Program-made: the position numbers and the translations under genes
Notes under the pieces: generated by a model
What the model was told of the DNA's origin: nothing
The model's input: the letters and a program-made list of their open reading frames with translations, nothing else
The model's database searches: none
In this document: piece by piece, positions 1 through 64,000 of the stretch
Layout of the letters: each line of letters starts with the position of its first letter
Position numbering within the stretch: position 1 is the first letter of the stretch
Assembly (NCBI RefSeq): GCF_044704955.1
Contig: NC_091995.1
Location: 26,908,001 to 26,972,000, forward strand
DNA length: 64,000 bases
Direction: 5' to 3'
From: Pristiophorus japonicus
Taxonomy: Eukaryota

Positions 1-21
1 ACTGAAAGAGTTAACAGTTAC

Positions 22-95
22 TTGCCATTCTTCATTCACCTCGTAGACCTGCTTGGTTCTCTTTCCCTCAAGACGCGAGACCGGTTTTCTTGCTG
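22..95 (-). CDS. Probable first cytoplasmic exon of the Ig-superfamily receptor (AARKPVSRLEGKRTKQVYEVNEEWQ)
   Basis: Minus strand TTTTGTTTGCTAG|CAG acceptor. The phase-1 frame joins the TM exon and gives basic stop-transfer residues. The donor is ambiguous (GTAACT at 21, GCAAGT at 25 or GTGAAT at 39). Confidence 0.5.
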
Positions 96-237
96 CTAGC
101 AAACAAAAGGATGAAATATGGACTTCAAATTTGCTTTTTTTTTCATAATCTTCTTCGTAGTAATTTCAATCTGATTTATAATGGGAGACTCGCTCCCCCT
201 CCATTTCTCATTGATATACACCATGTCAAAGGAAGTA

Positions 238-415
238 AGAAAGAACTTGCATTTATATACCACCTTTCATGACCTCAGGATGTCCTAAAACACTTTGCAG
301 CCAACAAAGTACCTTTGAATTGCAGTCATGGTTTTAATATAGCAAACGCAGCAACCAATTTGCGCACAGCAATCTCCCACAAACAACAATGTGATAATGA
401 CCAGATAATCTGTTT
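238..415 (-). mobile_element. DeuSINE/SacSINE1-like SINE 3' fragment
   Basis: Matches the window's abundant SINE tail (AAGAACTTGCATTTATAT...CAATTTGCGCACAGCA...GACCAGATAATCTG). Confidence 0.7.
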
Positions 416-419
416 TTCT

Positions 420-795
420 TTCCTTGGATGTCGCAATTATTGAGCCACATTCTTGAACCACAGCCATCCTTGTGGTGAAGTTTCTCCAACAGTGCATTTA
501 GGGAGGGAGTTCCAGGATTTTGATGGAGGAACAGCAATATCTTTCCAAGTCAGGATGGTGTGTGACTTGGAGGGGAACGTGGAGCTGGTGTTTTTCGCAT
601 GTCCCTGCTGCCCTGGTCCTTCTAGGTGGTAGAGATCATGGGTTTGGGAGGTATTGCTGAAGAAACCTTGGCAAGTTGCTGCAGTGCACCTTGTAGATGG
701 TACACACTGCAGCCACGGTATGTCGGTGATGGAAGGAGTGAATGTTTAAGGTGGTGGATGTGGTGCCAATCAAGCAGGCTGCTTTGTCCTGGATG
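420..795 (-). mobile_element. LINE fragment (HER1-like shark LINE 3' region)
   Basis: Same sequence family as 4805-4905/20571-20800 (GGGAGTTCCAGGATTTTGA...TTCCAAGTCAGGATGGTGTGTGACTTGGAG). Confidence 0.55.
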
Positions 796-1045
796 GTGCT
801 CTCTCAGGTGGAAGAGCAGAGAAGTTATCCCCGGTGTCCTGGCCAATATTTATCCAGCAACCAACATCACCAAAACTGATTATCTGTTCATTATCACATT
901 GCTGTTTGTGGGAGCTGGCTGTGTGCAAATTGGTTGCTGCGTGGTGTCCTACATTACAACTGTGACTACACATCAAAAGTACTTCATTGACTGTAAAGTG
1001 CTTTGGGACATCCTGAGGTCGTGAAAGGCACAAGCCTGTCTTTCT
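795..1045 (+). mobile_element. DeuSINE/SacSINE1-like SINE fragment
   Basis: CCCGGTGTCCTGGCCAATATTTATCC core and GTGAAAGGC...TCTTTC tail shared with other copies. Confidence 0.7.
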
Positions 1046-1244
1046 AAAGACAAACATTTTTGAAATAAGACCTTTTCAAATGACTACTTCTATTTTGGTG
1101 CAAGAAAGAAGTGGACACAGAGAGTGCATGTAAGTTTGATGCGCTCATTTAATTGCACATCATTGAAAATTACAACACAGTAACAACAACAAAACAGAAA
1201 CAACAACAGCACAGAAACAAATACAACAACTATTGGAATTTATA

Positions 1245-1580
1245 AAACGACTTTAATGTAGTAAAATGTCCCAAGGGTCTTTGTAGGAGCATCATCAGAT
1301 AAAATTTGATACCCAGCCACATAAGGAAATATTAGGACAGGTGACCAAAAGCTTGGCCAAAAAGATAGGTTTTAAGCAGTGGTTTAAATGAGGAAGGAGA
1401 GGTAGAGATGGAGAGGCTTAGGGATGGAATTCCAGAGCATAGGGTCTAGGCAGCTCAAGTAGGATATGCGCAAGAGGCTAGAATTGGAGGAGCACAGATA
1501 TCTTGGAGGGTTTTAGGGCTGGTGGAAGTTACAGAGATAGGGAGGAGCGACTTGAAAACAGGGATGACAATTTTTAAATT
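1245..1580 (-). mobile_element. L2-like LINE 3' fragment
   Basis: Similar to 22200-22285 plus 23485-23730 (AAAATGTCCCAAGG...GCCACATAAG...GACCAAAAGCTTGG). Confidence 0.5.
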
Positions 1581-1879
1581 TTGTGCCCCCATCAATATCC
1601 TCCATCTCAGGCCTTTTAAAAAATTCATTCAGGGGATGTAGATGTCTGCACTGAAATTGGGAGAGGTTTTCAGAACTCCAACATGTTTTTTTACAGGGTC
1701 CTTACTGGGCAGTTTAACCGTGTCACACAAGGACAGAGTTTAAATGGATCACCGAATGCTCACCACACAAGGAGACAAGAGTTTAACCGGAGCATTGACC
1801 TGAAATGTTAACTCTGTCTCTCGCTCCACAAGTGCTGCCTGACCTCATGAGTATTTCCAGCATTTTTTGTTTTTTACTG

Positions 1880-2795
1880 TCTGCTATCACCGCTGATTTT
1901 AAGATTATGCCCCTTGTTCTGGACAGTTCAGCCACACCAAATTGTTTCTCTCTACCTACTCAATCAAATCATTTTAATAATTTTAAATGCCTCATTTAGA
2001 TAACCCCTTAATCTTCTATATTCAAGGGAATACTCTTTGCAACCAGTTCTCATAACTTAACCCTTTTAGCCCTGGTATCATTTTGGTGAATCTGTACTAC
2101 ACCTCCTCCAAGGCCGATATATCCGTCCTGAGGCGTGGAGCCCAGAACTGAACAGAGTACCCAGATGGATTCTAACCAGAGCTCTGTACCGCTGTAACGT
2201 AACTTCCACCCCTCTGTATTCCAGCCCTCTTGGGATAAGGGCCAACATTCCATTAGCCTGTTTAATTAATCTTTGTACTGGTCCACTAGCTTTTAGCAAT
2301 TTCTGTACTTGGAGCCCTAAATCTCTCAGCTTCTCACAGTTTATATAATCTAACCATTTACAAAACACATCGATCTATCTTTTTTAGTTCCAATGTAGGT
2401 GAGCATTTGGTTTTCCCCACATTGAACTCCAGCTATGACCGTTTTTCCCACTCACTTTATCGATCAAAGTCCTTTTGCGAGTCGTGGCTCTCATCTACAC
2501 TATTTGCAGTGCCACCTAACTTCGTGTTGTCACCAAACTTGGATATACAGCTCTATTGCCCCCCTCTGTCCATGGAATGTTGGAAAATGCATCTACTATT
2601 TCTAGGGCCACTTCCTAAGTACTCTGGGATGCAGACTATCAGGCCCTGGGGATTTATCGGCTTTCAATCCCATCAATTTCCCGAACACCATTTCCTGACT
2701 AATAAGGATTTCCCTCAGTTTCTCCTTCTCGCTAGACCCTCGGTCCCCTAGTATTTTCGGGAGGTTATTCGTGTCTTCCTTAGTGAAGACAGAAC
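1880..2795 (-). mobile_element. Degenerate CR1 ORF2 fragments
   Basis: ORF 2078..2368 contains RDLG..VQ..L, ANGMLALI.RGLEY, YRALVR.HL, typical of the CR1 RT C-terminus. Confidence 0.75.
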
Positions 2796-2974
2796 TGGAT
2801 CAGCTGTCCTCTTTGGCCAGCAGCAGAGAATGCGCCAATACCGTGGAAGGTACCAATTTACAGCCTATTAATTAAATGTGAACGCTGTAATCAAACCAAT
2901 CGCCCTGTAATGTCAACCACCAAGACACAGTTCCCAACAATCTTCACAATAATTGTTACTACCAACAATAGAGA

Positions 2975-3320
2975 CAGAAATAAAGAACCTGCATTTATAC
3001 AGGACATTCCAAAGCGCTTCACAAGCCTGTGAAGTACTTATGTTTCTTGTAAGGAAGCGCAGCATCTAAAATTTGTGCACAGCAAGAGCCCACAAACAGC
3101 AAATGAGGTGAATGACTAGTTAATCGATCTTTTTGTAGTGTCGATTGACCAGGACATGAGGAGAACCTCCCTGCTTTTCTTTTGATTGTCACGGGATCTT
3201 TTACGTCCACCTCACTGGGCAATTGAGACCTCGGCGTAATGTTACATTCGATGGTCAGCACCTCTGACAATGCTGCACTCTCTCAGTACTGCAGTCGTGT
3301 CAGCCTGGATTATATGCTGA
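2975..3320 (-). mobile_element. DeuSINE-like SINE, degenerate
   Basis: Reverse-complement match to the SINE core (GGGATCTTTTACGTCCACCT, GCACTCTCTCAGTACTGCA). Confidence 0.6.
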
Positions 3321-3789
3321 AGTGGGGCTTAAACTGAGCGCTCTGTATAATATAAGTCAGGTTTTCCTCTTCGGTGTTGGGTGTACGAGCTGGACTGGAT
3401 GGGAAATGGTGACCATCTTGTGCTTGATTTTGTAACCAGCGTTTCCATGTTTCCCAATGCAAAACAAAGTCTGCCCCCATAAGATTTTATTAAGTTCCTG
3501 TGAAAATTATTTGATTTTTGTGTTACCTCTCCACTGGCTGGCCAGGCAGGTTTACTGTAAACCTATTGTTGTGTGTGTATGATTATATCAATATGTGTCA
3601 ATGTGTGGGGTGGGGAAGTGGGTAGCTTAGTATCATTACACATAGATGGCAGTGTCATTGTGATTAACCACAAACCTCACTGAAAAAGGAGTGAGCTGTG
3701 TGGAGAGAGGCACCATCTTTCCTAAAGGGGACTCGATAAAGTAATAAACGTGACAGATAAGGTAAACATGCAAAATTACGCAGCTGATT

Positions 3790-4100
3790 TCATAGAATGA
3801 ATCATAGAATAGTTACAGCACAAAAGGAGACCATTTGGCCTGTCGAGCTAGTGCTGGCTCTCTGCAAGAGCACCTCACCTTGTCCCACTCCCCCACCCTT
3901 ACCCCGTAGCCTTGCATTTTTTTTCCTTCAGGTACTTATCCAATTCCCTTTTGAAAGCCACGATTGAATCTGCCTCCACCACCCCTTCAGGCAGCGTATT
4001 CCAGATCCTGACCACTCACTGCGTAAAAAAAGGTTTTTCTCACGTCGTCTTTGGTTCTTCTGTGTCCTCTGCTTCTCGGCCCTTCTGCTAATGGGAACAG
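3790..4100 (-). mobile_element. CR1 3' end fragment
   Basis: CATAGAAT repeats (CR1 terminal microsatellite, reverse) followed by ACCACCCCTTCAGGCAGCGTATTCCAGATCC. Confidence 0.65.
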
Positions 4101-5324
4101 TAATAAAAACCTATAAGAGGACGAATTTGTTTTCCTTGTATGGGCTGCATTGATGAATATCGCACTGACAATAGTTGTCCTTACCCACTGCCCGGGTATA
4201 TGGGGAAATCGTGACCCAGGACTTATCGTCCATTCTTGAATTTTTAGATTGGACTGGGGCATATTTCTAGCGGAAATCTCGCAACGTAGCAAGGCTGCCT
4301 CCTTTCAGAGCAGAATTTTACAGCTCATATTTAAAGTCCCTCGTTTCTGCTTTTTAACCACTTGACTCATCAAAGTATCTATAGTTAATGTCAGTTCAGC
4401 ATCGTTTGCAGAAGGGACGCCTGCCTTTCAGTGACTCCATAGCTTTGAGTCAGGAATCTCACTCTCGCCTCTGAGTCAGAAGGTTGTGGGTTCAATCCCA
4501 CCTCCGAGACTTGAGCACGTAACCTGGGCTGACACTCGCAGTGCAGTACTGAGGGAGTGCTTCACTGTCAGAGGTATCATTGAGATCTGAGATTTCAGTG
4601 ATGACCTAAAAAAAAAATGGTTTGTCTTTGATTAACCTCTATTAGAAGGGAACATCTTTTAATATTTTACATTTAAATGAATATTGCACAGTGAGTTGGT
4701 AGATGCAAAAGATCCCACAACATTATTTTGAACAAGACCAGGGGAGTGCTCCTGTATCCAACTCCAGGACCTCCACCTCCACTAAGGTGTCAGCCCTGGC
4801 TCAGTGGGTGTGGGCATCGAGTGGAAGGCTGGCATTTATTGCCCATCCCTAATTGCCCTCTGAGAAGGTGTGTGGTGAGCCTTCTTGAACCGCTGCAGTC
4901 CGTGTTTTTTTTAATTTCAAAATATATTTTATTCATATAAAAATTTGCACAATACATTGGAAGAAAGTTCAGTGCATTTGGATGCAGCCATCAATTCCAT
5001 ACAATACATTTGGATGCTGACGGCAGTTCTGTTCAATTCATTTGCTTGCTTTACATTTCGAGGTACTTTTCAGTACAATCCAGGATACATTGTAATACAG
5101 TCATCAAATTAGTTTACTAGTGGCATTATACGGTACATGAAATGGGTGAGGGTACAGTTAAATTTCTTTGCAACATACATTACCAAACAGAACTTGCATT
5201 ATACATGGCACTACATAGAGCACCATGATCTGAAAAAACCTATGTATACAAATCGTTTCCAAGGACAGCCCGAGGGGAGTTTTATACTGATTCCAGCCCC
5301 TGGGTTTATCGTGGTGGAAGGGCT

Positions 5325-8300
5325 TTAAACTGTGGCTCTTCCCCACCGTGCCTTTGAGGCGACTGCACCAATTTTTAGTGTGTCCCTCAACACGAATTCC
5401 TGGATCTTGGATTGTGCCAGCCTGCAACACGCAGATGTGGATATCTCCTTGCTCTGGAAGACCAGCAAGTTTCGGCAAGACCAAAGTGCATCTTTCACCG
5501 AGTTGATGGCCCTCCAGCAGCAGATGATGACTGCCTCGGTGTGTGTCCCTGGGAACAGCCCGTAGAGCACAGAGTCCTGTGTTACGGAGCAGCTAGGGAT
5601 GAACCTCGACAGCAACCACTCCATCTCCATCCAGACCTGCCTTGCAAAGGGGCAGTCCCAAAGGAGATGGATGACTGTCCCGTCCATACCACAGCCAACT
5701 CGGGGGCAGAGTGCCATGTCTCTGAAACCTCGGCTGTGCATGAACGCTCTGACGGGTAGGGCCCTCCTCACCGCCAACCAAGCTACGTCTTGGTGCTTGT
5801 GTGAAAGCTCTGGCGATGAGACGTTCTGCCAGACAAGTTTGACAGTCTGCCCGGGGAACCACCCGACAGGGTCCACCCTTTCCTTCTTTCGTAGGGCGTC
5901 CAGGACCTTACGTGTCGACCACTGCTCTATGGCCATGTGATTAAAGGGTTTTTTTCTGAAAAACTTTTCCACGAAGGACAGGTGGAAAGGCATGGTGCAA
6001 CTGGTGGGACCGTTTCACGGCAGCGTGGCCAGGCCCATCCTTCGCAACATCGGGGACAGGTAGAACCTCAGCACGTAGTGACATTTGGTGTCTGCGTACC
6101 GGGAGTCGGTGCACAGCTTGATGCAGCCACACACAAAGGTGGCCATCAGGATGAGGGCCACGTTCGGAACATCCTTTCCTCCACTGTCCAGAGATTTGTA
6201 CATCGTGTCTCTGCGGACACGGTCCATTTTGGACCTTCAAAGTGGAAGATGGCCTGAGTGACTGCCACAGCACAGGAGCGTGAGATGGGCCAGATCTGTG
6301 CCACGCACAACAACACCGAGAGCGCCTCACTCCTGGTGACCAGGTTCCTTCCTGCAATGGAGAGGGAGCGCAGCTTCCACCATCCCAGTTTTTGTTTCAC
6401 TTTGGCAGTACGCTCTTCCCAGTTTTTGGCGTACGCCCCATCTGCTCCGAACCATATTCCCAACACCTTCAGGTAATCTGGCTTAACGTTGAAGGGAAAA
6501 AAGGATCGGTCGGCCCAGCTGCCAAAGAACATGTCCTCGCTTTTGCTGTGATTGACCTTCGCTTCCGAGGCCAGTTCAAACTGGTCGCAGATTGTGAGCA
6601 ATCTGTGGACTGACTGCGGATCCGAGCAAAAGACGGTGATGTCGTCCATGTACAGGGAGATCTTGACGTGAGTGCCTCCGCTGCCTGGGATCGTCACCCC
6701 TCTAATGCTCGCATCCTTCCTGATGGACTCGGCAAAGGGTTTGATACAGCACACAAACAAGACAGAGTAGAGGGGACAGCCTTGCCTGACTCCATACCTG
6801 ATCGGAAAGCTTTCAGTTTCCCACCCGTTGATTAGAACTGTGCTACTGATGTCTGTGTAGAGCAGTTGGATCCAATTGCGGATACCCTCCCTAAACCCCA
6901 TCTTGGAGAGCATGTCCATCAGGTACGCGTGCGATATCCTGTCAAAGGCCTTCTCCTGGTCCAGGCTGATTAAACAGGTGTCCGCCCTCCTGTCCCGCAC
7001 GTAGGCGATCGTATCCCTGAGTAGCGCGAGGCTATCAGAGATCTTCCTGCTGGGGACAGTGCAGGTCTGGTCCGGGTGAATCACCAGCTCACGAGCAGAC
7101 TTGACCCTGTTTGCGATGACCTTCGACAGGATCTTGTAGTCCACATTGAGCAGCAAGATGGGCCGCCAGTTTTTGATTTCCTCCCTATCCCCCTTCTGCT
7201 TGTAGATGAGGGTGATGATGCCTTTCCTCATTGATTCTGACATACTGCCGGCCAGAAGCATACCCCCGTACACTTCCAGCAGGTCTGGGCCCATCCAGTC
7301 CCACAGAGCCGAATACAACTCGACCGGTAAGCCGTCGCTTCCGGGAGTTTTACTCGTCGCAAGGGACCGGACGGCCTTTGTCAGCTCGTCCAGAGTTAGC
7401 GGGTGGTCCAGACTCTCCCATTCGCTGTCGTCTAAGACCTCTGAGATAGACGACAGAAAAGACAGGGAGGCCGCGCGGTCTGTGGGCTTGGCGTCGTACA
7501 GCCCGGCATAGAAGGATTTGCTGATCCTCAGCATGTTGGGCTGTGAAGACGTCACAGAACCATCTTCTTCCTTTAGGCTGCTGATCACGGAGCTCCACTG
7601 TGTACCTTTTGGAAGAATAAACGCGAACACGTCTCATCCTGCTCGACGGAGCGGACTCTGGAGCGGAAGATGATTTTGGAGGACTCTGAGGCAAAGAGCG
7701 AGGCTTGCTGGCACATCACCTCTTGGAGTTCCTCCGTGACATCGACCCCCATCGACTGCAGCAGGAGCAGGTTTTGCATACTCTTCTGGAGTTGGGACAA
7801 TTCCCTCTGTCTCCCTCTCGCCTCCTGAACACCTTTGAGGATGAAGAACCTCTTGATGTTTGTCTTGATTGTTTCCCACCAGTGCATCGGGGAATCACAG
7901 AGGGGTTTTACGGTTCTCCAACCTTTGTAATCCCTCTTGAGTTCCTCAACGTTTTCTGGGGTCAACAGTTTCACGTTGAGCTTCCATATCCCACTGCCCA
8001 CTTTCTGGTCTTCCTGTGGGAGGCAGTCGGCCAGTAGGAGGCAGTGGTCAGAGAAGAACACCGGCGTGACATCGGTGGATCTGACCTTGAGCATGTGGGA
8101 CATAAACAGGAAGTCTATTCTGGAACGGACAGACCCGTCTGGCTTCGACCAGGTGTATCTGCGCGGTGCTCCATCTGCAGGGTTGCTGAAGACATCGCAC
8201 AGCTTGGCATCTTTTACCACGTCCATCAGGAGTTTGGACGAGGTGTCCAGTTTGCTGTCGGCTCTGCTGGATTGTCCAGCCGCATCGATGATGCAGTTGA

Positions 8301-8627
8301 AATCACCGCCCAGAACGACCGGTCTGGATGTCGCCAGCAGCAGTGGGAACTGCTGGAGTAAGGCCAGCCGCTCGCTTCTGAGAGGCGAGGCATACACGTT
8401 AATTAGCCTTAGAGGAACATTTTTATACAATACATCTGCTACGAGGAGGCGGCCGCCCAACACCTCCTTAACTTCGGTGATGGTGAAGTGGCCTCCCCGC
8501 AGCAGAATGCTCAGGCCGGAGGAACGGCGATCGTTGCCTCCTGACCAAACGGGTGGTCCATGGGACCACCATTGCGACCACTGCCGGTAACTGCTGGAGT
8601 GCAGCAAGCCGCACTCCTGCAAGAATA
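5325..8627 (-). pseudogene. Tx1 ORF2 (APE-RT-CCHC), frameshifted; N-terminus continues at 19815-19917
   Basis: ORFs 7585..8694, 6146..7630, 6015..6227 and 5325..5993 are consecutive pieces in different frames. Joining 19917-19815 to 8627 restores MGLKIASINMRSIKSTTRCVSTLRYLAKVKADLLFLQECG. Confidence 0.9.
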
Positions 8628-9324
8628 AGAACATAAGAACATAAGAATTAGGAACAGGAGTAGGCCATCTAGCCCCTCGAGCCTGCTCCGCCATTCAACA
8701 AGATCATGGCTGATCTGGCCGTGGACTCAGCTCCACTTACCCGCCCGCTCCCCATAACCCTTAATTCCCTTATTAAATCTATCTATCTGTGACTTGAATA
8801 CATTCAATGAGCTAGCCTCAACTGCTTCCTTGGGCAGAGAATTCCACAGATTTACAACCCTCTGGGAGAAGAAATTCCTTCTCAACTCGGTTTTAAATTG
8901 GCTCCCCCGTATTTTGAGGCTGTGACCCCGAGTTCTAGTCTCCTCGACCAGTGGAAACAACCTCTCTGCCTCGATCTTGTCTATCCCTTTCATTATTTGA
9001 AATTTTTCTATAAGATCACCCCTCATCCTACTGAACTCCAATGAGTAAAGACCCAGTTTACTCAATCTATCATCATAAGGTAACCCCGTCATCTCCGGAA
9101 TCAACCAAGTGAATCGTCTCTGTACCCCTCCAAAGCCAGTATATCCTTCCTTAAGTAAGGGGACCAAAACTGCACGCAGTACTCCAGGTGCGGCCTCACC
9201 AATACCCTATACAGTTGCAGAAGGACCTCTCTGCTTTTGTACTCCATCCTTCTCGCAATGAAGGCCAACATTTAATTTGCCTTCCTGATTACCTGCTGCA
9301 CCTGCAAACTAACTTTTTGGGATT

Positions 9325-9495
9325 CCTGAAAAAAAAACGCTCAATCTCATCTGATCTTGGAAGCTAAGCAGAGTCAGCCCTGGTTAGTACTTGGATGGGA
9401 GACTACCTTGGAATACCAGGTGCAGGAGGTTTACCGTTGGTGGACTTTGATGTCACCCAGGTCGGGTGGCACGATTTAATGTAATCTAAAAGAGT
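9325..9495 (+). mobile_element. 5S rRNA-derived SINE3-like element or chimera with a Tx1-type 3' tail
   Basis: 9325-9432 resembles vertebrate 5S rRNA from about nt 17 to its 3' end (TCTGATCTTGGAAGCTAAGCAG..CCTGGTTAGTACTTGGATGGGAGAC..GGAATACCAGGTGC). The tail GTCGGGTGGCACGATTTAATGT..CTAAAAGAGT matches the Tx1 3' ends at 16584-16637 and 42700-42748. Confidence 0.85.
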
Positions 9496-10430
9496 TTCAT
9501 GCACAAGGACCAATTGTGGAGCACTGGAGGCGTGGCCTATTCAATTGGAGCCCTGCTGCTGAGAGAGGAGCAGCTACCAACTTTTGCTCCTGCCTGGAGT
9601 GAGCCCTGAGACCAGCCCAGGAAGAGAAGGAAGGAAGGGGCTTCACCACCAACTTTCACCCAGAGGGAGAGGAGGAAAAAGCAGAAAACTTACAACTTTT
9701 TACCATTTCTACAAAGAGTTGGAGAGAGGGGGAAAGACCAACAACAACATCCAGTGTGGAAGGAGGGAGACTCTACCATTCTACAGGTGGGTGTGGGTGC
9801 ATTTCCCAAAAAGACTTTGTTGTATCGGTGGGGGGAGGAAAGAAGACCACTGAGGGCCGGAACATCGCGGGGGGTGTGTGTGTGTGGAAAGTGTGTGTGG
9901 GGGCCTTGCTTACAACTAGGCCCCACACACAACTGAACCCCCCCCCCAAATTACCTAGCCTGGGATAGCTGGAGCTACCAGGCTGAAGATTTCTTTTCTT
10001 TAAATACCCATTTTAACATCGTTAGGATTGTGTGACTGGTTGGCTCTAGCTGCCCCAGGTGAAGACATCTTCTCCCCTCACCTGAAGACCACCCCAAAGA
10101 CTATTTGTGTTTTGCCATCTGGGGATTGCACCCACCCACAGCTGCGAGGGGAGACCTGCCCTCGCAGTTACCCCCCCCCTTCCCACCCCCCTCTCTCTTT
10201 CTCTGTTACTCTGTTTCTCCCCTCTCTCTCTGAGACCCCTTTCTCCCAAATTAATTTTTAAAAAAACAATTGAGACAACTGAGCAGAGGGAGCAAGGCCC
10301 CTCCCCAATTGCCAACTAGGGGAGAGGTGTGCCTCGTTAAGGGCTCCTCTGCTCAGTCTTTAGACAAGAGGCCAATTAAGACCATTAAGGCCTGTGACTT
10401 TGGGGTGGGTGTAGCCCTTAAAGGGACCCC

Positions 10431-12527
10431 GTGATGGCGACTCCATCCACGCCGGTGGCAGGGCCAGCAAGGACATATGCGCAGGCGGTGTCCACATCCA
10501 CGGCACCTCCTGCGCCACCCGCTGCCCTGCCACCTTTTCGACTTATTACAAAAAAACACGGGGTCAAGAGCTACACTCACCCCACAATGACCATCGAGGA
10601 GTGCGTGCGGGCGATGGCTGGGGTAGTCGGCCCCTCGGCCATTGTCGCAGCCTCCAAGATGTCTGGAAAGGCCGTGTTCTTCCTGGGGTCGGAGCGGGCG
10701 GTGTCCCTGGCCCTCGAAAAAGGGCTCACGGTGGGCGGGACGTTCCTGCCGGTGGACCCTCTCGAGGCCACCGCGCAGAGGGTCATCGTTTCAAACGTCC
10801 CGCCCTTTGTTCCCGCTGAGCTCCTCCTCCCTCACCTACAACAACTGGGGGAGGTAAGGTCGGGGATCAACCCCATACCGCTCGGCCTCAGGGAGAACAG
10901 CCTGCGCCACATGTTCTCCTTCCGCTGCCAGCTCTTTGTCCGGCTGGCGCGGGAGGAGACGACGGAGGGAAATTTCAATGTGGTGCACGAGGGGACTGCC
11001 TACCGCGTCTTCTGGACGTCGGACGGCGTGCGGTGCCATGCCTGTAGGGAGGTGGGGCATGTTCGTAAGAACTGCCCCGCCTCCAAGGCCGCCAAACCAC
11101 CGAGGGCGGCCAAGGCTGGCGCCGCCGCCACCCCTCCCCCTAGTTGCGTCCGTGTGCCGGGAGCCGTAGGTGCGCGGGCATCGTCGGGGGCCTTTGTTTT
11201 CACGGCCTCCGGCGGGGGGGAGGGAGAGCGTCCGATCGAAAAGAAGGCGCGGAAGAAGACGAGACATCTAGAGGCGGGTCCCCTCAGTGCGCCGGAAAGT
11301 TTGACCACCGCGCTCAGCCCAACCCAGTCACCGGCGAGCGCGGGGTACCCTGAGCCCGTGCTCTTGAACAACACCGCAGAGGGGCCCGGGCGCGGGCAAG
11401 AAAAGGAAAAGGGGGGGGCGGAGCGGGAGGCCTCGGCAGACATGGAGGTCTCGCTGCCTCAGCGCACCTCCAGCATCAAAAGGAGGCGCCGCTCCGTTGA
11501 GGCGGAGGGGGAGCAACATCCCTCCGTGGAGGAGTCGGTGCCCGCCGCGTGTCCCGCGTCCCCCACCAGCGCCCCCAAGCAGCGCCGTAGGCGGGAGGAG
11601 TCTGTCCCCGGGGAGGGTGAGACAGTCGAGGCGGCCCAGCCTCTGCCTCCCGGGGATGGCGTGGAAGATCTGCCTGTCGTGGGGGGCGTGGGGCTCGCGG
11701 AGGAATGCATTGCCGCCGGGCCGGGCGTCCCGGGGACTGAGGCGGGCGAGGCCGAAAAGGCCGAACCTCAGCCCGCCCAGCCAATACCCAACTTCCCCCG
11801 GGAGTCGCTCGACCCGGCAGAAAATGAAATTAATAATTTTAATAATACTGTACATGCTGGGCTGGGGGGTGGCAGCGGGGAGGGGGAGGAACACCCACCC
11901 TCGCCTCTTGCTGTGGAGCTGGAGCACTTGGAGAGCCTGGGGATTTCCTATGGCCGGGTCTCTCCTTGTTCCCCAGTTCCTGGGGCGGAGGGGGAACCCC
12001 TTCCGCTGTCATTTCCCGACCCAGCACCATTTTTAAAAGAGCCCAGTGGGGCCTCCTCTGCCGACGATCCTGGGGGTGGGATCGGGGCAGTGCCAGGGCC
12101 GGTTGGAGCGGCCGGGTCATTTGCCGTACCTTGTGCGGTCGATGGGCCGGTTGCTGGCGGCCACCTCCCGGAGGAGGACGGGGACTCGGTGGGGGACGCG
12201 GGAGAAAATCTCGAGACCACCGCCAGCGAGGCGGTGGATCTGCTCGCGGCCGCCGCCGAGACCATCCTCATTCCTGCAAAGGAACTCCGGGACTTTTTGG
12301 CCCAGAGCTGGGGTCGCTGCAACCAAGCCCGACTGGCCCTGGAAAAATGGTCCCAGCCAGAGCTTATCAAGGGGTCCGTCCGCGCCGCCGTTAAAACCTT
12401 GGCCGCGGGCGGGCCCTTGACAAAGGAGCAGCACCTTGAGCTGCGCGAGCTCGAGGGACTCCTCGCTGGGCTGCGGAGGGAGCGGAGTTCAACAAAAGAC
12501 TCCGCTCCCTCCCCCACAATAGGTTAA
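10431..12527 (+). CDS. Tx1 ORF1 protein (698 aa), open
   Basis: RRM-like N-terminal region (RVIVSNVPPFVP), CCHC zinc knuckle CHACREVGHVRKNC, long acidic/Pro-rich tail; homologous to 38512-40614. Confidence 0.88.
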   Translation: MMATPSTPVAGPARTYAQAVSTSTAPPAPPAALPPFRLITKKHGVKSYTHPTMTIEECVRAMAGVVGPSAIVAASKMSGKAVFFLGSERAVSLALEKGLTVGGTFLPVDPLEATAQRVIVSNVPPFVPAELLLPHLQQLGEVRSGINPIPLGLRENSLRHMFSFRCQLFVRLAREETTEGNFNVVHEGTAYRVFWTSDGVRCHACREVGHVRKNCPASKAAKPPRAAKAGAAATPPPSCVRVPGAVGARASSGAFVFTASGGGEGERPIEKKARKKTRHLEAGPLSAPESLTTALSPTQSPASAGYPEPVLLNNTAEGPGRGQEKEKGGAEREASADMEVSLPQRTSSIKRRRRSVEAEGEQHPSVEESVPAACPASPTSAPKQRRRREESVPGEGETVEAAQPLPPGDGVEDLPVVGGVGLAEECIAAGPGVPGTEAGEAEKAEPQPAQPIPNFPRESLDPAENEINNFNNTVHAGLGGGSGEGEEHPPSPLAVELEHLESLGISYGRVSPCSPVPGAEGEPLPLSFPDPAPFLKEPSGASSADDPGGGIGAVPGPVGAAGSFAVPCAVDGPVAGGHLPEEDGDSVGDAGENLETTASEAVDLLAAAAETILIPAKELRDFLAQSWGRCNQARLALEKWSQPELIKGSVRAAVKTLAAGGPLTKEQHLELRELEGLLAGLRRERSSTKDSAPSPTIG

Positions 12528-12553
12528 GGTAGAGGTTGCACTATGCTTTTGCC

Positions 12554-15500
12554 ATGAAGATAACCATAGCCAGCCTCAACATCAACGGCGGCAGAGGGGC
12601 ACGCCGTAGATTTGACAATTTTTCGCTCCTGCGGGAGGGGAAATATGCGGTGTGCTTCCTGCAAGAAACCCACACCGTTCCGGGAGACGAAGCCACGTGG
12701 CTCCTGGAATGGCAAGGAGAGGTCCGCATGAGCCACCTCACCGCCATTTCTAGTGGGGTGGCCATCTTGCTGGGCCCGCATTTTCAGCCGGAGATCTTGG
12801 GGGTCGAGGAGCCCGTGCCAGGCCGCTTGCTGCACGTAACGGTTCGCCTGGGGGACGTGCCGCTCCATCTCGTGAACGTGTACGCTCCTCAGCCCGGCCC
12901 GCAGCAGACGCGCTTCTTTGAAGAGGTGTCCGCTCTTCTTGGCTCCGTCGACGTCGGCGACTGCATTGTCCTTGGGGGGGATTTTAACTGCACCCTCGAG
13001 GCGAGGGACCGCTCCGGTGCCCCGCAGTGCATGACGGCGATGGAGAAGTTGAGGGACCTGGTCGGGTCCTTCGACTTGGTGGACGTCTGGCGAAATCTCC
13101 ACCCCGACTCCAGCGCCTTTACTTGGGTGAGGCCTGGAGTAGGATGGTCTAGAGTCGACCGCCTTTACGTGTCTCGGGCGTACGTTTCCTGCGTCCCGGC
13201 GGCCTCCATGCGGCCGGTGCTGTGTTCGGACCAGCACCTGGTGTGGGCTGAGCTCGCTTCGCTCCGCGCGAGGACGGGGTCCGCGTACTGGCACTTTAAC
13301 AACCGGCTGCTGGAGGATGTGCGGTTCCAGGACTCATTCCGTCGATTCTGGTCCGACTGGAGAAGGAAGCAGGGGGGCTTCCCCTCCTTGAGGCTATGGT
13401 GGGACGTGGGCAAGGCTCACGTCCGCGTCTTCTGTCAAGAGTACGCGAGGGGGTCGACCAAGAGGCGGGCGGCCAGAGTCGGCGCCTAGAAAAAGCGGTG
13501 CTCGACCTGGAAGCCCGTCTCGGTCAAGTCGTCCAGGACCCGGCCCTGCGGACGGTGTACGAAGCAAAGAAGGCCGCGCTGAAGGGTCCCGAGGCGCGTT
13601 CGTGAGGTCGCGGATCCGGTTCCTGCGGGATCTGGACCGCGGCTCCCCCTTCTTCTACTCGCTGGAAAAAAGGCAGAGTGTCCGTAAGCAGCTCTTGACG
13701 CTGCTGGCCGACGACGGCTCTCTCGTCTCGGATCCGGAGGGCGTCAACAACAGGGCCCGTGAATATTACGGGGCTCTGTTCTCTCCGGATCCGTCCAGCG
13801 AGGAAGCGCGTAGAGTTTTGTGGGAGGACCTGCCGAAGGTCAGCCCGGAGGGCGCCGAAAATCTGGAAGCTCCGCTAAGCCTGGCGGAGCTGACCAGTGC
13901 CCTCGACCGGCTCTCGAGGGGAAAATCCCCGGGGCTGGACGGGCTGACCGTGGAGTTCCACAGGGCGTTCTGGGACGTCCTGGGGAGCGACTATGCGCGG
14001 GTCCTGGGAGAAAGTCTGGCGACCGGGGAGATGCCCCTCTCTTGGTGCAGGGCAGTCATCGTCCTGCTGCCTAAGAAGGGCGATCTCCGCCTCCTTAAGA
14101 ACTGGCGCCCGGTCTCCCTCCTCAGCACGGACTACAAAATCTTCGCCAGGGCGATGTCTGCTCGCCTTGGTGCCGTGCTGGACCACATGATCCACCCCGA
14201 CCAGTCCTACACGGTCCCGGGCCGGACAATCCACGATAACATCCATCTGGTCCGGGACCTCATCCATTGTTCCCAGGAGGCTGGTCTGTCGGTCGCCTTC
14301 CTATCCCTCGACCAAGAGAAGCCGTTCGACAGGGTGGATCACGACTATCTGCTCGGAACTCTGCGCGCTTTCGGGTTCGGGACGCATTTCGTCGCCCGGA
14401 TCCGACTTTTGTACGCCGCCGCGGAGTGTCTGATTAAGGTTAACGGGTCCTTGACGGCGCCCCTTCGCTTTAGGAGAGGGGTGCGCCAGGGATGCCCCAT
14501 GTCCGGCCAGTTATACGCCGTTTGCGTGGAGCCTTTCCTGCGCCTCCTGCGGACGAGGTTGACGGGACTGGCTCTGCAAGGGCCGGGCGTGGAGGTCGTC
14601 CTCTCGGCTTACGCCGATGACGTGCTCCTCGCGGTAGAGGATCCCGCTGACCTGCGGAGGATGCGTGAGTGCCAGGAGATTTACTCGGCCGCGTCCTCCA
14701 CCAGGATCAACTGGGAGAAATGTTCCGGACTCCTGGTGGGTCAGTGGCGGGTGGACTCCCTGTCGGAGGAGCTCAGGCCTTTTGCCTGGAGCACGACCCA
14801 TCTCCTCTATCTGGGAGTCTACCTTAGCCCCGACGAGGGAGCCTGGCCGGCGAACTGGCAGGAGCTGGAGGCCAAGGTCGCCGCTCGCCTAGGGCGCTGA
14901 ACAGGACTGCTCCGAGTGCTGTCCTACAGGGGTCGAGCGCTAGTCATAAACCAGCTAGTGGCCGCAATGTTGTGGTACCGGCTGGTCACTTTGACCCCTC
15001 CCCCTGCGTTTGTCACCAAGATACAGAAGAAGCTGGTGGACTTCTTCTGGAACAACAGGAAGCACTGGGTCTCTGCTGCGATCTTGAGTCTCCCGCTTGA
15101 GGAGGGCGGTCAGTCGTTGGTGTGCATCAGCGCCCAGCTCGCGACTTTCCGTCTTCAGACCCTGCAGAGATACCTTTACGTCGAGCCCCCTCCTAGGTGG
15201 TGCGCTCTGGCGAGGTATTTCTTCCGCCAGCAGCGCGACCTCAATTATGACACGCAGCTCCTGTTTGTGAACTTGGGGGGTGCCAGGACCGCCCTCCGGG
15301 AGCTGCCTGTCTTTTACAGGGAACTCATCAGGGTCTGGAACAAAGTCTCCACCAAGCGCTGCTCTCCACCGGCTGGAGTGGCGGCCGTCCTGCAGGAGCC
15401 GCTGCTCGGGAATCCGTACCTCCACGACCGACGTTTTATGTGGCGGTTCAAAGAGAGGGCTGTGGCTGGTGAGGTGACCAGGGTCAGGGACCTGCTCGAT

Positions 15501-16435
15501 GGCGGAGGTGCGGGCTGGATGGCGACAGACACGATGGCGCGGCGCCTAAATTCTGCCAACGTCCGCCACGCGGCCGATGCCATCGAGTCGCTAAAAACAG
15601 CTCTGGGCCCTGACTCCGTTAGGTGCATCGAGGAGGCTCAAGCACGTGGGGAGATCCCGTCCGAACTGACCCCCGTCCGGACGGAATTCCTCATCGGCGC
15701 CAAACCCTGGAACCTCCCTTGGGGGCCGGCGCCTCACAACTTGATACGCCTCGGGGAAACCCCTCCGCGCGGAACTGAAAGGCACGGAGGGGTTTCCTGT
15801 CCGGGCTGCTCCTGCACACTCTCAACTTTGCCATCCTCGCCGGCCATCCGGACACGCCATGGCGTACCATCTTGCCGTCCGGAGGAGGCGGCGGTCCCCG
15901 ATGGAGGGCACTCTACGCAGGGGTCCTCCCACTATTCATCGGGGACTTGGCCTGGAGGGTGGTGCACAGAGCAGTGCCGTGCAACAAATTTTTAAGCCGG
16001 TTCACGGACTCCCAGGCCGCCTGCAATTTCTGCGGTCTGGAAGAGTCCGTGTTCCATGTTTTTATGGAATGTACAAGGTTGCAGCCCCTGTTTTATTATT
16101 TGAAGGGGCTGCTCCTGAAATTCTGGCTGAACTTCAGTCCCACTCTCCTGATCTTTGGGCACCCTGTGCGAAGGGGAGCGGGTAGGTCCGAAGGCCTCCT
16201 CGTAGGACTGCTCCTGGGCACGGCCAAGGGTGCCATCAGCCGGTCCAGGCAGCGGGCGGTCGAGGGGGTCGTTCAACCTGACTGCCTGCCTCTCTTCCGC
16301 TCTTACATCCGGTCCAGGGTGTCCTTGGAGATGGAGCACGCGGTGTTCACCGGTACGCTCGCGGCCTTCCGCGAGAGGTGGGCACCGGAGGGACTGGAGT
16401 GCATCATCACGCCCGGCAACCAAATTTTAATTTGA
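12554..16435 (+). pseudogene. Tx1 ORF2 (APE endonuclease, RT, zinc finger) with few disruptions
   Basis: MKITIASLNING, FLQETH, GGDFNC, SRVDR; RT PGLDGL, WRPVSLL, GVRQGCP, AYADD; C-terminal CNFCGLEESVFHVFMEC. Broken by indels near 13480-13600, TGA at 14898-14900 and a micro-inversion/frameshift near 15760. Confidence 0.93.
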
Positions 16436-19009
16436 TTTTACGTTTTAAAGTTTAATTTGTTTTAAATGCCGATGCTTTTAGTGTCCCCTTCCCTTTTATA
16501 GGGGGCACTGGAAAATTGTGATTTTAGTGCCCAAACAAAAAAAGAAAAACTCAAAAAAAAAGGAAAAAAAGGGCCTTGTAAATGTCGGGTGGCACGATTT
16601 AATGTTTTATGTTTTTGCAGGTAGACTCTAAAAAAGTTTCATGCACAAGGAACCCCAGGTCCCTTTGCACCGCAGCATGTTGTAATTTATCCCCATTCAA
16701 ATAGTATTCCCTTTTTTTGTTTTTTTCCCTAAGGTGGATGACCTCACACTTTCCGACATTGTATTCCATCGGCTAAACCTTAGCCCATTCGCTTAACCTA
16801 TCTAAATCTCTTTGCAGCCTCTCTGTGTCCTCTACACAACCCGCTTTCCCACTAATCTTTGTGTCATCTGCAAATTTTGTTACACTACACTCTGTCCCCT
16901 CTTCCAGGTCATCTATATATATTGTAAACAGTTGTGGTCCCAGCACCGATCCCTGTGGCACACCAATAACCACCGATTTCCAACCTGAAAAGGACCCATT
17001 TATCCCGACTCTCTGCTTTCTGTTAGCCAGCCAATTCTCTATCCGTGCTAATACATTTCCACTGACTCCGCGTACCTTTATCTTCTGCAGTAACCTTTTG
17101 CGTGGCACCTTATCGAATGCCTTTTGAAAATCTAAATACACCACATCCATCGGTACACCTCTATCCACCATGCTCGTTATATCCTCAAAGAATTCCAGTA
17201 AATTAGTTAAACATGATTTCCCCTTCATGAATCCATGCTGCATCTACTTGATTGCACTATTCCTATCTAGATTTCCCGCTATTTCTTCCTTAATGATAGT
17301 TTCAAGCATTTTCCCCACTACAGATGTTAAACTAACCGTCCTATAGTTACCTGCCTTTTGTCTGCCACCCTTTTTAACCAGAGGCATTACATGAGCTGCT
17401 TTCCAATCCAGAGTCCAGAGAATTTTGGTAGATTATAACGAATACATCTACTCTAACTTCCGCCATCTCTTTTAATACCCTGGGATGCATTTCATCAGGA
17501 CCAGGGGACTTGTCTGCCTTGAGTCCCAATAGCCTGTCCCCCTAGTGATAGTGATTGTCTTCAGGTCCTCCCTTCCCACATTCATGTGACCAGCAATTTC
17601 TGGCACGGTTTTTGTGTCTTCCACTGTGAAGACCGAAGCAAAATAATTGTTTAAGGTCTCAGCCATTTCCACATTTCCCATAATTAAATCCCCCTTCTCA
17701 TCTTCTAAGGGATCAACATTTCCTTTTGTCATTCTTGTCCGTTTTATATATCTGTAAAAGCTTTTACTATCCGTTTTTATGTTTTGCGCAAGTTTAGCTT
17801 CGTAATCTATCTTTCCTTTCTTTATTGCTTTCTTAGTCATTCTTTGCTGTCGTTTATAATTTTCCCAATCTTCTATTTTCCCACTAACCTTGGCCACCTT
17901 AAACGCATTGGTTTTTAATTTGATACTGACCTTAATTTCCCTGGTTATCCACGGCTGGTTATCCCTTCTCTTACCGCCCTTCTTTTTCATTGGAATATAT
18001 TTTTGTTGAGCACTATGAAAGAGCTCCTTAAAAGTCCTCCACTGTTCCTCAATTGTGCCACCGTTTAGTCTATGTTTCCAGTCTACTTTAGCCAATTCTG
18101 CATTCATCCCACTGTAGTCCCCTTTGTTTAAGCATAGTATGCTCGTTTGAGACACTACTTCCTCACCCTCAATCTGTATTACAAATTCAACCATACTGTG
18201 ATCACTCATTCCAAGAGGATCTTTTATTAGGAGATTGTTTATTATTCCTGTCTCATTACACAGGACTAGATCTAAGATAACTTGCTCCCTTGTCGGTTCT
18301 GTAACATACTGTTCTAAGAAACAATCCCGTATGCATTCTATGAATTCCTCCTCCAGGCTACCCCGTGCGATTTGGTTTGACCAATCGATATGTTGGTTAA
18401 AATCCCCCATGATTACTGCCGTTCCTTTTTCACATGCCTCCATTATTTCCTTGATTATTGCCCACCCCACCGTGAAGTTATTATTTGGGGGCCTATAAAC
18501 TACGCCCACCAGTAACTTTTTCCCCTAACTATCTCTAATCTCCACCCACAATGATTCAACATTTTGTTCATTGGAGCCAATATCGTCTCTCACAACTGCC
18601 CTGATATCATTCTTTATTAACAGAGCTACCCCACCTCCTTTCCCTTCTTGTCTATCTTTCCGAATCGTCAGATACCCCTGCATGTTTTAATACCAGTCTT
18701 GGCCACCCTGCAACCACGTTTCTGTAATGGCCACCAAATCATACCCATTTGTAATGATTTGTGCCGTCAACTCATTTACTTTATATTGAATGCTGCATGC
18801 GTTTAGGTGGAGTGTTTTACTACTAGTTTTTAATCCATGATTTTTAGGTTTGACCCCTCCTGTAGCCCCTTTACATTCAGTGGCCCTTTTTGTTTTTTGC
18901 CTTGGGTTTCTCTGCCCTCCACTTTTACTCATCTCCTTTCTGTCTTATGCTTTTGTCTCCATTTTGTTTCCCTCTGTCTACTTGCATTGGTTCCCATCCC
19001 CCTGCCACA

Positions 19010-19810
19010 TTAGTTTAACTCCTCCCCAACAATACTAGCAAACACTCCCCCTAGGACATTGGTTCCGGTCCTGCCTATGTGCAGACCGTCCGGTTTGTAC
19101 TGGTCCCACCTCCTCCAGAACCGGTTCCAATGCCCCAGGAATTTGAATCTCTCCCTGCTGCACCACTGCTCAAGCCACGTATTCATCTGAGCTATACTGC
19201 GATTCCTACTCTGACTAGCACGTGGCACTGGTAGCAATCCTGAGATTACAACTTTTGAGGTCCTACGTTTTAATTTAGCTCCTAGCTCCTTAAATTCATC
19301 TCGTAGGATCTCATCCCTTTTTTTACCTATATCGTTGGTACCAATGTGCACCACAACAACTGGCTGTTCACCCTCCCTTTTCGGAATGTCCTGCACCCGC
19401 TCCGAGACATCCTTGACCCTTGCACCAGGGAGGCAACATACCATCCTGGAGTCTCGGTTGCGGCCATAGAAACGCCTATCTATTCCCCTTACAATCGAAT
19501 CTCCTATCACTATCGCTCTCCCACTCTTTTTCCTGCCCTCCTGTGCAGCAGAGCCAGCCCCGGTACCATGAACTTGGCTGCTGCTGCCCTCCCCTGATGA
19601 GTCATCCTCCTCAACAGTACTCAAAACGGTGTATCTGTTTTGCAGGGGGATTACCGCAGGGGACCGCTGCACTACCTTCCTTGCACTGCTCTTCCTGCTG
19701 GTCTTCCATTCCCTAGCTGGCTGTGGACCCTTCACCTGCGGTATGGCCAACTCACTAAACGTGCTATTTACATCATTCTCAGCATCATGGATGCTCCAGA
19801 GTGAATCCAC
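19010..19810 (-). pseudogene. CR1 ORF1 with SGNH/GDSL esterase domain
   Basis: GDSIVRG, VCCLPGA, VVVHIGTND and DGLH motifs in ORF 19010..19864; its 5' end runs into Tx1 sequence. Confidence 0.85.
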
Positions 19811-21034
19811 CCTCATAGCAGGTCTGCCTTGACCTTGGCAAGGTACCGCAAGGTGGAAACACATCGCGTAGTTGACTTAATGCTACGCATGTTAATGGAT
19901 GCAATCTTCAAACCCATTTTTAAATTGATGGTTACAGTCCAAAAATTACATATAGATCACGCAGTCCTTTGGCCCTGTGGCCTGTTCCCGTATACATAGG
20001 TTTACTTTAAACTTTTCTACTGCACCTTGGCTGAGATATGGGTTGTCCTCTGCCTTGGGGATGGTTCGACCAGGGGACGCCAGCAGTGTGGACGGGAGGT
20101 CCTCCATGTCAACTGGGCTGCCCTCGCCTGGTGTTGGTTGTTCCTTGTGTGCATCCCCTGTGGTGTCATCGCTCACAGCGTTCTGGAGTTGGGGTGCATC
20201 TGTCACTTCGTCACTCCCAGAGATCCGGAGCCGGGGTGCATTGGTGACATCACTGCTCCCGGGGTCCCGGAGCTGGACTGCGCTGGTCGCATTGGCATGT
20301 TGCCTCTTCTTCTGCTGGTGGTAGTGAGGGTTTTTGCCTCGTCCTTCATCATTGGATGAGCTGCAGCCACTGCTGTCCGTCGTGGACTCTAGCCGTCTTT
20401 TGCCTCTCGTTTCTGCAGGAGGCCCCTTTTCCTTTGACTTGGTAGCCTTCTTCTTCTTGACGAGCTGCCATTCCTGTTTTCCTTCTGCTTCTGCTCCCTC
20501 CTCTTCCATGGACTTGGTGTCTCGGGGGGGAGTTTCACTGCTGGGTGCTAGTGTCTGGCAGCTTGCCATGGCTGCAGTCCGTGTGGTGAAGGTGGTCCCA
20601 CAGTGCTGTTAGGGAGGGAGTTCCAGGATTATGACCCAGCGATGATGAAGGAACGGCGATATATTTCCAAGTCAGGATGGTGTGTGACTTGGAGGAGAAC
20701 TTGCAGGTGATGGTGTTCCGAGGCACCTGATGCCTTTGTCCTCCTAGATGGCAGAGGTCATGGGTTTGTCAAAGCAGCCTGAGCGAGTTGCTGAAATGCA
20801 TCCTGTGAATATGCGAATAGCCCCAGAGCACAGATAAAAACACCAAATAAGTGGGGTTACGGGAAGGGCAATGCACTCTGCACAGGTAGCTGTACACTCG
20901 TAGCTTGAACTTATAGATTGAGACACAATGTGGCCACTGTTAGGAGCAGGGTTCTTAAGCAATAGAGGTGAGCAAACTGGGGGAGACAGGGAAAGGATGA
21001 GTCTGAGAACTAATGCTGTATCTCTGACTTACGA

Positions 21035-21215
21035 TGTTCTCTTTCGGATGAGACGTTAAACCGAGGCCCTTTCTCCCCTCTCAGGTGGACATAAAAGATT
21101 CCACAGCACTATTTCAAAGAGCAGGGGCATTGACCCGGTGTCCTGGCCAATATTTAGCCCTCAACCAACACCTAAACCAGTTTGTTGTTTGTGGGACCTT
21201 GCTGTGCGCAAATTG
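21035..21215 (+). mobile_element. DeuSINE-like SINE fragment
   Basis: TTTCGGATGAGACGTTAAACCGAGGCCC..CTCAGGTGGACATAAAAGAT core. Confidence 0.65.
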
Positions 21216-21311
21216 ACCAATACTCATCACACATAAGGTCAGAGTTTAACCGGAGCACCGAGCACTCACCACATACAAGGACAGAGTTTAACCAGAGCAC
21301 CGAGCACTCAC

Positions 21312-21398
21312 CACACACGAGAATAGCGATCACTGTCACACACAGTAAGAGAACAAATGGAATTAGCCCAAGATGAGCTCTGGAACTGGATTCATGAC
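21312..21398 (-). CDS. Transmembrane exon of the Ig-superfamily receptor (GHESSSRAHLGLIPFVLLLCVTVIAILVC)
   Basis: Acceptor TTTCACTTTTTAG| and donor G|GTGAGT; 87 nt, phase 1-1, in frame with the upstream C2 exon; about 20-aa hydrophobic stretch. Not in the ORF track. Confidence 0.8.
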
Positions 21399-21721
21399 CT
21401 AAAAAGTGAAATAATTTGTGTTCGATTAACCCTTGTTAAAAAGGAACACTTCTTATTATTTTTAATTCAAATGAATATGGTGTACATAAAACATCTCATA
21501 GCACTATTTCCAAAAAGAGCAGGGGAACATAAGAACATAAGAAATAGAAGGAGTAGTAGGCCATTCAGCCCCTCGCGCCTGCTCCGTCATTCAATGAGAT
21601 CATGGCTGATCTTCTACCACAACTCCATTTGCCTGCACCATCCCCATATCCGCTGATCCCATTGATATTTAAAACAGAGAGGTCTCCTGTATCCTCCTGC
21701 AGGAGCTGCAACTACATTTCG

Positions 21722-21860
21722 GTGTCAGCCGCGGCTCAGTGGGTAGCGCTCTCACCTCCGAGTCAGAAGGTTGTGGGTTCAAGTCCCACTCCAGGAACTT
21801 CAGCACAACATTTAGACTGACACTCCGACAGTGCAGTACTGAGGCAGGGCTGCACTGGAG
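21722..21860 (+). mobile_element. tRNA-derived SINE head
   Basis: A box GGCTCAGTGGGTAG and B box GGTTCAAGTCC, followed by SINE body. Confidence 0.7.
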
Positions 21861-34587: not shown

Positions 34588-34889
34588 GATTAAAGGGGTA
34601 GGGGGAGAGCTCATCCATAGACAATAAAAGGGGGGGCGGGGAGGGAGAGCTCAACCACACTTAATAAAGGGGGGGGAGGGGGGAGTAGGCATTGCTCATT
34701 CACTGTTGAATTTTAGTTTCCCATTACCCACAATCATTGTCACATGATCATGAGTGTAACTGTTCAGGCAACCATGGCAACACGTGAGTCTGCAGAGCAA
34801 TATTAGACAAATCTATATCTTGTTCAAACATGAGTGAAGCAGAACATTGCACTGGGTCACCACCTGCTAGTTATTTAAATAACACTTAC

Positions 34890-35189
34890 CAAACACCTCA
34901 AGAGTTAGAATTCTGGTCCTGTGAGGGTCTAAGTCCACAGTCAATTTGTATCTCCCAGTGTCTGCCTGCTGTAAATCTTTTAGTAATAAGGATCCATCTG
35001 ATTTGTTAAATTCAACTCGATTCCTGTACTGGTCAAATATGATGGGATGTATTTTGGTGTATTCCATAATGGGAATAGTCCTGCTGGGATCAGAGAATTC
35101 CCAGTTGAAATCGGAGAATCCTCTATCAGTTCCAGGGAATCGGATGGAGGAACCTGCAGCAGCCACCATGCTGTCTTTCACCATCTGTG
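34890..35189 (-). CDS. IgV exon without cysteines (first Ig domain seen)
   Basis: Same splice signals and phase as 28229-28528; 13 amino-acid differences. Confidence 0.92.
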
Positions 35190-37456
35190 CTAAAATATAA
35201 ATGAGTGAATCAGAACAGTTTACACTTTATTTACAATTCTTTTTAAATAATACAATTCAACCATGTTCCCGCTTGTTAAAGGGACACAACCACTCGAACC
35301 TGCAAGCTAACCAAAAACGTTTCAGAAAACCGAACAAATCAAATTACACACAATATTACAGGTGGGGTTTAATCATTACACAAACAGTGGCAGCTGTGTA
35401 AATGAATCCACTTCTCCCCATGGCAACAGATGCTGCTAACTTTGACCCCTCTCACCTTCACTATTTAAAGTGTGTCAGTGTCTTTGTTGGTAATCTTCAG
35501 CAGCTCACCAACGGTTGCCCAGTCAGCCCATGTAAACAAGAGAAGATCAGAAGTACAGGAGGAGCAGGAGTAGGTCATTTGGCTCTGCCATTCAATAAGA
35601 TCATGATCTGATTATAGGCTCAGCTCCACTGCCCTGCCTGCCTTATACCCTTATCACTCAAAAATCTGTCTATCTCTGCCTTAAATATATTCAATGACCC
35701 AGCCTTCACATCTCTCTGGGGCAGAGAATTCCATAGATTTACAACCTGCTGAGAAGAAATTTCTCCTCATTTCAGTTTTAAAAGGGGGCCTCTATGACTA
35801 TGGGCTCGATTTTCCCCATTCATTTGCACCGCTTTTTTGGCGTATTTATTTTTTTCAATGTTTCTCCTGCGATCTGCACTGGCGTAGCTGACTTAGTTAC
35901 TATTTTTCTAGGCCAGTTTTCTTTTACGTCATTCCCTCATTCCCTCATGTCTGGGCCGTTTTTTTTCAATTGTTCGCAGTTTGGCCAAAATATTTTTCTC
36001 TTAGGTATTTGGCCACTCCTGAAAACCCTTCTGGTGAGTTAAGACAACCAGCGCACATTTACAAATCTGCGCTGAAAGATGCCATTGTTTTTAAATCGAA
36101 GATTTTGGAGGGAGTCAAGAACACTGTCAAAATCAATAATAAAGTTCAACTTTTCTTTTTTACCTGTTAATGTAGAAGTGTAAATTTGTTGGATTTCAGA
36201 AGTTCTCTCATTTTTTAAACTTATTCACATGCCACCAGCGAACGCCTTGAGACAGGGCTGGAGGTCGGAGGTTTGGCCGGCAGAATCGGCCCCGTGCCCG
36301 GTCACAGAGGCTCGGCTACAAAACAAGCCATGGGGGGAAGGAGAGAGAGAGAGAGCGAGGTGCTGATTGGAAGGCTTGGAGCCCGGGGAGAGGGAGGGAG
36401 AGAGAGAGAAATCACAAGAATCCAATTAGTAAAGGGGGTGGGGGGAGGAAAGAGGAGAGAGAGAGGTGTCGATTGGAAGGCTTGGAGCCCGGGGAGGGGG
36501 AGGGAGAGAGAGAAGTCACAAGACTTCAATTTAGGGTGAGGGGGAAGAGAGGAGAAGTCACAAGACCGTTGAGTGTGGTCCACCAATACAGACCTGGAGA
36601 GATACAACTGCGAACCTGTGCTGCCTGCTTTCCTACGTTTTGAGCTTCTTTCAAAGGTTAAATTTAAGTATGGGGGCAATACTGACAATGTCATTCCTTG
36701 TGCGAGCCTTGTGCATCATGGTGCTACATAGGAGACATAAGAACATAAGAACTAAGAATTAGGAACAGGAGTAGGCCATCGAGCCTCTCGAGCCTGCTCC
36801 GCCATTCAGTAAGATCATGGCTGATCTGGCCGTGGACTCAGCTCCACTTACCCGCCCTCTCCCCGTAACCCTTAATTCCCTTATTGGTTAAAAATCTATC
36901 TATCTGTGATTTGAATATATTCAATGAGCTAGCCTCAACTGCTTCCTTGGGCAGAGAATTCCACAGATTCACAACCCTCTGGGAGAAGAAATTCCTTCTC
37001 AACTCGGTTTTAAATTGGCTCCCCCGTATTTTGAGGCTGTGCCCCCCAGTTCTAGTCTCCCCAACCAGTGGAAACAACCTATCTGCCTCTATCCTGTCTA
37101 TCCCTTTCATTATTTTAAATGTTTCTATAAGATCACCCCTCATCCTTCTGAACTCCAACGAGTAAAGACCCAGTCTACTCAATCTATCATCATAAGGTAA
37201 CCCACTCATCTCCGGAATCAGCCTAGTGAATCGTCTCTGTACCCCCTCCAAAGCTAGTATATCCTTCCTTAAGTAAGGTGACCAAAACTGCACGCAGTAC
37301 TCCAGGTGCGGCCTCACTAATACCCTGTACAGTTGCAGCAGGACCTCCCTGCTTTTGTACTCCATCCCTCTCGCAATGAAGGCCAACATTCCATTCGCCT
37401 TCCTGATTACCTGCTGCACCTGCAAACTAACCTTTTGGGATTCATGCACAAGGACC

Positions 37457-37556
37457 AACCACAAAAAAAAGAAGAAAAAAAGGGCATTGTAAATGTAGGT
37501 GTTTCCCCCAGATCGGGGGGCACGGTTTAATGTTTTTTGTTTACTCCTAAAAGAGT
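37457..37556 (+). mobile_element. 100-bp 5'-truncated 3' tail of the CR1-targeting Tx1
   Basis: Near-identical to 42650-42748; flanked by TTCATGCACAAGGACC (37441-37456) and TTCATGTACAAGGACC (37557-37572). Confidence 0.9.
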
Positions 37557-38511
37557 TTCATGTACAAGGACCAATGGTGGAGCTTTGGAGGCGTGGCCTA
37601 ATGAGTTGGAGCCGTGAGCAGTGAGAGAAGGAGCTGCTGCTTTTGCTCCTGTCTGGGAGGCCTTTGAGAGCCCTGAGACCAGCCCAGGAAGAGGAGGAAG
37701 GAAGGGGCTTGCTACAATTCAACATCCGTAGGGAGAGGAGGAGAGCTGAAAAATTTATTATTTACTACAACTACAGAGAGTTGGAGAGAGGGGAAAAAAA
37801 CAACCTGAGGAAAAACCATCCAGTGTGGAAGGAGGGAGAGTCATTTCCACATCTTCGACAGGTGGGTGTGTTTTGGTTCATTCCCCAAAAGACTTTGTTG
37901 TATCGGTGGGGGGAGGAAAGAAGATAACTTGAGTGCCAGAACATCGCGGGGGGTGTGTGTGTGTGGAAGTGTGTGTGGGGGTCTTGCTTACAGCTAGGCC
38001 CCACACACCACCGAAGAACCCCTCCCCCATTGCCTAGCCTGGGATAGCTGGAGCTACCTGGCTGAAGAATCTTTAATCACCCTATTGAACATCGTTGGGA
38101 GTGTGTGCCTGGGTGGCTCCAGCTACCCCAGGTGAAGACATCTTCTCCCCCCACCCGAAGACCACTCTCCAAAGACTGTGTTTTTTGCCATCTGGGGAGT
38201 GCACCCCAAGAAACACCCACCCACCGCTGTGAGGGGAGACCTGCCCTCGCAGCCTCCCTCCTTCCCAACCCCTCCCTCTATCTCTCTCTCTCTGTCCCTC
38301 CCCTCTCTCTCTGAGAGCCCTTTCCTCCTAATTTCTTTTAAAAAAACCAATGAAGACAACTGAGCAGAGGGTGCAAGGCCCCTCCCCAATTGCCAACTAG
38401 GGGAGAGGTGTGCCTCTTTCAGAGCTCCCTCTGTTCAAATATTCAAACGAAGCCACTTAAGACCATTAAGGCCTGTGACTTTGGGGTGGGTGTGGCCCTT
38501 AAAGGGACCCC

Positions 38512-40614
38512 ATGATGGCGACCCCATCCACGCCAGTGGCAGGGCCAGCTAGGACATATGCGCAGGTGGCGTCCACATCCACGGCGCCTCCTGCGCCTCC
38601 TGCTGCCCTGCCACCATTCAGACTGATAACTAAAAAACACGGGGTCAAGAGCTACACTCACCCCACAATGAGCATTGAGGAGTGCGTGCGGGCGGTGGCC
38701 GGGGTAGTCGGCCTCTCAGCCATTGTCGCGGCCTCCAAGATGTCTGGGAAGGCCGTGTTCTTCCTGGGGTCGGAGCGGGCCGTGTCCCTGGCCCTCGAAA
38801 AGGGGCTCACGGTGGGCGGGAGGTTCCTGCCGGTGGACCCTCTCGAGGCCACCGCGCAGAGGGTCATCATTTCAAACATCCCGCCCTTTGTTCCCGCTGA
38901 ACTCCTCCTCCCTCACCTACACCAACTGGGGGAGGTAAGGTCGGGGATCAACCCCATACCGCTCGGCCTCAGGGAGAGCAGCCTGCACCACGTGTTCTCC
39001 TTCCGCCGCCAGCTCTTTGTCCGGCTGGCGCGGGAGGAGACGACGGAGGGCTATTTTAATGTGGTGCACGAGGGGACTGCCTACCGCGTCTTCTGGACGT
39101 CGGACGGCGTGCGGTGCCATGCCTGCAGGGAGGTGGGGCACGTTCGCAAGAACTGCCCCGCCTCCAAAGCCACCAAACCACCGAAGGCGGCCAAGGCTGG
39201 CGCCGCCGCCACCCCTCCCCCTAGTAGCGTCCGCGTGCCGGGAGCTGTGGGTGCGCGGGCATCGTCGGGGGCCTTTGTTTTCACGGCCTCCAGCGGGGGG
39301 GAGGGAGAGCGTCCGATCAGAAGGAAGGCGCGGAAGAAGGCGAAACATCTGGAGGCAGGTCCCCTCGGTGCGCCAGACAATCTGTTTATCGCGCTCAGCC
39401 CAACCCCGTCACCGGCGAGCGTGGGGTGCCCTGAGCCCGTGCCTGAACCCTCGATCAATACTACAGAGGGGTTCGGGCACGGGCATGATAAGGAAAAGGG
39501 GGGAGTGGAGCGGGAGGCCTCGGCAGACATGGGGGTCTCCCTGCCTCCGCTCCCCCCCAGGAACAAAAGGAGGCACCGCTCGAATGAGACGGAGGGGGAA
39601 CAACATCCCTCCGCGGAGGAGTTGGTGCCCGCCGCGTGTCCCGCGTCCCCCACCAGCGCCCCCAAGCTGCGCTGTAGGCGAGAGGAGTCTGTCCCCGGGG
39701 AGGGTGAGACAGTCGAGGCTGCCCAGCCGCTGCCTCCCGGGGATGGCGTGAAATATCTGCCTGTCGTGGGGGGCGTGGGACCAGCGGAGGAGTGCATCGC
39801 CGCCGGGTCGAGCGTCCCGGGGACTGAGGCGGGCAGGGCCGAAAAGGCCGAACCTGAGCTCGCCCAGCTATTAACCAACTTCCCCCAGGTTTCGCTCGGC
39901 CCGGAAGAAACGGAAATTTTGAATTTTAATGATTCTGTACACGCTGGGCCGGGGGGTGGCAGCGGGGAGGGGGAAGAACAACAACCCTCGCCCCCTACTG
40001 TGGAGCTGAGGGACTTGGTGGACCTAGAGAATTTCCTAAACCAGGTCTCTCCGTGTTCCCCGGCTCCTGGGGCGGAGGAGGAACCCCTTCCGCTGTCGCT
40101 TCCCGACCCAGCACCACTTTTAAAAGAGCCCAGTGGGGACTCCTCTGCCGATGATCCTGGGGGTGGGATCGGGGCAGAGCCAGGGCCGGATGGAGCGGCC
40201 GGGCCGTTTGCCGTTCCTCGTGCGGTCAACGGGCCGGCTGCTGGCGGCGACCTCCCGGGGGAGGACGGGGACTCGGTGGGGGACGCGGGAGAAGATCACG
40301 AGTCCATCGCCAGTGAGGCAGTGGATCTGCTCGCGTCCGCCGCTGAGACCCTCCTCATTCCTGCAAAGGAACTCCGGGACTTTTTGGTCCAGTGCCGGGG
40401 TCGCCGCGACCAAGCCCATCTGGCCCTGGAAAGATGGTCTGAGCCGGTGTTGCTCATCGCTTCCGTCCGCGCCGCCGCTAAAACCATGGCCGCGGGCGGG
40501 CCCTTATCAAGGGCGCAAGGCCTTGAGCTGCGCCGGCTCAAAAAGTTCCTCGCTGGGCTGCTGAAGGAGTGGAGGTCAACAAACGACTCCACTCCCTCCC
40601 CCACAATAGGTTAG
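38512..40614 (+). CDS. Tx1 ORF1 protein (700 aa), open
   Basis: CHACREVGHVRKNC knuckle; colinear with 10431-12527. Confidence 0.88.
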   Translation: MMATPSTPVAGPARTYAQVASTSTAPPAPPAALPPFRLITKKHGVKSYTHPTMSIEECVRAVAGVVGLSAIVAASKMSGKAVFFLGSERAVSLALEKGLTVGGRFLPVDPLEATAQRVIISNIPPFVPAELLLPHLHQLGEVRSGINPIPLGLRESSLHHVFSFRRQLFVRLAREETTEGYFNVVHEGTAYRVFWTSDGVRCHACREVGHVRKNCPASKATKPPKAAKAGAAATPPPSSVRVPGAVGARASSGAFVFTASSGGEGERPIRRKARKKAKHLEAGPLGAPDNLFIALSPTPSPASVGCPEPVPEPSINTTEGFGHGHDKEKGGVEREASADMGVSLPPLPPRNKRRHRSNETEGEQHPSAEELVPAACPASPTSAPKLRCRREESVPGEGETVEAAQPLPPGDGVKYLPVVGGVGPAEECIAAGSSVPGTEAGRAEKAEPELAQLLTNFPQVSLGPEETEILNFNDSVHAGPGGGSGEGEEQQPSPPTVELRDLVDLENFLNQVSPCSPAPGAEEEPLPLSLPDPAPLLKEPSGDSSADDPGGGIGAEPGPDGAAGPFAVPRAVNGPAAGGDLPGEDGDSVGDAGEDHESIASEAVDLLASAAETLLIPAKELRDFLVQCRGRRDQAHLALERWSEPVLLIASVRAAAKTMAAGGPLSRAQGLELRRLKKFLAGLLKEWRSTNDSTPSPTIG

Positions 40615-40639
40615 GTAGAGGTTGCACTATGCTCTTGTC

Positions 40640-42544
40640 ATGAAGATAACCATAGCCAGCCTCAACATCAACGGCGGCAGAGGGGCACGCCGTAGATTTA
40701 ACAATTTTTCGCTCCTGCGGGAGGGGAAATATGCGGTGTGCTTCCTGCAAGAAACCCACACCGTTCCGGGAGACGAAGCCACATGGCTCCTGGAATGGCA
40801 AGGAGAGGTCCGCATGAGCCACCTCACCGCCACTTCTAGTGGGGTGGCCATCTTGCTGGCCCCGCATTTTCAGCCGGAGATCTCCTCTATCTCCTCTATC
40901 TGGGAGCACGACCCATCTCCTCTATCTGGGAGTCTACCTTAGCCCCGACGAGGAAGCCTGGCCGGCGAACTGGCAGGAGCTGGAGGCCAAGGTCACCGCT
41001 CGCCTAGGGCGCTGGACAGGACTGCTCCGAGTGCTGTCCTACAGGGGTCGAGCGCTAGTCATAAACCAGCTGGTGGCCGCCATGTTGTGGTACCGGCTGG
41101 TCACTTTGATCCCTCCCCCTGCGTTTGTCGCCAAGATACAGAAGAAGCTGGTGGACTTCTTCTGGAACAACAGGAAGCACTGGGTCTCTGCCGCGGTCTT
41201 GAGGCTCCGGCTTGGGGAGGGCGGTCAGTCGTTGGTGTGCGTCAGCGCCCAGCTTGCGACTTTCCGTCTTCAGACCCTGCAGAGATACCTTTACATCGAG
41301 CCCCCTCCTAGGTGGCGTGCTCTGGTGACGTATTTCTTCCGCCAGCAGCACGGCCTCAACTACGACACGCAGCTCCTGCTTGTGAGTGTGGGGGGAGTCA
41401 GTACCGGGAGCTGCCTGTCTTTTACAAGGAACTCATCAGGGTCTGGAACAAAGTCTCCACCAAGCGCAGCTCTCCACCGGCTGGAGTGGCGGCCGTCCTG
41501 CAGGAGCCGCTGCTCAGGAATCCGTACCTCCACGACCGAGGTTTTTTGTGGTGGTCGGACGAGAGGGCTGTGGCTGGTGAGGTGACCAGGGTCAGGAACC
41601 TGCTCGATGGCGGAGGAACGGGCTGGATGGCACCAGACACGCTGGCGCGCTGCCTAAATTCTACCAACGTCCGCCACGTGGCCGATGCCATCGAGTCGCT
41701 AAAAAGAGCTCTGGGCCCCGACTCCGTTAGGTGCATCGAGGAGGCTCAAGCACGTGGGGAGATCCCGTCCGAACTGACCCCAGTCCGGACGGAATTCCTC
41801 ATCGGCGCCAAACCCCGGAACCTCCCTCGGGGGCCGGCGCCTCACAACTTGAGCCGCCTCGGAGAAATCCCCTCCGTGCCTTTCAGTTCCGCGCAGAGGG
41901 GTTTCCTGTACGGGCTGCTCCTGCACACTCTCAACTTTGCCATCCTCGCCGGCCGTCCGGACACGCCATGGCGTACCATCTTGCCGTCCGGAGGAGGCGG
42001 GGGTCCCCGATGGAGGGCACTCTACGCAGGGGTCCTCCCACTATTTGTCGGGGACTTGGCCTGGAGGGTGGTGCACGGAGCAGTGCCGTGCAATACATTT
42101 TTAAGCCGGTTCACGGGCTCCCAGGCCGCCTGCAATTTCTGTGGTCTGGAAGAGTCCGTGTTCCATGTTTTTATTGAGTGCATGAGGTTGCAGCCCCTGT
42201 TCTGTTATTTAAAGGGGCTGCTCCTGAAATTCTGGCTGCACTTCAGCCCCACACTCCTGATCTTCGGGCACTCTGTGCAGAGGGGAGCGGGTAGGTCCGA
42301 GGGCCTTCTCGTAGGACTGCTCCTGGGCACGGCCAAGGGGGCCATCAGCCGGTCCAGGCATCGGGCGGTCGAGGGGGTCGTTCAGCTAGACTGCCTGCCT
42401 CTCTTCCGCGCATACATCCGGTCCAGGGTGTCCTTGGAGATGGAGCACGCGGTGTCCACCGGTACGCTCGCGGCCTTCTGCGAGAGTTGGGCACCGGAGG
42501 GACTGGAGTGCATCATCACGCCCGGCAACCAAATTTTAATTTGA
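40640..42544 (+). pseudogene. Tx1 ORF2 remnant lacking most of APE and the RT core
   Basis: MKITIASLNING..FLQETH, then HLLYLGVYL..., C-terminal CNFCGLEESVFHVFIEC. Confidence 0.9.
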
Positions 42545-43822
42545 TTTTATGTTTTTAAGTTAATTTGTTTTAATTGCCGGTGCTTTTAGTGTCCCCCTCC
42601 CCTTTTATCGGGGGCACTTGGAAAAAAATTTGATTATGTGCCCCAAAAAACCCCCCCAAAAAATAAGAAAAAAGGGCCTTGTAAATGTTGGTGTTTCCCC
42701 CAGATCGGGGGGCATGGTTTAATGTTTTTTGTTTACTCCTAAAAGAGTTTCATGCACAAGGACCCCCAGGTCCCGCTGCACCGCAGCATGTTGTAATTTC
42801 TCCCCATTCAAATAACATTCCCTTTCACTGTTTTTTTTTCCAAGGTGGATGACCTCACATTTTCCGACATTGTATTCCATCTGCCAAACCTTAGCCCATT
42901 CGCTTAACCTATCTAAATAATTGATTCGACTTCATCGCATCAGGAATATCAGAGCCCGTAGGGTGCTGGGCAGGAGGCCTTACCCACCTTGGGTATATTG
43001 AGACAGGCATTCATACCTCTACCTGAGTGATGCAGAATGTGTCGAAATGCTGCGTTTCCACAAAGAAGTTGTAAGTGAGATCTGTGAGTTGGTCAAAGCA
43101 GACCTGCAACCTAGAAGCATCAGGAGGACTGCTTTGTCAATTGAAGTGAAGGTTACAGCTGCACTTTCATTCTATGCCTCCGGATCATTTCAAGCTACAA
43201 CTGGGGATGTGTGCGCCGTCTCTCAACATGCAACACATGTCTCCATTTGCCAGGTCACGGCTGCACTGTACGCATGTAGGAATTACTTAATAAAGTTCCC
43301 CATGACCGCCCAAGCAATCCATGACAGGGCTGTCAGTTTCTCCAGGATTGCTGGCTTCCCAAAGTTATGGGATTGCATTGATTGTACCCACATTGCCTTA
43401 CGAGCACCTTTAAAGAATTCCGAGATGTACAGGAACAGAAAACCCTGGCAGCATCCATGATGCGTTCATCCTACGCAACAGTATTTTATCTGCCATGTTT
43501 CAACTCAGAGTGGGAAAACAGAGCTTGGTAAGTCAGAGAGTCTTAAGGGTTAATCTCTTTTATACCATTTGGAGGCTGGTGGCAATTGCTAGTAGCCTCT
43601 AAGTAAGATTAACAGTTAAATATTTAGGATTCTTTCAGGCTGAAGTAGAGACAAAAAGCATGTGGGGCGATCCCGTCTGAACTGACCACCGTCCGGATGG
43701 AATTCCTCATCGGCGCCAAGCTACGAAACCTCCCTCGGGAGCCGGCGCCTCACTTGAGCCTCCTCCGGGAAATACCCTCCGTGCCTTTCAGTTCTGCATG
43801 GAGGGGATTCCAGTACGGGCTG

Positions 43823-46282
43823 CCCTTATACATGGCCCTTTTTGATCTTACAAAGGCCTTTGACACTGTCAACCGTGAGGGCTTATGGAGCGTCGTCCTC
43901 CGTTTTGGATGCCCCTGAAAGTTTGTCAACATCCTTCTTCTGCTCCACGACGACATGCAGGCCGTGATCCTTACTAGCGGTTCTATTACAGACCCAATCC
44001 ACGTCCTGACTGGGGTCAAACAGGGCTGCGTCATCGCTTCAACTCTCTTCTCAATCTTCCTTGCTGCCATGCTCCACCTTACAGTCAACAAGCTCCCCGT
44101 TGGAGTGGAACTAAACTACAGAACCAGTGGGAAGCTTTTTAAATGGGTCCTTTTCAGAATGGCAGGCAGTGACCAGTGGGGTGCTGCAGGGTTCAGTGCT
44201 GGGACCCCAGCTATTTACAATATACATCAATGATTTAGAGGAAGGAATTGAATGTAATATTTCCAAGTTTGCAGATGACACGAAGCTGGGTGGTGGTGTG
44301 AGCTGTGAGGAGGATGTTAAGAGGCTACAGGGTGATTTGGACAGGTTAGGTTATGGGCAAATTCATGGCAGATGCAGTATAATGTGGATACATGTGAGGT
44401 TATCCACTTTGGTGGCAAAAACAGGAAGAGAGAATATTATCTGAATGGTGACAGATTAGGAAAAGGGGAGGTGCAACGAGACCTGGGTGTCATCGTACAT
44501 CAGTCATTGAAGTTTGGCATGCAGGTACAGCAGGTGGTGAAAAAGGCAAATGGCATGTTGGCCTTCATAGCTAGAGGATTTGAATATAGGAGCAGGGAGG
44601 TCTTACTGCAGTTGTATAGAGCCTTGGTGAGGCCACACCTGGAATATTGTGTTCAGTTTTGGTCCCCTAATCTGAGGAAGGACATTCTTGCTATTGAGCG
44701 AGTACAGCGAAGGTTAACCAGATTGACTCCTGGGATGGCAGGACTGACATATGAGGAGAGATTGGATCAACTGGGCCTGTATTCACTGGAGTTTAGAAGG
44801 ATGAGAGTGGATCTCATAGAAACATATAAAATTCTGATAGGATTGGACAGGTTAGAGGCAGGAAGAATGTTCCCGTTGCTGGGGAGTTCCAGAACCAGGG
44901 GTTACAGGCTAAGAATAAGGGGTAAGCCACTTAAGACTGAGATGAGGAGAAACTTCTTCACTGAGAGTGGTTAACCTGTGGAATTCTCTACCGCAGAAAG
45001 TTGTTGAAGCCAGTTCGTTAAATATATTCAAAATGGAGTTAGATATGGCCCTTATGGCCAAAGGGATCAAGGGGTATGGAGAGAAAGCAGGAAAGGGGTA
45101 CTGAGGTTGAATGATCAGCCATGATCTTATTGAATGGTGGTGCAGGCTCGAAGAGCCGAATGGCCTGCTCCTGCACCTAATTTCTATGTTTCTATGTCTA
45201 TGTTTCTAACCGACGCCACCTCCAGGCCAGGTCCACGATCACCCCAACCTCTGTCATTGAGCTGCAGTATGCGGACGACACCTGCATCTACGCACATTCT
45301 GAGGCGGAACTCCAGGATATAATCTATGTATTCACTGAGGCATAGGAAAGCATGGGCCTTACGCTTAACATCTGTAAGACAAAGGTCCTTCACCAGCCAG
45401 TCCTCGCCGCGCAGCACTGCCCCCACAAGTCATCAAGATTCAAGGCGCAGCTCTCGACAATATGGACCACTTTCCATACCTCGGGAGCCTCTTATCAACA
45501 AAGGCAGACACTGATGGAGACATTCAACATCGCCTCCAGTGCGCCAGTGCAGCCTTTGGCCGCCTGAGGAAAAGAGTATTCGAAGACCAGGCCCTCAAAT
45601 CTAGCACCAAACTCATGGTCTACAGGGCTGTAGTAATACCTGCCCTCCTGTATGGATCAAAAGCATGGACGATGTACAGAAGACACCTCGAGTCGCTGGA
45701 AATATATCACCAATGATGCCTCCACAAGATCCTGCAAATCCCCTGGGAGGACAAGCGCACCAACATCAGTGTCCTCGCCCAGGCTAACATCCCCAGCATT
45801 GAAGCATTGACCACACTCGATCAACTTTGCTGGGCAGGCCACACAGTTCGCATGCCAGACACGAGACTCCCTAAGCAATTGCTCTGTGCGGAGCTCCTTC
45901 ACGGCAAATGAGCCAAAGGTGGGCAGCGGAAACATTACAAGGACACCCTCAAAGCCTCCCTGGTAAAGTGCGACATCACCACTGAAATCTGGGAGTCCCT
46001 GGCCGAAGAACGCCCTAGGTGGAGAAAGTGTATCCGGGAGGGCGTTGAGCTCTTCGAATCTCAACGACGCGAGCGTGAAGAGGTCAGGCGCAGGCAGCGG
46101 AAGGAGCATGCGACAAATCAGTCCCACCCTCCCCCCGCTCCTTTTCCCCCAACGAATATCTGTCCCACCTGTGACAGTGTCTGTGGCTCTCGTATTGGAC
46201 TGGCCAGCTACCAAAGGACTCATTTTAGGAGTGGAAACAAGTCTTCCTCGATTCCGAGGGACTGCCTTTGACGATGATGATG
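43823..46282 (+). mobile_element. 5'-truncated RTE (BovB-like) LINE, split by a CR1 at about 44137-45206
   Basis: FDLTKAFDTVNREGLW, GVKQGCVIA, LQYADD, FPYLGS; (GAT)n tail at about 46270-46284. Confidence 0.88.
44137..45206 (+). mobile_element. 5'-truncated CR1
   Basis: [25 protein letters not shown]; (TTTCTATG)n terminus. Confidence 0.9.
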
Positions 46283-49189
46283 ATGCTCTTGCACACTCTC
46301 CACTTTGCCATCCTCGTCTGTCGTCCGGACACGCCATGGCGCACCATCTTGCTGTCCGGAGGAGGCACGGGTCCCCAATGGAGTGGTCTCTACATGGGAG
46401 TCCTCCATTTATTATTGGCGACTTGGCCTGGAGGGTGTTGCACAGAGCAGTCCCATGGAATAAGTTTTTAAGTTGGTTCATGGACTCCTGGGCCACCTGT
46501 AATTTCTGCGGTCTGGAGGAGTCCGTGTTCCATGTGTATGTTGTATGTGTGAGGTTGCAGCCCCTCTTCCATTATTTGAAGGGGCTGCTCCTCAAGTTCT
46601 GGTGGCACTTCAGTCCCACACTCCTGATCTTTGGGCACCCTGTGCAGAGGGGAGCAGGCAGGTTAGAAGGCCTCCTCATAGGACTGCTCCAGGGCATGGC
46701 CAAGGTGGCCATCAGCTGGTCCAGGCAGCAGGCGGTCGAGGGGGTCGTTCAGCCCGAATGCCTGCCGCTTTTCTGCGGTTACATCTGAGCCAGGGTGTCC
46801 CTGGAGATGGAGCACGCGGTGTCCACCGGTACGCTCGCAGCCTTCCGCGAGAGGTGGGCGCCGGAGGGACTGGAGTGCATCATCACCCCCGGCAACTAAA
46901 TTTTAATTTGATTTAAATTTACTGTCAAAGTCTAATTTATTTAAGTTAGTTGGTTTTCGTGACCCCCCTTTAATCAGGGGCACTTGATTTATAGGTTCCA
47001 CCAAAAATAGTTGAAGTAGAGACAAGCTAGCTTTCCAGTAGTTTGCTAAATAGCCAGTTAGTTAAAACCAGCTCTTTGAACAGCTGACCAGTGGGGACTC
47101 ATCTGAGCCACAAGCAGTTTAAAAACTGAGGGCTGGTGCTGTTAGCTCAGAGTGGGAAAACAGAGTTTAGTAAGTGGGGTCAGGAGGTGTTGCATTGCCT
47201 TGTTTTTCCTAACTTTTTCCGCAGGGCGGCAGCATACCTGAGCGGGAGCAGACTGAGGCCCAAGAGTGGGGATAAAAACCACAGCAGACCACAGCATACG
47301 GCCAGTGAGATCTAGATTCGATCGTCTGGTTGGGTTGGAGAGAAATTTTCCCAGATGTTTTCCCCACTTGGCCTGGGTTTTTATCTATTTTTTTTGCCTC
47401 TCCCAGGAGATCGCATGGCTCCGGGTAAGGAGAACTCTGCTGTGTGACATCACAGGTAAGGCAGGTTAGTGATTGCGGGCTAAATTTTTCTTTTAAATTA
47501 ACATATATCATATAACTAAATACTAAAAACTAACATTTATTTGTTTAACTAATTTAAGAAACTATATAGGGTAAATACTTGATTAACACTAAACTAATTA
47601 AATTTAACAATGGGAAAACAGGAGACGTGTTGCTGCTGCAATATGTGGGAGCTTCTGGACTTTTTGGATGGTCACAGTGGAGAGAAATCTAGAATGCTAA
47701 AGAGAAAAGGAAGCAATGCAGGAAAGTCAGTGTGGTAAAGATGACCAGATTATGTCAGGAAGGGACAGAGCATACAAACAAAAGAGTGCACTAACAAATA
47801 GGGTCCAGGTAAGAAAAATAGGGCTAAGGTACAAAATAATGTAAGATGTCTAATAATGTTAAAAAGACCAATCTAAATGCATTGTATCTGAATGCATGAA
47901 GCATCTGTAATAAGGTGGATGAATTAATAGCGCAAATAAATGTAAACGGATATGATATAGTTGCAATTACGGAGACATGGTTGCAGTGTGACCAGGGTTG
48001 AGAACGGAATATCCAAGGATATTCGATATTTAGGAAGGACAGGCAAAAAGGAAGAGGGGGTGACGTGGCGTTGTTAGTAAAGGATGAAATCAGAGCAATA
48101 GTGAGAAAGGATATTGGCTCAGAAAATCAAGACGTAGAATCAGTCTGGGTGGAGCTAAGGAGCACCAAGGGGCAGAAAACATTGATGGGAGTTGTCTATA
48201 GGCCTCCAAACAGTAGTGGTAGTGTAAGGGATGGCATCAAACAGGAAATTAGAGTGCATGTAAGAAGGATACTACAGTAATCGTAGGTGACTTTAATCTA
48301 CATATAGACTGGCCAAATCAAATGAGTAATAATACTGTGGCAGATGAATTCCTGGAGTGTGTACGAGATGTTTTTTTTAGACCAGTATGTTGAGGAGCCT
48401 ACAAGGGAACAGGCTATCCTAGATTAGGTATTGTGTAATGAGAGGGGTTAATTAACAGTCTTGTTGTGCGGGGTCCTTTAGGGAAGAGTGACCATAACAT
48501 GATTGAATTCTTTATTAAGATGGAAAGTGAAGTAGTCCAATCTGAAACTAGGGTGCTAAGTCTAAACAAAGGAAACTATGAAGGTATGAGGAATGAATTG
48601 GCTATGATAGATTGAGAAGATGTATTAAAAGGCACGATGGTCGATAGGCAATGGCTAACATTTAAGGAACGAATGCATGAATTGCAACAGTTATACATTG
48701 CTTTCTGGCATAAAAACACAAAAGGAATAGTGGCCCAACCATGGCTAACAAAATAAATTAAGGATAGTATTAGATTCAAAGAGGAGTTATACTTTTTCTG
48801 GCAACTTTGTATCAAAAGCCTGCGGATTGGGAGCAGTTTAGAATTCAGCAAAAAAGGACCAAGAGATTGATTGATAGAGGAAAAATAGATTATGAGAGTA
48901 AACGTGCAAGGAACATAAATACCGACTGCAAAAATTTCTACAAGTACATAAAAAGAAAAAGATTAGTGAAGACAAATGTAGGTCCTTTACAGACAGAAAT
49001 GGGAGAACAATTGAAGAGGACACAAATAATGTCCCAGAAATGCTAGGGAACCAAGGGTCTAGTGAACAAGAGGAATTAAAGGAAATGATTTTTACTAAGA
49101 AAATAGTGCTGGAGAAACTAATGGGGCTGAAGGCCGATAAATACCAAGGATAAATATCTGCATCCCAGAATACAAAGAGGTAACCATGG

Positions 49190-49627
49190 AAATGTGTTTG
49201 CAGCTCACAGACTGGTGGCCATTTGCAGTGTGTCATTTGGTAACTTTGCACTTGAATCGTAAGTCAAGAGAGTGTACAGTTTCAAGCGCCAGGAGAGACG
49301 AGGCCCATGGCAGCCTCTGAGATGGCACCCTGTTGCATGGGCCAGCCCACACTGCGATATGTGTGTACGCTCGGTCCATGCAGCAGAGCTGGTCTCCAGT
49401 CATCTTGGGTCATCCTTGCCACTGGATCAAGACCTAGCTCTGTCAAGCCCGTGTGGGTGGCTGGTGTGCAACGGCTACCACACGTTAAAAAAAAAAATCC
49501 ACGCACAGGCATCTTCCATCCTTCAGGATCTGGAATATTAGGCCCTTCATTGAAACACCTGTGAACCCATCCCTTTTTGGCATGAAAGCAAGTCATCCTC
49601 GCTTCAAGGGACTGCCTATGATGATGA
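49190..49627 (+). mobile_element. RTE-tailed SINE-like element
   Basis: Tail CAAGTCATCCTCG..GGGACTGCCTATGATGATG matches the RTE 3' end; interrupts CR1 ORF2. Confidence 0.7.
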
Positions 49628-50587
49628 AATGCATTGCTTGTCATCTTCCAAAATTCTATAGATTATGGAACAGTTTCTGCAGATTGGAGGGTGGCAAATG
49701 TAACCCCACTATTTAAAAAAGGAGGGAGAGAGAAAATGGGGAACTACAGATCGGTTAGCCTAACATCAGTAGTAGGGATAATGCTAGAGTCTATTATAAA
49801 GGATGTGATAATAGCACACTTAAATAATAACGAGATTAGACAAAGTCAACATCGATTTATGAAAGGAAAATCAAGTTTGACAAACCTACTGGAATTTTTT
49901 GAGGATGTGACTGATAGAATAGATAAGGGAGAACCAGTGGATGTAGTGTGTTTGGATCTTCAGAAGGCCTTTGATAAAGTCCCACATGAGAGGTTAGTGT
50001 GCAAAATTAAAGCACATAGGATGGGGGTAATGTACTTGCATGTATTGAAAATTGGTTAACTGACAGGAAACAGAGAGTAGCAATAAACGGGTCTTTTTCG
50101 GGGTGGTGGGCAGTGACTAGAGGGGTACCACAGGGATCAGTGCTTGCCGGGAACCAAATGTAATATTTCCAAGTTTGCTGATGACACAAAACTAGGTGGG
50201 ATTGTGAGTTGTGAGGAGGATGCAAAGACGCTGCAAGGCGATTTTAGATGAGTGGGCAAACACATGGCAGATGCAGTATAATGCAGGATAAATGTGAAGT
50301 TATCCACATTGGTAGGAAAAACATAAAGGCAAAGTATTATTTAAATGGTGATGGCTTGGGAAGTGACGATGTACAGAGGGACCTGGGTGTCCTTGTACAC
50401 TGGTCATTGAAAGCAAACATGCAGGTGCAACAAGCAGTTAGGAAGGCAAATGGTATGTTGGCCTTCATTGCAAGAGGATTTGAGTACAGGAGCAGGGATG
50501 TCTTGCTGCGGTTGTACAAGGCCTTGGTGAGACCGCACCTGGAGTATTGTGTGCAGTTTTGGTCTCCTTACCTAAAGAAAGGATATA

Positions 50588-51991
50588 CCGTATATACTCG
50601 CGTATCATGCGACTTTTGAAGACCTAAATTGTAACCTAAATTTGGGGGGGTCGCATGATACGCGAGATACAAAATTTGCGGGTGTGAAGTGCTGGCCAAG
50701 ATTAGGCTGTTAGGCTGTTAAGCAGACCGTATCCACGCTGAATCTCGGCATGCTCCAACAATCCTCTATGTAAAGACATTTCTCTTGGTTTCTCCTCTCA
50801 CTCTCCATGATGGTTGTAAATCGAATATCCCTGGTTGATATTAGTTCCTCGATACTCATGACCAAATCATTAGTTTATGTGGAAAACAAGCCAAGTTCCT
50901 GCAGCACACCACTAACTACATCCTCCCAATGCAAAAAAAAATCCATTTGACTCCTGCTGAAATTCTTCTCTTCAGGGGGAGAGAGAGTCGCGGAGGTCGG
51001 GGGGGGGAGAGAGAGTCGCGGAGGTCGGGGGGGGAGAGAGAGTCGCGGAGGTCGGGGGGGGGAGAGAGAGTCGCGGAGGGCGGGGGGGGAGAGAGAGTCG
51101 CGGAGGTCGGGGGGGGAGAGAGAGTCGCGGAGGTCGGGGGGGGAGAGAGAGTCGCGGAGGTCGGGGGGGAGAGAGAGTCGCGGAGGTCGGGGGGGGGAGA
51201 GAGAGTCGCGGAGGTCGGGGGGAGAGAGAGTCGCGGAGGGCGGGGGGGGAGAGAGAGTCGCGGAGGTCGGGGGGGAGAGAGAGAGTCGCGGAGGTCGGGG
51301 GGGGGAGAGAGAGTCGCGGAGGTCGGGGGGGGAGAGAGAGTCGCGGAGGTCGGGGGGGAGAGTCGCGGAGGTCGGGGGGGGAGAGAGAGTCGCGGAGGTC
51401 GGGGGGGGAGAGAGAGTCGCGGAGGTCGGGGGGGGAGAGAGAGTCGCGGAGGTCGGGGGGGAGAGAGAGTCGCGGAGGTCGGGGGGGGGGAGAGAGAGTC
51501 GCGGAGGTCGGGGGGGAGAGAGAGTCGCGGAGGTCGGGGGGGAGAGAGAGAGTCGCGGAGGTCGGGGGGGGAGAGAGAGTCGCGGAGGTCGGGGGGGTAG
51601 AGAGTCGCGGAGGTCGGGGGGGGAGAGAGAGTCGCGGAGGTCGGGGGGGGAGAGAGAGTCGCGGAGGTCGGGGGGGGAGAGTACGGAGAGAGAGCACGGA
51701 GAGAGAGTACGGGGAGAGAGTACGGAGAGAGAGCATGGAGAGAGAGCATGGAGAGAGAGTACGGGGAGAGAATATGGAGAGAGAGCACGGAGAGAGAGTA
51801 CGGAGAGAGAGCACGGAGAGAGAGCACTGAGAGAGAGCAGAATCCACTCGATGTTTCATGTTAAGGTCTGTATTCGATCTCAAAAAAGTGACTCGCATGA
51901 TACATGAGATAGATGGTAAAATCATGTTTTGGGGACGAAAATTTAGGGGTCGCATGATACGCGAGATCGCAGGATACGCGAGTATATACGG
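50588..51991 (+). mobile_element. Tc1/mariner (Tc2/pogo-type) non-autonomous element
   Basis: Perfect TIR CCGTATATACTCGCGTATC / GATACGCGAGTATATACGG; TA TSD at 50586-50587 and 51992-51993; subterminal GTCGCATGATACGCGAGAT repeats. Confidence 0.88.
50975..51838 (+). repeat. About 27-bp G-rich minisatellite (GAGAGAGAGTCGCGGAGGTCGGGGGGG) followed by (GAGAGAG(C/T)ACG)n
   Basis: Directly visible, about 25 units. Confidence 0.95.
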
Positions 51992-53276
51992 TACTTGCCA
52001 TAGAGGGAGTGCAGTGAACGTTCAGCAGACTGATTTCTGGGATGGCAGGACTATCGTATGAGGAGAGATTGGGTCGACTGGGCCTGTATTCACTAGAGTT
52101 TAGAAGAATGAGAGGGGATCTCATTGAAATGTATAAAATTTGAACTGGGTTGGACAGACTGGATGCGGGGAGGATGTTTCTTCTGGCTGGGATGTCTAGA
52201 ACAAGGGGTCACAGTCTCAGGATAGAGGGTAGGAAATTTAGGACAAAGATGAGGAGAATTTTTTTCACTCAGAAGGTGTTGAATCTGGAATTCTCCACCA
52301 CAGAAGGCTGTGGAGGCCAAGTCACTGAATATATTTAAGAGGGAGATAGATAGATTTCTAGACATAAAAGACATCAAGGTGTATGGGGGGAAAAAGCAGG
52401 AAAATGATGTTGAGATAGAGAATCAACCAAGATCATATTGAATAGCGGTGCAGACTTGAAGGGCCGAATGGCACACTAGTGCTCCTATTTTCTATGTTTC
52501 TGCAGCAGCCAGAAGGGCACAGCTGGCTACTGGGAGACAAAGGGTACGGCCTCGCCACCTGGCTCATGATGCCCCTACGCGTAACCCGGATGGAATCTGA
52601 CCGCGAATACAACATGTCGCACATTGAGACACGCAGCATCATAGAGAGGACCATTGGCATTTTGAAACAGCGTTCCGATGACTGGACCATTCCGGAGGCT
52701 ACTTGCAATACTCCCCTGAGATTGTCGGTCAGTTCACTGTTGTGTGCTGCATGGTGCATAACTTAGTCATCATGAGGCAGCAGCAGCTGGTAGTGGAAGA
52801 AGACCCACCTGCGGTGAGAGTGGCTGATGATAATTATGTGGAAGATGCAGCGGAGGAGACGGAGGAGATGGAGGAGGGCGGGCCATCGTGCTCCTTTAAT
52901 GATTGCTCGAGCCTTGTGCCAGCAGCTCATCCGTGAATGCTTTACTGATGCCCGAGGGCTCAGCGACAACTATTCCACATGGACATGTTGATTTTTTTGG
53001 AGCTGTTCCGTAATGTTGTGTTGTGTTAATGGAACATGATTCCGTTTTGAAGTAAAATATATTTTATTCAAAAGTTTACAATGTACTTAACTTTGCTGTA
53101 ATAAAATTATTCTTGTATCAAACTTTACTTTAATATGACTCTTTAAGATCACTTAAACTTTAAGATCACTTAGAGTAAATTTACATAACTTACAAAAAAC
53201 TTTTAATGTGAGAACATTTACAACAGTAACAATAACAGCAGCAAAGAAAGGCTGCACCCATCTCTCATCCCCCTTA

Positions 53277-54862
53277 GTCTAATATTGCCCACTGCGCTTG
53301 GTCTCGGACTCTCCTCCACCCCTGCCCGCAGTCGGTGGCGCAGTGATTTTGGGCTTGGTACCAAGCTTATTCCTTCTAACATCTCTGGTAATGCGCACTT
53401 TGTCATTTGGGGGGTGGGGTGGGGGTGGGGTCAGGTGGTATTGTGGAAGGTGCAGTTTGGGCCTCTTCAGAGGCTGATGTGGGGATTAGAGTGGGAGTGA
53501 CAGTTGATTCTATCAATGGGCGCGTGGTCTGGGTGTGTTCCCTTTATTGCAGCAGCTATCTCCAACATGCTGTCCCTCATGCGCCCTGACAGTGTTTCAA
53601 TACCCAGCAACATTCCTTCCCTCATGGTCAGTGACGTGGTTTGCACTACCTCTGACATTCCCTCCCTCATGGCCACTATTCCCTCACTGATTGTCCTGGA
53701 TATCATTCCCATTTCTCGTGTCATTGCTGTTGCTTCTCCCGACAGTCCCACTACCTTATCACTCACTCCAATGATGGCATCCAGGAATGATCAGGTAAGG
53801 TCAAATAACATCATCTGAACCACATCTGTTAGATCCTGCAGCTCAGAAGACCACGGTTGAAGGTGAGGCCCTGGAAGTGCCTCGCTGCACCATACCACTG
53901 GGACCCGCAGTTTCGGAAGTGGGGCCCTGGGTGTGCCTCGCTGCACCCCCACCATTGGGACCCGCAACCTCAGAAGGTGTGAAACCAGGGAATATCCCAC
54001 CAATACTCAAACCACTAGTCATGTAAGGGGCTTTCACCTCCATGAGCGGCACCTCCTCCAAAGTCAGTACAACAGTGAGCGCTTCATTCAGCTCCAACCC
54101 TCCCCCCTCACCCCCATGTTCTTGGTCTGGAGGGTTGGATTGGAAGATGTTCTCCTCGTCAGGCTCATCCTCATCTGAATCTTCTTCTGCATTGTCTGGG
54201 TTAGCCTCAAGTTCTGCAAAATATAACAGAACAGACAAATGGTTAGCAGTAGAGGAGGGGGCAGGGTGGGTGGCATGAGTAGACTCACACATTGCAGGCC
54301 AGGCAGCAGGCTGATTTGAAGGACCATGGTGAATTTGCAGGCCTTACCCTCTCCCTCGAGTGTAGGCTCAGCTTGTGCAATGGTGATTGCTTTTCTCCAG
54401 GCAGGACCCTTCAAAGCAGTGACTCTCTCTTCCAAGGGTGTCAGTGGGTGCAGATTTGTCGGGCCTCCTCCTGTTTGAGTACTTTCCCTTTTATTTTGTG
54501 CCACCTTCCTCTGCAAAGATGAAAATGCAACTTTTTAGAGAGGGTGTCTTTCTGCTGGGTGGGACATATACATTTGGTCACATTTACAATTGCAATTCCA
54601 TTAAATAAATGAAAATATTACTTACACTAACTACTTGACCAAGGTCCTGCCATTTCCATTTACACTGACCTCCAGATCTCGTGGTGGGCACCATTGCACA
54701 ATAATCTTCTGCAACTTGGTTCCAGCGTTTCTTCATTTCTTTGGGTGGAACTTTTATGTGACCTCTGCTCGTGTCCAGCTCCTGCCATCTGTTCTCAATC
54801 ACAGTAACTAGTGTCTTCACTTCTTCCTGTAAGAAATTCTTGGTCCTTGCACTGCATTGCAT
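53277..54862 (-). pseudogene. Harbinger Myb/SANT DNA-binding protein gene, spliced (exons about 54626-54862, 54348-54510 and up to 54213)
   Basis: NF..EEV..LV, KKRWNQVA, RSGGQCK.KWQDL, then TGGG; canonical GT-AG junctions; last exon appears degenerate and its end is approximate. Confidence 0.8.
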
Positions 54863-56253
54863 CTTGTATTGCTCCAGCTGCGATTTTTCCCAATGCTCTC
54901 ACAGACACAACTGACAACTGGCTCTTTAAAAATGGCTGATTGCCAAATCCGAGCTATACTGAGCATGGGTATCCATTGGAACTACGTCAAAATAGTAACT
55001 GTTTTTCCCCCGCGCATGCGCAGAATGTGCGGCTTTGTTTTTCGGCGCAGACAGCAGGCTCCACCACTCCCCCCCACCCCGCCCCCAAGGTGACTGGTCA
55101 TGCTGCGCGGCGTCAAATTCGAATTATACATCGGGGAAACTTTGGCAAAATATTTCTGGCCTAGAAAAGTGGGTGTAACTCTGGCAATCCGCCAGAAAAC
55201 GGGTTTGGGGACAATTGAGCTCTATGTCCCCTAGTTTTAGTTTCCCCTATGAGTGAAATATCCTCTCTGCATCCACCTTGTCAAGCCCCCTCATTATCTG
55301 ATAAGTTTAAAATAAGGTCACCTCTCATTCTTCTGAACTACAATATGTATAGGCCCAACCTATTCAACCTATCCTCATAAGTCAACCCTGTCATCTCTGC
55401 AATGAACCTAGTGAATCTTCTCTGAACAGCCTCCAATGCACATATATCCTTCTTTAAATATGGAGACCAAAACTGCATGCAATACTCCAGGTGTGGCCTC
55501 ACCAATACCTGTACAGGTGTAGCAGGACTTCTCTGCTTTTATACTCTATCCCCCTTTCAATAAAGGCCAACATTCCATTTGCCTTCCTGATTACTTGCTG
55601 TACCTGCATGCTAACTTTTTGTGTTTCATGCACAAGTCTCTCTATACTGCAGCACTTTGCAATTTTTCTCCATTTAAATTATAATTTGCTGTTCTATTAT
55701 TCCTGTCCAAGTGGATAACCTCATATTTTCCCAAATTATACTCTATCTGCCAAATTTTTGTCCACTCACTTAGCCAGTCTATATCCCTTTGCAGATTTTT
55801 TGTGTCTTCCTCACAATTTGCTTTCCCACCCATCTTTGTATCATCAGTAAACTTGGCTACATTACACTTGGTCCCTTCGTCCAAGTCATTAATATAGATT
55901 GTAAATAGTTGAGGACCCAGCACTGATCCCTGCGGCACCCCACTCATCACTGTTTGCCAAACGGAAAATGACGCATTTATCCCAACTCTCTGTTTTCTGT
56001 TAGTTAGCCAATCCTCTATCCATGCTAATATATTACACCCATCCCGGTGAGCTTTTATCTTGTGCAGTAACCTTTTATGTGGCACCTTATCAAATGCCTT
56101 CTGGAAATCTAAAAACACTACATCCACTGGTTCCCTTTATCCACCCTGCTTGTTACATCCTCAAAGAACTCCAGCAAATTTGTCAAACATGATTTTCCTT
56201 TCATAAAAACATGCTGACTCTAATATAATTAGCAATAAAATTGTATAACTTAA

Positions 56254-58144
56254 CGAAGTAACTATATGTACTGTACTTTTTTAACAGACAGTCATCCGTC
56301 CCTGCTACCCCCCTTCCCCTGCCCCTGCCCCTGCCCGTACTGCACATTTTTTTGACTGACAGGCAACAAGCCCCGTTTGCTGTCAAGCTCCGCACCTCCC
56401 TTCCGGCCCTGAATCATTCCCCCCACGTGGTGCCGAGAAGCAGGACCTGAGGCCCGTTATTTGGCTGAAGCCCCGACTCTCTCCGACTTTCCACCGCCGA
56501 CTCTCTTCCTCCCCCTCCAGGACTCGCATGGCCCCGACTCGCTCCCTCACTCCCTCACCGATAGCGGCGGTCCTGGGCCCGATTGAGAGAGTCTGGGGAG
56601 AGGGGAGGAGGAGTGTGGAGAGAGAGAGAGAGAGAGAGAGGCTGGAGGGAGAGAGGCGGGGGGGGCAGAGAGAGAGGCTGGGGGGGCAGAGAGAGGAGCT
56701 GGGGGCAGAGAGAGGGGCTGGGGGGGCAGAGAGAGGGGCTGGGGGGGCAGAGAGAGGGTCTGGGGGGGCAGAGAGAGGGGCTGGGGGGCAGAGAGAGAGG
56801 CTGGGGGGGGCAGAGAGAGAGGCTGGGAGGGCAGAGAGAGAGAGAGGCTGGGGGAGCAGAGAGAAAGAGACTGGGGGGGGGCGGCAGAGAGAGAGGCTGG
56901 GGGGGGCAGAGAGAGAGGCTGGGGGGGGGGGGGCAGAGGGAGAGGCTGGGGGGGGGGGCAGAGGGAGAGGCTGGGGATGGGCAGAGAGAGAGTCTGAGGG
57001 TGCAGAGAGAGCGTCTGAGGGGGCAGAGAGAGTCTGAGGGGGCAGAGAGAGAGGCTGGGGGGGCAGAGAGAGAGGTTGGAGGGGCAGAGAGAGAGGCTGG
57101 GGGGGCAGAGAGAGAGGCTGGGGGGCAGAGAGAGAGGATGGGGGGCAGAGAGAGAGGCTGGCAGGGAAGAGAGAGGCTGGGGGGGAAGAGAGAGGCTGGG
57201 GGGGGAAGAGAGAGGCTGGGTGGGGGAAGAGAGAGGCTGGGGGAGGAGAGAGAGGCTGGCGGGGGGGGGGGGAGAGAGAGACTGGCGGGGGTTGGGAGAG
57301 GCTGGGGGGGAAGGGGGAAGAGAGGCTGGGGGGGAAAGAGAGGCTGGAGGGGGGGAGAGAGGCTGGGGGGGGGGAAGAGAGGGTGGAGGGGAAGAGAGAG
57401 GCTGGGGGAGGAGAGAGAGGCTGGCGGGGGGGGGGTGGAGAGAGAGACTGGCGGGGGTGGGGGAGAGAGGCTGGGGGGGAGGGGAGAGAGAGGCTCGGGG
57501 GGAGAGAGAGACTGAGGAGGGGAGAGAGAGGCTGGGGGGGGTGCTGTGGGTGCGGAGGGGGGCGAGGCTTAAGACACGGATGTGGAGGGGAGCAGAGACA
57601 TGGGTGGGGGCGAAGACGGAACACATTCTTCCAACCCCCTACAAGGGACAGCGTTGGAGTGCATGATATCCAAAAGTCCCGACTGTCACTATTCACTTCA
57701 TATCTAATAAAGCTGTAAACAATCTGTACACAATGCCTGCCCCATCTATGGTGGGGAGGGGGGAGGGGGGGAGGCATGAACGTGGACTTGGGTAAGGCAC
57801 TTTGGCTGGGGGAGGCATGCACTTGCGCTGGGGTACGGCACTTCGACTGGGGGAGGGATGTAGTTATACTGTGATCGGACACTTTGGCTGGGGAGGGATG
57901 AACTTGGACTGGGGTAAGGCACTTTTGCTGGCCCTTGCTGTCTTCTGCGAAGCTCTGTCCTCTGTTGCTTCAGGAAGTCAAAGTGGATCGAGGTACAATT
58001 TTCAAAGTCAGGGAGAGCTTGGGATGGGTGGTTCCATTTACACATTCCAGTGAAACTTCAGGGTGTAGCTTATCACCAAGGGGACCAATCATAGACAACG
58101 GGTGGAGCATGGTAGCCATTTTCACAGTACAAATAAGCATGTCC
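56254..58144 (-). mobile_element. Second copy of the 9-bp-TSD non-autonomous element (inverted relative to 25220-27088)
   Basis: ATAACTTAA at 56245-56253 and 58145-58153; empty site in the paralog at about 29250-29262; internal G/A-rich tandem repeat 56590-57545. Confidence 0.75.
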
Positions 58145-58154
58145 ATAACTTAAG

Positions 58155-59665
58155 GTGGTACTCAGCAAGATAATGTTAATCCCCTGGACCTGATGGCTTG
58201 CATCCTAGGGTCTTAAGAAGTAGCAGCAGGGATAATGGATGCATTGGTTGTAATTTACCAAAATTCCCTGGATTCTGGGGAGGTCCCAGCAGATTGGAAA
58301 ACTGCAAATGTAATGCCCCTATTTAAAAAAGGGTAGGCAAAAAGCAGGAAACTATAGGCCAGTTAGCCTAACATCTGTGATGGGGAAGATGTTGGAGTCC
58401 ATTATTAAAGAAGCAGTAGTAGGACACTTGGAAAAGCAAAATTCATTCAGGCAGAGCCAGCATGGATTTATGAAGGGGAAGTCATGTTTGACAAATTTGC
58501 TGGAATTCTTTGAGGATGTCACAAATAGGGTGGATAAAGAGGAACCAGTGGACGTGGTGTATTTGGACTTCCAGAAGGCATTTGACAAGGTGCCACATAA
58601 AAGGTTACTGCATAAGATAAACATTCACGGGGTTGGGGGTAATATATTAGCATGGTTAGAGGATTGGTTAATGAACAAAAAAGAGAGTTGGGATAAATGG
58701 TTCATTCTCGGGTTGGCAATCAGTAACCAGTGGGGTGCCACAGGGATCAGTGCTGGGACCCAACTATTTACAATCTATATTAACGACTTGGAGGAAGGGA
58801 CTGAGTGTAATGTAGCCAAGTTTGCCCATGATAAAAAGATGTGAGGAAGACACAAGAAATCTGCAAAAGGACACATACAGGCTAAGTGAGTGGGCAAAAA
58901 TTTGGCAGATGGAGTATAATGTTGGAAAGTGTGAGGTCATGCACTTTGCAGTCTTTCTCCATTTGATTTTTTCTGCCAAAGTGCTGCAGTACAGCGGGAC
59001 CTGGGGGTACTTTTGCATGAAACACAAAAGGGACAGCAAGTGATCAGGAAGGCCAATGGAATCTTGGCCTTTATTGCAAAGAGGATGGAGTATAAAAGCA
59101 GGGAAGTCTTGCTACAGTTGTACAGGCCACACCTGGAATACTGCGTGCAGTTTTGGTTTCCATATTTACGAAAGATATACTTGCTTTGGAGGCAGTTCAG
59201 AGAAAGTTCACAAGGTTGATTCCAGAGATAAGGGGGTTGACTTATGAGGAAAGGTTGAGTAGGTTATGCCTCTACTCATTGGAATTCAGAAGATTGAGAA
59301 GTGATCTTATCGAAATGTATAAGATTATGAGGGAGCTTGACAGGGTGGATACAGAGAGGATGTTTCCACTGATAGGGAAGCCTAGAACTAGAGGGCATAA
59401 TCTTAGAATAAGGGATCGCCCATTTAAAACTGAGATGAGGAGAAATTTCTTCTCTCAGAGGGTTGTGGATCTGTGGAATTCAATGCCTCAGAGAGCTCTG
59501 GAAGCTGGGACATTGAATAAATTTAAAACAGAAATAGACAGTTACTTAAACGATAAGGGAATAAGGGGTTATGGAGAGTGGGGTTATGGAAGTGGACCGG
59601 AGTCCATGATCAGATCAGCCATGTTCGTATTAAATGGCGGAGCAGGCTCGAGGGACCTTATGTTG
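58155..59665 (+). mobile_element. 5'-truncated CR1
   Basis: ORFs 58377..58844 and 59153..59734 (QHGFMKGKSCLTNL, RRNFFSQRVV.LWNS). Confidence 0.9.
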
Positions 59666-60004
59666 TTATGTAAGCCACTGCCAGAGGACACACATCCAAT
59701 AGAAAGAGTGCCATCAGGACCCACCATCGCGTGATTGACACAAAAAGAAAAAAAACGTAACTGAAATTATAACAGGAAACAAATAGAAATTTACAGCATG
59801 TAGATCAGCCCCTGAAAGAGAAAGGTGGACTGCACTAGCCTAGAAACTGAGTTGTAGCGGTGTAGTGCGAGAGGTCTACGGTATAGAGCCTAGTTTCATA
59901 GAATCACACAGCACAATAGGAGGCCATTCAGCCCATTGTGCCTGTGCTGTCTTGTTGAAACAGCAATCGAAATTAATCCCACTCCCATGATCTTTCCCCA
60001 AAAT

Positions 60005-60375
60005 CTAGGCTGACACTTCAGTGCAGTACTGAGGGAGCACTGCACTATTGGAGGTACCATCTTTCGGACGAGACTTTCAATTGAGGCCCAACCTGCCCTC
60101 TCAGGTGGACATAAAAGATCCCATGCCACTATTTTGAAGAAGAGCAGGAGAGTTATCCCCGGTGTCACCCTGGGTCAATATTTATCCCTCAATCAACATA
60201 ACAAAAACAGACTATCTGTCATTATCACATTGCTGTTCGTGGGAGCTTGCTGTGTGCAAATTGGCTGCTATGTTTTCTACAGTGACTACACTCCAAAAGT
60301 TCTTCATTGACTGTAAAGAGCTTTGAGACGTCTGGTGGCGGTGAAAGGTGCTATATAAATCCAAGTCTTTCTTTA
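60005..60375 (+). mobile_element. DeuSINE/SacSINE1-like SINE
   Basis: GTGCAGTACTGAGGGAG..core..GCTATATAAATCCAAGTCTTTC. Confidence 0.85.
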
Positions 60376-62079
60376 TAGTTTTCAAGTAGACATTCAATTG
60401 CCTTTTGAAAGTTACTACTGAATCTGCTTCCACCACCCTTTCAGGCAGTGCATTCCAGATCCTAACCATTTGCTGCCTGAAAAAATATTGTCCTCCCCGG
60501 CCACCATCCGTCCCTCCCTCCCTCCAGTTCTTTTGACAATTATGTTAAATCTGTGTCCTCTGGTTAAAGGCACTCGGGAATCAGGTTCTCCCTAACTACT
60601 TGATCAAAATCCCTCATAATTTTGAACAACGTTTTGAAATCTTCCCCCGAAACCTTTTTGCTTTACCCAGAATAATGGAGTGAGCCTTTAGCTCAGTGGT
60701 GGCATTCCAGCCGCTGAGTCAGAAAGAAGCAGCGTTTAAGCCCCAGTTTCACACAGTCGTGGATACTGGAGCTCTGGCTCAGGATTCAGAAAGCAGCTTT
60801 AAAGCATAAACACAGGAAGTCAGTCCAAGTACAGTAAAAAAAATAGGAGTACAGACAATGTTTTACAGAAATTGGAACTTCCTCTAGAGAATTTGGCCTC
60901 ATTCCGAAACAAAAAAACCTCAGCTGAATATTTTTAAAACAAGTCAGACTCTGTGTTTGATCATTAAACTCACTCTGCCCAAACACTCCACCCTGGGATT
61001 CCCCTCACAGCCAATCCTGATCGATAGCTTTCATCCCAGCGACTGGGTCCGAGCTCCAGAGGCCGACATATTGATGACGAAATTCAACTGCGGGCAGAAC
61101 GTACTGAACCCGCGGTATGAATCACCCGCTGGTTATCCACACCCTTCCATTTGCATTTCCATTGAAGTCACAGGGGGTAAAAATTCATCCCGGGCGCTAA
61201 TGAGCGGAATCGCATCAGACACTCGATATTCAGCTTTATCAAAATCAATGCCACGGAATATCAAGCGGGCCCAAGAAAGGGTGGCCGATTCCATTTTGAG
61301 CAAATGTCTAAGACCAAGAAAGAAAGACTCGAAGCATTGTAATAAAACACCAGAAAAATTACTGCTTCCTGTTGCGCCTGAAAATCTGGCCTTAATTTGA
61401 AGAAAGCATTTCAACAAGTGCAATTGCTGAAACTCATAAATGAGGTTCTGTTAACTTGGGGGGCAGGGGCAGCTTTATGGGCAGAGATGTGTTCAGGCAG
61501 AGGGATCGATAGAAAGCTGTAAAAACTCGAGGAGATTTGGGCTTGAATCACTTACGCCCAAAAGTGCACAATCTTTTAGACCGCATAAATGATTTGCAGC
61601 TCGGTTACACGTATCTCTGGGTGCAAATACGGAGGAATTTTGAGTAAAATCACTCTCTTATTAAACAAAGCATAATCATAAAGCATAATAACTCTGTTAT
61701 GAAACATAAGGCCATCACCCCGTTATTAAACATAACACAATTATGTTATTATTAATAAACATAGAGCAATCACCCTTCTGTTATTAAAATAATCACTGCC
61801 TTGTTTTTGTGGATCTTTGTAGGATTTATCCTGACTGGCCCCAAACCTGTGGCAAAGAAGTCTGCTGATGGTTGCATGCCGCAGCAATTGACCTGTACCT
61901 CAGTGTCTTGTGAAGGTACCCTTCAATCAGACCTGAGCATCAGCCAATAAGAATGCTGTATTTTAAAAATGACCGCATTTATTTTCAGTATAGTAATCAG
62001 GAAAATAGACTTGATCTCATCAGAATTAATCTTCAGTCGTGTTTTACTGCCATATATTGCTGATTCACATTGCAACAGA

Positions 62080-62372
62080 CTATGGGTGTGTTATGAAATG
62101 CATGTTTGAAAAGAAAAAATGTAAATGTACCGTCACCCATTCCGGGCTCTGTATTGTAACACATGAAATGTAATTTGTGTAAATGTACCACAATGTACCC
62201 TGTTTATTGTACTGAATCGCAGTTGAACAGAAAAACGAGAAATGTAACGGAACTGCCGTCAGCACCCAGATGTATTGTATGGGATTGCTGACCGCAGCGA
62301 AATGTAATGAAATGCCATTGAATGTACTGTACAGATTCTTTTTATGAATAAAGTATATTTTGAAAAAAAAAA
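62080..62372 (+). mobile_element. Tx1 3'UTR fragment with poly(A), related to the element at 4906-20570
   Basis: GAACTGCCGTCAGCAC/TC..ATGTATTGTATGG and TATGAATAAA.TATATTTTGAAA match the reverse complement of 4906-5035; 5' boundary approximate. Confidence 0.75.
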
Positions 62373-63152
62373 TGCTGCCTCAGGTAGGAGGTGGGTGGGG
62401 TGGTTTGACCCATCCACCTTCACGGAGGTGTGTGGGGGTGCTGACCCAATCCACCTCCATGGCACGAACCTGGTATTGCAGTACTTCCAGGAATGGTGCA
62501 GTGGCTCTCGGCCTTTTGGCTAAGAGCATTGGCGCAGAGTGATCCTTGATGTGTGCAAGGTGACCTCTGGCGTTTGTGATTTGACAAAGAATTGGAAAGA
62601 TTGGCTACGAAAATTATTTTTAAAAAAAATGCTGCCTCAGGTGGGAAATAGGAGGTGGGTGGGTGGGGTGGATTGACCCATCCACCTCCATGGAGGTGTG
62701 TGGGGGGCCTGACCCATCCACCTCCATGGCACGAACCTGGTATTGCAGTACTTCCAGGAACGGTGCAGTGGCTCTCAGCCTTTTGGCTAAGAGCATTGGC
62801 GCAGAGTGATCCTTGATGTGTGCAAGGTGACCTCTGGCGTTTGTGATTTGACAAAGAATTGGAAAGATTGGCAACGAAAAATTAAAAAAAAACATGCTGC
62901 CTCAGGTGGGTGGGGTGGATTGACCCATCCACCTCCACGGAGGTGTGTGGGGGGCCTGACCCATCCACCTCCATGGCACGAACCTGGTATTGCAGTACTT
63001 CCAGGAACGGTGCAGTGGCTCTAGGCCTTTTGGCTAAGAGCATTGGCGCAGAGTGATCCTTGATGTGTGCAAGGTGACCTCTGGCGTTTGTGATTTGACA
63101 AAGAATTGGAAAGATTGGCAACGAAAAATAAAAAAAAACATGCTGCCTCAGG
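62373..63152 (+). repeat. Three about 250-bp tandem units containing U2 snRNA-derived segments in permuted order (3' part then 5' part)
   Basis: ACCTGGTATTGCAGTACTTCCAGGAA(C/T)GGTGCA resembles the U2 3' stem-loop IV; CTC(G/A)GCCTTTTGGCTAAGA resembles U2 5' stem I. Units start at 62373, 62630 and 62895, each ends A-rich, and a terminal TGCTGCCTCAGG is at 63141. Confidence 0.88.
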
Positions 63153-63199
63153 CTGTACACTCAGCAGGAGGCCCAATGTAGTGAGGGATATACCTGGCC

Positions 63200-64000
63200 A
63201 TGAGTTGACAGATTATGGTGAGATATATATAATTCTACTGCTGCTGATAGCCCACAGTGCCTTTTGAGTTGCTAGATCTCTTCTGAATCTGTCCCATTTA
63301 GCACAGTGGTAGTGCCACACAACACGATGGAGGGTGTTCTCAGTGTGAAGACAGGACTTCACTGATACATTGCTGTCATGGACAGATGTATCTGCGACAG
63401 ATAGATTGATGCAGATGAGGCTAAATAGATTCTTCCAACGTTATTGGTTCTCTCACCACCTGCTACAGGCCCAGTCTGGCAACCATGTCCTTCAAGACTC
63501 GGCCAGCTCGGTCAGTACTGGTGCTACCCAGCCACTCTCAGTGATGGACATTGAAGTCTCCCAGCCAGAGGACATTCTGTGCCCTTGCTACCCTCAGTGC
63601 TTCTTCCAAGTGGTGTTCAACATGGAGGAGTACTGATTCATCAGCTGAGGGAGGAGGGTAGGTGGTAATCAGCAGGAGGTTTCCTTGCCCATGTTTGACT
63701 GAATACCATAAGACATCATGGGGTCCGGAGTCAATGTTGAAGACTCCTAGGGCCACTCCGTCCCGACTACACCATGTGCCACCACGTCTGATGGGACAGG
63801 ATCTACCCAGGGATGGTGATGGCACAATCTGGGACATTGGCTGAAAGGTATGATTCTGTGAGTATGACTATGTCAGGCTGTTGCTTGACTAGTTTGTGGG
63901 ACATCTCTCCCAATTTTGGCACAAGTCCCCAGATGTTCGTGAGGAGGAGTTTTCAGGGTCGAGTATGCCTTTGTCGTGTCTAAAGCCGGTGCTGAGTGGT
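63200..64000 (-). mobile_element. LINE endonuclease-region fragment (HER1/CR1-L2-like)
   Basis: ORF 63538..63837 LLITTY.PP..WLGDFNVHH (APE motif). Confidence 0.7.

What the first reader, a model, noticed from the sequence alone, without database searches (positions are those of the whole stretch)
9325..9511. 5S rRNA-headed SINE-like passenger sharing the Tx1 tail and the same CR1 target site
Seen: about 108 nt of 5S-like sequence with A-box (AAGCTAAGCAGAGTC) and C-box (TTGGATGGGAGA) recognisable, an 18-nt linker, a hairpin TGTCACCC-AGGTC-GGGTGGCA, then CGATTTAATGT..CTAAAAGAGT, then the 16-bp target. Known: SINE3 elements have 5S heads and borrow LINE tails, classically of CR1/L2 type. Inference: a site-specific Pol III SINE that parasitises a Tx1 that itself parasitises CR1, i.e. 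three tiers. An alternative is a one-off template-switch chimera like U6-L1. Its left TSD is missing apart from TTC.
Basis: partly seen in the sequence, partly recalled or inferred. Interest (0 to 1): 0.8.

Follow-up and report, generated by a model that had tools for sequence, protein, structure and literature searches.

The report
5S rRNA copy on Tx1 tail
A worn, 5'-shortened copy of a 5S ribosomal RNA joined to the last 45-60 letters of a site-specific Tx1-type jumping gene sits exactly at that jumping gene's landing site inside a CR1 element of a shark genome; it is real and was delivered by the Tx1 machinery, but with one copy in reach it cannot be shown to be a new SINE family.

Summary
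Rfam finds a 5S rRNA at 9312-9431 (53.7 bits; real homology from about 9337). It is followed by 18 nt, an 8-bp hairpin, a Tx1-type 3' end and the exact 16-nt target, head-to-tail with a 7.1-kb L1/Tx1-type LINE inside a split CR1 copy.

New points:
- **Old 5S head.** It has 1 CpG, while the host CR1 copy has lost only 3 of 17 CpGs and the tail keeps 3 of 3. So the 5S was not fresh cellular 5S rRNA but an already decayed genomic 5S derivative.
- **No Pol III terminator in the tail.** It lacks the T4-T6 runs that all three Tx1 tails in the window carry.
- **Hairpin covaries.** The stem shows a compensatory C-G to A-U change.
- **Linker ambiguous.** It is either diverged Tx1 3' UTR, or 'ACC' plus a Tx1 5' end.

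The SINE-family claim could not be tested.

Earlier notes of this scan, on other DNA of the same genome and unchecked by me, describe 5S- and pre-tRNA-Tx1 fusions with other junctions.

My odds: propagating 5S-headed Tx1 passenger 0.45; one-off template-switch chimera 0.38. The closest precedents are SINEU/Tx1-Mar and 5S/LINE-1 chimeras.

The parts
8622..9322 (-). Left part of the host CR1 copy. This is the 3' half of CR1, antisense to the window, with its (TTCTTATG)n-like 3' end at about 8622-8650.
   Evidence: It is 94.7% identical to the CR1 copy at 36737-37446 and 68-80% to other CR1 copies. The sister copy's minus-strand ORF has CR1 ORF2 C-terminal sequence.
9323..9328 (+). Remnant of the left target copy. 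It reads TTC, or possibly TTCcTG for TTCATG. Alternatively CCTG is already 5S.
   Evidence: Alignment with empty and filled CR1 sites; sequence.
9329..9337 (+). A9 run at the 5' junction. It is either an expansion of the 5S 'GAAC' or extra nucleotides added at 5' joining.
   Evidence: Rfam flags non-canonical pairs here.
9338..9432 (+). 5S rRNA-derived head, 5'-truncated. It has 1 CpG only.
   Evidence: Rfam RF00001, 53.7 bits; CpG counted by eye.
9433..9450 (+). 18-nt linker of ambiguous origin. It is either diverged Tx1 3' UTR (GTTGGTG...), or ACC from the target plus the first ~16 nt of a Tx1b-type 5' end.
9451..9471 (+). Tx1 3'-UTR hairpin: an 8-bp stem with loop AGGTC. One stem pair differs from Tx1b by a compensatory change (C-G to A-U).
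9472..9495 (+). Tx1 3' end (CGATTTAATGT...CTAAAAGAGT). It lacks the T-rich segment of the Tx1 tails.
9496..9511 (+). 16-nt target copy TTCATGCACAAGGACC, shared with the 5' side of the next element.
9512..16637 (+). Tx1a: a 7.1-kb L1/Tx1-type LINE with ORF1, an endonuclease, a reverse transcriptase and zf-RVT. Its frames are broken. Its tail lacks the 5' arm of the hairpin.
   Evidence: Pfam hits. Its best solved relative is human LINE-1 ORF2p, E 2e-46.
16638..16653 (+). Right target copy (TTCATGCACAAGGAAC, 1 mismatch).
16654..17408 (-). Right part of the same host CR1 copy.

Best explanation
This is a dead, 5'-truncated copy of a non-autonomous composite element: a 5S-derived Pol III head joined to the 3' recognition end of the resident site-specific Tx1-type LINE.

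Shown:
- The Tx1 endonuclease site in CR1 was used, and the unit ends exactly like a Tx1 at the 16-nt target.
- It carries the Tx1 3' hairpin.
- The head is far more CpG-decayed than the DNA it was inserted into.

Inferred:
- Because the head is older than its host, the RNA that was copied did not come from fresh cellular 5S rRNA. It came from a 5S derivative that had already spent a long time as methylated genomic DNA.
- The most economical source is an earlier copy of the same kind of unit. That would be a low-copy, propagating 5S-headed passenger of Tx1 (a proto-SINE or SINE3-like lineage).
- Its proposed cycle: TFIIIA/Pol III transcribes it from the internal 5S promoter. Transcription reads through the T3 at the 5S end and through a tail that has lost the T-runs, and stops in the downstream CR1 sequence. 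The Tx1 ORF2 protein recognises the hairpin, nicks GGGA|TTCATG on the bottom strand and reverse-transcribes the RNA on the target.
- In this copy reverse transcription or 5' joining stopped about 20 nt short of the 5S start, and the left target copy was trimmed to TTC.

Family status (same junction in many copies) is not shown.
For: - 5S hit and anatomy.
- Same target and orientation as two Tx1 copies and one 100-bp truncated Tx1 tail.
- Partner LINE with EEP, RVT_1 and zf-RVT domains.
- Tail homology is colinear with the Tx1b tail (score 44, 0 of 3000 shuffles as good).
- The 22-nt block is identical to Tx1a.
- Hairpin with a compensatory pair.
- Age discordance. The host CR1 copy lost 3 of the 17 CpGs kept by its sister copy, and Tx1a lost 38 of the 295 CpGs present in Tx1b. 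CpG observed/expected is 0.47-0.60 in the CR1 flanks, 0.79 in Tx1a and 0.97 in linker plus tail. In the head it is about 0.2 (1 CpG, counted by eye).
- None of the 8 CpGs of the Rfam consensus in the aligned stretch is kept.
- If 7 of 8 canonical sites were lost in place, the probability is 3e-6 to 4e-5 at the host's decay rate.
- There is no run of four or more T from 9420 to 9560, whereas all three Tx1 tails have T4-T6.
- The two CR1 hosts are independent insertions. Homology stops at the CR1 3' end and at a 5' truncation point.
Against: - There is only one copy in 64 kb, and no second 5S piece even in permissive scans.
- No genome-wide count was possible.
- Unchecked notes on this genome describe heterogeneous fusions: s1-876471, s1-876603 and s1-878758. 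These fit recurrent template switching.
- The count of 7 of 8 lost CpGs rests on my own knowledge of the vertebrate 5S consensus, not on this species' gene.
- The missing T-rich segment lies in a part of the tail that also differs between Tx1a and Tx1b, so it may be ordinary indel noise.
- The copy itself is truncated and cannot show a full-length master.
Confidence: 0.45

Rival explanations
1. One-off by-product of Tx1 reverse transcription. TPRT began on a Tx1 RNA 3' end. After 45-60 nt the enzyme switched template to the 3' end of a Pol III transcript from a decayed variant 5S locus or pseudogene, possibly a read-through pre-5S RNA with a short trailer. The product was never copied again.
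For: - The junction lies at the natural 5S 3' end, including TTT.
- 5S/LINE-1 chimeras are a known class, 10.5% of 253 catalogued chimeric insertions (PMC11838501).
- Tripartite double-jump chimeras are known (PMC2104539).
- Variant pre-5S RNAs that read through the first terminator by 8-10 nt exist and are held by Ro60/La (PMC11277228).
- Unchecked notes report pre-tRNA-Asp plus 12 nt of Tx1, 5S plus 1.4 kb of Tx1, and a 5S dimer plus a spacer-like linker in this genome.
- The element is single-copy in the window.
Against: - Transcripts of decayed 5S pseudogenes should be a very small share of the 5S RNA available as acceptor. Yet the head is heavily decayed relative to its host.
- The tail lacks the T-runs of all three Tx1 tails seen. 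A random Tx1 donor RNA would usually carry them.
Confidence: 0.38
2. Two separate Tx1-mediated events at the hot site. First a 'mini-Tx1' landed with full 16-nt duplications. It consisted of the first ~16 nt joined to the last ~45 nt of a Tx1. Later a tail-less 5S-type retrocopy was placed inside the left target copy, leaving TTC on its left and ACC on its right.
For: - The linker reads ACC + TGGTGGA-CTTTG against ACC + TGGTGGAGCTTTG at the Tx1b 5' junction: 12 of 13, in register, matched by 0.2-1.5% of shuffles.
- TTC...ACC are the two ends of the target.
- An unchecked note, s1-879021, describes a 5S retrocopy at the Tx1 junction motif.
Against: - The same letters also align colinearly with the Tx1 3' UTR, starting GTTGGTG 7 of 7.
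- Local scores of this size occur by chance elsewhere in the window.
- The model needs 13-nt trimming on both sides.
- Similarity to the Tx1a 5' end is not significant.
Confidence: 0.1
3. Classic chimera with mature, canonical 5S rRNA, all of whose differences arose after insertion at this locus.
For: This is the simplest analogue of U6/L1 and 5S/L1 chimeras. It has the full 5S 3' end.
Against: - It requires 7 of 8 CpGs to be lost in the head, while the older host CR1 lost 3 of 17 and the adjoining tail 0 of 3.
- Binomial P is 3e-6 to 4e-5; Fisher's test gives 0.002 against the host and 0.024 against the tail.
Confidence: 0.03

Closest known systems
SINEU families mobilised by Tx1-Mar LINEs in crocodilians (Kojima 2015, PMC4494074)
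   Same: Both have a small-RNA-derived head and depend on a Tx1-clade LINE. Both are inserted preferentially into the same site of another transposon as the LINE, giving the same three-tier arrangement. In both, heads are added by template switching, many copies are 5'-truncated, and stacks occur next to Tx1 copies.
   Different: - The head here is 5S, which has an internal Pol III promoter, not U1/U2.
- The target is a CR1 LINE, not a Mariner DNA transposon.
- Here the 3' end is visibly shared with the LINE, whereas no LINE sharing the SINEU-1 tail was found.
- SINEU is a demonstrated multi-copy family; this is one copy.
SINE3 and other 5S-headed SINEs: SINE3/AmnSINE1 with CR1-type tails, OS-SINE1 with RSg-1, Ped-1 with BovB (table in PMC3747384)
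   Same: A 5S-derived head with promoter boxes, followed by a LINE-derived 3' end that the partner's reverse transcriptase would recognise.
   Different: - The partner is of the L1/Tx1 type and is site-specific. No Tx1 partner appears in that table of 58 SINE/LINE pairs.
- There is no Deu or other central domain.
- Family status is unproven.
5S/LINE-1 and U6/LINE-1 chimeric retrocopies (Buzdin et al. 2003 as cited in PMC11838501; PMC6789731)
   Same: A small Pol III RNA fused 5' of a severely 5'-truncated LINE 3' end, inserted by the LINE machinery.
   Different: - In humans the 5S parts are mostly antisense and truncated at loops C and D. Here the 5S is in sense and reaches its natural 3' end.
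- Those chimeras are each unique and copy the functional RNA. Here the 5S part looks older than the insertion.
Internally deleted non-autonomous derivatives of site-specific LINEs (R2 SIDEs; own knowledge, Eickbush and Eickbush 2012)
   Same: If the linker is a Tx1 5' end, the 63-nt unit is a 5'-end plus 3'-end deletion derivative at the LINE's own target.
   Different: SIDEs keep a functional 5' ribozyme and form families. Here at most 16 nt of 5' end would be kept, and the reading is uncertain.

Membership tests
SINE3 (5S-headed SINE) | 5' head derived from 5S rRNA with internal Pol III promoter (A box, intermediate element, C box) | tested here: met
   Rfam 5S hit at 53.7 bits. The box strings are visible, with a few changes at their edges. 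The first ~20 nt of 5S are missing in this copy. Promoter activity was not tested.
SINE3 (5S-headed SINE) | 3' end shared with a partner LINE | tested here: met
   Colinear alignment to the Tx1b tail, a 22-nt block identical to Tx1a, and a shared hairpin and last 10 nt.
SINE3 (5S-headed SINE) | No Pol III terminator between head and 3' end | tested here: met
   T3 only at the 5S end. There is no run of four or more T at 9420-9560, and none is seen by eye in the head.
SINE3 (5S-headed SINE) | Multi-copy family: many dispersed copies with the same head/body/tail junctions | not testable with these tools
Metagenome, viral and prokaryote scans were blank.
SINE3 (5S-headed SINE) | Target-site duplications flanking the whole unit | tested here: inconclusive
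   The right copy is complete. The left is reduced to TTC, or to TTCcTG.
LINE-made small-RNA chimera (U6/L1, 5S/L1 type) | Small RNA fused in one event to a 5'-truncated LINE 3' end at a site cut by the LINE endonuclease | tested here: met
   Anatomy and target. That it was a single event is inferred, not shown.
LINE-made small-RNA chimera (U6/L1, 5S/L1 type) | The small-RNA part is a copy of the functional cellular RNA at the time of insertion | tested here: not met
   The head is CpG-decayed far beyond its older host and its own tail. Caveat: this species' 5S gene was not available.
LINE-made small-RNA chimera (U6/L1, 5S/L1 type) | Each chimera has its own junction and does not propagate | not testable with these tools
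   Needs a genome-wide search.
SINEU-like Tx1-dependent target-specific SINE | Same insertion site and orientation as the Tx1 partner inside another transposon | tested here: met
   Empty CR1 sites lie at 55625 and 59006(-).
Tx1 clade (partner LINE) | APE endonuclease plus RT plus C-terminal zinc domain, two ORFs, sequence-specific insertion; clade placement by RT phylogeny | tested here: inconclusive
   The domains and site specificity are met. The nearest solved relative is LINE-1 ORF2p. No RT tree against named Tx1 families was made.

The most novel reading that the evidence does not exclude
A genuine, Pol III-driven, 5S-headed SINE family that shares the 3' hairpin of a Tx1-clade LINE and inherits its exact landing site inside CR1 copies. 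It would be the first SINE3-type family with a Tx1 partner and a fixed target. The fixed downstream CR1 sequence would supply both the read-through homology for priming and the Pol III terminator.
Probability: 0.35. Interest if true: 0.6.

Novelty: new member of a known kind. Interest (0 to 1): 0.4.

Why it matters
If a family exists, it would show how a site-specific LINE recruits a Pol III head to make a target-specific SINE in a cartilaginous fish. It would extend SINE3 to Tx1 partners and give a second, independent case beside crocodilian SINEU.

Even as a single copy it is useful in two ways:
- It marks the minimal Tx1 3' element (hairpin plus about 24 nt) that travels with foreign RNA.
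- Comparing CpG decay in the head, the tail and the host can separate fresh template-switch chimeras from copies of older units without any genome-wide data.

Otherwise it is an ordinary by-product of LINE activity.

Tried and rejected
- **Read depth and other copies.** My scripts worked on a copy with them masked.
- **Exact-pattern scans.** All were blank, as expected for shark DNA.
- **Full-text paper search.** Searching for the target and tail strings found nothing.
- **Findings search by sequence.** It was blank.
- **Segmental duplication of the two CR1/Tx1 loci.** Rejected. Homology stops at the CR1 3' end and at a CR1 truncation point, and divergence is uneven, 5% to 11%.
- **Linker as Tx1 3' UTR alone.** Not significant on its own.
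- **Tx1 5' end and 3' tail as terminal repeats.** Not supported.
- **cDNA editing by a deaminase as the cause of the head's G-to-A changes.** Considered. Nearly all the changes are at CpG and on both strands, so methyl-CpG decay is simpler.

Full report
**What is there**

Rfam places a 5S rRNA at 9312-9431 on the + strand, at 53.7 bits against a gathering score of 38. The first ~25 model positions are forced onto CR1 flank and an A9 run, with non-canonical pairs flagged. The real 5S homology therefore runs from about 9337 to the natural 3' end GGTTT at 9432, and the first 16-25 nt of 5S are absent.

The units that follow are:
- an 18-nt linker (9433-9450);
- a hairpin TGTCACCC-AGGTC-GGGTGGCA (9451-9471), which is the centroid structure when 9432-9495 is folded;
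- the string CGATTTAATGTAATCTAAAAGAGT (9472-9495);
- the 16-nt string TTCATGCACAAGGACC (9496-9511).

Each of these pieces is unique in the window. The 16-mer recurs 8 times at up to 3 mismatches, against 0.93 expected.

**Surroundings**

Directly after the 16-mer comes a 7126-bp LINE (Tx1a, 9512-16637). It has an endonuclease, a reverse transcriptase and a zf-RVT domain. Its closest solved relative is human LINE-1 ORF2p, E 2e-46.

Tx1a ends ...CTAAAAAAGT, followed by TTCATGCACAAGGAAC. A second copy, Tx1b (37573-42748), is 87-92% identical and has a 2-kb internal deletion. It ends ...CTAAAAGAGT + TTCATGCACAAGGACC. Tx1b is preceded by a 100-bp 5'-truncated Tx1 tail with perfect 16-nt duplications.

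Both stacks split copies of one CR1 subfamily lying antisense. The CR1 3' repeat is at about 8622-8650, and the sister copy's minus-strand ORF has CR1 ORF2 C-terminal sequence. Unfilled CR1 copies read ...TTCATGCACAAGGACC|CCCAGGTCCC... without interruption.

So the LINE is site-specific for CR1, each landing rebuilds the site, and the 5S-headed unit occupies the same site in the same orientation. The left target copy is reduced to TTC. TTCcTG is another possible reading.

**Is the tail a Tx1 tail?**

Yes, in blocks. A local alignment of 9430-9495 with the Tx1b tail is colinear from GTTGGTG through the hairpin to the last base (score 44; none of 3000 shuffles as good). The 22 nt GTCGGGTGGCACGATTTAATGT are identical in Tx1a.

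The stem differs from Tx1b by a two-sided change, CACCC/GGGTG against CCCCC/GGGGG. That is what a conserved RNA hairpin would show. The T-rich stretch between AATGT and CTAAAAGAGT is missing. That stretch carries T6 in Tx1b and in the truncated copy, and T4 plus T5 in Tx1a. There is no run of four or more T from 9420 to 9560.

**The linker**

Two readings compete.
- (a) It is Tx1 3' UTR with two small insertions. On its own the linker's similarity to the UTR is not significant.
- (b) It is ACC, the last three letters of the target, plus the first ~16 nt of a Tx1b-type 5' end. This gives TGGTGGA-CTTTG against TGGTGGAGCTTTG, in register, matched by 0.2-1.5% of shuffles.

Scores like that of (b) occur by chance elsewhere in the window, so only the exact position makes it notable. 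Under (b) the 5S sits at the 5' junction of a 'mini-Tx1', and TTC...ACC are the two ends of one split target copy. I could not settle this, because the only Tx1a tail in the window has lost exactly this region.

**Age test (new here)**

The unit cannot be older than the CR1 copy it interrupts.

That copy and its sister at 36737-37446 are independent insertions. Homology stops at the CR1 3' end on one side and at a 5' truncation on the other. They are 94.7% identical.
- Of 17 CpGs present in the sister, the host has lost 3.
- Tx1a has lost 38 of the 295 CpGs present in Tx1b.

CpG observed/expected values are:

| Region | CpG observed/expected |
|---|---|
| CR1 flanks | 0.47-0.60 |
| Tx1a | 0.79 |
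| Linker plus tail (3 CpGs, two in the block shared with Tx1a) | 0.97 |
| 5S head (1 CpG, about 20 C and 27 G in ~98 nt, counted by eye) | about 0.2 |

The head keeps none of the 8 CpGs of the Rfam consensus in the aligned stretch. By my own knowledge of the vertebrate 5S sequence, 7 of 8 (or 6 of 7) canonical CpG sites are changed, nearly all to TpG or CpA.

At the host's decay rate, such a loss in place has a probability of 3e-6 to 2e-4. Fisher's tests give 0.002 against the host and 0.02-0.03 against the tail.

Hence the head was already old when it was copied here. The template was not fresh cellular 5S rRNA. It was RNA from a long-resident genomic 5S derivative.

**What this means**

The simple analogue of U6/L1 chimeras, mature 5S plus a LINE tail with everything else happening later, is disfavoured. 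Two readings remain.
1. The source was an earlier copy of the same composite unit, that is, a propagating 5S-headed passenger of Tx1. This fits the old head with recognisable promoter boxes, the conserved CpG-bearing hairpin region, and a tail free of Pol III terminators.
2. The Tx1 reverse transcriptase switched onto a transcript of a decayed variant 5S locus.
   - Variant pre-5S RNAs that read through the first terminator are known (PMC11277228).
   - 5S/LINE-1 chimeras are a known class (PMC11838501).
   - Double-jump chimeras are known (PMC2104539).

I give 0.10 to two separate events at the hot site and 0.03 to the classic chimera.

**What could not be done**

- The protein word search found only two relatives.
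- Scans of metagenome, viral and prokaryote collections and of paper texts were blank.
- No stretch written N was filled or looked up. The two N runs are at 25981-26146 and 26423-26575.

**Earlier notes of this scan**

These are on the same genome but other DNA, and I did not check them. They report the following:
- the CR1-targeting Tx1 many times;
- three copies of 5S plus 1.4 kb of Tx1 in one pile;
- a 5S dimer with a spacer-like linker;
- a 160-letter 5S retrocopy at the Tx1 junction motif;
- a pre-tRNA-Asp joined to 12 nt of Tx1 tail;
- shark SINEU-like elements.

They show that this scan has met 5S/Tx1 fusions before on other DNA. The junctions vary, which argues for recurrent template switching by this enzyme. 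Two of the notes could equally be further copies of the present unit.

**Comparison with known systems**

The three-tier arrangement is already described for crocodilian SINEU, Tx1-Mar and Mariner-N4_AMi. In that arrangement a small-RNA-headed passenger depends on a Tx1 LINE that targets another transposon. There, template switching also added snRNA heads to SINEs and to Tx1 families (PMC4494074).

5S-headed SINEs are known with CR1, RSg-1 and BovB partners (table in PMC3747384). No Tx1 partner is listed there.

At best this is therefore a new variant of a known kind. As it stands, it is a new member: one Tx1-delivered 5S composite in a shark.

Noticed in passing
window 37457-37556: A 100-bp 5'-truncated Tx1 tail with perfect 16-nt target copies on both sides, head-to-tail with Tx1b. 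It has the same 'short unit + full-length Tx1' layout as at 9325-16653.
   Followed up: partly
window 37573-42748: Tx1b lacks about 2 kb (Tx1a coordinates 3287-5276, the endonuclease/RT part) but keeps an intact 700-aa ORF1 (38512-40614). It may be an internally deleted, non-autonomous Tx1 derivative.
   Followed up: partly
window 16585-16590: The Tx1a tail has lost about 17 nt, including the 5' arm of the 3'-UTR hairpin (GTAAATGT|CGGGTGGCA). This copy could not fold the hairpin.
   Followed up: partly
window 43656-43823 and 46284-46987: Further fragments of a third Tx1 copy, 80-84% identical to Tx1a. They are interrupted or followed by another repeat that begins GAAGTAGAGACAA at both places.
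   Followed up: no
window 42560-42612 and 16470-16512: A second G/C hairpin in the Tx1 3' UTR (GTGTCCCCC...GGGGGCAC), about 150 nt upstream of the end. It is conserved between Tx1a, Tx1b and the fragment at 46960-46985.
   Followed up: no
window 62678-63020: Weak sub-threshold Rfam matches (prion pseudoknot twice, U2 at 27 bits) in one repetitive stretch. Probably chance in low-complexity sequence.
   Followed up: no
window 25981-26146 and 26423-26575: Two runs of N (166 and 153 letters). They were left as they are.
   Followed up: no

What the first reader, a model, noticed from the sequence alone, without database searches (positions are those of the whole stretch)
9496..16653. Tx1 retrotransposon family that site-specifically targets the ORF2 of CR1 retrotransposons
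Seen: TTCATGCACAAGGACC (antisense of the CR1 codons for VLVHE in RDLGVLVHESQK) is the TSD at 9496, 16638, 37441, 37557 and 42749. This means four inserts at the identical nucleotide in two separate CR1 copies, all antisense to the host. The two CR1 hosts sit in different contexts (a Tx1 versus a Harbinger), the two long Tx1 copies differ visibly in UTRs and ORF1 C-terminus, and the passengers differ, so duplication of one composite cannot explain all four. Known: Tx1-clade APE endonucleases can be sequence-specific (Tx1L/Tx2L into the Tx1D/Tx2D DNA transposons, Keno into U2, Mutsu into 5S). Inference: a hyperparasite using an abundant LINE as a safe harbour and disrupting its ORF2. I do not know of a described CR1-targeting family but cannot search.
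Basis: partly seen in the sequence, partly recalled or inferred. Interest (0 to 1): 0.92.

Follow-up and report, generated by a model that had tools for sequence, protein, structure and literature searches.

The report
LINE that inserts into one CR1 site
A family of L1/Tx1-type jumping genes in this vertebrate genome inserts again and again at one exact 16-base site inside the reverse-transcriptase gene of another jumping gene (CR1); this is a new target for an already known habit of Tx1-type elements.

Summary
TTCATGCACAAGGACC, or a copy with one mismatch, occurs five times (0.08 matches expected by chance). The copies bracket four inserts in two separate CR1 elements, all antisense to CR1 and all with the same 3' junction.

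- **The inserts.** Two are full-length 5-7 kb elements with a CCHC-type ORF1 and an ORF2 carrying APE, RT and zf-RVT domains. Human L1 ORF2p is the closest solved relative. One insert is a 100-bp 5'-truncated tail. One is a 5S-rRNA piece fused to the same kind of tail.
- **A duplicated composite is rejected.**
  - The two long copies differ by 17-18 % in their UTRs but only 2-6 % in ORF2 parts, while their CR1 hosts differ by about 5 % (p=3e-16).
  - Each short insert shares diagnostic tail bases with its own neighbour.
  - The hosts have different ends and flanks.
- **Site occupancy in the window.** Both CR1 copies with a perfect site are occupied. Four copies with imperfect sites are empty.
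- **An exception.** A third, related copy with a different tail sits in a non-CR1 site with its own 14-bp duplication.
- **Not tested.** Tx1-clade membership was not tested against named references.
- **Elsewhere in this genome.** First readers of this scan noted the same thing at four other places. Those notes are unchecked.

Tx1 elements that target other transposons are known; I found no report of CR1 as the target.

The parts
8622..9325 (-). CR1 host A, 3' part: ORF2 C-terminal region, 3' UTR and the (CATAAGAA)n tail as read on the + strand. It ends with TTC, the first three bases of the target.
   Evidence: It is 93.7 % identical to host B, and its flank to the left is unrelated to B's.
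9326..9495 (+). Short insert XA: 5S rRNA-derived part (about position 17 to 120 of 5S, 9326-9431) fused to a 64-nt tail of the alpha type (9432-9495).
   Evidence: Rfam RF00001 at 53.7 bits. Tail alignment A1.
9496..9511 (+). Target-site duplication copy, exact.
9512..16637 (+). Tx1-like element A (alpha lineage), full length. 5' UTR 9512-10430; ORF1 10431-12527; APE 12536-13489; RT 13602-14900; zf-RVT region 15872-16435; 3' UTR 16436-16637. ORF2 is broken into at least four pieces.
16638..16653 (+). Target-site duplication copy with one mismatch.
16654..20569 (-). CR1 host A, 5' part: RT 16773-17243, APE 17472-18509, esterase-type ORF1 19010-19864. The host is a near full-length CR1.
36733..37440 (-). 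CR1 host B, 3' part. The ORF2 C-terminal 205 codons are open, followed by the 3' UTR and the 8-nt repeat tail.
37441..37456 (+). Target-site duplication copy, exact.
37457..37556 (+). Short insert XB: 100-bp 5'-truncated tail of the beta lineage.
37557..37572 (+). Target-site duplication copy with one mismatch.
37573..42748 (+). Tx1-like element B (beta lineage). It has the full 5' end and ORF1 38512-40614 (700 aa, open). About 2 kb of ORF2 is deleted, corresponding to A 12797-14788.
42749..42764 (+). Target-site duplication copy, exact.
42765..42918 (-). CR1 host B, remaining 154 bp. The CR1 is 5'-truncated here, while other CR1 copies of the genome run on.
   Evidence: Loose end behind 42918.
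43655..47011 (+). Related copy Tx1-C, 5'-truncated. Its homologous parts are 43656-43826 and 46284-46914 plus a different 3' UTR end. It is split by a 2.46-kb foreign insert (43827-46283) and flanked by a 14-bp duplication TGAAGTAGAGACAA at 43641-43654 and 47012-47025. It is not in CR1.
59006..59021 (-). Empty target site in another CR1 copy, with 2 mismatches in the 16-mer and GTGT instead of GGGA upstream. Further empty, more diverged sites lie near 55640 (+), 50330 (-) and 44500 (-).

Best explanation
An L1-group, most likely Tx1-clade, non-LTR retrotransposon family has an apurinic-type endonuclease that recognises one sequence in the CR1 ORF2.

**The target.** It lies in the conserved ...RDLGVLVHE... 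stretch just after the RT domain, about 205 codons before the stop. Most 5'-truncated CR1 copies longer than about 0.73 kb therefore still carry it.

**Insertion mechanism (inferred from the junctions).**
- The enzyme nicks the CR1 sense strand between ...GCATGAA and TCCCAAAA.
- It primes reverse transcription of its own RNA there.
- The other strand is cut 16 bp away, which produces the 16-bp duplication.
- The element therefore always lies antisense to CR1.

**Stacking.** The duplication rebuilds the site on both sides of each insert, so later copies stack at the same place.

**Lineages.** At least two lineages (alpha, beta), with diverged UTRs and ORF1, use the same site.

**The 5S insert.** The same machinery carried a 5S-rRNA sequence joined to its tail, either as a SINE or as a template-switch chimera.

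**What is shown and what is inferred.** Shown: the anatomy, the independence of the events, and L1-group membership. Inferred: that the endonuclease is the specificity determinant, the nick positions, and the genome-wide scale.
For: - **Same 3' junction four times**, and the same 5' junction in three of four inserts.
- **Domains.** Weak CCHC hit in ORF1; Exo_endo_phos, RVT_1 and zf-RVT in ORF2. RT against human L1 ORF2p gives E=2e-46, and APE gives E=4e-21.
- **Endonuclease loop.** The L1 endonuclease carrying the Tx1L beta-hairpin loop (2v0r) scores slightly better than wild type, and the loop shares T-x-V-R..G.V..S (PMC1950540).
- **Independent events.** Region-wise A/B divergence is 16.8 % (5' UTR), 10.7 % (ORF1), 2.2 % (APE start), 6.5 % (ORF2 3' half) and 18 % (3' UTR), against 5.1 % for the CR1 hosts. 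Non-CpG sites give 171/1042 against 38/804, p=3e-16.
- **Tail lineages.** XA shares three diagnostic tail bases with A, and XB shares three with B.
- **Separate hosts.** Each CR1 host has its own 3' tail and its own flanks. One is near full length and the other is an 865-bp fragment.
- **Occupancy.** 2 of 2 CR1 copies with a perfect site are occupied. 4 of 4 with imperfect sites are empty.
- **Other contigs of the same organism** include unoccupied CR1 sites. One contig joins the CR1 upstream part directly to the duplication and the 5' end of the element, a form present at neither locus here (tables 5c and 7).
- **Precedent.** Published Tx1 families behave the same way on other transposons (PMC4494074).
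Against: - Only two loci were read directly. The genome-wide distribution of 3' flanks was not obtained.
- A related copy (Tx1-C) lies in a non-CR1 site, so the wider group is not bound to CR1.
- No named Tx1 reference sequence could be brought in, so the clade is not proven.
- Both long copies are dead, and no endonuclease activity was measured.
- dN/dS between A and B is near 1 in parts of ORF2. Part of the A/B difference is therefore decay after insertion.
Confidence: 0.85

Rival explanations
1. One CR1-plus-Tx1 composite arose once and was then copied, by segmental duplication or by retrotransposition of the whole composite. The shared junctions would then be inherited rather than repeated.
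For: The two loci share the same architecture, with a short insert upstream of a long one. Overall identity of Tx1 (88-92 %) and CR1 (91-94 %) is of the same order.
Against: - Divergence is not uniform: 2 % to 18 % along the element, and the UTRs are 3.5 times more diverged than the CR1 hosts (p=3e-16).
- The short inserts are not homologous to each other outside the tail (5S part against A-rich UTR part), and each carries the tail variants of its neighbour.
- The flanks differ on both sides, and the hosts have different lengths.
- Even under this rival, the two short inserts would still be two further hits on the same nucleotide.
Confidence: 0.04
2. The insert spreads between CR1 copies by ectopic gene conversion or recombination, using CR1 homology as arms and needing no site-specific endonuclease.
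For: CR1 copies are very abundant and similar: at least six lie in 64 kb. Conversion would reproduce identical junctions.
Against: - Conversion does not create extra copies of the 16-bp duplication between stacked inserts.
- It does not create 5'-truncated or 5S-fused inserts that end at the same 3' junction. These are marks of target-primed reverse transcription.
- The host flanks next to the inserts are no more alike than the rest of the CR1.
Confidence: 0.04
3. The precision comes mainly from base pairing rather than from the endonuclease. A read-through RNA 3' end that carries CR1 sequence would pair with nicked CR1 DNA, or a local DNA structure would attract a loosely specific nuclease.
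For: Elements sitting in CR1 would make read-through transcripts ending in TTCATGC... This is inference; no data here bear on it. One of four events has a different second-strand break (3 bp instead of 16).
Against: - The first-strand nick is at the same phosphodiester bond in 4 of 4 events, and the second-strand cut is 16 bp away in 3 of 4.
- Tx1L endonuclease alone is known to be sequence-specific in vitro (PMC1950540).
- Copies with 2-4 changed bases around the site are empty, which fits protein recognition and pairing about equally well.
Confidence: 0.07

Closest known systems
Tx1L of Xenopus laevis (targets the DNA transposon Tx1D)
   Same: An APE-type LINE of the L1 group that inserts at one sequence inside another transposon. 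Its endonuclease was shown to be site-specific (PMC1950540, PMC4494074). The beta-hairpin loop of the endonuclease here resembles the Tx1L loop.
   Different: The target here is the coding region of another LINE (CR1 ORF2), not a DNA transposon. The duplication is 16 bp. RT-tree placement next to Tx1L was not tested.
Tx1-Mar families and SINEU of crocodilians (Kojima 2015, PMC4494074)
   Same: - Several related Tx1 families share one position in a transposon and insert in a fixed orientation.
- Small-RNA-headed non-autonomous elements (U1/U2 heads there, a 5S head here) land in the same target.
- Sister families use other transposons (LTR elements, Harbinger), as Tx1-C and the notes on LTR-targeting copies in this genome suggest.
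   Different: The target is Mariner there and CR1 here. SINEU is a proven multi-copy family, whereas the 5S-tail insert here is a single observed copy.
Mutsu, Keno, Kibi and Koshi (Tx1 clade, targeting 5S rDNA, U2 snRNA genes and microsatellites)
   Same: Sequence-specific Tx1-clade elements that use multicopy sequences as harmless landing sites (PMC4494074, PMC4640811).
   Different: Their targets are host RNA genes or simple repeats, not another retrotransposon. The 5S sequence here is a passenger, not the target.
R1/R2 in 28S rDNA
   Same: Exact repeated insertion at one nucleotide of a multicopy target, 5'-truncated copies at the same 3' junction, and inactivation of the occupied unit.
   Different: They belong to different clades, and R2 uses a restriction-like endonuclease. 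Their target is a host gene under selection, not a selfish element.
L1-U6 type chimeric retro-pseudogenes and SINE3 (5S-headed SINEs)
   Same: A small pol III RNA sequence with its full 3' end is joined to the 3' end of a LINE. This is the arrangement expected from template switching during reverse transcription, or from a SINE born that way.
   Different: The partner is a site-specific Tx1-like element, so the chimera sits in the CR1 site. The copy number is unknown.

Membership tests
L1 group of non-LTR retrotransposons (L1 + Tx1 clades) | ORF2 with an N-terminal APE-type endonuclease followed by RT; closest relatives are L1-type ORF2 proteins. | tested here: met
   Exo_endo_phos E=5.9e-10 and RVT_1 E=3.4e-37. 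Best solved relatives are human L1 ORF2p (RT E=2e-46, APE E=4e-21), far ahead of R2 (E=4e-21 for RT).
Tx1 clade | The RT domain groups with Tx1L, Keno and similar elements rather than with the L1 clade in a phylogeny (RTclass1 criterion). | not testable with these tools
   No named Tx1 reference could be retrieved. Homologue names were uninformative. The three capped protein searches are limited by query length, and ORF2 here is in pieces.
Tx1 clade | ORF1 of the RRM/CCHC kind, not the L1 Transposase_22 kind (PMC5203782). | tested here: inconclusive
   Only a weak zf-CCHC hit (17.4 bits, cut-off 20.8) in both ORF1 copies. No Transposase_22 at E<=0.01.
Tx1 clade | Target-sequence preference: a fixed position and orientation in a repeated target (criterion of PMC4494074: over 20 % of flanks of one kind). 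| tested here: inconclusive
   4 of 4 inserts with the alpha/beta tail are at the same nucleotide in this window. Genome-wide flanks could not be collected: searches were closed, and laid contigs only.
Tx1 clade | Endonuclease beta-hairpin loop of the Tx1L type. | tested here: inconclusive
   The loop reads T-WVRPGVGW-S, against Tx1L T-YVRVRDGHVSQ-S and L1 T-FFSAPHHTY-S. The graft 2v0r scores 74.8 bits against 72.7 bits for wild type, a small difference.
CR1 clade (the target element) | APE + RT ORF2, an esterase-type ORF1, no poly(A), and a 3' end of short tandem repeats. | tested here: met
   RVT_1 and Exo_endo_phos_2 hits; Lipase_GDSL_2 in the upstream ORF. (CATAAGAA)n ends at 8622 and 36733. 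The C-terminal region is CR1-typical. The esterase ORF1 criterion comes from PMC13343379. No RT tree was made.
SINE3 / 5S-headed SINE (for the 9326-9495 insert) | A 5S-derived head with the internal promoter region, plus a LINE-derived tail. | tested here: met
   RF00001 at 53.7 bits, above the gathering score of 38. 5S positions about 17-120 are present. The tail is shared with Tx1-A.
SINE3 / 5S-headed SINE (for the 9326-9495 insert) | A multi-copy family with the same head-tail junction. | not testable with these tools
   There is only one copy in the window, and no access to the rest of the genome.

The most novel reading that the evidence does not exclude
This would be a large, undescribed LINE-on-LINE parasite system.
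- A Tx1 lineage has an endonuclease retargeted to a protein-constrained motif of CR1 ORF2.
- It has occupied a sizeable share of the matching CR1 copies across a CR1-rich genome.
- It has spawned a 5S-headed SINE that shares the target.
- Close sister lineages have switched to other transposon sites (an LTR, and the TGAAGTAGAGACAA site).

Together these would form a natural series for mapping how APE-type endonucleases change sequence specificity.
Probability: 0.45. Interest if true: 0.6.

Novelty: new member of a known kind. Interest (0 to 1): 0.45.

Why it matters
Site-specific APE-type LINEs are few, and they are studied as natural models for programmable insertion. A family aimed at a 16-bp site in another LINE adds a new target class.

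CR1-group elements make up 22-34 % of elasmobranch genomes (PMC13343379; the host is inferred to be such a genome, not verified). This gives many natural occupied and empty sites with known mismatches, which is in effect a ready-made specificity screen.

Related lineages with other targets in the same genome could show which endonuclease residues set the target.

For genome annotation, it explains recurrent CR1-Tx1-CR1 nests and stacked arrays.

Tried and rejected
No further loci of this or related genomes could be fetched, including the 80 %-identical ENA fragments P0016, P0249 and P0262.
- **Metagenome scans.** The tail pattern gave nothing. The 16-mer gave 120 loci that are all chance matches, with no BLAST similarity to CR1 or Tx1.
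- **Read laying** had only Logan contigs to lay.
  - It shows that the family and the CR1 are very abundant, that empty CR1 sites exist, and that CR1 runs on past 42918 in other copies.
  - The list of loose ends is cut to the best-supported rows, so the absence of a row 'behind 42748' cannot be read as uniform flanks. Depth was not used as copy number.
- **Naming the clade through homologues failed.** Turtle hits are 'unnamed protein product', Logan/ENA representatives have no names, and Atlas clusters are 'hypothetical protein'.
- **The ORF1 search** found only turtle proteins annotated as 'proline-rich protein 36-like' or 'nascent polypeptide-associated complex subunit alpha, muscle-specific form-like'.
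- **The tail hairpin** is not more stable than shuffled sequence (z from -0.8 to +0.2). It stays an aside.
- **The match at 29881** is not a CR1 site.
- **No consensus was built and no frame was repaired.** N runs were left alone.
Full report
**Observation.**
- TTCATGCACAAGGACC occurs exactly at 9496, 37441 and 42749. It occurs with one mismatch at 16638 and 37557. Chance expectation with up to two mismatches is 0.08.
- Reading the junctions gives two loci.
  - Locus A: CR1 (antisense) ...GGGA-TTC | 5S-plus-tail insert XA 9326-9495 | duplication | element A 9512-16637 | duplication | CR1 continues.
  - Locus B: CR1 ...GGGA | duplication | 100-bp tail XB 37457-37556 | duplication | element B 37573-42748 | duplication | CR1 to 42918.
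- All four inserts end ...CTAAAA(G/A)AGT directly before TTCATG.
- The two long elements start with the same bases, AAT(T/G)GTGGAGC, directly after ...GGACC. XB also starts directly after GGACC.
- XA has only TTC left of the upstream copy, so its second-strand break lay 3 bp rather than 16 bp from the first.

**What the inserts are.**
- Element A has a 698-aa ORF1 with a weak CCHC knuckle. Its ORF2 is broken into pieces carrying Exo_endo_phos, RVT_1 and zf-RVT.
- Element B has an open 700-aa ORF1 and lacks about 2 kb of ORF2.
- The closest solved proteins are human L1 ORF2p: RT E=2e-46 and APE E=4e-21, far ahead of R2. The element is therefore in the L1 group.
  - ORF1 has no L1-type Transposase_22 domain, which fits what PMC5203782 reports for Tx1.
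  - There is no poly(A) tail.
  - The endonuclease hairpin loop resembles the Tx1L loop grafted into 2v0r (PMC1950540).
- I could not obtain any named Tx1 reference, so the clade is not formally tested.
- The nearest proteins in the databases are turtle reverse transcriptases at 57-66 % identity. A few unnamed ENA fragments reach 80 %.

**What the host is.**
- The flanks translate, antisense, to ...EYYLNGDKLQHAAVQRDLGFLVHE (host A) and VLVHESQKVSLQVQQVIRKANGMLAFIARG...[10 protein letters not shown]... (host B), up to a stop 205 codons later.
- Host A continues through RT, APE and an esterase-type (GDSL) ORF1.
- Both hosts end in (CATAAGAA)n, as read on the + strand.
- This is the CR1 pattern described in PMC13343379.

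**Independence of the events.** It fails.
- *Divergence.*
  - The A/B difference is 16.8 % in the 5' UTR, 10.7 % in ORF1, 2.2 % at the start of APE, 6.5 % in the 3' half of ORF2 and 18 % in the 3' UTR.
  - The CR1 hosts differ by 5.1 % over 700 bp and 9.1 % over 154 bp.
  - At non-CpG sites the UTRs have 171/1042 differences against 38/804 in CR1 (Fisher p=3e-16). For transversions alone, p=4e-12.
  - Dead copies of one composite would have decayed evenly. This pattern means A and B come from source elements that had already diverged.
  - In one search the left CR1 block of A was taken to 9332 instead of 9325. This adds at most seven columns and does not change the result.
- *Tail lineages.* XA and A share GTCGGGTGGCACGATTT, whereas XB and B share ATCGGGGGGCA(C/T)GGTTT. 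There are therefore two lineages, alpha and beta, each seen twice.
- *Hosts.* They are separate CR1 insertions. Each has its own 3' tail and an unrelated left flank. One is near full length, and the other is 5'-truncated at 42918.
- *Rivals.* Gene conversion would not create extra duplication copies, nor 5'-truncated or 5S-fused inserts. A duplicated composite and conversion are therefore both unlikely.

**Specificity within the window.** Six CR1 copies cover the site.
- The two with a perfect 16-mer and GGGA upstream are occupied, each twice.
- Copy c59 (two mismatches, GTGT upstream), copy c55 (deletion in the site) and copies c50 and c44 (a diverged subfamily) are empty.
- There is no perfect unoccupied site in the window.

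**Beyond the window.**
- Metagenome scans returned only chance matches.
- Four runs were laid as Logan contigs. More than 200,000 contigs of the first run (X1) match the stretch. Many contigs show the empty CR1 site: the loose end before 42747 reads as CR1 upstream sequence. CR1 runs on past 42918 in other copies.
- One contig joins 37440 directly to 37557, that is CR1, duplication and element 5' end without XB. That form is present at neither locus here.
- This is suggestive only.
- First readers of this scan noted Tx1 copies stacked at one site in CR1 at four other places in this genome, and Tx1-like copies at fixed sites in LTRs at two more. I could not check those notes. I count them as leads, not support.

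**A related copy elsewhere.**
- Tx1-C spans 43655-47011. It is 86 % identical to A in the ORF2 end, is 5'-truncated, and is later split by a 2.46-kb insert.
- It has a different 3' UTR end and its own 14-bp duplication, TGAAGTAGAGACAA, in non-CR1 sequence.
- So the wider group is not tied to CR1. Either sister lineages have other targets, as in crocodilians (PMC4494074), or off-target events occur.

**Mechanism.**
- The junctions fit target-primed reverse transcription.
  - The first nick is on the CR1 sense strand between ...GCATGAA and TCCCAAAA...
  - The second cut is 16 bp away on the other strand.
  - The orientation is fixed.
  - Stacking follows because each insertion rebuilds the site.
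- That the endonuclease sets the specificity is inferred from Tx1L (PMC1950540). Pairing of read-through RNA with the nicked target may contribute.
- XA is either a 5S-headed SINE or a template-switch chimera. It carries 5S positions about 17-120, including the internal promoter region, joined at the 5S 3' end to 64 nt of alpha tail.

**Comparison and novelty.**
- Tx1-clade families that target other transposons at fixed positions are published. So are small-RNA-headed SINEs that share their target: Tx1L into Tx1D; Tx1-Mar into Mariner together with SINEU; and others into LTR elements and Harbinger (PMC4494074).
- I found no report of CR1, or of any LINE coding region, as a Tx1 target in six literature searches or in the papers read.
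- Repbase and Dfam could not be searched.
- I therefore rate this a new member of a known kind, of moderate interest.

Noticed in passing
window 43655-47011 (duplications at 43641-43654 and 47012-47025): A third, 5'-truncated Tx1-like copy with a different 3' UTR end. It is flanked by a 14-bp duplication, TGAAGTAGAGACAA, in non-CR1 sequence, and is split by a 2.46-kb insert that contains a CR1 fragment and ends in (GAT)n. It may mark a sister lineage with another target.
   Followed up: partly
window 6383-8523 (- strand): Another L1/Tx1-type element (APE and RT, 33-34 % identical to element A). It is 5'-truncated exactly where the 3' repeat tail of CR1 host A ends (8621/8622). Which of the two inserted first was not resolved.
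   Followed up: partly
window 9451-9470, 37503-37522, 42695-42714: A small stem-loop in the 3' tail, with one compensatory pair change between lineages (CACCC...GGGTG against CCCCC...GGGGG). Element A has lost the 5' arm through a 17-bp deletion. Folding energy is not better than for shuffled sequence.
   Followed up: partly
window 25433-26711, 50975-51839, 56644-57931: G/GA-rich minisatellites (21-27-bp units such as GGGGGAGAGAGAGTCGCGGAGGTCGGG). A 40-bp unit at 25433-25734 recurs, apparently on the opposite strand (by eye), at 57767-57931. The first array contains the two N runs (25981-26146, 26423-26575), which were left alone.
   Followed up: no
proteins P0124-P0126 (turtle genomes): The only database relatives of the 700-aa ORF1 are turtle proteins annotated as 'proline-rich protein 36-like' or 'nascent polypeptide-associated complex subunit alpha, muscle-specific form-like'. 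They are probably unrecognised retrotransposon ORF1 products.
   Followed up: no
window 62363-63152: A 247-bp tandem repeat (3.1 copies) containing internal 36-bp GGTGGGTGGGGTGGA... units.
   Followed up: no

Follow-up and report, generated by a model that had tools for sequence, protein, structure and literature searches.

It is quite probable that the tandem array near the 3' end of the window (the whole 64,000-nt stretch of Pristiophorus japonicus DNA analyzed here) consists of three independent, 5'-truncated copies of a U2/U1-derived SINE and the end of a Tx1 LINE, likely inserted serially at one nick, each in front of the previous one, through the machinery of a U2-headed, Keno-type Tx1. 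We further propose, with about even confidence, that the SINE and the Keno-type LINE are replenished through insertions that home into U2 genes, in which the U2 head would restore the +1 position and the RNA of the elements would be made from the U2 promoter, and that dispersed copies pile up 5'-ward as an ordered subfamily record, their targeting reaching beyond primary sequence.

The initial annotation described four copies of TGCTGCCTCAGG bounding three units behind a Tx1 3' UTR and its poly(A), and this arrangement was confirmed. The 12-mer lies at 62373-62384, 62630-62641, 62895-62906 and 63141-63152, TRF reports 3.1 copies of a period of 247 across 62363-63152, and the Tx1 3' UTR piece (62085-62365, with poly(A) at its end) is 97.9% identical to the full-length Tx1 copy L104. 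The variable unit starts (element nt 118, 113 and 122 in units 1, 2 and 3) and the ~85 nt of other sequence were likewise confirmed, and no Rfam match and no origin were found for the latter. The degenerate U2 3' part followed by U2 stem I proved significant against the U2 gene of the same genome: in L007, a near-identical full-length SINE copy (99.6% to unit 3), U2 124-186 is matched at 53/65 positions (E 4e-13), and U2 7-29, starting 4 nt after that match, at 22/23 (E 4e-7). In Rfam, a full-length relative scored 61.7 bits, above the U2 cut-off; the window units alone reached 27.2 bits (E 0.0068), under the cut-off of 46, and were not detected at the gathering threshold. Rfam matches to a prion pseudoknot and to miRNAs were rejected as chance similarity to the G-rich duplication. 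The ‘circular permutation’ read into the units is an effect of truncation, as they represent the 3' two-thirds of an element that in full begins at U2 nt 1 and carries a U1 piece absent from the window copies. The features of the array are collected in Table 1.

Table 1. Components of the SINE/Tx1 array, numbered from the first nucleotide of the window
Feature	Position	Strand	Basis
Left flank joined to Tx1 piece across a 128-bp target deletion (5' target copy lost)	62073..62086	+	Flank runs 128 bp further to target in empty paralogue L138 and filled L149
3' UTR end and poly(A) of Tx1 LINE (U2-headed, Keno-type), nt 5430-5714 of 5.7 kb; probably last insertion	62085..62372	+	97.9% to L104
Target-site copy 1, without leading C	62372..62384	+	
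SINE unit 1, element nt 118-345 and A/T tail; third insertion; haplotype unlike units 2 and 3	62385..62628	+	Variants at element nt 172, 173, 226 and 338 found in 14-91 copies of aligned set
Target-site copy 2 with a TGGG extension matching the start of unit 3	62629..62645	+	Sequence
SINE unit 2, element nt 113-347 and A tail; second insertion	62644..62892	+	
Target-site copy 3, carrying AC of original target	62892..62906	+	Empty site: GTGGAAC then ATGCTGCCTCAGG
SINE unit 3, element nt 122-347 and A tail; first insertion	62904..63138	+	99-100% to dispersed copies
Segment derived from U2 nt 124-186 (stems III-IV), unit 3; counterparts in units 1 and 2	62951..63015	+	53/65 to own U2 gene, mapped from L007; Rfam alignment
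U2 nt 7-29 (stem I), unit 3; counterparts at 62506 and 62773	63020..63042	+	
~85-nt tail, predicted branched hairpin	63043..63129	+	
Target-site copy 4, original 3' junction with AC, running into flank	63138..63152	+	

The order of events can be read from the junctions. An empty paralogue, L138, preserves the target as GTGGAAC followed by ATGCTGCCTCAGG, the sequence that was duplicated. The dinucleotide AC precedes target copies 3 and 4 and is absent before copies 1 and 2; since AC is part of the empty site and survives in the window at these 3' junctions alone, either unit 2 or unit 3, and not the Tx1, was inserted first. The 5' junction of unit 2 runs on with the first bases of unit 3, and that of unit 1 with the following T, which gives the insertion order 3, 2, 1, i.e., growth 5'-ward. 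The Tx1 piece was probably inserted last, and the junctions do not fix its order relative to unit 1. It lacks a 5' target copy because 128 bp of target are deleted, and comparison with the paralogues indicates that a deletion later than or simultaneous with the Tx1 insertion took this stretch and most of the Tx1. At a second paralogue, L149, this site is occupied by two SINEs and a 2.6-kb Tx1, whose order differs from that in the window; as the L149 Tx1 is 96.1% identical to the window piece and other copies reach 98.2-98.6%, L149 was hit independently. Together with the unit haplotypes, the empty paralogue and the junction bases support the initial suggestion of serial insertions of a U2-derived SINE with TGCTGCCTCAGG as target-site duplication (TSD). 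The 12-mer is no specific target of the family as a whole: among the loci retrieved it is confined to the window locus and its two paralogues, and dispersed copies have TSDs of their own. We propose that the ORF2p of the Tx1 mobilizes the SINE in trans by target-primed reverse transcription, and that each insertion would leave the upstream flank and the target whole on its 5' side, so that the same site could be re-cut later.

Whether the unit is peculiar to this locus had been raised as a point to check. A search of the same genome with the unit returned 1,046 candidates, of which 40 were scored, all at 98-100% identity except unit 1, and monomers with their own TSDs exist; by these identities the SINE family is young. 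The main type, A (~350 nt), is composed of U2 1-29/35, U1 3-49, a repeat of U1 28-47, U2 97-147, U2 124-186, U2 7-29, the ~85-nt tail and poly(A), and a T5 run lies inside the SINE. In type B, a U2 1-190 segment that has small deletions precedes U2 2-30 and a tail; in type B0, a complete U2 is followed by U2 7-38 and a tail of 47 nt. Types B and A have the stem of the tail in common, apart from one paired change and an inserted hairpin, a single event in the predicted structure. Genome-wide, an exact 24-mer word from the tail occurs 2,600 times for type A, and exact words gave 507 occurrences for the variant A', 359 for B and 170 for B0, with reversed-word controls at 0 for all four; the first word tried for type B was dropped, as its 4 matches were locus-specific. 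The U1 and U2 pieces match gene variants of the same genome, and 180 aligned copies have subfamily variants in common, indicative of one family rather than independent snRNA retrocopies. Dispersed copies carry poly(A) and their own target duplications: TSDs of 7-24 nt, differing from locus to locus, were detected at 71/148 SINE loci, and about half of the loci had no clear TSD.

The 5' ends of the copies are far from evenly spread. Among 113 type A starts, 49 fall at nt 1-27, 1 at nt 28-105 and 44 at nt 106-133, the last making up 44 of the 64 internal starts and forming a peak within which the three window units also start; five B0 starts lie at U2 110-134, and A' copies are mostly full length (29/33). 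No shared 5' extension beyond U2 nt 1 was seen in the full-length copies (49/113 of A, 29/33 of A'), which start at or just past that nucleotide. We considered reverse transcription stopped by the Sm ring as the cause of the truncation peak, in agreement with the clustering of internal A starts at nt 106-133; against this, A' retains the T5G site and yet is full length in 29/33 copies. Trimming to the base of stem III is an alternative.

Tandem arrays are frequent in this family. Along contig C1, where SINE loci were taken in order and not chosen for arrays, 17/90 are tandem and 73/90 are not, against a chance expectation of ~1.5e-5. The upstream TSDs contain the first bases of the downstream element at L152, L191, L205, L211, L230, L234, L115 and L149, and duplications reaching into the downstream element in this way indicate the same 5'-ward growth at other loci. 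Tail types are ordered inside the arrays (11:0, 6:0, 8:0 with A upstream of B, and 5:2 for one pair). The subfamily ranking agrees with 24 and conflicts with 2 of 29 arrays, with the qualification that it was picked after the arrays had been seen and that the classifier probably mislabels old A copies as B0; private substitutions weakly favor an older 3' copy (12 vs. 5 in 24 arrays). One array (L232/L367) has at least six SINE copies, including a poly(A)-alone insertion whose duplication extends into a SINE head.

Target choice was studied at 104 sites, left from 219 loci (sites recovered for 112/219) after duplicate and complex loci were removed. The motif is approximately R-G-Y|A-W, worth about 2.4 bits beyond the +1 A, and three attempts found no strong target consensus. 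Upstream, the match to the U2 target is 3.3-3.5/10 vs. 2.6 in controls, and downstream it is no better; the 19 multi-hit sites are slightly richer in U2-target matches than the 85 single-hit sites. This weak motif cannot explain tandem insertion at 17/90 loci: estimated roughly by hand, the frequency of re-hits corresponds to ~ten thousand effective sites, or about 20 bits. Certain positions within other repeats are hit repeatedly. By analogy with the Drosophila dimers described in the available text of 10.1101/158386, strongly uneven site quality and a preserved 5' target most likely lie behind the re-hits; the motif analysis of the 104 sites did not find the determinant of site quality. One position in one repeat has been hit repeatedly, often by several elements in tandem (L084, L132, L207, L211, L359, L369, and by eye also L111, L187, L205, L274, L370, L371, L378).

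The Tx1 with this 3' UTR is a young LINE of 5.7 kb (1,216 first-look candidates, 40 scored at 97-100%), and its full-length copies start with U2 nt 1-44. SINEs directly follow 10/39 of the other scored Tx1 3' ends and also abut Tx1 5' ends, lying upstream of the Tx1 in L097, L106, L108, L115, L118 and L149. Within arrays, Tx1 and SINE have TSDs in common, and they have the U2 site in common as well. The small-RNA/Tx1 partnership suspected at the outset is thus supported, with the Tx1 as the proposed mobilizer of the SINE; a LINE with the same tail as the SINE was not found among 30 B0 loci. In a tree of 26 reverse transcriptases (RTs), the Tx1 groups with amphibian and unnamed proteins (97/92), and the sister of this clade is a mainly teleost one that includes Q76B34 (BAD04856), which may be KenoFr1. 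The neighbors of its RT have the Exo_endo_phos, RVT_1 and zf-RVT domains, and one of them is named TX1-like. The same domains were found in the Tx1 copy at 4915-8625 and 19817-20287 (minus strand) of the window, which is split by a block of ~11 kb. Whether the unit heads the Tx1 family at 4906-20570 had likewise been a point to check; that element, at 4915-20287, is an older sister subfamily, 88% identical to the young Tx1, and no U2 head on it was seen in the window. The first bases of the 3' flank of the sister Tx1 resemble the L161 target, where a repeat has been hit at one position by LINE and SINE alike. In L104, at about nt 59-66, the Tx1 5' UTR carries the octamer ATGCAAAT just past the U2 head, and the same octamer occurs at -204 of a U1 gene.

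Other histories of the array were weighed against serial insertion. Unequal exchange between the target duplications, tripling a single insertion in place, would suit the regular ~247-nt period and the 98% likeness of units 2 and 3, and is at odds with the three distinct 5' ends, with unit differences that are variants common to many dispersed copies, no private change being in common, and with the AC asymmetry and TSD extension, which mark separate cuts. Family-diagnostic sites distinguish unit 1 from unit 3, and array neighbors have the same haplotype in 4/37 cases vs. 10.6% for random pairs; from these haplotypes we regard triplication as practically excluded. The initial annotation had also offered the units as repeated 3' terminal units of a Keno-derived Tx1 that captured its former U2 flanks, to which 3' transductions may be added. 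Capture of a U2 5' flank did occur in the Tx1, as its U2 head shows, and the SINEs behind 10/39 of the other scored Tx1 3' ends also speak for this reading. Against the units being Tx1 parts, the Tx1 stops at a poly(A) of its own, the SINE usually occurs as monomers that have individual TSDs, the spacers are each locus's own TSD rather than one source flank, SINEs also lie upstream of the Tx1 (six loci), and 73/90 SINE loci are not tandem, so that we give this origin very little credence.

A single episode in which the whole array was laid down, an unligated nick at the 5' junction priming several RNAs in turn, would account for re-use of the nick without sequence specificity, for a nick constant within 1-2 nt and for growth 5'-ward. 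We nevertheless consider it improbable, because the order of the tail types (11:0, 6:0, 8:0) implies subfamily turnover between insertions, neighbors are no more alike than random pairs and the paralogue L149 was independently hit at the same site. Serial insertion of independent copies is the reading that we retain.

The origin of the SINE may be traced to the U2 genes. The second U2 piece of B0 mostly stops at nt 38, which is the Keno/Utopia site according to the available part of PMC4640811, and flank bases of the short-unit U2 gene terminate the first piece; these ends point to an ancestral U2 gene that carried an insert of 47 nt at the Keno site and was placed behind a whole U2. The structure suggests that a template switch, or a deletion between genes in tandem, produced the fusion. 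The join of U2 3' to U2 5' sequence would go back to this ancestor, in which a complete U2 ran into a second U2 gene broken at nt 38, and type A would later have acquired the U1 piece and a duplication of stem III.

Several insertions were found in the U2 genes themselves. In L276, L277, L285, L288 and L290, a Tx1 within a U2 gene array is followed by U2 from nt 38/39. In L276-L279, eight U2 5' ends lie behind the upstream sequence of the gene, comprising 1 intact U2, 4 Tx1 and 3 SINE A', which points to a cost for the host, as, across the 40 kb analyzed in one U2 array, insertions occupy 7/8 gene starts. Seventeen A' copies lie at U2 +1 with 0-2 mismatches, followed by an A tract and U2 nt 38 onward, and one A'-like copy lies at +1 of the other U2 upstream type (L294). 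Two U2-linked Tx1 copies that were checked have open frames of 581 and 1,147 aa. Nine dispersed A' copies (27 loci) are 98.5-99.6% identical to a U2-linked copy, and A' tails are the longest of the SINE types (median 19). We infer that an element inserted at nt 38 and joined via its U2 head restores a transcription unit under the U2 promoter; the location at U2 +1 would likely let SINEs with no known promoter borrow that of U2, and copies that re-enter a U2 gene and are fused through the U2 head could thereby serve as source genes. In L277 and L278, one Tx1 interrupts the U2 head of a second Tx1 at the point corresponding to U2 nt 38, resulting in tandem LINEs in the U2 array. The U2 genes of L031 and L284-L287 lie in tandemly repeated units of ~770 bp whose spacer is a GTT microsatellite, and their upstream sequence is a poor match to the U1 proximal region. 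The long-unit U2 repeat (L059, L060, L294) has a 74-bp Tx1 fragment about 70 bp behind U2, and apparent recombination via this fragment joins units bearing Tx1 ends and B copies.

The SINE might instead be transcribed from chance upstream promoters or by read-through, the U2-linked copies being dead ends amplified with the U2 array. We hold this to be unlikely, though deserving of some weight. No U2-linked copy of the main type A, the type in the window, was seen, the linked copies found being A', and the sequence upstream of the array that holds most of the U2-linked A' matches the U1 proximal region at 7-9/22 positions, vs. 11-12/22 for the other U2 type, which makes the promoter there putative. 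Flank-driven transcription has, moreover, been proposed for SINEU-2 (PMC4494074, available part). Against chance promoters, the full-length copies begin at U2 nt 1 or directly behind it, no common 5' extension having been seen, and the type currently found at U2 +1, A', combines the longest tails with dispersed copies that are nearly identical.

The closest known counterparts are the SINEU-1, -2 and -3 families of crocodilians, which occur with Tx1-Mar LINEs, were not found outside crocodilians and include tandem SINEU-3 around the TSD, alongside Tx1 elements with snRNA heads, all as given in the accessible part of PMC4494074, where their transcription is called an open question. As described there, both systems are short (<500 bp), non-coding poly(A) retroposons of U1 and U2 pieces with TSDs and no known promoter, with repeated 5' additions, partial duplications and tandem copies sandwiching a TSD, and both have a partner Tx1 that bears an snRNA head and has targets in common with the SINE. 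They differ in that SINEU targets Mariner-N4, whereas the targets seen here are U2 genes at nt 38/39 and thousands of dispersed sites including several repeats, and in that the present family is young (98-100%), has copies at U2 +1 and carries U1/U2 variants of its own genome. From these lineage-specific variants, with SINEU known by description, the SINE probably arose independently of its crocodilian counterpart. The U2-linked SINE and Tx1 copies are candidate source loci for the question of SINEU transcription. Our literature search, which covered listings and abstracts, found no snRNA-headed SINE outside crocodilians.

As far as the available parts of PMC4494074 and PMC4640811 describe Keno, the partner resembles it as a Tx1 LINE with an apurinic-type endonuclease, U2 resuming at nt 38/39, and departs from it in relaxed specificity (>1,000 dispersed candidates), a U2 nt 1-44 head of its own and SINE partners. 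Strict U2 specificity was not found among the 39 other scored Tx1 3' ends: 0/39 are followed by the intact U2 remainder, and 3/39 lie at the same U2 site within the U2-derived SINE B. Utopia, in the same portion of PMC4640811, has the same U2 site, tandem insertions and weak specificity in reptile families, with a restriction-like endonuclease in place of the Tx1-type found here. The tandem dimers of transposable elements, including R1 arrays, reported in the text available of McGurk and Barbash (10.1101/158386) similarly keep the TSD between units, have distinct 5' truncations and preserve their own target; the present arrays differ in one-directional 5'-ward growth, mixing of SINE and LINE, five or more units and a visible motif that is weak for the rate.

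The named loci with a SINE and an intact LINE at U2 +1 make promoter capture directly testable. That such a SINE apparently arose independently outside crocodilians, and once more with a Keno-related Tx1, suggests that U2-targeting LINEs repeatedly yield elements of this kind. In addition, one empty and two independently filled paralogues with a readable order offer a natural experiment on site choice and re-use by the Tx1 endonuclease.

Further elements were observed in the window. Within the block that splits the sister Tx1, a 5S rRNA-like sequence at 9312-9431 (plus strand; 53.7 bits, over the Rfam cut-off) is possibly a 5S-headed SINE. A second L1/Tx1-type LINE with endonuclease, RT and zf-RVT, its RT 39% identical to that of the U2-headed Tx1, extends over 10422-16432 (plus strand). 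At 17475-19876 (minus strand), a GDSL-esterase frame lies with an endonuclease fragment, a combination that occurs in CR1/L2-type LINEs.
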